From positions 69,899-133,898 of the forward strand of contig DF237035.1 in the NCBI GenBank assembly GCA_000708835.1: a DNA stretch of 64,000 bases, in the 5' to 3' direction. A program made the translations under genes and the position numbers. This document shows positions 1 through 64,000 of this stretch, piece after piece (within the stretch, counting starts at the first letter, position 1; the number at the start of each line of letters is the position of its first letter). The DNA is from Klebsormidium nitens. Its lineage: Eukaryota; Plantae; Klebsormidiophyceae. The notes under the pieces were generated by a model that ran no database searches, was not told the origin of the DNA, and saw only the letters and a program-made list of their open reading frames with translations.

Positions 1-91
1 TTTCACAAACTGGTTCACAAAGCTCCCTGCCAGTCAAATAGCCAGGGTTTACATTTCCAAGTCCGCAAACTAGGTGCGGAACGCTACTCAC

Positions 92-512
92 CGAGCAGCA
101 GCCCGTCCATGTCAAACAGAATGTGCGTGATCTTCCGCCGCTCATTGTGCACTCCTCCCGAAATTGCGCCATGCAGAATTCCGGGGCCAAGCACGGGTGC
201 GGTGGCAACTGCGCCGTCACTATCTACGGGAGCGATCGCTATCTTCACCCCTACCTCCGATTGTTTGCTCTTCATTATGAAACTCTCGGCCTTGTCGGCA
301 GCGGGAACTTCGTCCTCCATGTTCGTCTCGCGTCCGCTCATTCTAGTTGCAATGTGAAGGCAGCGCTTGTGGTTGCTCCAGAGGGACTGGGAGAGGTTTG
401 GAAACTTGAACCTGCTCGGGTTGAGAGGGTTTCTGCCAATGTGCTGGGCACCAATGGTGGATTGAAGAGCGTGAAGAGCTGGACGAAGGGCAACCCTTGA
501 AAACGCCCTCAT
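92..512 (-). CDS. GPP1: HAD-superfamily phosphatase, GPP1/GS1/HDHD1 (pseudouridine-5'-phosphatase)-like; first exon only, gene continues off the window start
   Basis: ATG at 512 reads MRAFSRVAL...ITHILFDMDGLLL, then a phase-1 donor (ctcg|gtgag at 92/91). HAD motif I (DxD) matches the ITHVIFDMDGLLLDTE start of this family. The long N-terminal extension resembles a transit peptide. Confidence 0.85.
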
Positions 513-1389
513 TAACCGGAGCTCAAATCGCCAGATTCGCGTTTCACACACACTCCATGACACCGGCGAGCTATCACTTCTGCTAATATCAAGGCACTGC
601 AACTTCTTTTGCGGCCCGCACCCAGATGCTCGTCGGTTGACAGCCACTCTGGACAAGCTTGGCGCCTGAATCCCACATTTACCTTTCAATCTGGGCAACA
701 AAGTCGTCTACAAATCTACCCTGAATTCAAGCGTCCTTCAGCCCTTTCATGCTTATGCAACCAGTGCGAGCTTTGCAGTGTATATAAAGTGTGGGCTGGC
801 AGTGGGACTCTGAGAAGCGCAATGTCCACTGCGGCTGCCTGAGTTTTGAAAGCTGCCAGTGCCTGGTTAGATCAGTAACCGAAATCACACAGGCACCCTG
901 GTTACAGCTTTGCCTCCTCTCCAAGTCACCTCCGTTATCGTTCAGTGTCTGGTGGACCGGTAGCTCGCGGCCTCCAAATAATATATTGTGTAGTCTAGAC
1001 AACCGCCGGTCCGGCGGCCGCCTGCTTGTCGGGCAACTTTGACCATTATCGGTGTAACCCGCCTGTTTTTCATTGGTCAAGCTCATAACCCCTGGTTTGC
1101 TGTGTCAAAGTGAAGGTTGCTGAGGGAAAAACCTCCCTGCATTTCTCTTCCACGAGGCAGACATGCATGATGGCATTGACTTCTCCACCCCCTCCTAGAA
1201 CGCTGCATGAAGGCTGCATGCCACTATGATGGCCCCCAGCTTGCTGCCCTGCAGGGCTGGGCTGGACGCCACAGCAACACCGGAAATGCCTCCCACATTT
1301 TGCAGCTCACCAGAGCGAAATTGCAGGCTGTTACAGCTGACTTGCTGTAAAGTTCTACCTAAACAGGCGCCGATTGCAACGTCAGCAAC

Positions 1390-4300
1390 ATGGCTCCCCC
1401 GGACTACAAAGACTTGTTCTCGATCAAGGGCAAGACCGCCCTGGTGACGGGGGCGTCATCGGGAATCGGGTCCCGCTTCTCTGTGTTCCTGGCATCGCAA
1501 GGGGCATCGGTGGTGGTGGCAGCCCGCCGGAAGGACAAGCTGCAAGATCTTGTGCTGGTCGGGACTACAATCTATCTGTTTCTATATGTTTTCAGTCCCC
1601 AGTTATGGCCTGTCTTATCATTCTTCTTTTTGCATACTTGGGGCATGACAGCGTAATGCTGACAGAGGATTGCATTTTGAACCAGGTGTGTCAAAGGCAA
1701 TTGCTGTGGAATATGGGTGTCGCAAAAGCCAGACATGCAGGATATGTATGGATGTGTGAATTTCTCATGTGAAGGGGGACATGGAACCACACAAGTAAAG
1801 GTTCGTGCCAACCAACACGCATCCAGTTACTTCTAAGAATAGGGGAAAAGACATCACGGAAGCAATCCAGAGGCTGCACTCGCATGTTCAGGAACTCTGC
1901 CATACCCAATCCGATCAGACTGCTGTCTGATAGGTGGTGGGGGAATAACAAACTTGAAGAGCTCAAAATTGTCCTCCCGTTGAAAGCAGAAGGGAAGATG
2001 TTTGATAGTTCAGGATGGTTTTCAACACAGAATGTTTATCAGGGAAGTCGATATTGCCTTTTGATCAGCAAAAATCCCACCAAGTCAATGCTTTTCTTCC
2101 AGAAGTCTATTCAGTTCTTCATGAGTCAGAGTGGGTGCTTTTCCTGGCTGCAAAGCTGTTGCTTTGATTGTACCCTTTCATTGCTTCCCTTTCCTGTGGG
2201 GCCCAATGCATGCTCATCAAAACTCACTTACTATTGCAGGAGATTGAAAAGTCCGGCGGCAAGGCGAAGGCTGTCGAGCTGGATGTGTCAGCAGACCAAG
2301 AATCAATCAAGAGGAGCGTAGACGACGCCTGGGCAGCCTTCGGCAAGCTGGACATTTTGGTAAGGAAGGGGAATCGGGCGATCATGAAGAGAAACTTTTC
2401 CTGATTTGATGCTAGTTCCCAGTCGAGATTGGCTGCCAATCTGAGACAATGGGTGTTCAGCTGTATCTCCGTTCCGCTAATACCAATCCGTCTTTGTGTT
2501 CCACCCTTTCGGGCTGGTCAGAATCGTCAAGGAATTGTCGTGTTCCTGTAGAGATGGACCCCAGCCTTTCATCCAATCGATGAACATACTATGCGTGCTT
2601 GAAAGACATACTGCCATACCTCAAAGTTCTAGCATCTTTTTGCCCTTCAGTCCCTCCCTCAGTTCGAAGATTCTATTCCAACATCGCTGTACAGTGTCTT
2701 TGGATACCTACTCAGAAAGATGAACCGGACAATGTGGATTGGTCCAGAGAATCAGCACTCTTACTTTCCATCGTCGCACAAACCGGCACTCGCTTTAGAA
2801 TGGATTCCTTTATTTGTTGAAATGGAGAATCAGTCGCTCAGCCGATTCTGTTGATCGTGATCGATTGGATTTGCGCCTGCTCACTTTTCAGGTAAACAAT
2901 GCGGGGTACGGTGGCGGCGAGGGCATCCTCAAGGACAGCCAAGAGAAGTTCGACGCAATTTTCCACACCAACGTGCGCGGCCTCTACTTCACGGCCCAAG
3001 CCGTCGCCAAGCTGATGGTCGACCACGACATCTCGGGCAGAATCGTAAACACGAGCTCGATCGCGGGGGGGGAGGTGATCCAAGTCGGGCATGCCATCTA
3101 CGCAGCCTCCAAGGCCGCGGTTATCCAGCTAACCAGGTGGGTCAGCGCCTCTAAAAGCTGGGCGTCCTGTGTGCCACCTTCCAGTTAGTCAGAAGGGTCA
3201 GCAAATTCTGACGCAATTCTTCTCTGCTTCTCGAGTTTGCCAGGTGGGTTAGCGGTGTTTAAAGTTGACATTCAGTTTATTGATAAGATAACCAGGTGGG
3301 GTAATGTCAGAATGACCAGGTGGGTTTGCGGAATTCAGGACGCTTGATGAAGAGGGTTCTGTGCTTTCTTTTTCACTGTGCACAGGATGGCGGGACGTCA
3401 GACTTGATCTTGCCGATTGGCGTTCAAGCGTTCCTCTGGTCTTGATGGGATCGTCGAAGGGAGGTCCAGCTGTCCGTTGTCAAGTTCAGCTTTTGCAAGC
3501 GTAGATTATGTTCAGAAGCCTTTTATACATCTTTTAGGGGCAAAGACACCTGCTCGTAGGTCTAGCCTGGCTGTCGCTCCAATTCTGCGCGCTCCCTTTC
3601 GAAGCATGTCTCGCGCTTTTACTCCCAAGCCGCTTCTTGGTTCTTACATGTTCAGCTTGTTCTTTGATGTGAGGCGAGTCTCGTGCACTTTAGAGGTCTC
3701 TTCGACGGTTTGGCTTGAAGTTGGGCGATTTCCCGTTCTGTTCAACGACAAAGCTTCTGCTGACTTCTGCAGAGCCATTGCGATTCGAGATCGTGGAAGA
3801 ATCGCCCGGTGTGTGCTTTTTCTCACGTTTGACGTCTTTGCTGACGTGAGCAAAGCCTTCAATTACGTCTGCAGGGCGATGGCGGTCGAGCTGGCCCCCA
3901 AGGGCATCAACGTGAACAGCATCGCGCCCGGCGTCTTCCCGTCGGAGATGACGAGCGAAGTGGTCGGGAGCGAAAGCGCCAAGCAAGTCCAAAGGGCAAT
4001 TCCTGCGCGCAGGTTGGTGTAACTTCCGCTCGATCCAACTTCAACCTGGTTGAATCCCGTGTTCCTCGTGAGAAGTTCTAGACATTTTTCTTTAGGAAGC
4101 AAAAGTTTCCCTGCGCTTTTAACAAGGTCTGTGGTTTCGTGCCGCTCATGCTGCTTGTTTCGGCGTGCTGCTCGTTTTTCCCATTGCAGAATGTTCTCCC
4201 TTTCGCAATCCGTTTTTGTAAGGACGAGCAATACTCTCTATTATTCGCCTTTGCCTATCGAAGCATTCTTCCGCGTAGTTGAAGCGACACCTTCGGTGTC

Positions 4301-5268
4301 ACGTTTGCTTCTGACTTCTCGTCGCTCATGGCTGAGAGGGCGAAGAGAACAGTGCAGAAGACCTTCGCGCACTCGTCGCTCAGGTCGAAGGGCCCTAGAT
4401 GTTGTCAGGGCAAGGACAAGAGAGCCCAGCAGAGAAAGTCCTTAGAAGCGTTCGGCTTTTAAAATGGCCGTCTGATTTATCCGTCAGCTTTGATCTGGTT
4501 CCTATTTTTCAAAGCAGGAGACGATTGAATGAGCCTATGACTGGGTGGCTTTCTAGACCGTCTTGTAAGATTCCAATGTTGCTGACGTCGTAAGGAGTCA
4601 GCTGCTTCAATTGCTTGTTGGGATCTACATCAGCGCCAGGTCGGACGCAATTCCTGGCGTTTTGCTGGCCACTTGGGTCCTCAGCCGCTGCGGTCACTTG
4701 AGATTGTCTTACGTCACGCTGCTAGCAGAGTTTCGAACTTCTTGACCAGATTTTAAAGGTCATTTCAGGCGGTATCAGGGTCGGAAGATGTTGGGAACTA
4801 GGACACCGACCCGTTTTTTGGGTTCTGACCTTTCAGAGCATCAGGTGGTTCGTTGAACGGACCCACTTTTTGACCAATTCTGGGCGAAGTATTTTGTCGC
4901 GGATGTCAACATGGCCCCATTCATTCAACTAATGGCGGTTCGAAAAAACAGGAATTATGAGTCCGACTTTCTGGTGGCTGGTCGAAGTCTACTGCAAGTT
5001 ACGCGCACCGGTTATCCGAAAGTAGCCCTGCACTTATCGGAGAAAATGAGTCCGCTTCTCTCCTCGCTGTTCTTCAATCTCTGAATGCCTGTTACGTTTC
5101 TTTTCCTCCAGGTACGGAGACACGGAGACGGACATGATGGGCGTCCTCCTGCTCCTCGTGAGCGAGAAAGCGTCACAGTACATCGTCGGTGTGACCATCC
5201 CCGTGGACGGCGGACATTCGCTGTACACAATGAGCCTGTCGAACCCAACGGCCATCTTTGAGGAATAG
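1390..5268 (+). CDS. Classical short-chain dehydrogenase/reductase, copy 1 (At3g55290-like), 275 aa, 5 exons
   Basis: Exons 1390-1557, 2240-2359, 2892-3136, 3875-4012, 5112-5268 total 828 nt, in frame, all GT-AG. Motifs TGASSGIG, NNAG, SS...YAASK, VNSIAPG, IPVDGG. Confidence 0.93.
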
Positions 5269-6365
5269 ATTTTGACGCAGGGCTTAGAACACGGTGATAA
5301 GAAAGTACTCTCGTCCAGATAATGCGGAAGTGAGTTAGCAGCTTGAGAACGTCAGAAAAGAGTCGAGATGCAACAACGATTTTAGTTGCTAGGAAGCAGA
5401 TCTTGTGTACTACACATGATGTACATGTACTTTACTAATGAGGAGAGTGTATCATATAAACACCGCAGTGCAGTAAAGTGCAGCAAAATGTTACGGACTG
5501 ATATTTCCGATATTTTCTCAGCGGATGGCGCTTCTGCTCTTTTTCAATGAGGATATACCACACGAATATGTTGGGTTTTGCTAGCATCATTGACCGTGGT
5601 CACTCTGTCAGAAAGTAAGAGAGATTAAGCCCTTCGACTGGCCCTCGCCTGGCCCTCATCATTGTTGATACCATCTCTGGCCAAATCTCTTAGTTCCTTT
5701 ACGGCACATGCATAGTACTATGATGTATGAACGGCTCAGCATGGTGGTTTACTTAAATTATATAGACTCGCAGCTTGTTTTGCATGCCGGTTCTAAGCCC
5801 CCCGCTGCAGAGCTGGACCACAGCCGATCGACGCACTGCACTGCGGCGCGAGTGGCGACCGTCGCACCAGCATTTGACCAAACCATCTACTTCGTCGGAA
5901 ACGTCCTCAACGCCAATCATTGTCAATGCACGGAAGACTCCTCATGCAGTCCGTATACTAAGTCATCCTTATCGGCGCTGCATTTGGAGCATTCTGCCGA
6001 TCCACGGAGGTACAAAGCAGTACAGCGCTTCTCCGTGAGCCCTTCCTGAACGTGCCTGCATGCCTTCGTCAAGTTGGGGTATGTCAACCTCAAGTCCTTT
6101 CAAGCTATTGTTCAGTACAGTTGACATTGGCCGATCCTCGAGCCCATGATGCTCAGTCCGTGGCTCCACAGTGCTGCTTTGCTGGGCATGCAGTTGACTT
6201 ATCATTGCTCGGAGGTTCAGCAAACCAAGAAAGTTTTTCCACCAGGAATAGTTGCTCGAAGGGTTCAGCAAAGCAGGAAGTCTTTTAATCAGGAATAGTC
6301 TTGGGCTGTCACAGCAAAGCTGCCTTGGATACCTCCAACAATCAGGCGTCGTTTGCAACGTCAGC

Positions 6366-9300
6366 ATGGCTCCCCCCGACTACAAGGATCTCTTCTCAAT
6401 CGAGGGCAAGACGGCCCTGGTTACAGGGGCATCGTCGGGCATCGGGTCCCGCTTCTCCGTATTTCTGGCGTCACAAGGGGCATCGGTGGTGGTGGCAGCT
6501 CGCCGGAAGGACAAGCTGCAAGACCTTGTTCAGGTTAGAAATCATTCCTTTTAATCGGCTCCAATTAAGGTTACTTTCCGGGCGCCCTTGTACATTTTGC
6601 AAGATGTTGTGAAGGTCAGGAATCGTTCCTTTCTAGGGGTTTCAATTGGGTTCATTTGGTTTTATTACGCCCTTGTGCGCTTGGAGCATGAGAGTAGGAG
6701 GTGACTGAGAGATGATATTTCACACCGGTTTCACGGAAGCCGACCGCTGCCAGTTTTAGATTTCTGCAAGGCTGACACGTACAGGACTATCTTCGATCAA
6801 AGTAAACACGAGTCAAGCAATGGAACTGGACCTTTTGCAACTACATCCCATCAGCGTGTATTGAACCACCATCCACAAATTAGAAAATTTGTAGGAAAGA
6901 GACCGAGAAGATTGCAGTCAAGATTCTTTGGAATCTGTATGTCTCTCAAACTTTCCTTCAATCAGAGTCAGTACTTTATCTGGATTCAAGGTACTGCTTC
7001 ACTCGACCTTCCTGACTACTCTCCTTTCCTGCGGGTCCGGTGCATGACGTTGAGATCTACTCCGTGTGCAGGAGATTGAAAAGGCGGGCGGCAAGGCAAA
7101 GGCAGTCGAGCTGGATGTGTCGGCGGACCAGGAATCGATCAAGAGGAGTGTGGACGAAGCCTGGGCAGCCTTTGGAAAGCTGGATATTCTGGTAAGGAAG
7201 GAAACGTAAAGGCACCGATGCGGAAAGCAATAGACCTCACCCTCTGAACCGACGAACGTTCTGCCCGCTTCATCCCTTTACAAAATATATGCTGCTTGTA
7301 GGGAGATAGAAGCGGAACACCTGTTTCTAGCTCAGACGGCCGGCAGTGTCCTGATTCGTTTCGAGTCCGCTGAGTGTACTCAAAAGGCGCTTCCACAAGC
7401 TGCATCTGGACAGATAGCACCTCAGTCGTTGCACGAGATGAGTTTCTCGAGAATAACCTCGTCCGTCTTTCCAGATGGACATCTCGGTCGTTCCAGCTGT
7501 TGATGGGCGCCTCTCACGAGGTTTGGTCAGCCCCACAGCTCTCGCAAGCTTGTCAATGACTTGCGATTGCAATGCGCCCAGTGAAAAGTGCCATACGAAA
7601 CTCGATTTGCCCGAAAGTGTGTCTCCACTCTCCAGGTGAACAACGCAGGGACCGCCGGTGGGGAGGGCCTTCTCAATGACCGGCAAGAGACGTTCGACAA
7701 AATTTTCAACACCAACGTGCGCGGTCTCTACTTCACCGCTCAAGCCGTGGCTAAGCTGATGGTCGATCATGATGTTACGGGCAGAATCGTAAACACGAGC
7801 TCGATTGCTGGGGCGGAGATGGTCACAGTTGGGTACGCCATCTACTCTGCTTCCAAGGCCGCGATTATCCAGCTAACCAGGTGGGTCAGCGGTTCTGTTG
7901 GCTGGGTTAATTCAGCTAAACCAGGTCGGACACAACAATCTGAGGTTGCGCTTTCATCGCTTTGAATAATGATGAGGTGGGTTAGCGGAGTTTCGAACTC
8001 AGTGCTTTTTGAAACGGATCAGGTGGGTTAGAAGCGATGGCTTGTGCGCTTCGCTTCTCAGTGAGCTCATATACGAGACTTCATCCTGCGTGGTCCATTA
8101 CTATTTCGTGGCACTGTCGGAGGATTCCTGCCTTCAAAAGTTGTGAGTCTTCCTACTCTTCGCCTGGAAGCTCTATATGATTCTCCTCGATCCCGTCCTG
8201 GCTCAAAGCAACTTGGACTGCTTCTACCTTTCCGCCGGGCAGAGGTTTGCAGCACTAGTTTGAAAGGACAGGAGAAAAGCCTCCGGTAAAGCATTCTCCA
8301 GAGATTATCCGGTGCCTGACTGAAATCTGTTTCGATTCTGATATACATATAACGAAGTGGAACGGCCCTGCCGAAGCTTCGTCGTTGAAAGGCAGACTTA
8401 CCTGCTTCTGCTTTTCCCTTACGTCTGACGCCTTCGCTGACATCAGCAAAGTTCGTGATTGCGTCTGAAGGGCGATGGCGGTCGAGCTAGCTCCCAAGGG
8501 CATCAATGTGAACAGCATCGCGCCCGGCGTCTTCCCGTCAGAAATGTCGAGCCCATTTACTGAGAGCGAACAAGCCAAGCAAGTCCAGAAGGCACTCCCT
8601 GCGCGCAGGTCGGTTTCCAAATCACTAACTCCATATTTGGATTCAGTCACATATATTTCTTTTTCCTTGTCTTTGGAGTCAACTTTTGTCGATTGATTGT
8701 CATTGCTCAAAACTGTTCATTTTATCGCTCAAATCATTTCTCAGGAAGAGCTTGGACTTTCCTGTTGACATTCCTTGGGCGGTACGTAGTTCCTTTTCAA
8801 CGTTCTGCAGGGCTGCTTCTGCTTTCCATATCCGTGTTTTGATCGCACAACCAGTCGGCCACATCCTTTGGAGCATCCTTGAAGCTACTCGATTCATTTA
8901 TATGTTGATCGGATCGAATTCTCGTCGTGATTGGTTATCCCCCTCCCCTTTCCCATCATATTCGAATCGAATGGAGAAGGGACACTGCAGAATGCTATCT
9001 TCGTAGTTTGTATTCTGCCGAAAGGGCCCCTGACGTCATCCACGCGTGTAAGCAAAGGATCTGCAGGGAGCCCATTGAAGAATCTTTCCCTCGTGCAAAG
9101 CGCTTGTTTGACAGCCGTCCGATTGTTCCGTCGGATTTGACCCTCGTCCTCTCCTCGACCAGGACAGGGTTTAATTTCGCAACTTTCGATGCTTGGAGGC
9201 CTGGACGTTGATTTGGGAGACTGTGATCTTGCTGAAGTCACAAACGCGAGCATGTTAATATGAATACAAACCTACCTGCAAGCTCTCGAGTCTGTCAAGT

Positions 9301-9539
9301 GAAAGGCCGCCTTGTCATGACGGTTGAACCTGCCCCGCTTCTATGCATGTTCTCAATGTTCTATTACCATCTTAAATCACAGGTACGGAGACACGGAGAA
9401 GGACATGATGGGCGTCCTCCTGCTCCTCGTGAGCGAGAAAGCGTCACAGTACATCGTCGGTGTGACCATCCCCGTGGATGGTGGACATTCGCTGTACACC
9501 ATGGACCTATCGAACCCAACAGCCATCTTTGAGGAGTAG
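6366..9539 (+). CDS. Classical short-chain dehydrogenase/reductase, copy 2 (tandem paralog), 275 aa, 5 exons
   Basis: Exons 6366-6533, 7072-7191, 7636-7880, 8471-8608, 9383-9539 have the same lengths and phases as copy 1. Motifs TGASSGIG, NNAG, YSASK are intact. Confidence 0.93.
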
Positions 9540-11197
9540 CCCACCTGGCACGAGTGCGAGCTTTAGGTTGAAGAGGTACTGGAGAGCGATTTGTTTAGAT
9601 GATGCCTCAGCGGGTAGGGGCTTGCAGAGTCAAAGAGGGCTGCCGGATGATGCGACGATGATGTATGTCGAATAACGAAACTTGCATGATCATATCAAGT
9701 GAGTGATATACAGAGCAAGGATCTCGCTCGAATTCTGTACCATAGTTGGTATAAAAAGCGGCCATATGCAGACTGCACCCGCGGTTCAATGGATGATTAG
9801 AACTGCTTGGAAAGGCGGCGCGCGCATAAGGTGCATATGCATCCGGCCGCGCATGTGATTCATTGTAGATTCGACCAGACATACTTTCTGGAAAGCGCGG
9901 CCATCTTTTCTGCATCGCAACTAGATATACTTTTGTGCGAGCTTCCAACAATTGAAGGTCCGACACGCGTGCATTATCGACAATTTTGACCTGACGTTTT
10001 TAAGTTCATGATTTCGCCCGCCTATACTAGTCAAGTAATGCTTATGGCACTGCTGGCCCACGCAACTTATATACATGGCGATTTGAGGCTGGCCGAGCAC
10101 ATGCTGAGTTGCGTGCAGATATTAGTATACACCTATCTGATCGAGTGTGCGTATACGCGGACCGTCATGCAATTTCAGTGAGTGCCTTAATTGTGAACTC
10201 GATGAAACCGTGGGCGTTTGTGTATACGCGTCCTGCTGAGGCTGCAAGCTAGCTCAGTATGGCGGTTATGTACATGCGATACTTCGTTCTTGGAGCACAC
10301 AAACTAGGCGGCGGCTTAGAAATGACCCGCCAATATCGGTCCATATAGATCTGCAAAACATTACTACGCACTTCCAATCTGAGGTAGTTTACGCACATGC
10401 CGCGCGCGCATGATCGACGCCTCTCTAGCTCCTTCATGCAGGTAATGCGGCCAACAAGTTTGCAACACTCTGAGCTCCCTTCTTGTCGCCACAAATCTAG
10501 GCTAGTGGAGAATCCAATGATGCGTCGACTTCGTGTACTTTCTGCACGTGCCATATTTGGGTCCCACGGAAATGCTATTCCGACCACGATTCGAGCTGAG
10601 CTACGAGCGGAATGTTGGATTCACTCTGCTGACAGCAACTGCACGTAAACGAAGAACGTCAAGTTATCAACCAGAGACCCCTCAACGACGTGCATCGGGG
10701 ATACATGTCTCTTTCTGCCAAACTACGTCCAAAAGCACGACCATCGCTTGGGGTCGAAGCATACATGCGGCAATAAAACATTGCTGCGCGCCTCCGCACC
10801 TGCGAACCCGATTGTCAAACCACTCTCCGATACATTCCTCCTCGGTTGCGCTCGGTTGCCGCGCTCTGCACCACCGTAACCACTTTACTTTAAGAAGCTT
10901 CCGCTCCCAAAAAGCAATCCTTTGGTCAGAGGACCACAGTGGGACCATGCACAGCAAAGGTGTTGAAACCTTTTCGGCTGACCCGAAAGCAAGGGAATCA
11001 TCAAACAGGGCCTCCAGAGAAGCTGACGCAGTCGTAACTCAGTCGTAAGCAAATCACCTTCACCAGAACCCCTCGGCAAGCTGAAGGAACTCTTGCTCAC
11101 AGACTTACCGGGTCTCGCCCTCTAGTTCTGCGGACCAGCAACAGACTCGCACGCTGCGGCCGTTTGCGGTGTCTCAGACATGAAGCGTGCGCGTCTG

Positions 11198-14100
11198 TCA
11201 GGTCCCAGCTTGCCACGTGTCACTCTGTGAGAGGTGCTTCTGGAGGCTCCGCTCCAGATCAATCAGGTCGAGCTCCACTTCCTTGACGACCTTGTGCAAC
11301 CCCGTGGGAGTCACCTGGATTAAAACGAGGCGTTCAATGTCAGTTCTTTGCCGCCACCCGTGAGTTTAAAGCTCAGTTTTACGATGCCCGACTGCTTCGG
11401 ACTTCGTCCACTGATTCATTGCCTGAGAAGCCCTTGTGATCATTCCGCTCCCAGCTGGTTGAGACGACTCCCTACAATTGAGTCACGAGTCAAGGCTTTG
11501 TCGTTTCTGGGAGAATCGTATCCACTCTCTCGACTGCGGCCGATGAACCGACTCCTGTAAACGGAGAAGGGAAGAAAGGGAAAAAAGAAAGAGAGGAACA
11601 AAAAGCGACTTCTGAACAAGAGAGCGTTTGAAAGGAAGGAGCTTCGCCACCTACCCAGATCGCAGCTGCCAACGAGCGCAGCAGCCGGACGTAGTCCCGG
11701 TGCCCGCTCGCGTTTACATTGTTTCCGAGATAGTGAATGAGCTCATGCTCCATCGGCTCCTCCGTATCCAGCATCGGCGTCAGCACGCCGACGTCACAGT
11801 CCGCCTTCTGGGGCCCTACCACGTCAGCATCCTTTGCCGGGGGAGTGCGGGGCCGGGCGGCCGCGGCGGATACAGCCCCCTGGAAGAGCTTCTCGCACGC
11901 GGTGTGGTATTCTTTCAGATCTGCAAAGCGAGGGAGGGTCATTAGTAAGGCTTTAGTCAAGAATTAGGTTGAAAATCAGGTACGACTTCGGCTGGAAATA
12001 AGCTAGAGCAACGGGTGACCCGCTCTTGACGACGACCTCAGCGGGTTACCTAGACGAGGAGCTTCGTTTTGGCAACTTCGCTGTTAAGAAGCAGGCACCT
12101 TCATTGTAAGGGCGTTGGACTGAGCGTTTCTCAACGAGCGAAGCTGCTGTCCTGAAAAGGAGCTTACGTCGTGCAGCCGGGTGCGGTCCCAAGACCTCAG
12201 AAACAAACGCACGCTCATGCTCGCATAACGCCGTTTAACCTGCCTTCCTGATAAACGCAGAGAACAGCAAGCCCAGAGCGGAACCGCCCACTTCCCGGCT
12301 TCGCAGACTATGAGTGCACTCTCATGCCGTTCCACCTAAACAAGCCGTCAGCAGAATTCGGACGCTCCACTGTGGCTCTCACCTGCGGCTGGCTCGGCTC
12401 TCTTGAAGATGACCTCTTTGAGGTAACGCAGGTAACGGTCCAGATTGTGGAGGTCGACGGGCTCGCCAGGCCTGCAACCACAAGCGGCGGTGTTCGGAAC
12501 AGGCTTGCTCATTTGCTGAGGGCTCTGACGTGCGAGACTCTCCGCAGAGCTTCTGCTTTCGGGGTGCAAAACTTTACCGTGGAAGGGCCTCTCGCAAACC
12601 TATACCATGACTATTGTGGTCAATGAATCCTGCCGAACAAGATTACCCAAAAGTCTCAACACGAGGTCTAACCCTCAGCATGATCCGTGAGCTCAACCCG
12701 GTATCCAAAAGCAGGATACCGTGAAATCCTCCTGATCCCCAAACGAGGACGTAAGACTTGCGAGGGTCTTTCTGGACGACAAGTCTGTGAATACCGGCAC
12801 ACAGGGATGCAATCACACTACAAGGTCGGAGGAGGGAATGCTCTTTTTAACGCACAGCTCACCTCGTGATGAGAGGGGGCGCAGGACTGGGCATTTGGAG
12901 CCCCCTGGAAGGAGGCGTCAGGTTGCGAAGGACTTCCGGGTTGGGGGTCAGCTGGTGCTGCTTGCCCTTTGTTTTGGAGGTGATGGGCCCGCCGAGATGG
13001 TGTAACAGCTTGACTGCGATCAGGATAATGGCCGCCACGAAGGTCTGCGGTAAAAGAAGCAGATAAAGCGAAAGTGGATGATGAGAACAAAGCAATCTGC
13101 GCGCTCATGAAGGTGCGAGAGAGGTGCGGAAAAAATTGCGCATTTTCGTGGCAGTAAACAACGGTTTCATGTTGTCGGATAATGAAGAATGCGCAGCGAC
13201 ACAGTCAACGAGGCGCTTCAGGCAAACGGAGGAAGTGAATGGAAAGCGACAAGAGAGTAGCCACTCGCAAAAGACTGCAAAGGGGCGAACGAGAGCGTTC
13301 GGGAGAGAAGGAAGCGGAGGGCCTCACCCTCGGCGGAATCGCTCGTTTGCTCGACGAGATCCAGAAGCCCTGCGGCGTGACCAAGTCCAGAAGGCGGTCC
13401 ACGGGTGCAGCCAGCGAGTCTGCAAAGAAAACTTTCCATACGTCCGTTAGGTCCGGCAGTGACTGCGGAGTTCCACGCCCCAACTCGTACACGTCAAAGC
13501 TCAATACGGTTGGTTACCGTAACTTCACTGTATGATTTATGTCCTACTAGACGCATGAAAGGTTCAGTTCAAGAACCGAGGAGAAAGGACCAGCCCTAAT
13601 GGTCGACGCCTTTACCAAAGTGCAAACTGTCGATTAAAGGTAAGGGCGGCTCAGAACAACCGAGGCGTCTCGGTCTCCTTGCAGGGCACGTCTGCCCGCT
13701 TCCTATCCCACACTCTTGCAGGACTAATCAAAAGCAATATACATTCGATCTTGCATAGGAATTCAAACGCGCATTCTTAGAGCCAACTGCGCAACGTCCA
13801 AAGGCGCAGTTGCATTCCCAACCCCGAGCCCACGGGCAGACGCAAGGAGTCTCAGGGGCGTATTCTCACCCGGCAGCCCGAGGTCCTTGAGCAGCCTGGC
13901 CGCGACCAGGTGTGCATTGATCGGCGGCAGCTCCAGATTCAGGCGATCAGCAATCACGACGGCGCGGAACTCGATGTTGCGCGGGCTGGGAATGCTCAGA
14001 GGATGCACGGCGACCCCGCGCAGGCGCTGTTCGATGTGGGGGGGGAGCGAGAGGGAGGGGGCCAGGTACGGAATGTGCCCCTCGAGTGTCCACCTGGGGG

Positions 14101-17100
14101 GAGGGGGGGGAGAAATACACCGTTTCAGTTCTTCTTGAGTACAGACGCTCCATGTGTGACCTCGAGCAAGAAGATGGAACCGTTCTAGTTCCTTGATAGA
14201 ATGAACATTACGGTCCTATCGTGTGAAGTCCGGATGGAAGGGAGGTGGCAAAAGGGACGGGTTGTGCCCATCGAGCGTCCACCTCGGGGAGCGGCGGGGA
14301 AAAGTGTTTCAATTTCACCAGATTGAATACTTCATTTCTCATCTGCGACTTGCTTATGAAGCGAGTACGAGTGCGTGCGTCGTCGTCGTCTTCGTCTTCC
14401 ACTAGGGGGAGGCAAAAAGAGAGGTTCTGGATTTTGTTGAGTCAGAACTCCAAGTTTTATGTGCGACTTCCTAACGTGGAAAGGTAGGGCGAGAGAGGGA
14501 GTCAGTAGAGGATGCTATTCCTCGAGCGTTCAAATAAAGAGCGGGGGCCAAAGGGAACCGCTCAAATTGCTTTCGATAAAAACAGTTTCGAATTTTCATG
14601 TGTAACTTGAGGTTCGGAAGTGGCGAGAAAAGAGGGAGCCAGGTACGGGGATTTGTCTCTCGAGTGTCCACTTAGAGGCGGGGTGGGGGGAAAATCCATT
14701 CTAGATTCTGACGCCTACGATTACTCCATGTCTAACGGGCGACTACTTTTGCTGTTGGAAGGTAGCAAACGAGAAAAGCCACGGAAAGGATGCTACCCTC
14801 AAAAGTCTTCCGATAAGGAGGGAAGAAGATTGATCCGTTCAAATTCCTCCCGTACGAACTTTCCCATAGTGAATTTCTGACTGCTCTGCAGACTGAGAGA
14901 GAGGGAGCAAGGTACAGACTGCTGGCCCTCGAGTATCCACCTGGGAAGGAGGTGAGCGTGAAGCGCTCTACTCACCTGACGATGTCTGTCGGCAGAATTG
15001 ACTCCCGCAACCAGAAGCACGCGAGGTACGCGATCGAGAGCGGAAGGTCTGTCGGGAGGCGTCTCGACAGCACGCCGAAGATGCGCCTGGCCTGCTGCCC
15101 CGGACCCATCCCCGTGCTCGGTTTCTTCTTGGTCGCCTTCTTCAGCACCTTGCGCGCTTTCCGTTTCCGGCGTTTCTTCGGCTGCAAGATACACTGGTTT
15201 TTGTGATGTCCTCTACGAAAGCGACGTAAACTGTTGAAACCCTTGCTTTCTAGGGAGTGTCTTCGCTTCAGGGGACGCATCCTCGCAGTTCTAACAGATG
15301 CCGAAAGCGGGCTCAAGATGCGCGGACCAGTATGAGAAAATAGGAGGTCTGCGACATTGGTTATCAGCATGAGTCCGACTCGAGGCACTATGACAGGCTC
15401 AAACAGCCACTGAATGGTCCCTGTAGAATGGTAGAGGAGAACTCGCTTGAAATCAACACCTGTAGACAGCCGCATTAAAAAATAGCATCAGCTTCCCGAT
15501 CCTCTTCTCAGCTAGCATTTGGCACTCGAGAACAAGTAGTCCAGAGCTTGCAGGGAGATGAACGGAATTTTCCGGTCACTTGTCTCACTTGGGGCTCTGG
15601 CTCCGGCTCAGGTCCGGAATCGGCGGCTGCAGCATCCGCCAGCTCGTCTTCATCAATGGTCGGATCAATATCGTCCAGTCCCGCCACGTCCTCCTCGCCA
15701 GCGGGCCAATCTTTCCGGGGAACGTATGCTGCGGCTTCCCTGCCAGTGGGGGAGCGAATTTCAAGTGAGACATTTTGTTACGGCCCAGAAATACGAATTT
15801 GCAACTCTCTAACGAAAGTAGGAAGGTGCGATTTGCTGCGGTGAGGTCACTTCGTAGTCCCAATCAAACTCCGATCAAACGGCAAGACGGAATCAATCAA
15901 CAGGGAGCCATGTTCAGACGACTCACGTGGTGCGATTGACCAAAACGTCAGCAGGACGTGTCCCCACAAACAAGAAAGTGGACAAAAATAAGTATCTTCG
16001 AAAGCCCTTGATATGATGGGCACAGAGGCTCTAAAATAAGCAATATTCGACCTTACATCCAAACATTAGTCGTTTGATGTCGGAAGAGGATGGCAAACGA
16101 GATATGTTCTACTCGAAAACTGCAAGTCTGACTTCACTGTGCTGGTGTCGACTGGTGAAGAATCGTTGGCCCATCACAGCCAAGAACGAATTTTGGAAAA
16201 CAATACTCGCCCATTCCAAACCGGAATCGCTAGAAACCCGTTGGCTTTTGTGGGTAAGTCGATCGAGGGGCAGCCTCACATGGCGGGTAATACAAACTTA
16301 TCAGCCTGGTGTTTTTTATTTGAAGGGAAAAAGGACAAAATTCTTTGCTCCTCTAGCCAACAGCCCCTCACCGCTCAAGACCGTCGCAGAGGACCTCCGA
16401 CTGCTGCACCAGGCTATGCCACATCTCCCCCGCCACTCCAATCACCTCCTCGCTACACCCAAACTTGGCCACTAGCGCCTCCAACACCCCCTGCAACACC
16501 AGCTGCATCCCCGTGACATAAGCTATGGCGGTCGCAGCCACGGGGTCATCGCCTATGGCTGCCCCGTCGGAGGCTTCCATTGCCGTGAGCACGGCTTCTT
16601 CTGCGTCCTGCGTCTCGTGCCGCTCCACGTGGCTGTCGATGGTCCTGGCAAAGGCGTTGGGTTTGTTAAGCATGCCGTCTTCGGCGGCCTCCTCCATCAT
16701 CTCCTGCGAAAATAAGGCAAGAAGAAAGCTCTGTCAAATAAGAAGGATATTCAAGCAGGTGCTACGATACTCACTGTGTGATCCTTCACCCCAAAGCTCT
16801 CCATGCATGATAGTAAACCAAGAAGAGTCGATTGTCTGTTAACCAGGGGGCTGCTGTGGGGTCCAAGACAAAGAGGAAGCCCCTTGAAAAACATTCCAGA
16901 GGCTTTTACAAATCTGGGTCATCTCTAGGATGCACATGAAAAGTAATAAAGCAGCCAAAGGCAGACGGTGACATCTTACATCACACATGATGGAGGGGTG
17001 GTGGTGGAAAGGGGGGGTGGGGAAGGTTGACTGATGTGTAGCATTTTAAGGGCACTCCAGCGCATTGTGTTCTTGTGGCCATTTGGGAGGCTGCTTGCTC

Positions 17101-17376
17101 TCAGCACAAACTCACTCCATACCTTGGCGACTCATTGAGCCAACTGGTGCAGGCAAGCACACCGCAATTCTCTCAGCCTCTTTTTCTTGCGAGCAATACA
17201 CAAGGAGTCAGAAAGACTGACAAGTATACTGTCGAACTGAAAGTGTTGAAGCTTTCGATTGGTGTTGAAAAGCAGCATACCTGAGACTGGGTGCCACAGT
17301 CCGCACAGATGTACTGCCCCAAGTCGCTTTGGATCACGCTTTCGCTCCCACATACATCACAGGCAAACTGCACCAT
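11198..17376 (-). CDS. TAF1B: TATA-binding protein-associated factor, RNA polymerase I subunit B (TAF1B/RRN7/MEE12-like), 10 exons
   Basis: N-terminal zinc ribbon CDVC...YICADCGTQSQ. Motifs LACFWLRESILPTDIVRWTLEGHIPYL, LELPPIN, DLHNLDRYLRYLKEVIF. Phase-consistent exons 17376-17281, 16703-16372, 15739-15589, 15181-14976, 14093-13870, 13419-13328, 13044-12863, 12471-12383, 11920-11655, 11314-11198. Confidence 0.85.
14230..14975 (-). repeat. Three decayed intronic copies of the TAF1B exon-5 acceptor plus exon start
   Basis: Real exon at 14093: cccag|gtggacactcgaggggcacattccgtacctggcc. Copies at 14940 (cccag|gtggatactcgagggccagcagtctgtacc), ~14671 (ctaagtggacactcgagagacaaatcccgtacctggct) and 14282 (cgag|gtggacgctcgatgggcacaacccgtcc). 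Confidence 0.9.
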
Positions 17377-17516
17377 GGTGATTCTCAATCAAGGACCCAC
17401 GCTATTTGTGTGCATACATACAGATGGCTTCCAGTAGCCCTCGGGCACCTGCAAAATGCAACGTACAATCCACAATGCTGATCTTGAGCAGATCCCTGTC
17501 TCCCTCGAGAGTCGAG

Positions 17517-17544
17517 GCTCAGAGTCAGAGTCAGAGTCAGAGTC
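17517..17544 (+). repeat. (CAGAGT)n microsatellite in the TAF1B / U2AF-like divergent spacer
   Basis: ctcagagtcagagtcagagtcagagtca read directly. Confidence 0.9.
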
Positions 17545-17811
17545 AAAAAGTTAAAACTTTCTTCGCCCTCGAAAAAGTGTTTTCGCTACGTACCAGAAAT
17601 CGTGTTCCCAGAAATCCCTCTACTGGGCATCCCGGGTGCCACTTCCCGGGGACTGCCTTGTAGTCACAAGGGTGGTGCTCATGACCGGAAGACCGATACC
17701 GGGCCGGTTGGGCCGCAGAGCAAGAAGCAGCACCATGTGTGGATTCTTGGCAATGAAACTTCAATTTCAAAAAGTACATTGCCATTGCTGCAGGGAGCTG
17801 CGAGCACCACC

Positions 17812-20800
17812 ATGGCGCCGCGCAGGAGCACTCGCTCTACCCGCGCAAACGATGCCAAAGACAAGGAGAAACAGGCAGAGGAGGTTGTTGTGCAGCCAGA
17901 ACAGGAAGCCGTTCCAGGTACGTGCTTTTCTACATGAGGCGGCTGAGAGAGGGTCTATTGTGCGATGCAATGATGTTGAGGGCACCTCAGCCAACGCATC
18001 CTGTGCTTACTGGAACGTCCAAGTGATGTTGAGTGGTGTAGCTGTCTTCGAATGGTGCTATGTTGAATATTGCTGGTCTTTGACTGCATTTTACCAATTT
18101 GCGCCTGGTCGTGCTGCTTGCAATAATATGTGTCGTGAACTGCAAGAGAATGTTTATTGGATACTTTGGCAAGGTTTTGAGTATTTCGGGACAGGACGTC
18201 TACATGGAAAGATTGTCTGCTTTGTTGATAACTGCAATTACCTGCAGTAACTGCTCTGCTCTGCACTCTGGATACGATTTCTTGTTGCTAGAAGACTTAT
18301 AGCCCTTTCTTGAGGTTCTTGCTTTATCGAGGCATCACCTGTTCTTTTTGTGTTCTGTTTGTGTGATCCATCGATGAATGCCCATGTACAATGGTGGTAG
18401 TTGACAGAGACCCTGGTCTGATAGTAGTGACTGTCTTGCAGAGGTTGCACCACAAGCGGAGAAAGCGGATGACGACGAAAGCATTGCCCTGCTCCCAGTC
18501 ATGGACGATAGGGCAGGAGCTGAGAGCGTTATACCGCCTGCAGTAGCGAGTGAAGAAGTAGGCACGGGTGATCTGAAGGAAGAGAAGGTAGAAGCAAAGC
18601 CAGAAGAGGAGGTAGAAGCGAAGCCGGAAGAGAAGGTTGAAGCAAAGCCAGAAGAGAAGGTTGAAGCAGAGCCAGAAGTGATCAAGAGCAAAGTGGAAGA
18701 GCCTGTGAAGAGCTCAAGGCACAAGGAAAGTGAGAGAGCGCGGTCTGAGAAGGAGAGCAGCCGGCGGAGGGAAGATAAAGAGCATGAGAGCGAGAAGAAG
18801 GATGCGAAACCAAAGGAGAGCGGCAGAGGCCACAGGGAAGGTGGGGAGGAGAGGAAAGATCGGAGTGGGAGGGACGGGGATAGGAAAGAGGCATTAGAAA
18901 GAAAGGAGCAGGGGAGAGGCGATGAGAAGAAGAGGGAAGAGCGAGACAAGGTTGATCGGTCACGATCAGATCATCCACGGGAAAGTGAGAGGAGGAAGGA
19001 TGATGAGCGGAGGAAGGAAGAGGGTCGCGGCAAGCGGTCTGAGAAGGACGTGGAGACGAAGCGAGAGGACGAGAAGAAGCGACAAGAGGACAGGAGGAAG
19101 GAGGATGAGCGGAGGCGCGAGAGCGAGCGTCATCGTAGGGATGGGGACCGGCATAAGGATGACCGGAGTAGAAGGGAGGACGATAGGAGCAAGAAGGAGG
19201 AGGATAAGAGCAAGCGGGAAGATGACCGCAGCAGGAAAGGCGAGGAGAAGCCTGGGAGGGATGAGGAAAAGGGGAGGCGGGAAGGGGACAGAAGCAAGAG
19301 GGACGATCCGCCAAAGAGAGACAGAGACGGCGAGAGGAAGAGGGACGCTGAGAAGGAGTCAGCGCCAGTGCCGCTGCCGCCTCCTCCACCCCTGCCACCA
19401 AATGCAGACGTCGAGAAAGTAAACTTGGATGCTCTCAAGGAGGGGGCGGAAACCGCCAGAGTAAAGGACCCCTCGGCTGATGAGAAACCCAGAAAAGACG
19501 AGAGGGTTGCGAAAGACGGCGATAGAAGAGGAGACGAGAAGCGGGAGGATCTCGCAAGGGGACGCTCTGACAAGGACAGGGCCGGACGGCGATCGGCCCC
19601 CCGGGAGAGCGACCGCCACCGCGACCGGGGGCGTTCCGACCGCGACCGAGAGAGGGACCGAGAACGAGAGCGGGAGAGCGGAAGGGAGCGCGAGAGGGAC
19701 CGCGGCCGCCGGCCCCTCTCCCCTCCCCGCCGGAAACATCGCAGCCGCTCACGTTCCCTCTCCCCCAGAGACGCGCGCAGGCGGAGCTCTCCTCGGCGGC
19801 GCAGCCCCGCCTCCTCACGGCCCGTTAACAAGCGCGCGGGGTACTATTCCAGCGGCCTGGGGGGGTACTCTCCGAGGAGGCGGAAGAATGGAGACAGGGA
19901 TAGCCCATCGCTGTCGCCGGACCGGAAGCGGAGCAAGGGGGGGGGGGAGCATGGGATCAGCCCCCCCCTGGGATGGACGCAACGGCGGTTGCACTGTGGC
20001 AGCAGCAGATGGCGATGGCGCAGCAGATGGCGGCGGCAGCAGGGGCGAACCCGTTCATTCAAATGGGGGCATGTAGGGGCAACCTTCCTTTTCTGCTAGT
20101 GTTCTCTGGCATAAGAGTCTGGCATGGTGGCACTAGTTGTAGTTCGTCCTTGTCAAGGCTCCAATTGCTTAGTATCATTCTCTTGTTGCACCCCCCCTCC
20201 CCTTGAAAAAAACAAGAAACTTTTGCTCCAAAATAGACGGTCTATTGCTTGTAATTTTCGGACCTAGAGGTTCTGGAGCGGGTGCTGTCCTTGGACGTTT
20301 TACCTGCATCGGCGATGCTTAAACCAAGGAAAGAGGCGGTGTTGAACAATATTTTACTATGCCATACTGTGGAGGGGTCTTCTATCATGATTGTTCCTCG
20401 TCGCTGGTGGCCGGCGACAGTGCCCAAAGCTCCAAACATCCCACGTGACTCTTTAAGAAGTCGGATGAGCACTTTCTGTAACTCTTGATTCCGCTGACAA
20501 TCTTGCTCTTTTTGTCCTCAGCAAGCATCCTGTCCAACTTAAACTCCAAACCTGGTTGTTTTTTTAGACAGTCAGATCAAGTCGTGCATAACCCATTCGT
20601 CCCCCTAAGCGGTTCCCTTCTCATCCAGTGCAAGCAGCCTGCCCACTTTGAACCCCCTTCCTACAGGGATGGACACCGTCCAACTCAATGATCCAATCAG
20701 AAACCCAATCAAGTCGCGTATAACCCACCACTTGCCACTTTCGATCCCCACTAACATTTGGTCTTAACCCTCCACAGCAAGCAGCCTGCCCAACTTGAAT

Positions 20801-23800
20801 CCTTAAGGGCATAGGCGCCGTCCATCTCACTGATCCGATCAGGACCTCTCAGGACCTCAGATCAAGTCATGCATAACCCACCTCTGGTTCCCGCTAACAA
20901 ATATCCCTTTTCCTTCTCAGCAAGCAGCCTGGCCAACTTGAACCCCCTCCTTACGGGCATGGACGGTCCAACTCACTGATCCAATCAGAACCCCAAGTCA
21001 GTCGTGCATAACCTACTTCTTACCCACTAACAATCTGTCTTAACCCTCACAGCGAGCAGCCTGCCCAACTTGAACCCCCTCCTAACCGGAATGGGTTCCG
21101 TCCAAAGCCCTGCCGTGACCCGGTCGCAGCGCCGGCTGTACCTGGGTAACCTGCCCCCGACGGTATCCGATGGCGAGGTGCTCGAGTTTCTGAATGCGGC
21201 CATCATTTCGGGGGGGCAGCAGCACGTCCCCGGCACGAGGCCTGTTGCAGCAGTGCAGGTGAGGGGTCATTTTGGATATTTCGACTGTTCCAGCCTGGTC
21301 GTTGTAGTGTTTGGCCAGTCGTTTTTTTCGTCAGTAATAGGTTTGGCCGAGCGCCCTTCGACGATCCTCTGCTTGCGGAAAACATCGACGGTTTGGTGAC
21401 TACACCCGAAAGCGCCTCCAAATCTTGACCAGTCTGTGAGAGTTGAGACGATGCTTCCTTCCCATTTGAGAAAGTACGGCGTTCTCTCGGGCCTTAGTGC
21501 AGTCCTTACTTCAGCCCTGATGTAAGCTGCTGATGCTCAAGTCTGAAGCTTGCAGATCACGGATTGCTGGCACGCTGCGCTGCGTGCTAAGCAAGCATGT
21601 ATCCTGCTGTGCACCCCCGGCCTTCCACCAATCGCTGAGTAGCTGCAATCATCTATACGTGCCACCTCTTAAAGAGGGAAAGTTCCTCGTGAATGTTACA
21701 TTTCGTTCTTCTGTTTTGCTATGCTGGGCCCCAAAGTCCGACTTGCCAATCGAGCCCATTAACCTTCCCTCTGCATGCAGTAGAGCCTGCTTGACTTAAA
21801 AGCTAAGGTTTGCAGCCAACCTATTCCTTCCTCGCAGCTAACCCTGGACAAGGCTTTCGGGTTTGCGAAGTTCACCCACCCTTCCTGCGCCTGCACCTGC
21901 TTTCGCTCCTGGCTCTAACCCAGATTTAATCATTTAGCTGACCCTCATCCCTTCCCGCAGCTAACCCTGGACAAGGGTTTCGGGTTTGCCGACTTCACCC
22001 ACCCGGAGGACGCCACCATCGGCACTTTGCTCGATGGTATCGTCCTTCACGGAAACGCCCTCAAGATCCGGCGGCCCCGGGACTATGTCCCGCCACCCAC
22101 CGAGTTGCTCGCAGCAACTGCTGGCGCGATGCCTGCCGTAGCGGTAAGCGACACCGACGATGTGGTCACTCTGAGATGCTTGGTGTCAGCTTTAGCGCGT
22201 GCTTATCTGTTTTTTGCTCCGGAGAAGACATAGGCAGGTTGACTTGTTTATTCAAACTCTTTGAGGATCTTGTCTGTGTCTTTTACTCCGCTGTGGCAGA
22301 GCTATGTGCTGTTGCTTCTCCTCAACTCGCCTGAACCTCTTTCTCTTCTCTATCCTCCTGCCACTGATCTTCTGTTCTCTAGACGGGACTGCCGTTTTCC
22401 GTGCGACCTTGTGTTTCTCAAAGTGTCATATTTAATCCGCGTCCTTCTTCTTCGAAACCCCAGACAAGGGATTCGTTAATCGTTCCTGAGTTTTAGCACC
22501 TGGGAGTCGTGTCCGCTTAACATTCCCTCATTAAATATCAAACCGTTTTCAAACCACCCGGCCTTACATTTTGGGTGTCTCTTGCAGGGGGCGGTTGGTC
22601 TCCCCGGGCAGCCGGCTGTGGCTGCGCCAGGCACTGTGACCACTGCCAGCTCCATCCCCCTGGCAGCTATTCCCCAGAGCATCGTCCCGGGCTACATCTC
22701 CACGGACGTGCCGGACGGTCCAAATAAGGTGAGGCTTTCTTGGTGTCTGCAACTCCCAAATGCTTGCTTTTGAGCTGAATCTGCTGGGGGGACTGGGAGA
22801 CGTTGGAATTCTGTCACGGGTTGGTGCAAGGAGGATGCGAGTGGGATGAGATTGCGCAGCATCTGTTGCGTCAGGAAAGGGTGGCGGACGTCTTTTGAAC
22901 CCCATCAGACTGGCTTTTTGGTGCTGATATATGGAGCAACGTGGTATGATATTGACAATTTACTTGCTTCTGTGCAGATCTTCCTGGGCAACATCCATCC
23001 GTCGATCACAGTCGAGAAGGTGGGTTGCCTTCCCTGCATCCCCGGTTCCTGTAGCGCCCACATCTTAGAATCTCTGTAGGCGTCCCTGCGGCAGAATCGC
23101 GTGAAGTCATCTTTTGGAAAGTACGTCAACGAGAATTCTGTATATCACACGCACGAAAGTACGCGTTGCATCTCAGTTTGCTTCCAACTTGGTTGCCCTT
23201 CAGGGCTAGTGGTTTTGCACGATGGGAGCCGCTTGCTGGCGAAAAAAGCGTCCGCATCAAGGTTATCGATAATTTTACCGTTTCGCCTCAGCATACTCTT
23301 ATTTTTGATAAACCTGACCGCTCAACACAAATAATCGGTCGACTCTCCACCGGACTCGCTCGTGAGATGCAGGAGCGCAAAATCTACACTTGGGACGTCC
23401 GTGTTGGTCTTGAAGCCCAGCTCGGAATTGGGTTAAACGAAACCGGAACGAGAACCGCGAAACTTAGCCTAAGATTCTGTGTGTGCAGCTGCGCGAGATC
23501 TTGACCGCGTTCGGGCAGCTGAAGCACTACGTCATGAAGTACAACAAGAACGTGAAGCCCTTCAAAGTGTACGCGTTCCTTGAGGTGGGTCGTGTACCCA
23601 TTGAGTGTTGCTTTCAGGGTCGCAGGATCTAGGGCTACCGTTCGGGATATACTTGGCATTTGTTACGATCAATGTGGCCAGAAAAGGAGAACCCTCTCTC
23701 TTCTGCGCTGATATCTGATTGGTCGGTTTCTTGTTGTCAGGGATTCATTCGTGAAATGCTCGTGACCATAGCCTCTACACTGCTAAGTCTGGTGCTTAGA

Positions 23801-25838
23801 ACACCCATCAGCGAGCCGTTTCGTCTGCTGACCCTACAACCGAAGCTCGTCCCTCCTCGTTGTGCTTGCGAAGTGGAAGGGTCATCATGCTCATCGCGTT
23901 AACGAGCATTTGCAGATTCTGGTCAGGCCGCGACTATGCAGCGAATGCTTGTCTATACTTCGCCCTCGAAGTTCGCCACTGTAGCATCTTACGGATAACG
24001 ATCTCTCAGCGTCGAAGCAGTTCGGGCACTGTGGCCGGCAATCGGTGTTTGACAAAAGACTCTTGTGCCAGCTCACTTCAAATCACGTGGGCCAAACATT
24101 CGACAAGTGATCTAGTCCTCGCTTCTATCGTGCAGTACATGGATTCCGCTGTGACCCCCCAGGCGATCGCGGGCCTCAGCGGGCTGATGCTGGCGCGGAA
24201 GCCGCTGGTGACGGCATATGCCACGCCCACGGTGCAGCTGGGCGGCGCGGAGGGCAAGGAGCCCACGTACGCGGTCCCGGAGCTCGCCAAGCCGCTGCTG
24301 GAGGAGCCGTCGAAAGTGCTAGAGTTTGCCAACATTGTAAGTGGGACTTGAAAACCTCTAAAGGGTCGGCAAATGGTCTGGGGGTGGTTTCGCGTATCGT
24401 TGACTGGGGTATTTGGCGGAAAAACTGAGTTGGACATGGAAGCGGCCACGTTTTGAGGGGTTCTGAAGATGGCGCTCTTTGTCGTGTTGCCTGACTGTAT
24501 CGAGTCGCCCTCCACTTCCGGCTTCTCGTTGCTGATTAGGCAGAGAGTCTTGCCTGGCACACACACTGGGGTCACGAGGTGTTTTAAGCGCTGTCTCCCT
24601 GAGGTTTACGATTCCCTCCGTGTTGAAACACCCGTCGGAGCGCTTCGGAGCCCCGAAAACTTGCTCAAGCTGTTTGTAGGCGCCGTTAAGAGATGTACAA
24701 ATACATCACGGTGCTTCGTGGCTGTCAGAACCCGTGGAAGGAGAACGTGGACTCCAGTTTTCGTTGTGACCCCCACACCTTTTGGTACCCCCATGCGCGA
24801 GCAGCTGAAGGCTCCGGACTGGCACGTGTAACCTAAGGGTTATTCAATGGTAACGTAACCTCCTGCACTTGAGTCGACCGACCGATTGAACTCTCACCGA
24901 GGGTTCCAATTCAGTATGCCGTACGGTATCGACGTGCAGTTTCGGCCTCCCGGATGTAGAGACAAGCGACTGGGTGACCTCGCGCAGTAACCAATCTACT
25001 GAGACGCGCGCGCAGGGGGTACCAACCATTGTGGGGGTCCAGAATGGAAAACTGGAGTCCACGTTCTCCTTCCACGGGTTCTGTCAGTATTTGTAGCCAT
25101 TCCACTGGGAACATTCGCCACATTCCGCTCTAACCTTTCTGCTTTTCGTTACAGGTGACTCGGGAGGAGTTGCTCACGCTGACGGAAGAGCAAGTTGAGG
25201 AGGTCATCGAAGACATCACGCTCGAGTGCGCGCGCTTCGGGACCGTCAAGTCCTCGCACGTGCCCAAGCCGGTCCGGACCGCGAAGAAAGAAGAAGCGGG
25301 CGATACGAAGGATACCATTGTCAAGATGGAGAGCGATGCCGATGCAAAGCCAGGTTTGTTGCAGAACGGCGGGGCGGTAACGGTGAAAACGGAGCCCATG
25401 GACGAGGATGAGAAGACGGAAGATGAAAAGAAAGAAGACGAGAAGATGGAAGAAGACGGGAAAGCGGAGGAGGACGGGAAAGCGGCGGAGGACGGGAAAG
25501 TGGAGGATGACGTCGAAGAGGACGATGACAAGAAGCGGGTTGTGTTGTTGGGCGACGCGGGCGCAGGCGTCAAGAAAGAGGAGGAGTTTATAAGCGTGGA
25601 GGATCCGGAGGGCGTCGGGAAGATCTTCGTGGAGTTCTCGCGGGAGGAGTCGGCGGTGAAAGCTGCGCAAGCGTTGCACAACCGGGTGTTCAACGGCAAG
25701 CGCGTGGCGGTCGGGTATCTGCCGGTCAAGCTGTATCAGAAGCTGTACGGCAAGGGCTTCGGGCTGTCGCACAAGTCGTACGACGAGCGGCAGGAGCTGT
25801 CGATCAAGGTGCAGGACTTCCTGTACGGCCCCGTTTAG
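17812..25838 (+). CDS. U2AF65: U2AF large-subunit (U2AF65)-like splicing factor with a long KE/RD/RS-rich N-terminus, two RRMs and a C-terminal UHM-type RRM; apparent 1-nt frameshift at G11 (19937-19947)
   Basis: Exons 17812-17917, 18442-~20071, 21053-21258, 21961-22143, 22588-22728, 22978-23019, 23489-23584, 24136-24336, 25155-25838. Motifs RRLYLGNLPP, GFGFADF..PEDAT..LDGIVLHGNALKIRRPRDY, IFLGNI, IEDITLECARFGTVKS, GVGKIFVEF, ALHNRVFNGKRV. Confidence 0.87.
20510..21075 (+). repeat. Array of four decayed copies (~110-147 bp period) of acceptor plus exon start, upstream of the U2AF65-like exon at 21053
   Basis: The cagc(a/g)agcagcctgcccaacttgaaccccc motif occurs at ~20522, 20631, 20778, 20921 and at the real exon (21053). 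Spacers share gtccaactcactgatccaatcag and gtcgtgcataacc. Confidence 0.92.
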
Positions 25839-26830
25839 CGAGGTCTTGGCATCTTGTCCAACGTGGCCGTGCTAGGCACGTTTGTAGATCGCAGCAGGTG
25901 TCGTCTTGTTTGCGGTCTGGACTTGCAAAACTAGGCGGACTCTGGCTGTCGTGAAGACGACTTCAAAGAAGTAGGAAGCCCGCCTAAGAATCCTGGATCA
26001 AGGTGTGGATGCTGCATCCTCAGGCCTTTGTTGGTGAATAGGCCTTGTTGGTGAATAGGCCTGATTGGCCTGCAGCAAACTTGTCTCAAGTACACATGTG
26101 CATGGGCGCAGCCGCCTTCCTGAGTCTGCATGGTGCTCGAATGAAGCTGCACCGTACACAATCTTCATGATTATCAGTGCAGCCTGCATTTCCTGTCAGC
26201 ACACATGTACACCTAGTATATGCAGCCGCCTGGCAGGCTGGCCAGGGAGTTCAATTGACGAGAGGCCGGCATCATGCATGGCACGGGGCCGACGCGGTGA
26301 CCAATAATGACTGCGATTTCGTATAATGTGCCATGCACCATGAGTCCACGCGCGACCGCCTCAGTCACAAATGAGGGCATACACAGCGGCTGTTGCATAT
26401 GGTAAATGTATGCATCAATTCATGCGCAGCTGTTCAGTCACGGCCTAGCCACTGGTCGATCATGGTGGGCGGCGTGTGGCAGTGACCGGCCATCATATCT
26501 TCAGATTGTTCACGACCTGCTGCCATGCAGGCAGCTACGTATATGCATCTCATGCAGAAATCGGCCGGCTAGCAGAGCAAGAGATGCACATGCAGACTCG
26601 AAAGATGCACTTTGTGCAATCTTGATCAGTGCACAACTTGATTGAAACAGACCGCTTACAGGCATGATCATGCACCACAGCTTAGGTACTGATTCCTCAG
26701 TAGATTTTGAACCAATCCAAGGCGCCTTTCATTGCTTCACTGGCAGCTCTAGGTGCTTCATAATGTACATGTGAACTGCGGCATTGACACGAACCCTCCT
26801 AATTGTGTACAGCATACGATCAGTAGAACA

Positions 26831-29800
26831 TTACCATTCTTCTATCTCCTCCGCTTCTTCTTCGACCTCTGCCGACTCTTTTCGTCGGTCAATTTCGAAA
26901 ACAGGCCCCCACGTGCTCAGTGATATGCCATGTTCAAGGCTCTCTTCCTGCCGCGCTGTGCCCTCCCCGTTTGCAGCTTTCCACCTCCGCAGTGCTTCGA
27001 TGTGTTTCATAAATGGCAGTAGCTCCAAAGCAAGGACCGCTGACCCTGCAGCTCCTGGAGCGAGGTAACTGGAGCTTTGCGAGAGAGACGCGCGCTGGAT
27101 TTGAGCCTGTAAAGAGAACGTAAGTACGATTGAGATCTTTACTAGACTGCCTTCCAGTCTGGGCCTCGTAACCATGTTCTGTCTGGCCTCGAGCTGAAGG
27201 ATGATTGGAGAAAGCGAACCTTGTTCAGAAACCACAATCTGAACGAGAAGAACATGAGCAGCCCTTTGAACAACAACCTTTATCTTGATGCGACTGGCTC
27301 GCGGCTGTTCGCATCTGTAGAAGGAGCTTCTCAAGCCGATCCAAAGATTTGGCGAAGCATGCCAACGGCGGTCCTGAAGCGCTCGAGATATTGAGCCAGC
27401 AGGTAATGACCAACAGAGCATCAAAACTGATTCAAGCCTAAGCGATGCTTCCTTGCAACAGGCCTCAGAGTCCAGATATCTCGTCTTCTACGTCCTCCAA
27501 AACTTCCAACTTACAGCCCTTCCGACACCCATTCCCCCGAAGTCAACTCCCGCTTACCAAGGTCTCCAGTCTTCTCCGCTCGACCTGCCCCGACACCGGC
27601 GCCCGGAACGCTTGCCACTTCCGCGGCGCCGGGTGCACGATCCCAAACAAAACCCCCCGCGCTGCAATCGCTGCCGCTGCCGCATGCCCCACCCTCCCGG
27701 GGTCCGGCTCCGCCCCCTGGTCCTCCGCAGGCGACGCCCTCGCGCCCCCCGCACGCCGCCGCAGGATGTGGTCCGCGTCGCTGAAGTACGCCGACGTCAC
27801 GCTGACGTCATCAATCGCGTCGTCGTCCACGAAGTGGAGCACGTTCTCGTGGAGGAAGGCGGTGACGGCCGGGCCGTCGAGGTGCGCGCGCGCGAGCGTC
27901 GCCTCGGGGGGCTGCGCCGAAGCCATCGGCCGCCGCCGCAGCTCCTCCCGGAGGGCCTGGTCTCCGCTGACGTCACCGTTGGCGCTGACCTGGCCGCTGA
28001 CATCAGCGTCGACTCGCTTGTTGTACAGAAACTTGCCAAGGGCCCTGAAGAGGGACAAGCCCGAGTCCCGGCCCCTGAGCTCCGGTCGATTCTCCGCTTG
28101 AGAATCAGGTACCCCTAGGTCGTCCTCCACGACCGACGCTTGAGTACCGTTTTGACCGACATCCTCAGAATCTTCGAGCGCCCCCTTCTTGCCGCGCTTT
28201 GCTGCGGCCTTTTTCTTCTTGGCTTTCTTCACCGGTTTGGCGCTCTGGCTCTGCCCGAGGCAATGGAACTGGAGAGTCGCGAGCGCTTGCCGTAGATCCC
28301 CCCCACTCTCCTCTGCAATTGCAGCCAGGTCCTCTTCAGGGGGGTCGTACCGTTCCTCGTTGGCAACCCGGCGAAGGACTTTGCAAATGTTGGCCTTCGT
28401 AATGTCGTTGAAGGAAATCTGCAAAGAAAAATTTCGACTTCACGAATGCATGAAACAATCATCTCACAGTTCGTAGCTTCTGCTGGATCAAGATCAGGCC
28501 GTCATGTTTCTATCGATGCGAACAGACACTCCCAAAGAGATCTTGAAACTGCATCACAGTACCCAAGCACGGAGGAGTCAGGTCACCGACAAAGAAACGG
28601 AAGGCTCCGCAAACGGGTTACCCTCGCTGCGCCCCCTCTTTCGAGGGCCTGCTGAAACGCGGCGGTTGCCCCCCACCGCGGTTGATTGTCGCCCTGCCCC
28701 GACTGGCCCGCCTGCCCCTCTGAGAGTATCACAACGGTCGGGAACCGAGCGCTGCGAGCAAGAATCTCCAGGCTGTCACACAACCGCTGCCTCCTGTCTC
28801 CCTCTGCTGCGAGCGGCATGTCGTCTATGAGCACCACTTTCCCTTGCGGAACTTGCTGGCTGAGCTTCATATTGGGGGGGGACCCGTTGGAGGTTTGAGG
28901 GTCTAGGGTCAGGGTTGCAAGGGAGGGAACCAGTGGGACGAGCGGAAACTTCTCGGCTTTGTCGAGGAAGGCGTCAAAGTCGTCCAGCTTGGAAGAGTAG
29001 CCGGGACCGACCCCTCTATGGTGCACGTGTTCTTCCCAGAGAGTTGGGACCGGCGTCTGCCATTCAGTGACCTGGAGGTTCAGAGGCTTGCACAGGACGT
29101 GCACTGTCGTGCTCTTGCCTGCACCAGGGGGCCCGACCAAGAGAAGCACCTTGCTGCTGCTGGAACCTGATTGGCACGATTCCAGCCATGCTTTCACCTC
29201 GCCTACTTTCTTCTTCTGCACAGCCAGCTCCTCTTCTAAAGCAGGAAAGTACTTGTCGGCCCAGATTGTAGTGCGTGGCGTCTTTAGGAGCAGGCTGTCT
29301 TGAGTGCCCCGACGTTCTGGATTGCTGTCAGGTGCGGGGTCGAGCTTTGGCTTCTTGGCCGGAGGTTGGAAGGTTGGCCAGGCAAAGGCACCCCCAACCT
29401 CTGCTGTAGAAGCCAGAAGACAGCTTTCGTCAGATGGTGCCTTTTTAGCAGGGAGTGTGTTGAATAACGCTGATCAAGATTGATGCAACAAAAGACCTGC
29501 CAGAAGATGCTTGGGCTGGGTGCCCTCAGGTTCCTACGTGTATCATTCTATCCGGTTGAGCAAGGGCAGATTTCCCGAGAATGTTGTCAGCAACCTTGAA
29601 GCCATGTGTTGCATCGCTTGCAGTCTTCCTTGCTTCCAGGAGCTGTCAAACTGACATCTGGATCAAAGGATCACTTTCTGCATCCAAAGGAATGTCTTCA
29701 GCTCACACAGTATCTCCGCTCTGAAACAGTCGATAAAGCACCCCTCAAAGTGAGATGCAGATATAATCTTGCAGACTGTACAGCAGGAACAGACTTGCAT

Positions 29801-30321
29801 CTTTTCTAAGTTTGAGAGGAGGCTTCTCACCGCGCTCTCGCCTAACAAAGCGCTCCACATTCTGAGCCTGTGCTGCTTTTGCGCCCTGCAGAATCCAGGG
29901 CACAGAGGTCACTTATGAGCAATTCTGAGCAACGAGCACTTTCAAAAGTTTTTGGATTAGTCTGATATTATGAATTGCACTCGCAGCTCCCCATCATAAC
30001 CAGGAGCATCAGCTCCGATGATCACGGACAACATCCTTCTGCAAGCTCCCTTATTAGGAGAAACTGAAGCGAGGTGTCAGAGGAGCTCAGTCAGGAGCAG
30101 CAGTTATTGACTTTGCTCACATTTCCATTGCTGGAAGCTGTTAGCCCCTTCCTGGATAGTCCCAGTCCTTTTATCGACTTCTTTGACGGCTTGCGTGACT
30201 TTGGGGACCCTCTGGCATCCTCCTTAGCGATTATCCCACTCACATCCTCATCCACACCAGAGTCACAATCCGAGTCTGAGAGTATGACAACTGCTCGCCT
30301 TTTGCCTCTGCTCGTCATCAT
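26831..30321 (-). CDS. RAD17: Cell-cycle checkpoint clamp loader RAD17
   Basis: WADKYFP..EEELAVQKKKV, Walker A GPPGAGKST, EWQTP, ISFNDIT...KVLRR, GDLRQALATLQF, GRDSGLSLFRALGKFLYNKR, acidic EEIEEW C-terminus. Exons ending at 28622 and spanning 28418-27558 are clear. The 5' exons and start codon are less certain. Confidence 0.9.
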
Positions 30322-31057
30322 TCCACCTTCAGTCAATGAATTGCTGAATTGCAAAAGGCACGCGGACCTTTTGCCAAGCGCAATGTCGAGCAGCACTTCT
30401 CCACTGCAGCCCTGATCCTAGCCTAGGAGACTTGATTGCAACTCATCGGCCCTTCCTGCCAGCTACAGTAGCAGCGCTTCCTGCCCCACTGTCTTCCTGA
30501 TTGGCAGAAAGTCGTCCTCCATTGTATGCCCTAGCTCTCCCTTCCCGTTGTTGCTAGGACATTAAAATCACGGTATATTAGCTTATAACTGAAGCTTCAT
30601 AAGGGCTCATAAAATTGTACTCAAATATAGACAAATGCAGAGCGTTACATTCGTCCGTGTGTTCTCAAGACGGTGCTGCGCCAACCAGGCTCCACCATCA
30701 CGATTCTTGCTTCTCCAGCAACGAATGAAAGCGCGGCGCTGCGGATTTTCGGTGGCGTACCCTTGCACAGAATCTGTAATGATAGGCAAAACGCCAAATA
30801 AAAGCTGTAAGGTTTTGGTATCATCTTTGATTTCAAGTTTCAACCCATTCCAACCTCTGGCTCTGGCTCAAGATCGCTGTCATGTCTTGAAGTTGAAGAA
30901 TCACACATTTGAGCTGCACGGTCTTCCACAAGTTCCACTTCAAGTTCAGGAATCAAAGCGAGCAACATCTTGCAAGTACTAGCTAGTAGCGCAGCGCGCC
31001 TTCTTTGCTTTGGGAGCCAAGGAAAGGCGCACGTTCTGTATCAATCGTTTTGAAAAG

Positions 31058-34000
31058 ATGGGGGAGGAGAAGAAGAACACCGCAGGTAAGTTGACAATAT
31101 GGTTGAATGCTGCCAGCAACGAGTTGTGTTGTCTACTTCTGGACCAGCCCCACAGGTCATGGCAAGGTGTTGCTGTTTAATCTGGATGCAGGTTCTCCAT
31201 CAAGGTCCACAAACTCATCAGACGGAGGTAGAAGAAGTACAACCCTCCTCTTTGCAGTGGCCGAGAAGGAAGAGACTGCCCCGAATGGAGCCGCAGCGGA
31301 AAATGGCGCCCCCGGAACAAACCCTCTGGCTCCGGCGGGCGGGCCTGGGGGAGCCTTTGATTTCTCAGGAATGTCTAGCCTCCTGGAGGTGAGGCTGCGT
31401 GAAGAGTGCACCGGGGAGATACAAGCAACGGCACTTTCAAAAAGTGCATGTGTGGCGAAGGTTTTCATCATCCTTGCCTTTGAATGGAAAGGTCAATCAA
31501 AAGGGTTACAGTGCATGTAAGGTTTTGCTAGTTTATTTGCCTGTGTCTGTGTTGAGTGTTTCTTTTGTTGTGGCCTGCCGCTTGTCCGATTGCAAACGTT
31601 GCAGTTCAGTTGAAGGTACTGAACTTCTCCCAGAGTACAGGCCAATAAGCAGAGGATGCTGTGACTCTACGGCATTGTTGCTGAGACATACTCTTGGTGC
31701 ATCTGCGGACCCGCTATCACGTAGATGGCCAAGGCTTTTGAAAGTCACGGTTCAGATTATGGCATTGAATAAGACTTCATTTAGATGCAGATAAGCAGAC
31801 GACGCTGTGACTCTACAGCGTTCATGTTCGAGCATACTCTCCTGCTTACCAGGACCCCGCTATCAAGGAGATGGCGGAGCAGATTGCCAAGGACCCTGCC
31901 TTCAGTCAAGTCACGCAGCAGCTGCAGAAGAGCATGACGGCCAGCCCTGACGGCAACCCTCAGATTGATCCCCAGCAGTACATGACGGCCATGCGCTCGG
32001 TCATGGAGAACCCCCAGTTTGTGCAGATGGCCGAGAAGCTCGGTTCGGCGCTGATGTCGGTTAGTGCATTTTGAAAGCTTTTGGCGCCACCCATTACTTC
32101 TAACCATTATCGCCTGGGCTTGAAGATTGCTTCCAGCACATGGCAGTGATAGGATGAAAGGATCAGTGCCTCTGAGCAGGCTTGATATGAGTTTGTTCTG
32201 TTCCCAGAGGAAATGGAAGAACGGCATTTTGGTCTGTGCAGCATTGCAGAGGAGAAAGGCAACAGGTTCCTTCGGTTGTATGTCAGCATCCTCGTTGTAC
32301 ACAACTCACGATCAGAGAAATGCTCAGGAACTATCTTCAGGTATCAGCTCTCTGAGCTTGTTATGAACCCTCCAGCGCTCTCATTTCAAAAGCTTGAAGT
32401 GACTCGAGAGGTGGCAAAGCAGCCGGGAACAATTGCTGGTGTTGTTTGAGGTTGTCAGGCGATGGAGACGTCAGGAAGTACCCAAGGAGATGTCAGGATT
32501 GTTTTTCAGAGTTTCAGCGTTGTCCTTAAGACACTGACAAGCCTCGATGAATGTGAATCAGGTATCTAAGCTCTATGATTAACTAGGTCAAGCCCTTGGA
32601 ACGGGTGGGGTTGGCTTGGCGGTTAGGGTGGGTCAGGGTGTGGAGCGTGGGAATGTTTGGGATTAGGGTTTTGACTTGGTTTTGCCGGTAAGAATGACGC
32701 ATGATTCATTAGCTTATTATACATAGAATCAGACAGTTTTCAAACACTTACCGTTGTTTTGCAGGACCCCAACATGGCCCAAGTGTTCCAGACGATGCAC
32801 AACCCGCAGTCCCGGGAAGAGATGGACAAGAAGGTTGCCAAGCTGAAGGAAGATCCGGAGCTGGGCCCCATTCTGGCGGAGCTCGAGACCGGCGGCCCGA
32901 CCGCCATGATGAAGTAAGTGCACCAATTATTCTCAGTTCTGACATTCTTCAGGAAGACTTGGTGTGTGCTTGTCTGCTTGGCTTGTCTAGAATGATGTAC
33001 GTGTTCAATGGTGAAGCTCTAGTGGAGAGGTGGTCAGATCTCTGGGTGTCTGGATGGTCCTTTCATATCATTCCCCTGTTGTCACGTCTTGTGTGACAAA
33101 TGCTGAAGCTTATTCACTGCAAAGGAGAGCAGGCCTCGTGTTCTGAACAACTTCGCCCAGGGGTTGGGTAAAATGCAGTGGCCCCTTCGGCATCCGCTTG
33201 GCAGGTTGTTCATATCATTCTCCATGCGCTCCTGCTTCAACCTAAGTGCGCCTTTGTCTTTGGCGCATTTTCACGAACGTGTTTAGAGCTCTCCATGGAA
33301 TCTACACAAGTCCTGACCAAGGTGAAACATCCTCAGGTACTGGAACAACCCCGACATCCTGCAAAAGCTCGGCAAGGCGATGGGTGGCATGGGCGGAGGC
33401 TTCCCCGGAGGGTTTGCCCCGGGCGCCGGCGGGTTCCCGATGTTCCCTGGTGGAGCTGGAGGGTTCCCTGGAGGGGCTGGCGCGTACCCGGGGGGGTTCC
33501 CCGAGGGCTATGCTGAGGAGGGGGAAGAAGACGAGGGCGAGGGCGAAGTTGAGGACGGCGAGGAGGGAGAGGAGCCGCCACTGCACGCAGCGGCTAGCAG
33601 CGGGAATCATGAGGTCAGCAGCAGAGGATTGGCTGTGGATGAGTCTCGGTTTCGTGAGTTGTTCACCAAAGTGCGGCACTGGATGGAAAATTCCAGGGAC
33701 AGAGATATGGAGAGAAGCACAATGGTTTTGAAGGCTTTTATTACGGGGGTAGATTGACGAGACATGCGCTGACCCTGGGAAAGGGGTATGGACAAAATGT
33801 CTAGTGAGGGTGCTTGCTGCTTTTAGAGCTGGGCATGGCATACCTCAGCTTTCGGGCCATGAGAGCGTCGTCACGAGGTAGCGGAAATCAGCACTCATGC
33901 TTGGGCCACAGGGTTACGCAAGTTTGTGGTGTCTGCCGCCCCCCTCAGCAAATGGGATTCGATGCAGTTCAGTCCAGGCACTGGACGTCAACAAAGCTGT

Positions 34001-35282
34001 GGTTGTACATAGCTAGGGTCACCACTGCGTGAACTAGGAGTGGGCGGATAGCACATGCATCGGTTTCGAACCACAGCGGCAGTACTCTCTGTGTGATAAA
34101 CTGCTGGAAAGGTTTCTGAGATGGCTATACAAGGTTCTGAGTAGTCTGGATAATTGCTCAGTGCGTTTGTGGTTTCGCCTTTCCTTTTCCCCCTCCCAAG
34201 GGTGGCGCTCTTGCTAGAAGCTGCAAAGATTGAATGCTGGCAGTGACTGGACCTCTGCTTGTGCTGTGCAGGAGGTCAAGAAGTTGATTGACGAGGGCGC
34301 GGACAAGGACGAACAGGATGCTGAGGGGCGGACAGCGCTGCACTTCGCAGCTGGTTATGGAGAGGTAAGCAACAATATGGTCAAGGGCTCACTGTGTGTC
34401 CCAAATATCTGTCCATGACAGACTTGGCTTGAGTTGCACATGCCGCAGGTCGTAAGCGGTGCTTTTGGATTTTGAGATTCTTTGTGAGCGGCCTTTAGGA
34501 AAGAGTTGTCTGTTATAGTGGGCTTGGCAGCACCATTTTATAGCAATGAGTGAGCCCCTCCACAACAAGATCCTGCGCCGCCGCCAAATGGGGAGGGGGG
34601 GACTTGCTTGGGGAAAGTGCCCCTTGCTTAAGTGCCCTTGCTTTGTACTCAGAGCATATCGCTTGTCCCCTCCAGATGAAATGTGCGGAGGCCCTGTTGG
34701 ATGCGGGCGCTGACGTGAACGCCACCGACAAGAATAAGAATACCGCGCTGCACTATGCGGCGGGCTATGGGCGGGCGGAGTGCGTTGAGATGCTCGTGAA
34801 GGCTGGTGCCTCATGGTAAGTGCTTGGGCAGAGCGGCCTTGCAAGGAATGCTTACAACAGGGGGCGTTTGTCGCATTTGACGTGTTCGTTTGCAGTGTCT
34901 GCTGGTTCTAAATCACGTTGAGATTTTCACCATTGAGAAGGGCAAGAGAGGATTGAGGCCCGAGGGGGCTGGGACTTTGTTTTGGAAATCTCGAAGGCTA
35001 TCTCTAGGTTGATTTGAGATTTGAACGTCCAGAAGGATCTGATTTACAATCTCCTGGGGTGCCCGTATGTGTTAATTGAGAAGATTCTCTCGGTTTGCTG
35101 GTGGCTGGTCAATGGCGATGGCTCTTTATTGCACGGTCTGCCTGCTCAGATTATTGATGTCGGATCTTATCTTGTCTTGCAGTACTCTCCGCAATATGGA
35201 CGGAAAGACACCCGGCGATGTTGCTAAGCTCAACAATCAGAAGGACGTCCTGAAGTCCCTCGAGACTGATGTCTTCTTGTAA
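31058..35282 (+). CDS. AKR2A: Ankyrin repeat domain-containing protein 2 (AKR2A/B-like chaperone), 8 exons
   Basis: Exons 31058-31085, 31258-31388, 31853-32059, 32765-32913, 33337-33613, 34272-34364, 34676-34815, 35183-35282. [33 protein letters not shown], ankyrin repeats [13 protein letters not shown] and [13 protein letters not shown], end [25 protein letters not shown]. Confidence 0.93.
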
Positions 35283-36277
35283 GTAAAGATTGGCCAAGCA
35301 CTACAGCTTCGTTATTCATTGGCATCTCAATGGTTATCGTAGCAGCAGGGGCATACACTTTTGGTCCGCATCCGTCGGACAGATCGTAGACTGCAGTCGA
35401 ATGCATTCTTCGAAGCGAATAATTGGACGGTTTAGTGTCATTCAGTGGATGATCATTCTGAGTCGAGACTAGTCCTTCACCTTTCAATTGAGTGGGAAAA
35501 GCCGATGGGCGTTCCGAGTTCCTGTGGTTCTTTCAAGCATTGACACCGTGTCTCGAGGCTTCCTGTGCGACAATGGTTATTGATGTGCGAAAGCTTTGTG
35601 CAACTCTTCTTAAGCTAGCGCAATCGGTCATGGGCCCTCACTGATTAAATGTTCCCATGAATCAGTGGCGCGGCTGCACGTTGCAAGTATCATTCCAGAA
35701 TGGCCAATCTCATGGTGTCATCACGTAGTGGAAAAACGACTGTACAGTGTCATTTGGTCAGGGACGGTCATGTGGCCTAGGCCTGATCGGCCAGCTAGTT
35801 ACCCTTGTTGCTCAAGCCTGCCAGCACTGACGCCAGTACAATATACGCAGATAATCCACTCATGGTGCATCCAATCGGCCATGCAAATGATACAGGTCCG
35901 GGTCAAGCTAGCTAGCTAGCTACTAGTTACATCAAGCTCCCTGCAGTAATTATTGCATGATCTAGGTTCGATCTGACTCATTAATTAGCCGATATTCAGA
36001 ATTACGTGGCAGATCCTGACCCCAAGGGGTCGCTTGGGCAGATAAGTGTAACGTGGACAATGACGCATTGCAAAGAACACGATATTGCCGTCATGCTGTG
36101 CATACAGCTCATACGAACTCATACAATGCCCAAGGATCCACATCAGACAGCCATTGATGGGACGTATGGTGCCTTCGTCGAGGGACAACAAAACTGTCAT
36201 CATGCGGTCACAAAACGGCAACAACCGTCGTCTCCTTGACAGAAGTCCTCACTGATGCGTTCTCGAAGTTCTCTCAT

Positions 36278-39200
36278 TCAGTCCGATGCGCCAATAACAA
36301 GACGGTTGGCTCCTCCCTGCAAAGATTAAAACTTTGTTGAGCCAACCGAATCCACTTTTGTGCCCCATTTTTCTCAACATCTGCCACGTCTAAGACCATC
36401 TTTAGGTCAACGGCCTCGACGACATTGGTGATTCTGACTAGCATTGCGATGCGCAAAAACAGACAGTACTCGGTCGAACAGAATTTGGATGCTTTCAAAT
36501 CATGCTGACCTACTCTCCTCTCAGAAGACGCTCAAAACATAAATTAGAGCGCCACAAGCGATATCCATTTTCAAGCTGCGCCGGGGTCTCTTTAAACCCC
36601 TCCTTCACTGTGGCGGCCTCACCTTGTCGACAACTTCGACGCTTTTGAAGGCGTGCGCCGGCGCTCCGCCGGACGCCGCCCACGTGGCACTGCCGGACGC
36701 CAGCCTGAGCTTCACTTGCAAAAGCGTCCGCAGGTCGGACACCATGACCTTCTGGCTCTGGGCGGATCGCTCTTGGTCCTGCAGATAGATATCCGGGAAA
36801 ATCAGAACCAGAAGTGCACGAAGCGCTCTGACCAATTCGCAGAGTAGCAAGTTGGGACAATCGTCGTTCGCAAGCACTTGTTAGCAATGTCACCATGACA
36901 GGCTGGATGAAAAGGCGCACGACTAGAATTTTCTGGATAATGTGGAAGACACTGCAGATTGAGGTAGTGTCGGGCAGGCCGTTCTGCGTCTGTTGTGGTA
37001 ATGGTCTGACGCTTGGTTGTCTCATCATGTGAGGAAGGTGTGACGAAGCAAAGTTGAGACAGGCTCAAGAGGACTTGAGAAAGGATGTATTGACAGCCGA
37101 TAAAGGCGGAAAGGCGTTCGGAAAATGAAATCGAAGGAGGCGGTGTAAACGACGCAGTGGGTTGTGTCAACTCTGACGAAGGCAGCCGACCCGTATCAAC
37201 GGTCGAAGACAAGGCCTTTTCTCCAACTGCAAAGCAATCGACGCCACTCTTTCTATCGGCGCGCCGCCCCTTAGCAAAGCATTGAAATCGAAACCTCGTC
37301 TCTCTTTGGCGTGAAAGGACGATAGGGCTCGGGACACGTGTCCTCACCTTGAGCCTCCGCTGCCGTTCCTGCAGCGTCTTGGCCAGCTCCTCCTGCGCGG
37401 CCAGGTCTTTCTTGTACCGCTCCACGAAGCCGGCTCCGTCCTCGACAACTGCAGGCAGCCCGCGGTGTGTCACAAACTACGTCAGTCCAATGTCATCATT
37501 CTTCAATCGCACTGGGGTTTTCTGGCGGTTGTGATTGGCGCAAAGCATGCACTTTCACCAAAAGCTTCATTTAAGACTCTCATCTTCTGATTACATCCGG
37601 ATGTATGTGGCGGTAGTCAATACCGGTGGACGGGGCTAGCTACGAAAACAGTGGTGATCAAAAAATGATCCAGGGAAGGAAGCGCAGAGAAAGAAGCCTG
37701 CCACGTCCTTCACGCCTGCAAAGAGCGCCAAGGGTCATATCTCACGAAATATGTCAGTCCAGCTCTCTCAACTTTTGATCGCATCGGGTCTTTGTGGCTG
37801 TTGTGATCTTTCAAAGAGCACGCAGTTTCACCAGGGTCGTCAGTGAAGTATTCTCCCCGCTTGATCGCATTGAGACTCCATGATGAGTACGAGCTTCAAT
37901 CGACAGGGCTAGCTGCGGTGACCAGTGACTGGTCTTCGAAAACTCGCTCAAACACAAGCATGTCTTCACTCCTAGCTGCCCCAATCGTAATGGACGCGTA
38001 TCCAAGAGTCCCCAAAGCGCTGTCACTTATACATTCAGATCGCCAGGATCAGAGCCAAACCTGCTATGATCCGAAAAGGGTCAGATATTCCGTCCTATAA
38101 TCCCCGGTGAAAGCGACTCACCCCTCTTGATGTTGGTCTCCACAGTCGCCGCTTCCTCCGCCAGTTCCTTGGCCCGCTTCTCCTGCCTCTGCAGGTCCGC
38201 CCGCTCGCGCTCAACTTCCGCTTCGAACTTGTTCCGCTGGCTGCGGGACCGGAGCATAAACGGATGTGAGTGATGGAGGTCTTGAAGCAAGCCATTGATT
38301 GTCCGCAAATTTGCGTTTGACCGTCGAAACCCTTTCACCCTTCCAAAAACACGGCGCGGCGCCCTCAGTCTTCCGTTGTCAACGAACCGCTCAGGATGGG
38401 AACTTCGCAAAAAATGGTCCGTTTGTGTTCTGTTCAGACGACTATACATCAGCCCAACCATCTTAAACCAGCGGTTCCTCCCTGAAGTCTTCCTCATTCA
38501 ATCCACTGAACCCATGACTCGTTGAGTATATGACGTCGAGAGCTGTCAATTCACGCGTCCAGCCCTTCCGTGCCCTTCTTGGAACTTCTTCCTCTTTCAG
38601 CCCTCTCAAAGCTTTCCTAATTGCTCTATCTAGAATCAGTAAGCAAACGTTTCTCAGTTCGCCCTCTTCAAAACGTTCCCAAATATCTTAATCGTCCCCA
38701 ATCCTTCCCTGTTTTGCTTCTCAAGCGTCCGTACTCAGAATAGTTAGTCGCCCTCCAAAAGAAGAAGCATCCAAACTCCTGAAGCATCTCACCCAGCCTA
38801 AACCAGCGCCCCTTCCTCGAACTTCTTCTTCCAGCCCTCCAAAAGCCTTTCCCAAATGTCCCTAAAACTCTCTGTGTTCGCCCTCTGTATTCGCCCTCTT
38901 ACAGACGTGTTCAGCTCACCCGTCCAAAACCATCGCCCCCTCCTCGAACTTCTTTTTCCGCGCCCCATGCTCCTCCTCCGCCTCCTGCAGGCTCGTACGC
39001 AGCGCGCGCAGGTCCTTGACACGTGGCGCCAGCGCGGCCTTCCGCTCCTTGATGGCGTCATTCACGCGCGCCAGCGCGCGGGAGAGCCCCTCCGGGCTGT
39101 GGTCGTCGCTGGCCGCGAGCGTCGCCGAGGTTTGAGAGGTTTTGCCTGCAGAGCGGCCGCGAGTTTAGCGACGCCAGATTTGGAGGCGTTCGGCTGCTGA

Positions 39201-42200
39201 GCCGTCGCGGCATTTGCTTTCTGGGGCGATGGCTGTGGGAATCGCGAATGAAAGCTCGCAACACCAGCGTTCGCTCGCCGTTACTCTCGGGCCAAATTCA
39301 CCCGGTTGATTTCTGCATCCTCCGCTTACTTCGATGCCCACTTCTGACGTTCCGGCCAACGGATGACGGAGCGGCTTCTACACAAAGGCCTTCAGTCTGC
39401 TTGAGCTTTGAGGGCGACATGAGGGGCTAGTACATGACCTACGCTTGCTGTACTGTTTCGTCCGAGCTTTCGACGCGCGCATCCGCCCTCCTGAGAGATG
39501 ATTGTCCCGATTTGACAATCGTTGGACCGTGTTGATTCCCGAAAGTTGTGGTTTTACCAGAACTTGCGCCAGACTCCAAACTCCAAACGTAGGAACTTAC
39601 GCGCCATGCCGCCCTGTTTCTCCGCGTCTTCGATCGCCTCCCGCAGGCCCGCGGCCTGCTCCTGCAGGATCTGCTGCGTCCGCATGAGGACGCCAAACTC
39701 GGCCGTCCGGTCGTCCAGCTCCTTCTTGAGCCGCTTATACGTCGCGTTCTTGCTGCGCAGGGACGCTGCGTAGCGCTTGAACTCTTCGCCCTTGAGAACG
39801 CGCCCCGACCCCTGCATATTGCCGAAATATATGCTCAGGGTCTTAATAGGTTTCGTTTGAAGTGTTCGAGTCTCCTCGTTAATTCGGCCGTTTCAGTCTT
39901 CTTTTAAATTGAATATTACCCTCCTTGCTGCGCGGCGACGCCGCGTGCCGCTTGAATTCGTCACCCTTCAGCAAGCGCCCCGACCCTGCACAGTGCGGGG
40001 CAGGAGCTCTGTCAACTGTTGCTTCCGACTGTTGCTTCGGGCTTTGCTCTCTTCTATTTAAGTGAGCGACTCTTGTCTTGCTCCATACCGCTTCGACTCA
40101 TCGGCCTTGAGGACGAGGCCCGACTCCTGCAGGGGCGAAACGAATGTTCCTTTTTTCTGGCTATCTTAATCTTACTCTTCTTCTTCTTCTTCTTCTTCTT
40201 TTACAGAGAACGAGTCCCTTCTTGCTGGGCAGCAGTGGCGCGTTCCGCTTGAACACCTCGCCTTCGAGAATGCCGACCCGTGCACGGTGCAGGAAAGTAG
40301 GCTTAGCGAGCACCACTCTTCACTGTCGTTCTGCTTCATTTCGAATTACTGTTCGTTCTTCTAGAGTGAGCGAGGTTTGTCCTGGCTGCGCAGCAATAAG
40401 GCGTCCCGCTCGAACGGCTCGCCCTTGAGCACGCGGCAAGCCCCTGCGGACTCTGTGCATGACTTCAACTACCCGGCATGACGTCATACGCAGACAATTC
40501 AGAAGCGATTGACTCCTGTAAATGAGCAGAGTCTTCGCTCTCGCAATGCCGCAGACCGCTTGGACTCTTGCCAATCAACTTTGTCCAACAGAAGTTCAGG
40601 TGAAGGGGTACCGTTTTGCCTTTTGAGTATAAACGCAAGATGTCCGCAACGATTTCGCGCTATGACAAGGAGACTTTCCGTGCTTGGGCACAGGATCCAA
40701 TACGGACTTCTTTGAGATAGTACAATTCTGCTGCAAAACGTGAGGGATTGTTTCTGTATTTTCAGGCGACCTGGATACTGTTCGCGACAATACAGAAGGT
40801 ACGAGGTTTGCCACATGAGGACCTGAAGGCCGGCGATTCAAACTGGAGAGAGAGAAGTCCTCAGAGGGAAAAGGCTCAAAAGAAATAACAATCTAGAACC
40901 GCACATGCCCAACTCCTGATCTAACCGTCGTCTGACTGCATCGCCGCGAAACGGCGCCGAACCTTTTCAACACCTTGAGCTGCTGCCTCTTGACAGGCAT
41001 GCGGAAAATTTCGAAGTCAGCACGAAAACGAAACGTTCACAACCCTGAATGACAAGAGTTTTGAAAGTCCCGTTTGGAAGCCGCTTGAAGCCAAGCACAG
41101 CTCGTCATCCAATAGCTTTGCGCCATGTGGCACCTCACCGACGCCGCCGCCGCCTGCTTCTGCCCCAGCTCTTGCGCCACCTCACTCCGCCTCGCGTTCA
41201 ACTCCTCCAGCTTCTGCCACGTGGCGTCCTTCTTGCGCGCCACGATGGCTGCCATCTGCTGCTGCTGACGCAGCACCGCGTCTTGCCCGGTCGCCTCGCG
41301 TGCGTCTCGCCGCTCCGTGAGCGCGTTTACATCGGTTTGAAGGGCCCGGAGCTCAGCCTGTGTGAAAAGGTAGAGTGTAAGCTTGATAGCGGTTGTGCGC
41401 AATATATTGCGAACTCCCGCTGATTGCAAGCACTCAATTCCAAGCGAAGCGGTATGCGATCGATTCACATCCCAGATTCTTGGAAGATTGCAGCAGTCAA
41501 GGTCGAGCTTCGTCCAAGCACCTGACGAGGATTACCGTAAAAAATGTCGCAATTCCCGCATTTGGAGTCCTTGCCAGATCACAGATTTGAGTTGCAAAGC
41601 TCCAAACCGCAGAGCGCATTTTTCGCACTGAATTCGAACGCCAGAACGTAAGATATCGTGAAGATCCGCATCGGTACCCAAGGATTTTCCATCTTTAGCA
41701 TTCTATATAATAACGCCCTTAGTCCGCCCTCCGTTCAGTCTTCGGGATTTGAACTCTGTTTCCGAGCATGCTTCTCACCCGCGATATCTTCCAAAGTTCG
41801 AGCAAGGCGAGGCGAACGGGATTGGAATTCGAAGAAGAGACGAAACGGCAAAGCAAGAACTCAACTCTTTTCAACAGAGCCACACATACACAACACGCTT
41901 CCGCTGACAGTCACCCAAGCCACGTGGCCCACCTGCATGGCCGCCAGGTCCTGCTCCGAGCTGACCGGTTCGTTCAGCACGGTCTGTACCGCCTGCAACC
42001 GTTCCCGCCGCGCCGCAATTTCCTTTGGTAGCCGCTCCTGCGCGCCGTACCGCGCCAGGCTCGTTTCTTCCGCCAGGGCCGCCAGCAGGGCCGCCGGGCC
42101 GGCGCCGCTCGCGGCGCGCGCGTGCGCGTCGCGGAGCTTGGCGAGCGCGCGCGCCTCCTTCTGTCCGGCAGCGTCCAAGACGTCCTGCAGAGCGGACGGA

Positions 42201-45106
42201 AAGATGGGCAAGCGTTTCGAGCGTGAATCGCGGGCGCCCAACCGAAAGTGGGTGCGATTCACAGGCGCCTGGCACGACCTATGAATGGTGACTGAATGTA
42301 GCTTTTGGAGAAAAATGAAGGCTGCGGGACGCCCGCGTGCAAGACTCCTTCTGTCGGAGCGTCCAAGAGGTTCTGCAAAGCGGACGGGAGGGATCGGAGA
42401 AAAGTGGATGTGGTTTTGGGAGATCCAATGCTGTGGGACACGCGCGCACGCCTCCTTCTGCCAGGCTTCTTTGGAAGGGAGATTGGTCCGGAATGCATAC
42501 TGAGAAATGGCTTACCTAGCATCGCTTTGCCTCCTCGAGCGTAAAAAACGTCGGGTTCTCATGCGAAGGGCAAAGCGAAGGAGGGGCCAGAAAAGCCAGG
42601 TCAAGCCAGGGCTCGCATATTGTGTCAGAGGCACAGTCAGATACATTTCTAGGACGTCTCTGATGTCTCTGACGTCTCGTTATGAAGTAGATAGGAGGGT
42701 AGGCCTGGTTGATTGGAGACACGAACAGCAACGGAGCATAGACTCAAACCACTGCCAAGCGTTGCGAACATCCATCATCCTTCGTAGCAGAATACGATGT
42801 TTCTAGATTCCATCCTGTGGCTCCACTATTTTGTTTATCAGCAGCTTCGTCTGCCAGATCAACTCACCTGTTGCTGGGCCAAGCTCTGCGCCAGCGCTCC
42901 CGCTTCTTCCTGCTGCCTCCGCAGCAACGAGGCGACCTCCAGGAAGGCATCCACCCCAGCAACATTCTGCGGCACCAAAACCTCCTTGTTTTCAGCCAAG
43001 AGCCTATCGCCGTAGCGGATTCGAGCGAACTTCAAAAACAAGTCTTTTCGAAAGTAAACTAAATTACGTTCCCACAACGAGATGGTTCGAGGGCAGCTTG
43101 GAATTAGTCACCCTCGTCAGAGGGCAGCCGCAAACGTCCTCCTCTGGCTCAGAAGTCGTCCGTATAGATCTGGCTTCAGTCAGCGATCTGTTGAAAAGGA
43201 AACTCTTTGTTGCTGCACAATGGCCAACTTGTGTGCGTTTTCAGCTTGCAGCCGATCGCTTAGCACATGCGCACCTAAGAACAAACAAACATCGCGCTCT
43301 CAGTCTTAGTTCGTGGTCAATCATCGCTCTTAGCTGCAGCGATTACCTCAGGTTCACCCACCATGGTCTTCTCTCTGACCTTTACAAGCCGCAGGGTCAC
43401 CCCAGACCAACTCACCTTGGTCTTCTCCTTAACCCTTTCCACCCGCCCCCCCAGCTGCTCCTTTTCTCCCTCGAGCCCCGCCAGCTGGGCTTTCAGGCTG
43501 CGGGGGTCCCGCTGCGTTTTGCGGCTCTGGTCCACCGCCTTATGCACCTCCTTGAACTGCTCTTGGAGCTCTTTGACCAGCGCGTGCGTGTCCTGGATCT
43601 CAGGATCGAGAAACAGCTCCTCGGGGATGGGCTCGTCCACCAGGAATTGAGCCAGGTAGGCGCGTTTTTGGAGTAGGGGAAGCTGCCGGAGGAAAAGAGA
43701 GTATATCAAGGGCTGAAAGCTGGATATCAACAGAATCTAAACAAGGAGGAGCTCGCCTTAAGAGCTGGATATCAACGAAGTTTGAAACAGAAAAGCTTGA
43801 GTACAGGGAAAGTGGAAGGGTTTAGGTGATGTGGAGATGGAATGTTGTGTGAGGGAAGGCCGGGGGAAGGATAGATGGATGTGCGGGCGCAGGTGCTGAG
43901 AAGCTATATTGAGTCTGAAGCGAATCGTTGAAGACGCCGGGTGTTAGATCTGGGATAGCTCGATGATTCTGGATTCGGCGGAATGTGTTATGGAGTGAGG
44001 GAAAGGAGGGGGACAGCCAGTAGGGAAGGTGAAAGAAGGCATGACTGAACAAGTGGCGAGTTTGAAATTGCGTCAACTTGCATATCAGAGTCCGTGTAAC
44101 GTGGGGTCTAGAGGGTCACCTGGTTGAGGAGCCACAGTAGCAGAGGATAGACAGTAAGCGGGTCTGCGTCGAGCATACCCTGTCGGAAGGTGGCCCTGCA
44201 AGAAACAATATCGTTACACAATTGTCAGACTCACATTTCATAAGACACCACCACAGGCAACTCCCTTTGATTGTTCCTCTATACACTGAAGGTGCATAAG
44301 CAGAGTTTTACAGAGTGAAAGACTTATCGGACTGTCAGTTTCACAGTGATGGTTCCACAAATGCAACTTCTACGCTTCTGTATTCCATGTTGAAGTGGCA
44401 GGTGCTTCTTTTCTACTCACCCATCGGTACTGACTTTATACTTGAGCACCCTCAGCAGGTCGAGGTGCCGCGCGGTGGTGACATCTGGCGTCTCATCCCG
44501 CAACTCACGCCGCTGCCAATCATTCGCAAACGCCTTTGTTACCTTCTTGTGATTCATAGCTTTCATCAACACATTGCGCAGTGCTTGCAGATGTGAAGAG
44601 CAGAGGATGCGTCAAGCTGATCAAGTTTGACTGACATTGTTGTGATTGGCTCTTGATGTGAGGCTTTTTGAACTAGTATGCGTTCTCCAAAACTTACCTG
44701 TCTGTTATCAATGGTGGCAAGGACATCGTTCAGCAGCTCTCTCAGCTCCTGAGGTGACTTTTGGCTGCAAATACCGATAGATAAGGAATTTAGTAAGCAG
44801 ACGTACAAGAAAGTACTAAAATGGTGGTTGAGGATGCTACTTATTGAATCATGGTGGAGCAGAACAGGGGACCACATTCTCAAAGTCAATTGAAAGTGTC
44901 CATGAAGTCCCATATTAGCCCTAGCAACTTAACGCTCAGTGACTTGTGGTGAGCTAGGAATGTACCTTTAGGGACAGGCCCCGCAGATTGAGCTCCAAAT
45001 GCCACAGGGCAATGGCTGCTGCAGCTCACCTAAAAGAAACCAACGACAGCGCCAAGTCGAATGGGGCTTGGTTGAGCTTGTCAACGATCTGCTGCAACTC
45101 CCCCAT
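36278..45106 (-). CDS. IFT81: Intraflagellar transport protein 81
   Basis: MGELQQIVDKLNQAPFDLALSLVSF, ELLNDVLATID, LLRVLKYK, FRQGM...VYPLLLWLL, KRAYLAQFL, VLKGEEFKRYAASLRSK, IKERKAALAPRVKDLRALR, end GGANRLVI. Mapped exons include 45106-45030, 43682-43416, 42966-42868, 42184-41933, 41357-41139, 39811-39601, 39148-38920, 36316-36278. Confidence 0.92.
39850..40460 (-). repeat. Array of at least four decayed copies (~140-175 bp period) of the IFT81 acceptor plus exon start
   Basis: Real exon at 39811 reads GSGRVLKGEEFKRY. Copies start at 39985, 40126, ~40279 and 40443 and, in the aligned frame, read SGRLLKGDEFKRH, ESGLVLKADESKRY, ILEGEVFKRN and RVLKGEPFERD. Confidence 0.9.
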
Positions 45107-45827
45107 TTTGGATGCACGCAGTGTCTCAAAGGGCAAAGCCGAGGAAGCAAGGCAAAAGCAATTATCTCCAAGGATCCGGTCACCTCTTCAAGGACTATCT
45201 CTGCTTCCTTCTCTTTCCCTATGGAATAACCAAGCAGATTGTGCAAGCAGCTGGTTGTAAACCTTTGCAGCGGTGCACTGCAGCTGAACTCTTCTGCTTT
45301 TCGTGACGGTCAGGTTGGAAATTTATGCCCATTACAATGTAATGGTGCATAGATTGAGCTGATTATCGACTGCTACATAGCGCGCCGAGGTGCTCGAATC
45401 TAAACCCATGATCACTCAGAGTTGAAAAGTGCTCCAGGACCCTGGCTGCAGCCCTCCAGCCCTCTTGCACTGGCAGGAGAGAACTTTGCACAGCCTCCGA
45501 TGTCCACAAGATGCTCAAGAGTCAAGCCTGAGCATGCCAGCACAAGCAGCCCAATGCACGTCTTGAGCACGTCTCATGAGCACGTCTTGTGAGTAAGCTG
45601 AAGCTGATGCCATGACACAGAGTCAGTCGCAGCGCATTGCCATGATCCATGACTCTATTACTCTGAGTGCAACACCCTAGGTAAAATTTTCAAGATGTAC
45701 ACAACCGATCGGAACCGAACCCTAATTCTTACGTCCGAAGCCTCAGGTGCGTACCCCGCATCAAAGTTCGAACGTCCGCCAACTGTATTACGTTCCTGAT
45801 AGTCGCCGGGGCGCAAAACGGCCAAAG

Positions 45828-46348
45828 CTGCCGAATCTTTTGTCAACTTTCGAAACCGGACTCACGCGGACTGCGGAAAGTCAGATGCGTGTCACCGTCC
45901 GATCGTGTACCGTCCGCAGGATCTACGCTCTGAGTAGCTGCCACATGTCAAGGGCCGAGTCCGGTACCGTACTCAGTACCGTACGGTTCGGGCGGCACCG
46001 TTGACTGCGTACAGAAGGTATGCACTGTCAACAAGCAACCGGGCACTCCTAGTGACATTAGGGTCTCGCGCTACAAAGCAGTGATGGTGTGTTAGGGTTA
46101 CGCCACTTCCTGTGACGGTTTGTTAGGGTTACTCCCTTTTCTGTGACTGCTCTCAGATTAGGGTTCCTACTAACGGCTAAGTCACTGTTTTTAGGATTTT
46201 AATGTGGTTTGCAGGCTAACTCCAGCATTATTTAAGTCCGGCGAAAGCAGGCCCGGTACCAACCGCGTCCTCAAATATGGCACTGCGGACAACGACTGCT
46301 TGTGCCCGTCCGGCGTCCGATTTCGAAAGTTGACAAAAGATTCGGCAG
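45828..46348. repeat. Perfect 28-bp inverted repeat enclosing telobox-like tandem units (foldback/MITE-like)
   Basis: ctgccgaatcttttgtcaactttcgaaa (45828-45855) is the exact reverse complement of 46321-46348. The interior has 3-4 units of ~31 bp with a TTAGGGT(T) core at 46060-46170. Confidence 0.8.
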
Positions 46349-47077
46349 GTATGTGCCTCTTGCCGCCGGGGCCCAAGCCTTGGGCCAAGGTTCGAGTCGG
46401 TGTAACGACGGTCAGGGCGCGGCTGCCCCGGGGGGCCCAGTCGGCGGCCCCGGCCGACACGCCGAGGCACTGCCGGCGGGAAAAAATATTGTACAGGTCG
46501 GGGCGTTTTTTTGAGCGAAAAAGGGGGTTCGGGGTCGCCGAAGGCGGCCCCAGGGGGTCCTACGGGGCGAAGCCCCGGGGCTCGGGGGCCCCTGAAGTTT
46601 GAACTTCAAGGGCTCATGCCCACCGCGTACCATACGGCGCGGCCACGCGCGTCTAGAATGCGAATCTCAGGAAGACAGGAAGACAAGCCGTTCAAGATGG
46701 ATTACAATCATCTAATCATCGGCACATCAGGTAGCTAACTGATCTGGCACAAGTACGCATATTATATGCAGTAGTATGTGCACAGCCGAATTCCGTCAGA
46801 ACTATCTTAAACAGCAGGCCGGCTCAAGCTAACACCCCAATTCTTCAAAGATGCATTGCATGAATGCATTGATCTTATTAAGTTGACAAGATTCCGATAT
46901 CACTAAATCGATCGGTAAAACTTTGACTAGAGTTCTTTAACATATCACAAACGGATGAATAAACTTTGTGGCGATACGACAATAAACATGGTCAATAAAC
47001 AACTAAGGTTGCCCTTTCAACCGCGACTCTTACTGTAACTATTAAGTTGTTTCATGCTTTCGGGCACCTGCATTGTC

Positions 47078-50000
47078 CTATTGGTAAGCCGCAACCAGGC
47101 CGCTTTCTACAGTGCTTTTTGATACCTTTTCCACCTCTATATTATTCTTAGATGGTCGGGCAGGAAACGACTGGCCACTTTGAAGCTGGAAACGTGTGTC
47201 TGTGAGCGGTGGTTGGAAGAAAATGGGGTGTGCAACGCCGCCCTCCATGGGCAACGTTGCAAACGGTGGGTATGCGGAGGGTGCGAACGGAATGTTGTGA
47301 GCAAAGGTGGGCGGATAAGGATGGATTCCACCAACGAACGGGTTGATGGAGGTCGACGGTGCATAGTTGGGTTGCTGCAAGGAACCGGGGTTGTGAGCGA
47401 TGAGTGCGTTCAGGGAGTCTTTCCGAATGAAGTCTTTGACCAGGCCCTTCTCGTACTTTTTCAGAAGAGGAATGTTCTTCTGATGGATTGCGTTGTCAGG
47501 CCCTGAGATCTGAGAAACCGTAAGAGCAGCCCGTTGATTCCACTCGTGACACATATTGATCCAATTGGTGGACGACTTGGTGGAGTGCCTGGAATAAAGC
47601 TCCGAGAACAGCCGAGTCTCAGCGGGGGTCGAAATCGGCCGGATCAGCTCGCGGAGCGCTGGCCGTCGCACGCCACGTTTTTTGATGAACAGAAGTCGCC
47701 CATGTCTTTTCACCTCTTGGCCGGACTCTGACGGTAGACGCACGTCCCCACCAGACCGTTGGGTGGATCCGCCCAGTTCCCCTGTACGACAAGCATCTGG
47801 TCAATATTGAACGAAGCTTCCAGGAGCCTGGGCTTTCCCATACACTATCTCTTCAAGCAAAGCTTTTAGACAAGCTTTCTACAAAGTACACAATGAAGTA
47901 TGTGCAGCATCTCGACATGTGAGCAGAACACAGTATTGCCGAAGGTGGAGTCCCAAAAGTTCGAAGATGACAAGTCTCAGAACTCTGCTTGCTAAAAGCA
48001 GATGACACAATAGCTCAGTCCTTTTTGGCACTGAAGAGGTATCCTTTCGGACAGCACTGCTCGAACTTTGAACTACTCAGACTCATCTATGACGACCAGG
48101 TCGAGGCAATGGATCTGATCTGAACATGTGGCGACAAAAGAAGAATCAAAATTGCTCTCACTGACCTGTTGCGGAAACACCGTACAATCCTCCACTATTG
48201 GGCTGGAAACGTACACCTGGAACAACCGGATCTGCAAGACAGACGCGTCTCAGTGAATCGATCGCGATGAACGGACGCCTAAGTCATGACATGCGCAATG
48301 CTCTTTAAAGGAGGCCGCACCACGTCATTCTGCCTTTCACGCAAACAATATCCTAGAGCTTATATTCATCGGACACAATCTTAGTCGGCCTCGAATCTGG
48401 GCACTCTTGGAAACGGTGTGACTACTCAAAGCAAAGTGGCCCAAGGATAATTGGACACTCAGTGACTGCCGGTTACCGCCGTATAAAAAGAGTCATCACA
48501 CCGGAACTCACCGTCTCTTGTGGAGCTGGAAGGAGTGACGTCTTCGTGGTCAACTCGCTTTCGTTTCGTCGCTGCGAAATAAGAAGAACGTCATCAAAAG
48601 AAAGTCGCATTTCATCTATCCAACTCGGGAGGCCTCGAATACACGCATCTGCAAATCGACTCTTTGACAAAGACTTGCTGTAAGCGACTTGTCGAACTGT
48701 GGAAGAAGGCTTGGATTCGAAGGTTGCTCTAGAGCAAAGGAGGAGATAATCTTACCCAGCTTCTCGCGGCGAACCAGCCGGGCCGCAACTTGCATTGGGA
48801 TCCTTGGGAGCCCGTCGTGGTGAGGTAAGTGCCCGGGCTGCACTCCAGGTTGCAGCGTAGCTCGCGCAATCCCAGCCAGCCCGTCCCGGTCACAGGAGTG
48901 CACGCAATCGGGTCTCAGGTGCGTCTCGAGGCGCACGACCCGGGGCAGCCCGTCCTGACTGGGGGGGAAGGAGTGCGACGGCTGGCCCCATGATTGCCCT
49001 GCCGCGCGCGCGACTTGGGGGATCCCTTCTTGGGAGGTTGAGGGAGAGGGTGCGGGCTGCCCCCTGTTTGCGCCGCCGCGCGCGCGACTTGGGGGATCCC
49101 GTCCTGGGAGGGGNNNNNNNNNNNNNNNNNNNNCGCGGCGCGCGCGACTTGGGGCAGTCCGTCCTGGGAGGGGGGGGGGAGAGTGCGGCCTGCCCCCCTG
49201 GTTGCGCCGCCGTGCGCACGTCTCGGGGCAGTCCGTCCTGGGAGGGAGGGGGGGAGAGTGCGGGCTCTTCCCCCTGTTGCGCGGCGGCGCGCACGTCTTG
49301 GGGCTCCTGGTTGGGGGCCCCGGGTGAGGACACGGGCGGGTTTCGAGCCTGTCCGTCATGCTGGGGCAGGGAGGCAACCGCGGGGGTGGCCAGAGGGGTG
49401 GATCCATCCAGAAGCGCTACCGCCACTGGTTGCTGAGGATGAAGTGCGCCTGCAAAAGCAGCCCCGTGCTGGTCATGAGGGGTCTCATATTCAAGCCGCT
49501 GAGGTAAAGATATGCAAAGCACAAAGACCCGAAAGCATCAGAAAGCTGTTGAAAGCGTCCACGCAATGAAACTCTCCTAAGCGAAGCGGTGTTAAGAACA
49601 ACAGCAAGCCAAAGGGATGTTCTGATTGCAACATGGTAAGCTGAACACGTCCTAACGAAGCTTGCGATTGCTGCCTGGAAGAATAAACGAAAAAACGGAT
49701 AAGGAAAGAAAGCACAAACATAAGACGCAACTTGAAAAATAGAGGAGAAAGTCCTATAACGGCGAACCTCGTCTTTCAATGACCTGAACATAAGCTTTTG
49801 TTGACGGTTCGGAGTTCGGCCGCCCAAGGAATTGATGCCTCACCCGCAGCCTGCGCGCTCTTTAGATGTTGCTCCTCCAGCATGGTCTCGACGAAAGTGG
49901 CCTCCTCATCCAGAAATTCCGGCTCTTCCCCGGCAACTTCCTGGGAGACCCCTGCCCGGATTGGCACAGTGCCTGCATGGACGCCAAATCGCTCTTCGGT

Positions 50001-53000
50001 CGGCGGAGCGCGCCGCCACTCTGGACACGGATTTGGCCACCTCATCGCTGCGCATGTGTCCTGCATCGCTTCTAGCAGCCAGTGATCGAACATTCCCCAG
50101 TCTTTTGCCCCCTTGCTGCGAACGGCACACTCATAGTTCCACCGGTAGTTGAAGAGGGCGATTAGAGCCCCTGCAAGCTCCGGGGAGTAGTTGCCTCCGC
50201 CTAGCAGCGCGTTGAGGTGGCGGTGGTAGCCCTCGAGCGAGGAGCAGCCTCGCACACCGACATAACAGGGCATGCAGCCGGGCGCGCTCACGAGGATGTA
50301 CATCTCGTCCACATTCAACGGATCTGCACATGACGATGAATTGGTCAAGCATTTGCGCTTCATGTCCTTCAAGAAGCACGACGTATCAATGATAGCAAAC
50401 CTTTGCTTGCATGCAAGTGCTGCAGTCGTCCTTCTCAATCAAACACCGGCGCCATTACTTACTAGCCGCTAGGGGCACCGCACCAACATGGCAGTGTCAC
50501 TGAACAACATTATGACGTACCACAGAACGTGGTAAATTTGCTGCTACAGCCGGAACAAGACGGTGCCAGACGACAGATTTCAGTGCTCAAAACCCTGACC
50601 ATGGAGTCTTCCACGGCTCACCTGTTAGCAAGCCCTCTTGCATGAGCTGGAGCTGCAGCTCGTGCACGTGCTGCACGTCCTCAGTGATGAGAGGGTCACC
50701 GTGGATGATGCAGGTTCCCCTCTCATACTTCTTCATGACCGCTTCGACGCCGCTGACCAGCTCTTCAGGGGGGGGAATGGTATGGCGGCAGCGCGCTCGC
50801 CAGTAGCTCCCAGGCTTAGCGGCCACCCTCTGCCTGTGTCCACTTCCGCCTTCCTGGACCTCCAGCCAGGAGGAACTCTCGCAGAGCCCACTTGTCTTGT
50901 TGGTGGATCTGGAAGATTGCGCTCGAGTAGTCCCGGCAGAAGTCGGCTGCATCAGAACAAGAACCTTTACTTGACTGTTCTCAAGCTCTTTCAATAGAAC
51001 TTGTCACATGTGCATTTCACTGACACGTTGACCTTTAAAGAGGATTTATGTGCAATCTGCAAAGGCACTTGTGTCGGATGGTGCACAAAATGGAGATCAG
51101 GATTATGAAAAGTACCTGAGAAACCCCATGTTGGAGCGTCAACCAATCAATAATGCAGGATCAATGCGTCATCAAAAGAGATCAAGGTGAACAGAGGTCC
51201 CCACCTTTGAGGGAGTGGCCATCGGGAATGATCTCGAACACCCGCCGCATGACATGTGTGGCGTCCTCCAAAACTCTGCTCAAACTGGGGATGGCGTCGT
51301 ACAGCTGGGCAGCTACAGTTTGGGAGTTATCAACCCACATGTACTTGGGCAGCTGCAACAAAAAGACGCACATCTACGCTTAGCTTAAAACTTGGCCGGA
51401 CAATTGACAGCAAAGACCCAGCCAATTCGCAATGCATTACCTGCTGGCTACAACAACTTACATAGACTCTGATGACTAACTGAGAAGTTACAACGAGCGC
51501 ACTCCAGATCAGCATCAAAGATCTTACAGGCAAGAGAGCAAACCTAAGGACCCTATCCAGAAACACATGTCTCTTGAAGTACAGACCAAACGCACCTGGT
51601 ACCCAAGGGCATCATAGCGCTTGAGCACATCTTGAACGCCAGTGGCGTACTCGTCAAAGGAGGTGTCGCCCACAGCCCACTGACCCACAATCTGCGACCA
51701 CTCATTCATTATCGAGTAGATAGCTGTGTAGTCCTTCCGCCCGTCAGCAGAGCGGATCCGGGAGGCTGCTTGAAAGGTGTGATCCCCTCGCCAGAAAACC
51801 CCATCCACCGCAGCCAGATGGCGTTCAAGAAACGCAAGCCGCGAATTCAGAGACGCTAGAATAACACCTGTACAACGAAGACAATGCATCAAGAGCAGAC
51901 CCTGAGCAAGTCCTCCCAAACAATTGCCAATGCATCTAACAAAAAGACCAACCAAGCAGAATGAAGCAGAATCTGTTCGGCGGCAACAGCATGCGACTCT
52001 GAAGCCCTTGTAATCTGCGCACAACTCAGCAGGTAAATGAAAGCGCTGGAACAAAAGGATTGCTTTGTGCACCAGATCTGCAAAGCTGTAGAGCAAATTT
52101 CAGTACGTGCAAGCAAGAAAATGATCCAGCAAGAGAATGATCTGACACCCTTAAACATACATGTCTACTTACCTGCTATCCAGGACGTTGAAGGGATCCA
52201 ACCTCGGTAGCCTTCCTTGTCCGCGTACTCTCCGAAATCAGAGGGGGGGGGGGGCGGCTGCTGAGCACGCCCAGGATATAGGTGTGCACCGCTCTCCTGC
52301 TGTCGAAGTTTGGCACGCGCTGCCGCATACTGAATGTAGGTAACCTTCTGCTGCGTGAAAGTGCGCATATGGGCTTCACGTACCATCTTCTGTTGGTCGG
52401 CAATAGAAGTACTGCTTGCTACATTCCGGACCATGGTGTCTAGCAGGCTGCGCTCGATAGCCCCACCACGGGTAAACACGATCGGAAGCTGATCCAGGAC
52501 CGCAGGGCATTGTCGCCGCAGCTGCTCCAGCACACCCTCATCGTGGGAGCGAAACTGGTAGGGCTTCCCGTCGTTCGCTGCGCAAGGAAACAATCCTTTC
52601 AGCGCCTTGAGCTGAACATAACTAAAAAGCTTGACCCGTCAGAGTCAACCTACTTACTGCCAGATGTGCAGAACAGTAACGAAACACAATCCACTAGCAA
52701 GCCTGTCCATGACACCTCTAGTACAGCTGACAACTCTTGAAGAGACTCACAAGTGCATCATCTGGACCTGGTCAAAACAAGTTAAAAGCTTGCAGATCAT
52801 GTCTTGAACGTGTCAGAAGGAACAGCAAGAAAGATAACAACGGTTGTACATCTTACAACAAGTTATCAGCACATTGTCATCAAGCCTGAAGACCAGAAGA
52901 GTTGGATCTTTCAGCGCTAAACTTGACGTACCTGGACAGCCCTCGCCCTTCTTTCTGCCCTTCCCACAGCGAAAAACCTTGCTGAAGAGAAATGCAAGCG

Positions 53001-53379
53001 CGTTCGCACTGCACACGCGGCGAATCTTCTCTGAAACCCCAGTCCAGCCATCGGATGTCACCTTGTCCACCTTTCCGCACTTCGGGCAATAAATGACTGG
53101 CACGAGCTCTCCAAAGAAAAACTGCCAGAACACAAAGTAAACCACCTTGCCGGCCAGGTGGAAGTGGTTTGGTTGCAAGGCCTTCTGCCCTCTGCTTGCC
53201 TGCACCGGATTAGGATACTCTTTCTTCATGCTTGGCCAATACCTAGGATCGGGGGCTTGATCCTTTGACGGGCCCACTTTTGGGTCTATGTCAGGAATCA
53301 CCCAAGGCGGCTTATTCTTTTTGTCCTTCCAGTTAGCAGGTGGTGCAACCTGATCATGGGCCCACTCTACAACGTTCAT
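47078..53379 (-). pseudogene. Multi-exon DDE/RNase H-fold transposase-like gene (DxxH type, resembling DUF6729-associated proteins) with one frameshift
   Basis: Cys-rich YCPKCG..TSDGW...RRV...VFRC. Putative catalytic D in RGDHTF, D in WVDN, DATH signature, E in RGCSSLEGYHRHL. C-terminal PISTPAETRLF...WINMCHEWN...KNIPLLKKY. Clean GT-AG exons (to 52932, 52585-52170, ~51870-51597, ~51348-51203, 50946-50623, ~50320-49790 and others). In-frame TAA at 50816-50818, with homology continuing in another frame. Confidence 0.7.
48930..49300. repeat. GC-rich coding minisatellite (~63-66 bp unit) inside the transposase-like gene, with a 20-N assembly gap at 49114-49133
   Basis: Repeated gcgcgcgacttggggcagtccgtcctgggaggggg...gagagtgcggg. 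The minus strand encodes repeated DVRAAAQQGEEPALSPPPSQDGLPR-like peptides. Confidence 0.85.
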
Positions 53380-53941
53380 TGCACAGATTTCATCCTCGCT
53401 CCTTGGATTATATTGGCAGCTGTATCTCCAGACGCCTTAGATCCAGGTCCACTGGTCAGGATGCTTTGCACAGTGCGGTTGGCTTGGACTCCTGTAGAGC
53501 CTGTGGCAGCACAGTGACCCGGGCCAGACGCCATAGTGCGGTTGGTACCTGTCAGAAAGGCTCTCAGCTTTTCAAAAGGAAGCCATTGTCACAGGACCTG
53601 ATGTGCCTGTGTTTTGATTCTTTGACACTGCACAGTGCACCATACCTACGTCAGTCAGTCTTCAACTTGCGAGGTTTGCTGTAAACCTTGGCCAGACTAG
53701 GCGGTTAACCAAACAGTATTCAAATTGTGGTCGCCTGCGCTGCTCCCCCCTTCCTTGTGTCCCCCGGCCTTCTGCAAGGCAGGAACCCCACGCAAGATTT
53801 GGTCAGCTGCTTAATTTCCAACCGCCAGATGTTCGGCCACTGTGTCATATCGAACGGCAATCTCATGGTCGTTAGTCCGACTTCACGCATCAGATTCTGG
53901 CTTCTCGTTGACTGTTAGTCGGACTTCCTAGCACCAGGTGA

Positions 53942-53981
53942 ATCGTTAGTCCGACTTCAATTCCGAAGTCGGACTAACGAT
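53942..53981. other. Perfect 17-bp hairpin/palindrome upstream of the transposase-like gene
   Basis: atcgttagtccgacttc-aattcc-gaagtcggactaacgat. The arm motif recurs at ~53868-53885 and, as a variant, at ~53914. Confidence 0.9.
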
Positions 53982-55763
53982 GCATCACAGGGCCGGATTC
54001 GACCCCGGCCTGCGGCCGCCCGCCCACCGGGGGAGTCGGGACTGCCTCAGTTGGTCCGCAGCGTGCAATGTCGACAGTTTTCAGGATCGTGCGCACTCGT
54101 GTTCGCGATGTTACCGGTCGTACAAGGTAACTTCGACCGTGTATTCTACCGGCTTTTCGCTGGTCGAGGACTTTGACGCAGGGTTTCCCATGCCGACTTT
54201 TGTCCCGATAACCGGTATTTGGCTGTACCGGCCGGCCGAGCACAGCAAGTGCCTGCATTTCCTGCCGGCTGAGCAGCTGGCGGGGTGCCTTCGGCACCGG
54301 CCGGGGTCCCATCTCGGCCGGCCGGGCTCTTGCCGCCCTGCTTCGACGAGGCGGAATGCACCAACATCAACCGGTGCTCCGAATATGGATATACCGTATT
54401 GTACAAAAAGTGATGGCAAAAAGTGCACCCTTACGTGCTTCGACCAATCAGAAGTCGTATCTTCGATTCGCTTTTCTCAGAGCCGTACACAAGATCCTGG
54501 GATGTATCGTTGCTCGTTGGCACGATTTGCCGCGGCCTCGGATCGCCGCACGACAAGTTCTAAAAGTTCTATCTGTACAGTGTACAGTGTACGAGTAGTA
54601 ATGATGTAACGGATCTGCAGGTCAACGCGGCGACTCGATGACGCGAGCGGGTCGCAGCAGATGTGTGCATGTGACGCAGCGGAGATGCATCAAAATTTGA
54701 AACTTGACACAAGCTTACGTTGGTGATGTATGCGTTAACGGACAAGCAGGAGGCGTCGAAGACGAGGGCGGCGCTTTTGAAATTTCAAGGAAGCTCTAAG
54801 ATTATTGGAACTTTAAGATATTATTACCTTTGCGGTTATCAGAGCCCGACTAGCGCTCCGATCGGGCAATTTTGGTAGCGATCGCCTTCTCGAGTATAGA
54901 AGAGCAAGGCAATACCGGTTAACTTGACCAATCGATGGTGTCAAGCAGTTGCGAGATTATCGGCAAGGCGTGTTCAGACATGCCGTGTTATTTATGTGCA
55001 TGCATGCTAGGTACGGTACCTATGCTCGGTATTGTCACCGTATAGGTACTGTACTACTGTACCGGTACCTGCACCTCATGTTGAAACTTGGAAGTGCGCA
55101 CAATCTACCTAGTCATGATGCACTCCTACGGTAGGTACAGGTAGTAGGTAGTTGCTAGCGTCACTGCACGCAGCACAGTGCACAGTGGCGGCAAGCCTCT
55201 GGCTGCTGGCACCGATCCAAAAAGTTCATGCCAGCTGTTCTGGCTAGCGGGCGAGGGCCCGGTCCCAGGGTCACTTTTTTGCCCTTCCTGTATCTGACCA
55301 AGGCCCAAGGGCGCCATGCAGCTTGCCACAGGAAACGCTGTGGCCTCGGCGAGTCTGTCGACCACCTACGGGTTTATCCTGGTGCAGCCCACCATCCTCG
55401 CCACCAAAGTGGCGAAGCTAGCTAAGCGACGCTGAAGTAGACGAGAAGGGAGGTATGTCAAAGGTGCGCAGCTCCTGTCTTGCACGTATGATTGAGCTGC
55501 AGAGCTTTCGTGAAGAAGCTGGGATTGTCCAGGATTGTCGGATCTCCGCTTCATAGTGGACTTGTCCCTGGAAAAGGTCTTTATTCAAGCTGGATTCTGC
55601 CAGCGTTAGTCTAGTCCAGAGAGTGGCTTGAGCAAGTGTACTTTTCTTTCATTTTGTATTAAGCCCATGGGGCCGTAGCTAGCTTGAATCTGCTTCTGAA
55701 ATTAGCTAGTTGCGTCACCTTTTGTCAGCGAGCAACTATAGTAAAGCGACGCCATCGGTGGTC

Positions 55764-58310
55764 ATGAAGAGAGATTGGTAAGCAATTGGGAATGGGCGAG
55801 TCCCTTCACGATTCCTGTTTTTCTATCTATGTGCAAAAGCATATGGTTGAGGGACACAATGTTGTCTGGGCCGACGGAGTTTGGGTGATGACTGTGTGGT
55901 ATCGAAAGATGATTTAGGGTCAGCGTTAACTTTCGTGCAGCATGGTGATATTCTTACATGGTAGTGCGCAAGTGCAGCATTCAAGGTGTCCACATGTGAC
56001 TTGAGAGGGCACATTGACACGTGTTGCGTAATCTGCATGGAAGGTTTCAAAAGAAGTTGCCCTATTTTCCTGCTACGAGGGGCTGATGTTAGTGCTCAAC
56101 CTCTCATTGATCGCTGATATTATGATCTGCTGAGACGGTGTTTCACGTTCTTGCCTGCAAGCCGTTGAAAACTGTTTTTGTCACTACAGTATCATCATAT
56201 GAAATACTTACGCAGATACCGTTTTTTTCTGCAGGGAGGCCTTCCATACCGATATCTTCACGAATCACAGGCTTGAGAGCATGACTACACCCCTGTCATC
56301 AGCTCATCGCACTTCCCAGCCAGATGTTCCGTGTGTTATGGAGCCATCAAGGATATTGATTCCAGATGTCAGGGAGCCAAACGGTTCAATTGACCCTGCA
56401 TGGTAAGTATCCACTGTGGGAGTAGTAACATATGCTCTTCACTCCACAAAATGCCTTGATACACCTTCAAGAACTTTTTACTTTTGTCATTTACTTTGAC
56501 GCTCTCAGAGGTGGACAGAAGCATTGACAATTGTTACTTCATTTTTAGGGCAGACACAATTTGTAGCCATTGACGCCCACCAGCCTGTGAGCAATTGACT
56601 CTGCTTGCAAAGGGTCTGAAACTGTCATGTTTCTCCAGACTTTCAACCGTTGCTTTCTCAAAATGCAGGGAGTGCGCAGGCTTCCATTCCCCCGCCTCCT
56701 CAGGCTTCCGGGGCTACACAAGCCTAGTCGATTCCCCTGGCAGCTTTTTCATCCCCGTGCCTGGGGCATCACGATCATCCGCGCCTAGTTCTTGCAGCAG
56801 CCCCGCCGCGTCTAGTTTTGACTTTAGCAGCCTGCATGCATCTGGGTTACAAGCTGCATTTGGAGCCCACCCCAGCAGCAGCACCTTTCAGAGCCTCTCC
56901 CTAGGAACAGCGTCAACGAGCAGCAGCGATAACTCCTCTACTTCGTCGGACCGACCGAGCCGGCGGCGAAAGGTTGCAAGTCAGATGCCAGACTGGATGG
57001 ACCAGGGGATGGAGGTGGTTGGGCAGGGTGCCTTAGACTCAGATTCTGGTTTCTGGGGGGCCCAGGACCTTGCTGGGGGGCAAGAGTCCAATGCAATTCT
57101 GCAATTCGCAGGGGCCAGAATGGACCTCCCTGCTGGAGGTCAGATGCAGGGGGATTTGCTCAACATCAAGCGCGAGGCATGCGACCTGCCGCTTGTCCCC
57201 ATTGAGCAATACAGCTGGCTGAATGGGGAGCTGCAAGTCAGGTGAGGACGCAAGGAGAAAAGTGCTCTCTGAAATAAACGTGCCAATTTCGTATTTTGGA
57301 TGTGGCACGAAGACCAAAAGACTGTCTTTGCTGTGTGCAGGTGGAAGAATATAATGCCGAACATAATCATGTGCAATTGCTTTGTATTTATGCTGATTGC
57401 TTTCTGGTGAATTTGTTGCATGTGTTGGATTCTGTTTCACATATCAGAACTGTGGCACTGATATACAAGTGAGTGTTTAGAAGACAGTGCTTTTCCAGCG
57501 TTCTCTGCATAGAATACTCCCGAACGCGGCATACCTCGTGCCGCAGGAGCAGGTGGCAATCATTTGGCTGAATCCGCATAGAAAAGCTAAGACCTCCCGA
57601 AAGGCTTTCTCCCGAGCTTAAAGAAAAGTAGGGAACCTAGCTTTTCAACCTCACAATACGCTACTTCTGAGCTTGAATGGTCCCTTGCTTGTTGCCCTGC
57701 AGGGTATTTATACCTCTCGTGGGCGTCCACAATCTACCTGAGAGTTCTATCTTGGTGAACTATGGGACTGAGTCACTGGAGCTGACAGTCCGAGATACAC
57801 CTAGGGGCGTCCAGCATAGGCTGGCCTTTAAGCAGTAAGTGCAGCAACTGTGCAACAGTTGGAAACATTTTCTCAACTGCTGGAGCCTGCACGTTGGTTC
57901 AAGTGATTGTTCCCAAGGCAGGGAGCAAAGTTTTCAGTGTGCGATATTCTGGTGCCTGGAGGTTTGGACTTCTGATCGGGAAGCATCACTTTTACGGAAG
58001 TGGACATGCACTAGCTTCGTTATTCGTCTCCTTACATTGAGAAAATTTGAGCTTCCTCCCCTTGAGATACTCTCGTAAATGCTAGCTTCCAACTAAAGGA
58101 GAGAAGTCGAAGTCGATGCTTTTACGAAGGCTGTCCTTCAATGCTACCTCTGCTCCCTTTGGCAGGTTATATGGGGAGATCGTCCCCCAAGATTGCAGTT
58201 TTTATCGACGTTCTGACAAGCTGGTTCTCAAGTTGACCAAGGTACCAGGGCGGCTGGACGCATTCAACAAAGGAAGGCCGTTGGAATGGTTCGCTCTCAA
58301 GTTCGACTAG
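55764..58310 (+). CDS. ~343 aa protein with a long Ser-rich disordered N-terminus and a C-terminal CS (p23/CacyBP-SIP-type) domain
   Basis: Exons 55764-55777, 56235-56402, 56669-57241, 57703-57834, 58166-58310 total 1032 nt, in frame. C-terminus PIEQYSWLNGELQVRVFIPLVGVHNLPESSILVNYGTESLELTV...LYGEIVPQDCSFYRRSDKLVLKLTK...EWFAL. The start codon is uncertain because of an upstream acceptor at 55728. Confidence 0.7.
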
Positions 58311-59642
58311 ACAAACATTAAAGAGCCGTTGCAAAGCGTTTGATTGAGGCTCTTGAGAGGGCAAGGTAAAATCATAGTCAAAGCTTTTAGTTGCCCCTCC
58401 TTATAGCATGGTGTCAGGGATCAGGTCGCAAGGCCTGAGATCCTTGAAATGTAATTTTCGGAACAGAACAATGACGGCAGAATGTGTATCTCAAGGAGAT
58501 ATAGTTTGAGGCATGACTGTATGTAGGAAATTTGTCCATACGCAGCTGTAACGTACATATGTAGTAAGGTTATAACATTGTACATAGTGGACTTAATTAA
58601 GGTAACTGTTCGTAAGGAGCTGAAAGGTTATTAATCAAGTGTTGCATGGTACATGCTTGCAAGCGGTTTGAGTTGACTGTTTTGTCATCCAGGTGAAGAA
58701 AAACTGGCATTGAATTCCAAGTAGACAAATTACAATGATATCATTTGTGTATAATCCGCCGTTCGACATGGTGATATGTCAGGGATCGTCGTGCATGTTC
58801 AAAGCTGGCTGTTGGTAGCCTAGGCTAGTGTGATCGAGTGTGCATCGATCATGATATGATGGCCGGCACGTCCCCAATGATGAATGTTGCTTGCATATAC
58901 TGTCCCAGTATGGCGAGCACTACCCACTTAAGTTGAGAATTTAAATTTGCCTCAATCGTCTATTGACAGTGATTGCACTGCACATGCCAGCTGATTGCAA
59001 ACTGCAAATTCGATATATGGAATCATGCACATTCACATCAATAAGTTCCCATGTATGCCATGGAAGCCTACATGGCCCATGTGGCTACGGCGAATTTGAA
59101 AAGAGAAATCATGCCGGCCGGAACTGCAATATACAAGTTCGATCGAAGTACATATGTACATTCTGGATTAGAAAAGGCCAGACTCACCGCGTCCGGACGT
59201 CGACTACAAGAAAAAATGTACAGAGTAGTAAGTTGGAAGCTCAGGCTCGCATGCATTAAGCAGACGGACAGGGCGCGTGGATGTATGCGGGATAAAGCAT
59301 CGTACAGAACACGAACAATTCATAGTGTTAACCCAATGCGAACCACGCATGCCTAGAAAAAAACGATTATATGTTCCAGTATATGGGTACATGCCGGCCC
59401 TAGCTGAATGAGTGGACGGCTTTTAAGTGTACTGAACTGTTGTAATGGGATATAGTAATCAGCTTCATTGATATAATGCGCCACAGTTGTTCGTCGATTA
59501 TCGACCATTTACAAGAGGTAAAATTCAAGTTCAAGCCAGAATTGCATGCCTGAATGAAAGAAACCGCACATTGCGGGGCAATCGTAGTGAACACTCTTAT
59601 GCAGAATATTGATCAAAAAATCGGAACATAGGGCTTATAAAA

Positions 59643-61319
59643 CTACGAGGCTCCACGTGCTGTTGGTCTTCGACCAAAGTAAGCGCTCACCAGGAAAACA
59701 GCAGCCCCCAATGCTGCCGTCACCCAGAGCTTTCGCAAATGGTTGCCGCTTCTTTGCCCCGGGCCCCTACTTTGACTACTTACTTCCACAGGTTCTGCAC
59801 TACTGCTTCCGTCCCCACTCGTTTTGACTTCCTTATCATATTCGAAGCCATGAACCATGACATCGTGTCCTAGTCTCTCCCGATTCGTTATGTACTTATT
59901 GCAGTACACACAGAGGTCCGTCCTGCTACCGCAAAAGTACTCGTGTTCTACAGAATCTTCAGCCGGCATGCTGAACTCGCAATAAGGACAAATGGTCTCG
60001 CGCTTAGGACATTGGTTGAGGTTGTGTCTTGCAAGATCTGAAACCTCGATCTTTGCTTGACATAAAGTACAGGGGACCTGCAATGTAAGTGAGAATTGCG
60101 ATGTGTAGTTGCGAGCCTGTTTTCCATCTAGACTTTGCAAGAAACAGATTCCTGCAGGCACATCCTATTGACTGGATGTCGACCTTGTTCCATCTGCGAG
60201 ACTGTTTGAAGACCTGGCGGCAAAGATGCTTTCAACAGCGAGATCGGTCGTGAGTTGCCTGAGCAGACACAAACGACGATTGGGAGCACCTCATGATTTG
60301 CGACAGCCTACTGATCTCCAGTACTTTCGCCACCTTCTCATAGACTTGTTTGCAACTGCAATCGATGTTGCTTTGACAGGCTGCCTGCTCACTTTCGATG
60401 ATTACTGGACTGTCAACTCCCATTCAGAATGATATGTTTCGTTGTGCTCTTTGATAAATCTATCTCAACGATGAGTTGGCAAAAAGGGACTCACCAGAGC
60501 ATGGAATTCATCGAAGTGCTCCGCAGCTCTGACCCTTGCCACCATCTCCCCGCATCGCTGACACTTTTCCAGATTCCGTTTGCAGTGGACAGCATGAAGA
60601 TCGAAGTTGGCGGTCGATATCACCTTTTTACTGCAGTGAGTGACAAACCAAGTGTGAGATACGACCAGGCTTCTGACAACTTCCAAAAACATCATCACGA
60701 ACTTCAACAACTGGTGAACGTCCAGACAGTAACAGCTAAGTAAAGGCAATGTAGTCACTGAGATACTTTGGAGCTTTGAGAAAGACACAAGCTACCGCGA
60801 AGCTTCAACCACACCAGTTTTGCAGCTGATCAGAAGCTACCAGAGATTGTGATGCCCCCGCTATGATTGATGCAGACCAGAAGACGCGAGGTACCGTACG
60901 GTAGACTAAAGTGACTTAATGAAGAGCCAGCGCACAAAATCGCTCTAACAAATTCTGAACAACTGCAAAAGGTCAGTGGCAGCCTTGAGAGAGTGCAAGT
61001 TGAGGGTTTCTTTCTGCTTAGGAGTTCAGCCTTTGGCTCTTCTACCTGAACACTTGCAACTTGCGAATGAGTCATGATAATTCGGCAAGAAACACTCTTC
61101 AAGCAGATAAGAGGAATCAAGAGATCAACAAGGGAGAGCATCCAAACAGCAACTTGAACATTACGCAACTCCTTTTGACTAAGTCTGCTAAGTGCCACAG
61201 ATGCTCTGCACACTTTTTCAAACAACTTTTCTGGACCGAGAATAGAGAATCTGGCCAGGACAGAATCTCTCTGACGCATACCAGTGCGGGCAGACGCTTC
61301 CTCCCTCCTTGTCTACCAT
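59643..61319 (-). CDS. TRAF-type zinc-finger protein with a C-terminal transmembrane anchor (XAF1/TRAFD1/At1g09920-like), 3 exons
   Basis: Exons 61319-61282, 60630-60495, 60077-59643. MVDKEGGSVCPHC..ISTANFDLHAVHCKRNLEKCQRCGEMV, CPKRETICPYCEF, EHEYFCGSRTDLCVYC, hydrophobic tail LWVTAALGAAVFLVSAYF. Confidence 0.88.
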
Positions 61320-62812
61320 AGTGGTCGTGAACAAATTCCACAGCCCCCAGAGATGACGATGTGTTGTCACTTCAAGCTAACTGATCATACAACGTCTGTG
61401 TACCTTTGTTCTTTTGGTTTAAGAACCTCTTTTCTTAAGTGCTCTAGCTGGTCGCCTTCTTGGTAATCTGTCCGCATGAGGAGTTGTGCTATGCAGCTAA
61501 GATAAGGACGACCTTCAGAGGGGCACGGTTGAGCAGAACATTCAAGGAAGCAAAACAGACTATTAGCATAGCAGAGCTCAAGGCAACCTAAGCTTCGACT
61601 GAGCCGGCAATCACGGCGCCAATATAATCTTCCAAGTTTCTTGTGAACTTGAAGTTGATGTTGAAAGTTCCTTCTCACGTGACTGGCAACTCCAAGCCGC
61701 AGCGCCAAACCTCAGGCTCGAGCCGAGCCATCCATGCAAGCTGCAAAGTCCAAGCCTAAAGTTGAATACCACTGCCAGGTACACAGGTGCGCATTGGTGG
61801 TGTCAAAACCACCGGGCGCTGCATCCCGCTTCTTCTTCCCCGGGCAATTTTCCGGTCTGAATGTGAAAACAGGCCGTCACAACGGTGGTCTCAACCGGTC
61901 GCTATTTAAACGTTCCGCATGCTACACTGAGTGGGGACGTCTTCACTCAAAATGAGAAGAAGACTGATAAGAAAGAACACGGAAGAAGGCGGAAGAGTTC
62001 AATGGAGCTAGTCCTTAGTAATCTCCTATATTATTTAAAGGCTAGAGAAGAAACAAAAGAAGCTACCTAATCGACTCAGTGTGCGAATCGATAAGCAATG
62101 GATTTCCGTACTGTAGCCCGCTGCACAGCTCAAGGGTGCAGAGCATATCCACAGCTCAAGTTCCATGTTGCTTCGCTGGACATCAGCGGAAACGGCCATA
62201 TTTTAAGGTAGACAAATATGACGATCCTTTTGGAATTCAGACTGTGCATGATAAAAGAGGAAATCTTCGAAACTACACCTATCAGTCCGTATGTCACCGC
62301 AATGCAACATGCGCCGTAATTCGTTCGAGCATAAGCGACTCGGCTGTCATGCAATGCAAATTGCTTAGGTTGTACGTACTACTTGGAGCATCTTGACATG
62401 ATGAGTGAGGTAGATGACTTCACGTACAGGTGCCTAGCACATCAAAAGCGACTTGCTCGTCTCACTACCAAACCGCCACGGTCTCATTGTGGCGTGCTCT
62501 CATACACGCTGAACGGCCTAAAGGTCAACTTCTTTGCTTCACTTGAACGGGCATATTCGGTTTCCTAGGGCGTGGCATCACAGGATTCGTTTGACCCCGC
62601 ATGCAAACTTCGAACGAATGCGTCCAGGCTTCAATCCACTTCCCGGCAATTTTAGTAATATTTTATACAAATACATCGGCCTTGGGAAGGCCCGCAATCA
62701 CAAGGTGAAAATGATTGTCTCAATTACTTCGAAAAGACGATGACAAGGGTCTCATTTGTACAGATATAATCCAATGTATCTAGCCCACTTCACAAGCAGG
62801 TTTTGCACTTAC

Positions 62813-62943
62813 CTATCAATATAGCCCTCCCGATAAGCCCTCATAATCTCCTCTTGTGCTAGCAACTCGTATGGGTCCACATACTTTGGGGCACCCGCGT
62901 TTTGACTTCTTTCTCCACCATGCACAAAGTTCGAACCAAGGAC
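62813..62943 (-). CDS. Internal exon of an unidentified gene that probably extends toward the window end
   Basis: Strong acceptor (long pyrimidine tract, cgtccag|) and donor (ag|gtaagt) flank an open frame VLGSNFVHGGERSQNAGAPKYVDPYELLAQEEIMRAYREGYID. Family not recognised. Confidence 0.45.
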
Positions 62944-64000
62944 CTGGACGATTCAAAGACACAAAGGTTTGGAAAAGTTGATGAAGGTAACAACCAGTTA
63001 AAAGCTTCTAAAGCGGCTCGTGGGCTATGCGTGACAACTTGGAAAGCTGACCCTTAAAACAGACGTCCTTATGTCCAAGTTTCTACATCAACAACCAGCG
63101 TCAGTCTAAGCGAAACGAAATTGCTGAATGGAAACATCGTTCGAACGCATATGACGTTGATAGCCATCGGACATATTGACACAGCCTCGCTTCAGTTCCG
63201 AACGACAGACTATCTTTTGATCCACGAGAAGAAGCTCCAGTCCGATGACTGAATTCTGTCGCATCCATACAGATGACAAGAAGCCCGAGCTTTTAAGAGT
63301 CAAGGTCGCTTCGCAGTTCAGATTACAAACAAGAGTCAGCAATCAAGACAACAGCAGGAAGCGAAGGAATACGCAGCTCGGAATAGTCCCCGACCACGGT
63401 CAAGTAAACTGCAAGAACGATATCAATAAGCATGCCCACCGCCAGGCCCCTCCGAAAATTGCCCGAGTGCTGCTGTGATACCAGTTCCGTAATGAACCAG
63501 ACCACACCTCGCAGAAGTCGCTATTGACACTCTGCACATTTACGGAGCCCAGAGATGCCGCAGCAAGGAGAGGTGCCTGATTTTAAATTTTGCAGAAATT
63601 CTCACCGCATAAGCTCCCCCAAAGAGAACGATGGCTGTCAATACCAGCGGCCAAAACGCTAAGAAAAAGGTTGTACCCAATTTCAGCAGCTCCCCGGCTC
63701 TTGGAAGCAATCCCTGCACGGAGGTGCACAGTCAGGCCAGCGGTTCTTTACACGCCTACTAAGAAAGTATGGGAATCGCCAGTCAAAATGATTCCTAAGG
63801 AGACAGTAGCACGATAAGCCAGTGTCCCAAACGAGCTGCCTCCTAGGAGCAAGCAGCCAACAATTGTTGGAGCAAGAGAACCATTCTGTGAGAGCCAAAA
63901 CGACTGGCCATGCCGCAACATTCTAATCAAGACCAATCTACATCATCGTTTTCTGCCATGGTCACATCCGCTCCACAACGAACCGTTAGGGTAAACTGAA

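Follow-up and report, generated by a model that had tools for sequence, protein, structure and literature searches.

A probable Dada-superfamily transposase gene, one of several diverged copies in Klebsormidium nitens

Dada transposons and the Klebsormidium locus

[quoted passage not shown] The elements are 4.7 to 11 kb long, produce duplications of 6 to 7 bp, and have no terminal inverted repeats but only short subterminal inverted repeats. All Dada elements with defined ends sit at a fixed site in a tRNA or snRNA gene, whereas the site of the "Dada-1" families is unknown; this site-specific insertion of many Dada into small RNA genes is what gives the superfamily its interest. The Dada of Laccaria (a fungus) and Ectocarpus (a brown alga) have an exonuclease inserted between the second catalytic Asp (D2) and the DxxH motif, and IS256, MuDR, hAT, and P have been named as distant relatives of the superfamily (PMC3706591).

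The window analyzed here is a 64,000-nucleotide stretch of contig DF237035.1 from Klebsormidium nitens. The long, split DDE transposase gene that an earlier reading of the bare sequence (the sequence-only reading) had proposed is present on the minus strand, from about 53534 (ancestral start) or 53379 to 47078. Very probably, this stretch encodes the transposase of a DNA transposon that belongs to the Dada superfamily. Earlier assigned to an "ill-defined," unnamed family, the gene fits the superfamily described in 2013, which already included C. variabilis; it is a further member of that known superfamily and not a new lineage, and the copy here is one of several diverged Klebsormidium copies. 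The description "about a dozen clean GT-AG exons" stands as to a GT-AG multiexon gene, but 10 exons were placed and the reading frame is not clean. All of the motifs quoted in that reading were located in the gene, at the following positions.

53412..53534, minus: ancestral start of exon 1 (MASGPG.., ATG at 53534), from tblastn of P0158 and P0157
52932..53379, minus: exon 1 (ATG at 53379), an open reading frame with 70-87% identity to six Klebsormidium homologues
CPKC 53088-53071 and C-x9-C from 52974, minus: N-terminal CCCC zinc finger in exon 1, inside the paralogues' DUF6729 match
52173..52577, minus: exon 2, helical part of the DUF6729 region; PF20499 E 1.6e-4; 69-86% identity to paralogues
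51596..51867, minus: exon 3, core strands beta1-beta3; 80-91% identity to paralogues
51790-51773, minus: first catalytic Asp, RGDHTF, in exon 3; D1 conserved family-wide, block match to Dada-1_CV
51205..51352, minus: exon 4, with the second catalytic Asp and the DxxH motif
51340-51326, minus: second catalytic Asp, WVDN, in exon 4
51268-51254, minus: DxxH motif, DATH (LEDATH), in exon 4; D and H hardly vary across the family
50622..50946, minus: exon 5, helical insertion domain; +1 frameshift at 50831-50833
49844..50323, minus: exon 6, with the catalytic Glu and the FNYRWN helix; 289 homologues at E<=1e-3
50240-50223, minus: catalytic Glu on RGCSSLEGYHRHL (SLEGYH) in exon 6; same motif in published fish Dada
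48756..49449, minus: exon 7, Pro/Gln-rich linker of ~25-aa (74-75-nt) tandem repeats; assembly gap at 49114-49133 and two frame slips
48512..48571, minus: exon 8, with the basic patch TKRKR (48569-48555); phase-1 GT-AG chain through exons 7, 8, 9, and 10 from sequence
48166..48231, minus: exon 9, short and Pro/Gly-rich; inferred from a phase-1 acceptor and donor carrying the frame into exon 10
47078..47781, minus: exon 10, helical domain (PISTPAE..WINMCHEWN), then Pro-rich tail and stop codon
47551-47537, minus: CHEWN motif in exon 10

Support for splicing, one of the checks proposed for the gene, comes from a Trinity transcript of a relative (P0158), which is spliced and collinear with exons 1 to 5 at the predicted junctions.

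Predicted protein, its fold, and its likeness to Dada

The gene would encode a protein of about 1,200 residues in five parts. The N-terminal part would hold a CCCC zinc finger and a helical region (Pfam DUF6729) and would be followed by a putative RNase H-like DDE core, in which DxxH follows the second Asp and the Glu is preceded by a helical insertion, and then by a presumably disordered linker of 25-aa repeats, a basic patch, and a predicted Myb/SANT-like C-terminal domain. Across the family, the four residues D, D, H, and E show little or no variation, and among the homologues of exon 6 the residues R, G, E, H, and N are nearly invariant. The placement of the gene in the group of MuDR, hAT, P, Kolobok, and IS256, which share a (C/D)xxH signature, is borne out by the DATH motif and the DDE triad. 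A linker of the exon 7 kind is also found in the paralogues P0002 and P0156. The TKRKR patch is a likely nuclear localization signal. Exon 10 is 90% identical to the C terminus of P0156 and aligns to residues 455-584 of P0068 (E 1.3e-6), a segment that matches Myb/SANT domains with Z 6-7.3 when the P0068 model is compared with solved structures; the conserved helical domain of exon 10 is predicted to be Myb/SANT-like. If it works like the hAT and Mutator enzymes, with which it shares the C/DxxH motif, the protein would excise the element via a hairpin formed in the flanking DNA and reinsert it by a short staggered cut.

The gene shares with Dada the same DDE triad at near-equal spacing (D261/D331/E511 in the paralogue P0155 and D567/D635/E811 in Dada-U6_DR), a DxxH motif soon after the second Asp (here LEDATH), an N-terminal CCCC finger, and a multiexon structure (10 exons here and 11 in Dada-U6_DR), and its size fits elements of 4.7 to 11 kb. 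The relatives P0162 and P0056 read CPxC...RCxxC in the finger, whereas the second knuckle here is C-x9-C instead of CxxC; the long linker of 25-aa repeats is a further difference. Blocks in common with published Dada are DHTF..GSKPYEAIF..TTS..YWWVD, DYFHVLKR, and RGSTSLE-S..FH.HL..YRWN, the likeness to Dada-1_CV and fish Dada (Dataset S1, PMC3706591) being judged by eye on these motif blocks, with no E value attached. The nearest published host group is that of Dada-1_CV in C. variabilis. In the relatives P0119, P0100, P0051, P0097, and P0086, a PF01612 exonuclease splits the D1-D2 profile, between D2 and DxxH; this DEDDy 3'-5' exonuclease is absent from the gene in the window.

The relation to DUF6729 proposed earlier is upheld by profile searches, in which this Pfam model (PF20499, gathering score 27) covers the N-terminal finger region of the family. 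Exon 2 alone scores 21.8 bits. Of the paralogues, P0157 (27.1 bits) reaches the gathering score and P0156 (24.6 bits) falls slightly short of it, and two distant relatives, P0017 and P0056, lie above it (32.6 and 35.3 bits). Beyond DUF6729, no Pfam model matches the family itself in searches with 27 sequences, a mix of proteins and exon pieces, and profile searches of NCBIfam and PDB sequences gave no match. A literature search found no paper mentioning DUF6729 or PF20499.

The predicted fold was assessed on AlphaFold2 (AF2) models of relatives. The model of the paralogue P0156 (1,062 aa) is poor around D1 and its Foldseek list uninformative, and the compact relative P0068 was modeled in its stead (pLDDT 75). 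The P0068 model predicts an RNase H-like core, as had been expected of the gene, with topology beta1-3/alpha/beta4/alpha/beta5, and its Foldseek list consists almost wholly of transposases and integrases. Its best match is ISCth4 (Z 13.7, root mean square deviation 3.6 over 244 residues), followed by Hermes (9.7) and the P element (8.9); ISCth4 is also the top match of the P0156 model (Z 9.6-10.5). ISCth4 (IS256 family, PDB 6xg8/6xgx) matches the core, along with some of the region preceding it, and has the C/DxxH-type arrangement of the active site in common with the Klebsormidium family. It is, however, a bacterial enzyme of about 400 residues encoded by a single open reading frame, lacks the zinc finger, the linker of repeats, and the Myb-like tail, and shows no detectable sequence similarity to the family. 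Hermes (hAT) and the P element likewise belong to the C/DxxH group and have an RNase H-like core split by a helical insertion, as here, but their matches are weaker than that of ISCth4 and the Klebsormidium protein contains no hAT dimerization, BED, THAP, or GTP-binding domain.

That the closest solved structure is from the IS256 family, and that the nearest ESM Atlas clusters include MULE, Mutator, and IS256 proteins, could point to a divergent Mutator/IS256-like lineage outside Dada, a reading that we regard as very improbable. An IS256 enzyme is the top hit to be expected of a Dada protein, because IS256 is among the distant relatives of Dada and, to our knowledge, no Dada structure has been solved. 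Moreover, neither MULE, Transposase_mut, nor PF20700 matched any of the 27 sequences even at E<=1, and the extras that define Dada are present: the CCCC finger, the RGxSxLE..H.HL..RWN block, and, in relatives, the exonuclease between D2 and DxxH. Zisupton/KDZ transposases occur in fish, fungi, and algae, and this overlap in host range is the point in favor of a Zisupton/KDZ-type enzyme. Its likelihood is negligible, and it was rejected because the Pfam profiles for KDZ_trans and the CxC domains hit none of the 27 sequences at E<=1; in motifs and in the order of its domains the protein fits Dada instead.

Frame breaks and the assembly gap

The exons had been described as clean, which is contradicted by four frame breaks relative to every paralogue. 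Each coincides with a homopolymer run; one is near 53415, one at 50831-50833, and two are in exon 7, the 75-nt repeat exon. At the first, a CC run near 53415, the ancestral N terminus (MASGPG..) is out of frame with the remainder, and tblastn with P0158 and P0157 places residues 1-41 in one frame and those from 40 onward in another. This ancestral N terminus is known from a transcript-derived homologue (P0158) and a gene model (P0157). The second is one extra G in exon 5 (GAGGGTGG, 50831-50833), with a stop three codons on; the paralogues all read ..TQAE-VAAKPGSYW.. at this point. Each of the seven Klebsormidium homologues aligns to exon 5 by tblastn as two overlapping segments whose frames differ, and the splice phases also demand a net change of -1 in this exon. 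The remaining two lie in exon 7, whose repeat peptide changes frame at a C10 run (49170-49179) and again at a G5 run (about 49045), and so occupies three frames in all.

The assembly gap, 20 N at 49114-49133, lies within the 74-75-nt tandem repeat of exon 7. Repeats start 60 nt apart across the gap and 74-75 nt apart elsewhere, so the gap is about 15 nt too short, or too short by 15 nt and some multiple of 75 besides. On either side the repeat peptide has the identical frame (35 equals 20 modulo 3), and both sides match one and the same paralogue collinearly; the two sides thus belong to one gene, and an in-frame join between them fits these observations. About 1,200 codons are without an in-frame stop despite 10-30% divergence from the paralogues, which suggests that the lineage was under selection until recently. 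As assembled, the copy is broken by these four single-base slips, and it may be either a recently inactivated copy or an intact one misread at homopolymers; 454 reads went into the published assembly.

Flanks, copies, and mobility

Two features were placed outside the coding region.

46449..46652, minus: noncoding stretch 3' of the stop, common to the locus of another copy (P0154 residues 971-1046, 52% identity, E 2e-12)
53869..53984, no strand assigned: 14-17-nt motif (GTTAGTCCGACTTC) present four times, one pair of copies making a 20-bp hairpin; lies 335-450 bp upstream of the ancestral ATG

Residues 971-1046 of P0154 lie between its transposase and acetamidase parts, and the noncoding match to that locus indicates that 46449..46652 is probably part of the repeated unit. 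The GTTAGTCCGACTTC cluster may be a subterminal element or a promoter element; on the 3' side the motif is not seen above chance. Of the "hairpin-type ends" claimed earlier there is a single 20-bp hairpin upstream, with no counterpart on the other side. Searches for inverted repeats joining the two flanks returned only 10-12-nt chance matches and no terminal inverted repeats, a negative result that would suit a Dada element without being proof of one. A 23-nt inverted pair at 46710/53596 was rejected as element ends, being weak. Copies were compared as proteins, and neither ends nor a target duplication of the element was identified.

Dada elements with defined ends lie in a small RNA gene, whereas the Klebsormidium copy has no such gene in its flanks: ARAGORN reported no tRNA in the window, and Rfam gave nothing above chance in 43000-58000, both with the proviso that short gene halves could escape the tool. 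A CxxC..C/H..C finger ends ten distant relatives, and no such C-terminal CCHC finger is present in any frame of the minus strand in 49800-44500 or in the K. nitens gene models; it may lie beyond the searched stretch or have been lost. A speculative and rather doubtful reading of these observations is that the Klebsormidium copies form a Dada lineage without small-RNA-gene targeting or the CCHC finger, inserting in ordinary intergenic DNA and using the Myb/SANT-like tail together with the cluster of subterminal repeats and hairpin. If so, the site-specific Dada families might use the CCHC finger as a module for recognizing their targets. A streptophyte-alga Dada copy outside a small RNA gene would make a useful contrast, but only after its ends have been established.

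The gene is multicopy, a point that the sequence-only reading had raised in setting a transposon against a single-copy host gene: the annotated paralogues in K. nitens number at least six, at 44-91% identity. They include KFL_012280010, KFL_013720010, KFL_001770280, KFL_006270040, KFL_006900010, and the "acetamidase" locus. With exon 6 alone as the query, 289 homologues were retrieved at E<=1e-3, including K. nitens GAQ92967 (79% identity). Such a family could also be a host gene family domesticated from a Dada transposase, no longer mobile and with a DNA-binding or nuclease role. The paralogues, though fairly diverged, have retained open frames and a catalytic core that is intact, a relative is transcribed, neither element ends nor a target duplication was found, and the Dada-typical C-terminal finger is missing, all of which would suit domestication. 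Domesticated transposases are, however, usually single-copy and syntenic, which disfavors this explanation, since there are several copies per genome, two of them on scaffolds of only 8-10 kb and another joined to a gene model of unrelated kind. The retention of D, D, H, and E would suit an active enzyme, the noncoding sequence 3' of the stop is common to another copy, and the copy here carries frame breaks; domestication is therefore unlikely, and a Dada transposon remains the preferred reading.

The earlier suggestion of horizontal acquisition was dropped: the GC content is like that of the surroundings, the gene is intron-rich, diverged paralogues occur in the same genome, and the nearest named relative outside Klebsormidium is the green alga Nannochloris. 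The kinship with proteins of the fungal, fish, and oomycete type agrees with the nearest ESM Atlas clusters, which are from chordates, cnidarians, oomycetes, and basidiomycetes. Two metagenome scans, with exon 6 and P0029 as queries, found no relative.

The Klebsormidium gene demonstrates no new principle. The assignment brings a "hypothetical protein" family of the model charophyte K. nitens, and by implication Pfam DUF6729, into a named transposon superfamily, and is of use for repeat masking and gene annotation. The fusion noted above is a case in point, as one K. nitens "acetamidase/formamidase" gene model is a chimera with a Dada-type transposase.

Exon structure and reading frame of the transposase gene

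The window gene was examined exon by exon, with splice sites set by translating pairwise exon joins, intron positions set with paralogue proteins as guides, and full-length paralogues serving as proxies in profile, family, and structure work. The sequence-only reading was largely right in its observations, as six-frame translation places all of its pieces and quoted motifs on the minus strand; its description of the exons as clean is wrong, since there are four frame slips, all at homopolymers.

Motifs of the window gene
53088-53071, minus strand, CPKC
51790-51773, minus strand, RGDHTF
51340-51326, minus strand, WVDN
51268-51254, minus strand, DATH
50240-50223, minus strand, SLEGYH
48569-48555, minus strand, TKRKR
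47551-47537, minus strand, CHEWN

Exons of the window gene (e1 to e10, in gene order)
53379 (ancestral ATG 53534) to 52932, minus strand, e1, paralogue-guided
52577-52173, minus strand, e2, paralogue-guided
51867-51596, minus strand, e3, paralogue-guided
51352-51205, minus strand, e4, paralogue-guided
50946-50622, minus strand, e5, paralogue-guided
50323-49844, minus strand, e6, paralogue-guided
49449-48756, minus strand, e7, paralogue-guided
48571-48512, minus strand, e8, phase-1 splice-site chain only
48231-48166, minus strand, e9, phase-1 splice-site chain only
47781-47078, minus strand, e10, conserved frame

All introns are of the GT..AG type. P0158, a homologue derived from a Trinity transcript of a related alga (85-90% identical), is collinear with e1-e5 over the predicted junctions and so supports this half of the model independently. 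For e8 and e9 the chain of phase-1 sites is consistent and reaches the conserved frame of e10.

Exon 5 aligns to all seven Klebsormidium homologues as two pieces in differing frames and carries one extra G (GAGGGTGG, 50831-50833) relative to ..TQAE-VAAKPGSYW.. in the homologues; the frames demanded by the e4-e5 and e5-e6 junctions lie one base apart, in agreement with this insertion. At the 5' end, the MAS.. start of P0158 and of the Klebsormidium paralogue P0157 runs directly into ..YNPR.EDE.., whereas the MASGPG open reading frame of the window (ATG 53534) loses register by one base at a CC run close to 53415, so that ATG 53379, the start chosen in the sequence-only reading, is probably incidental. 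In e7, a 25-amino-acid repeat peptide (..SQDGLP.V.RAA.Q.GG..) passes through three frames in succession, changing frame at a C10 stretch (49170-49179) and again at a G5 stretch (about 49045), and two repeat units measure 74 rather than 75 nt. Because all four slips are at homopolymers and Newbler was used on 454 and Illumina reads to build the published assembly of K. nitens NIES-2285 (PMC4052687), they may be read errors. The exons contain no in-frame stops despite 10-30% divergence from the paralogues, which argues that selection acted on the lineage until recently.

The e7 tandem repeat also contains an assembly gap of 20 N (49114-49133). Repeat starts lie 60 nt apart over the gap versus 74-75 nt elsewhere, which puts its real length at about 35 nt, or at 35 nt increased by some multiple of 75. 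On either side the repeat peptide keeps one frame (35 equals 20 modulo 3), and both sides match the paralogue P0156 in order. The two sides are thus parts of one gene, and joining them in frame is compatible with the sequence.

Assignment to the Dada superfamily

The only Pfam match was DUF6729, which is confined to the N-terminal region; the core had no match in Pfam, NCBIfam, or PDB sequences, and the literature searched contained no mention of DUF6729 (PF20499).

DUF6729 scores (gathering score, 27)
Window exon 2, 21.8 bits
P0157 (Klebsormidium paralogue), 27.1 bits
P0156 (Klebsormidium paralogue), 24.6 bits
P0017 (distant relative), 32.6 bits
P0056 (distant relative), 35.3 bits

The sequence-only reading correctly recognized a transposase of this broad class; the lineage it regarded as ill defined already has a name, the Dada superfamily. 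[quoted passage not shown] The triad of Dada-U6_DR (D567/D635/E811) compares with D261/D331/E511 in the paralogue P0155, and the CPKC...C-x9-C finger of the window gene with the CCCC finger of Dada. Around the first two aspartates (D1 and D2), Chlorella Dada-1_CV reads ..CDHTF..AKKI..GSKPYEAIFNMLN..TTSMQEV..YWWVD (PMC3706591 Dataset S1) and the window gene ..GDHTF..SRIRSADGRKDYTAIYSIMNE..DTSFDEY..YMWVDN. The DxxH block is ..QDYFHVLKR.. in Dada-1_CV and ..EDATHVMRR.. in the window gene, and the glutamate block is RCARGSTSLE-S..FH.HL..YRWN in fish Dada versus VRGCSSLEGYHRHL..FNYRWN.

The most telling point is an insertion in relatives retrieved with e6. The Dada proteins of Laccaria and Ectocarpus have a DEDDy 3'-5' exonuclease placed between D2 and DxxH (PMC3706591), and in five homologues (P0119, P0100, P0051, P0097, and P0086) the D1-D2-DxxH profile is split around a PF01612 domain. 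These unannotated metagenome and NCBI proteins repeat the published architecture, with a WRN-like exonuclease inserted between D2 and DxxH and, in one, a SAP domain. Ten distant relatives have a CxxC..C/H..C finger at the C terminus; no exon encoding a C-terminal CCHC finger was found between 49800 and 44500. Judged by its sequence, the gene fits the original Dada description closely, and from the motifs, fingers, gene structure, D1/D2 and glutamate blocks, and exonuclease insertion in relatives we conclude that it encodes a Dada transposase. We infer that DUF6729 corresponds to the N-terminal CCCC finger and helical region of these proteins.

Predicted fold and proposed mechanism

Structure prediction was run on two proxies and gave an RNase H-like core. 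The P0156 model was weak (pLDDT 59, poor around D1), with ISCth4 of the IS256 family as top match (Z 9.6-10.5, 265-268 residues). The model of P0068, a compact relative, reached pLDDT 75 (core above 85) and has the order beta1-beta2-beta3-alpha-beta4-alpha-beta5, in which D1 sits on beta1, D2 follows beta4, and a later helix carries the Glu. Nearly all of its Foldseek matches were transposases or integrases, ISCth4 first (E 5e-5). An exhaustive aligner scored ISCth4 highest (Z 13.7, with rmsd 3.6 over 244 residues), ahead of Hermes (9.7) and the P element (8.9); lower scores went to retroviral integrases (about 8), Transib (7.4), and RAG1 (6.5). The original paper placed Dada near IS256, MuDR, hAT, P, and Kolobok (PMC3706591); as no Dada structure has been solved, a top match to IS256 is expected and is not evidence against Dada. 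The nearest ESM Atlas clusters agree with these affinities: they comprise DUF6729 proteins from chordates and cnidarians, "MULE" fragments from oomycetes, a basidiomycete cluster that bears the exonuclease, and IS256.

The conserved C-terminal domain in e10 aligns with P0068 residues 455-584 (E 1.3e-6), of which about 455-546 match three-helix domains of the Myb/SANT type (Z 6-7.3, with rmsd 1.2-2.6 over 45-75 residues). A DNA-binding, Myb/SANT-like domain (window 47537-47640; P0068 455-546) is a modest but plausible prediction. Matches to it include the Myb domains of SNAPc on the U6 promoter, which is curious given that Dada elements target U6 and U1 genes, but may be generic.

The finger and Myb-like domain would bind either the target or subterminal element DNA. 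Nicking of the ends would fall to the DDE/DxxH core, which would free the element via a hairpin on flanking DNA, as reported for Hermes and the Mutator element Muta1 (PMC5499845), and the 3'-OH ends would then be joined to a staggered target cut.

Copies, element ends, and flanks

At E<=1e-3, an e6 query (window:49848-50321, minus strand) retrieved 289 of 1.84 billion proteins, including several annotated K. nitens relatives.

Relatives of the window gene
GAQ92967 (KFL_012280010), Klebsormidium nitens, 884 aa, 10-kb scaffold
KFL_001770280, annotated relative
KFL_013720010, annotated relative, 7.8-kb scaffold
KFL_006270040, annotated relative
KFL_006900010, more distant annotated relative, 44%
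Nannochloris protein, relative, 34%

None of these relatives is identical to the window gene (64-91% identity per exon), and the window copy therefore seems unannotated. The K. nitens paralogue P0154, an "acetamidase/formamidase" model of 1226 aa, fuses a transposase to an FmdA gene. It is a chimera in which residues 1 to about 650 are Dada transposase, followed by repeat linker and translated non-coding DNA, and only the last part is the start of a signal peptide and acetamidase. Its residues 971-1046, between the transposase and acetamidase parts, match window non-coding DNA at 46652-46449, so the repeated unit reaches at least 430-630 bp beyond the stop.

No inverted repeat joining the two flanks was found. 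At 53869-53984, which is 335-450 bp 5' of the ancestral ATG, a 14-17-nt motif occurs four times in a cluster that includes a 20-bp hairpin and has no partner on the 3' side; with this single upstream cluster, the earlier proposal of hairpin-type ends is unsupported. The proposed horizontal origin is unsupported too. The window contains no tRNA and the flanks of the gene gave chance-level Rfam matches only, so this copy is not visibly within a small RNA gene. Dada-U6_DR has a short 5' and an approximately 1.5-kb 3' non-coding part (PMC3706591); if organized similarly, the element might, as a guess, extend from about 45.8-46.4 kb to about 54.0 kb.

A 565-bp unit (45806-46370) borders the shared non-coding stretch immediately on its 3' side; its inverted arms of 56 nt are 82% complementary, and it resembles a MITE or a piece of the transposon 3' region. 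Very GC-rich, low-complexity stretches flank the gene on either side (53985-54340 and 46380-46600); they share a common word of only 11 nt and may come from another repeat family. Elsewhere in the window, 1361-5268 and 6340-9539 share five collinear blocks (135-266 nt, 82-94% identical) with offsets of about 4.3-5 kb, a pattern that resembles tandem segmental duplication of a gene with several exons.
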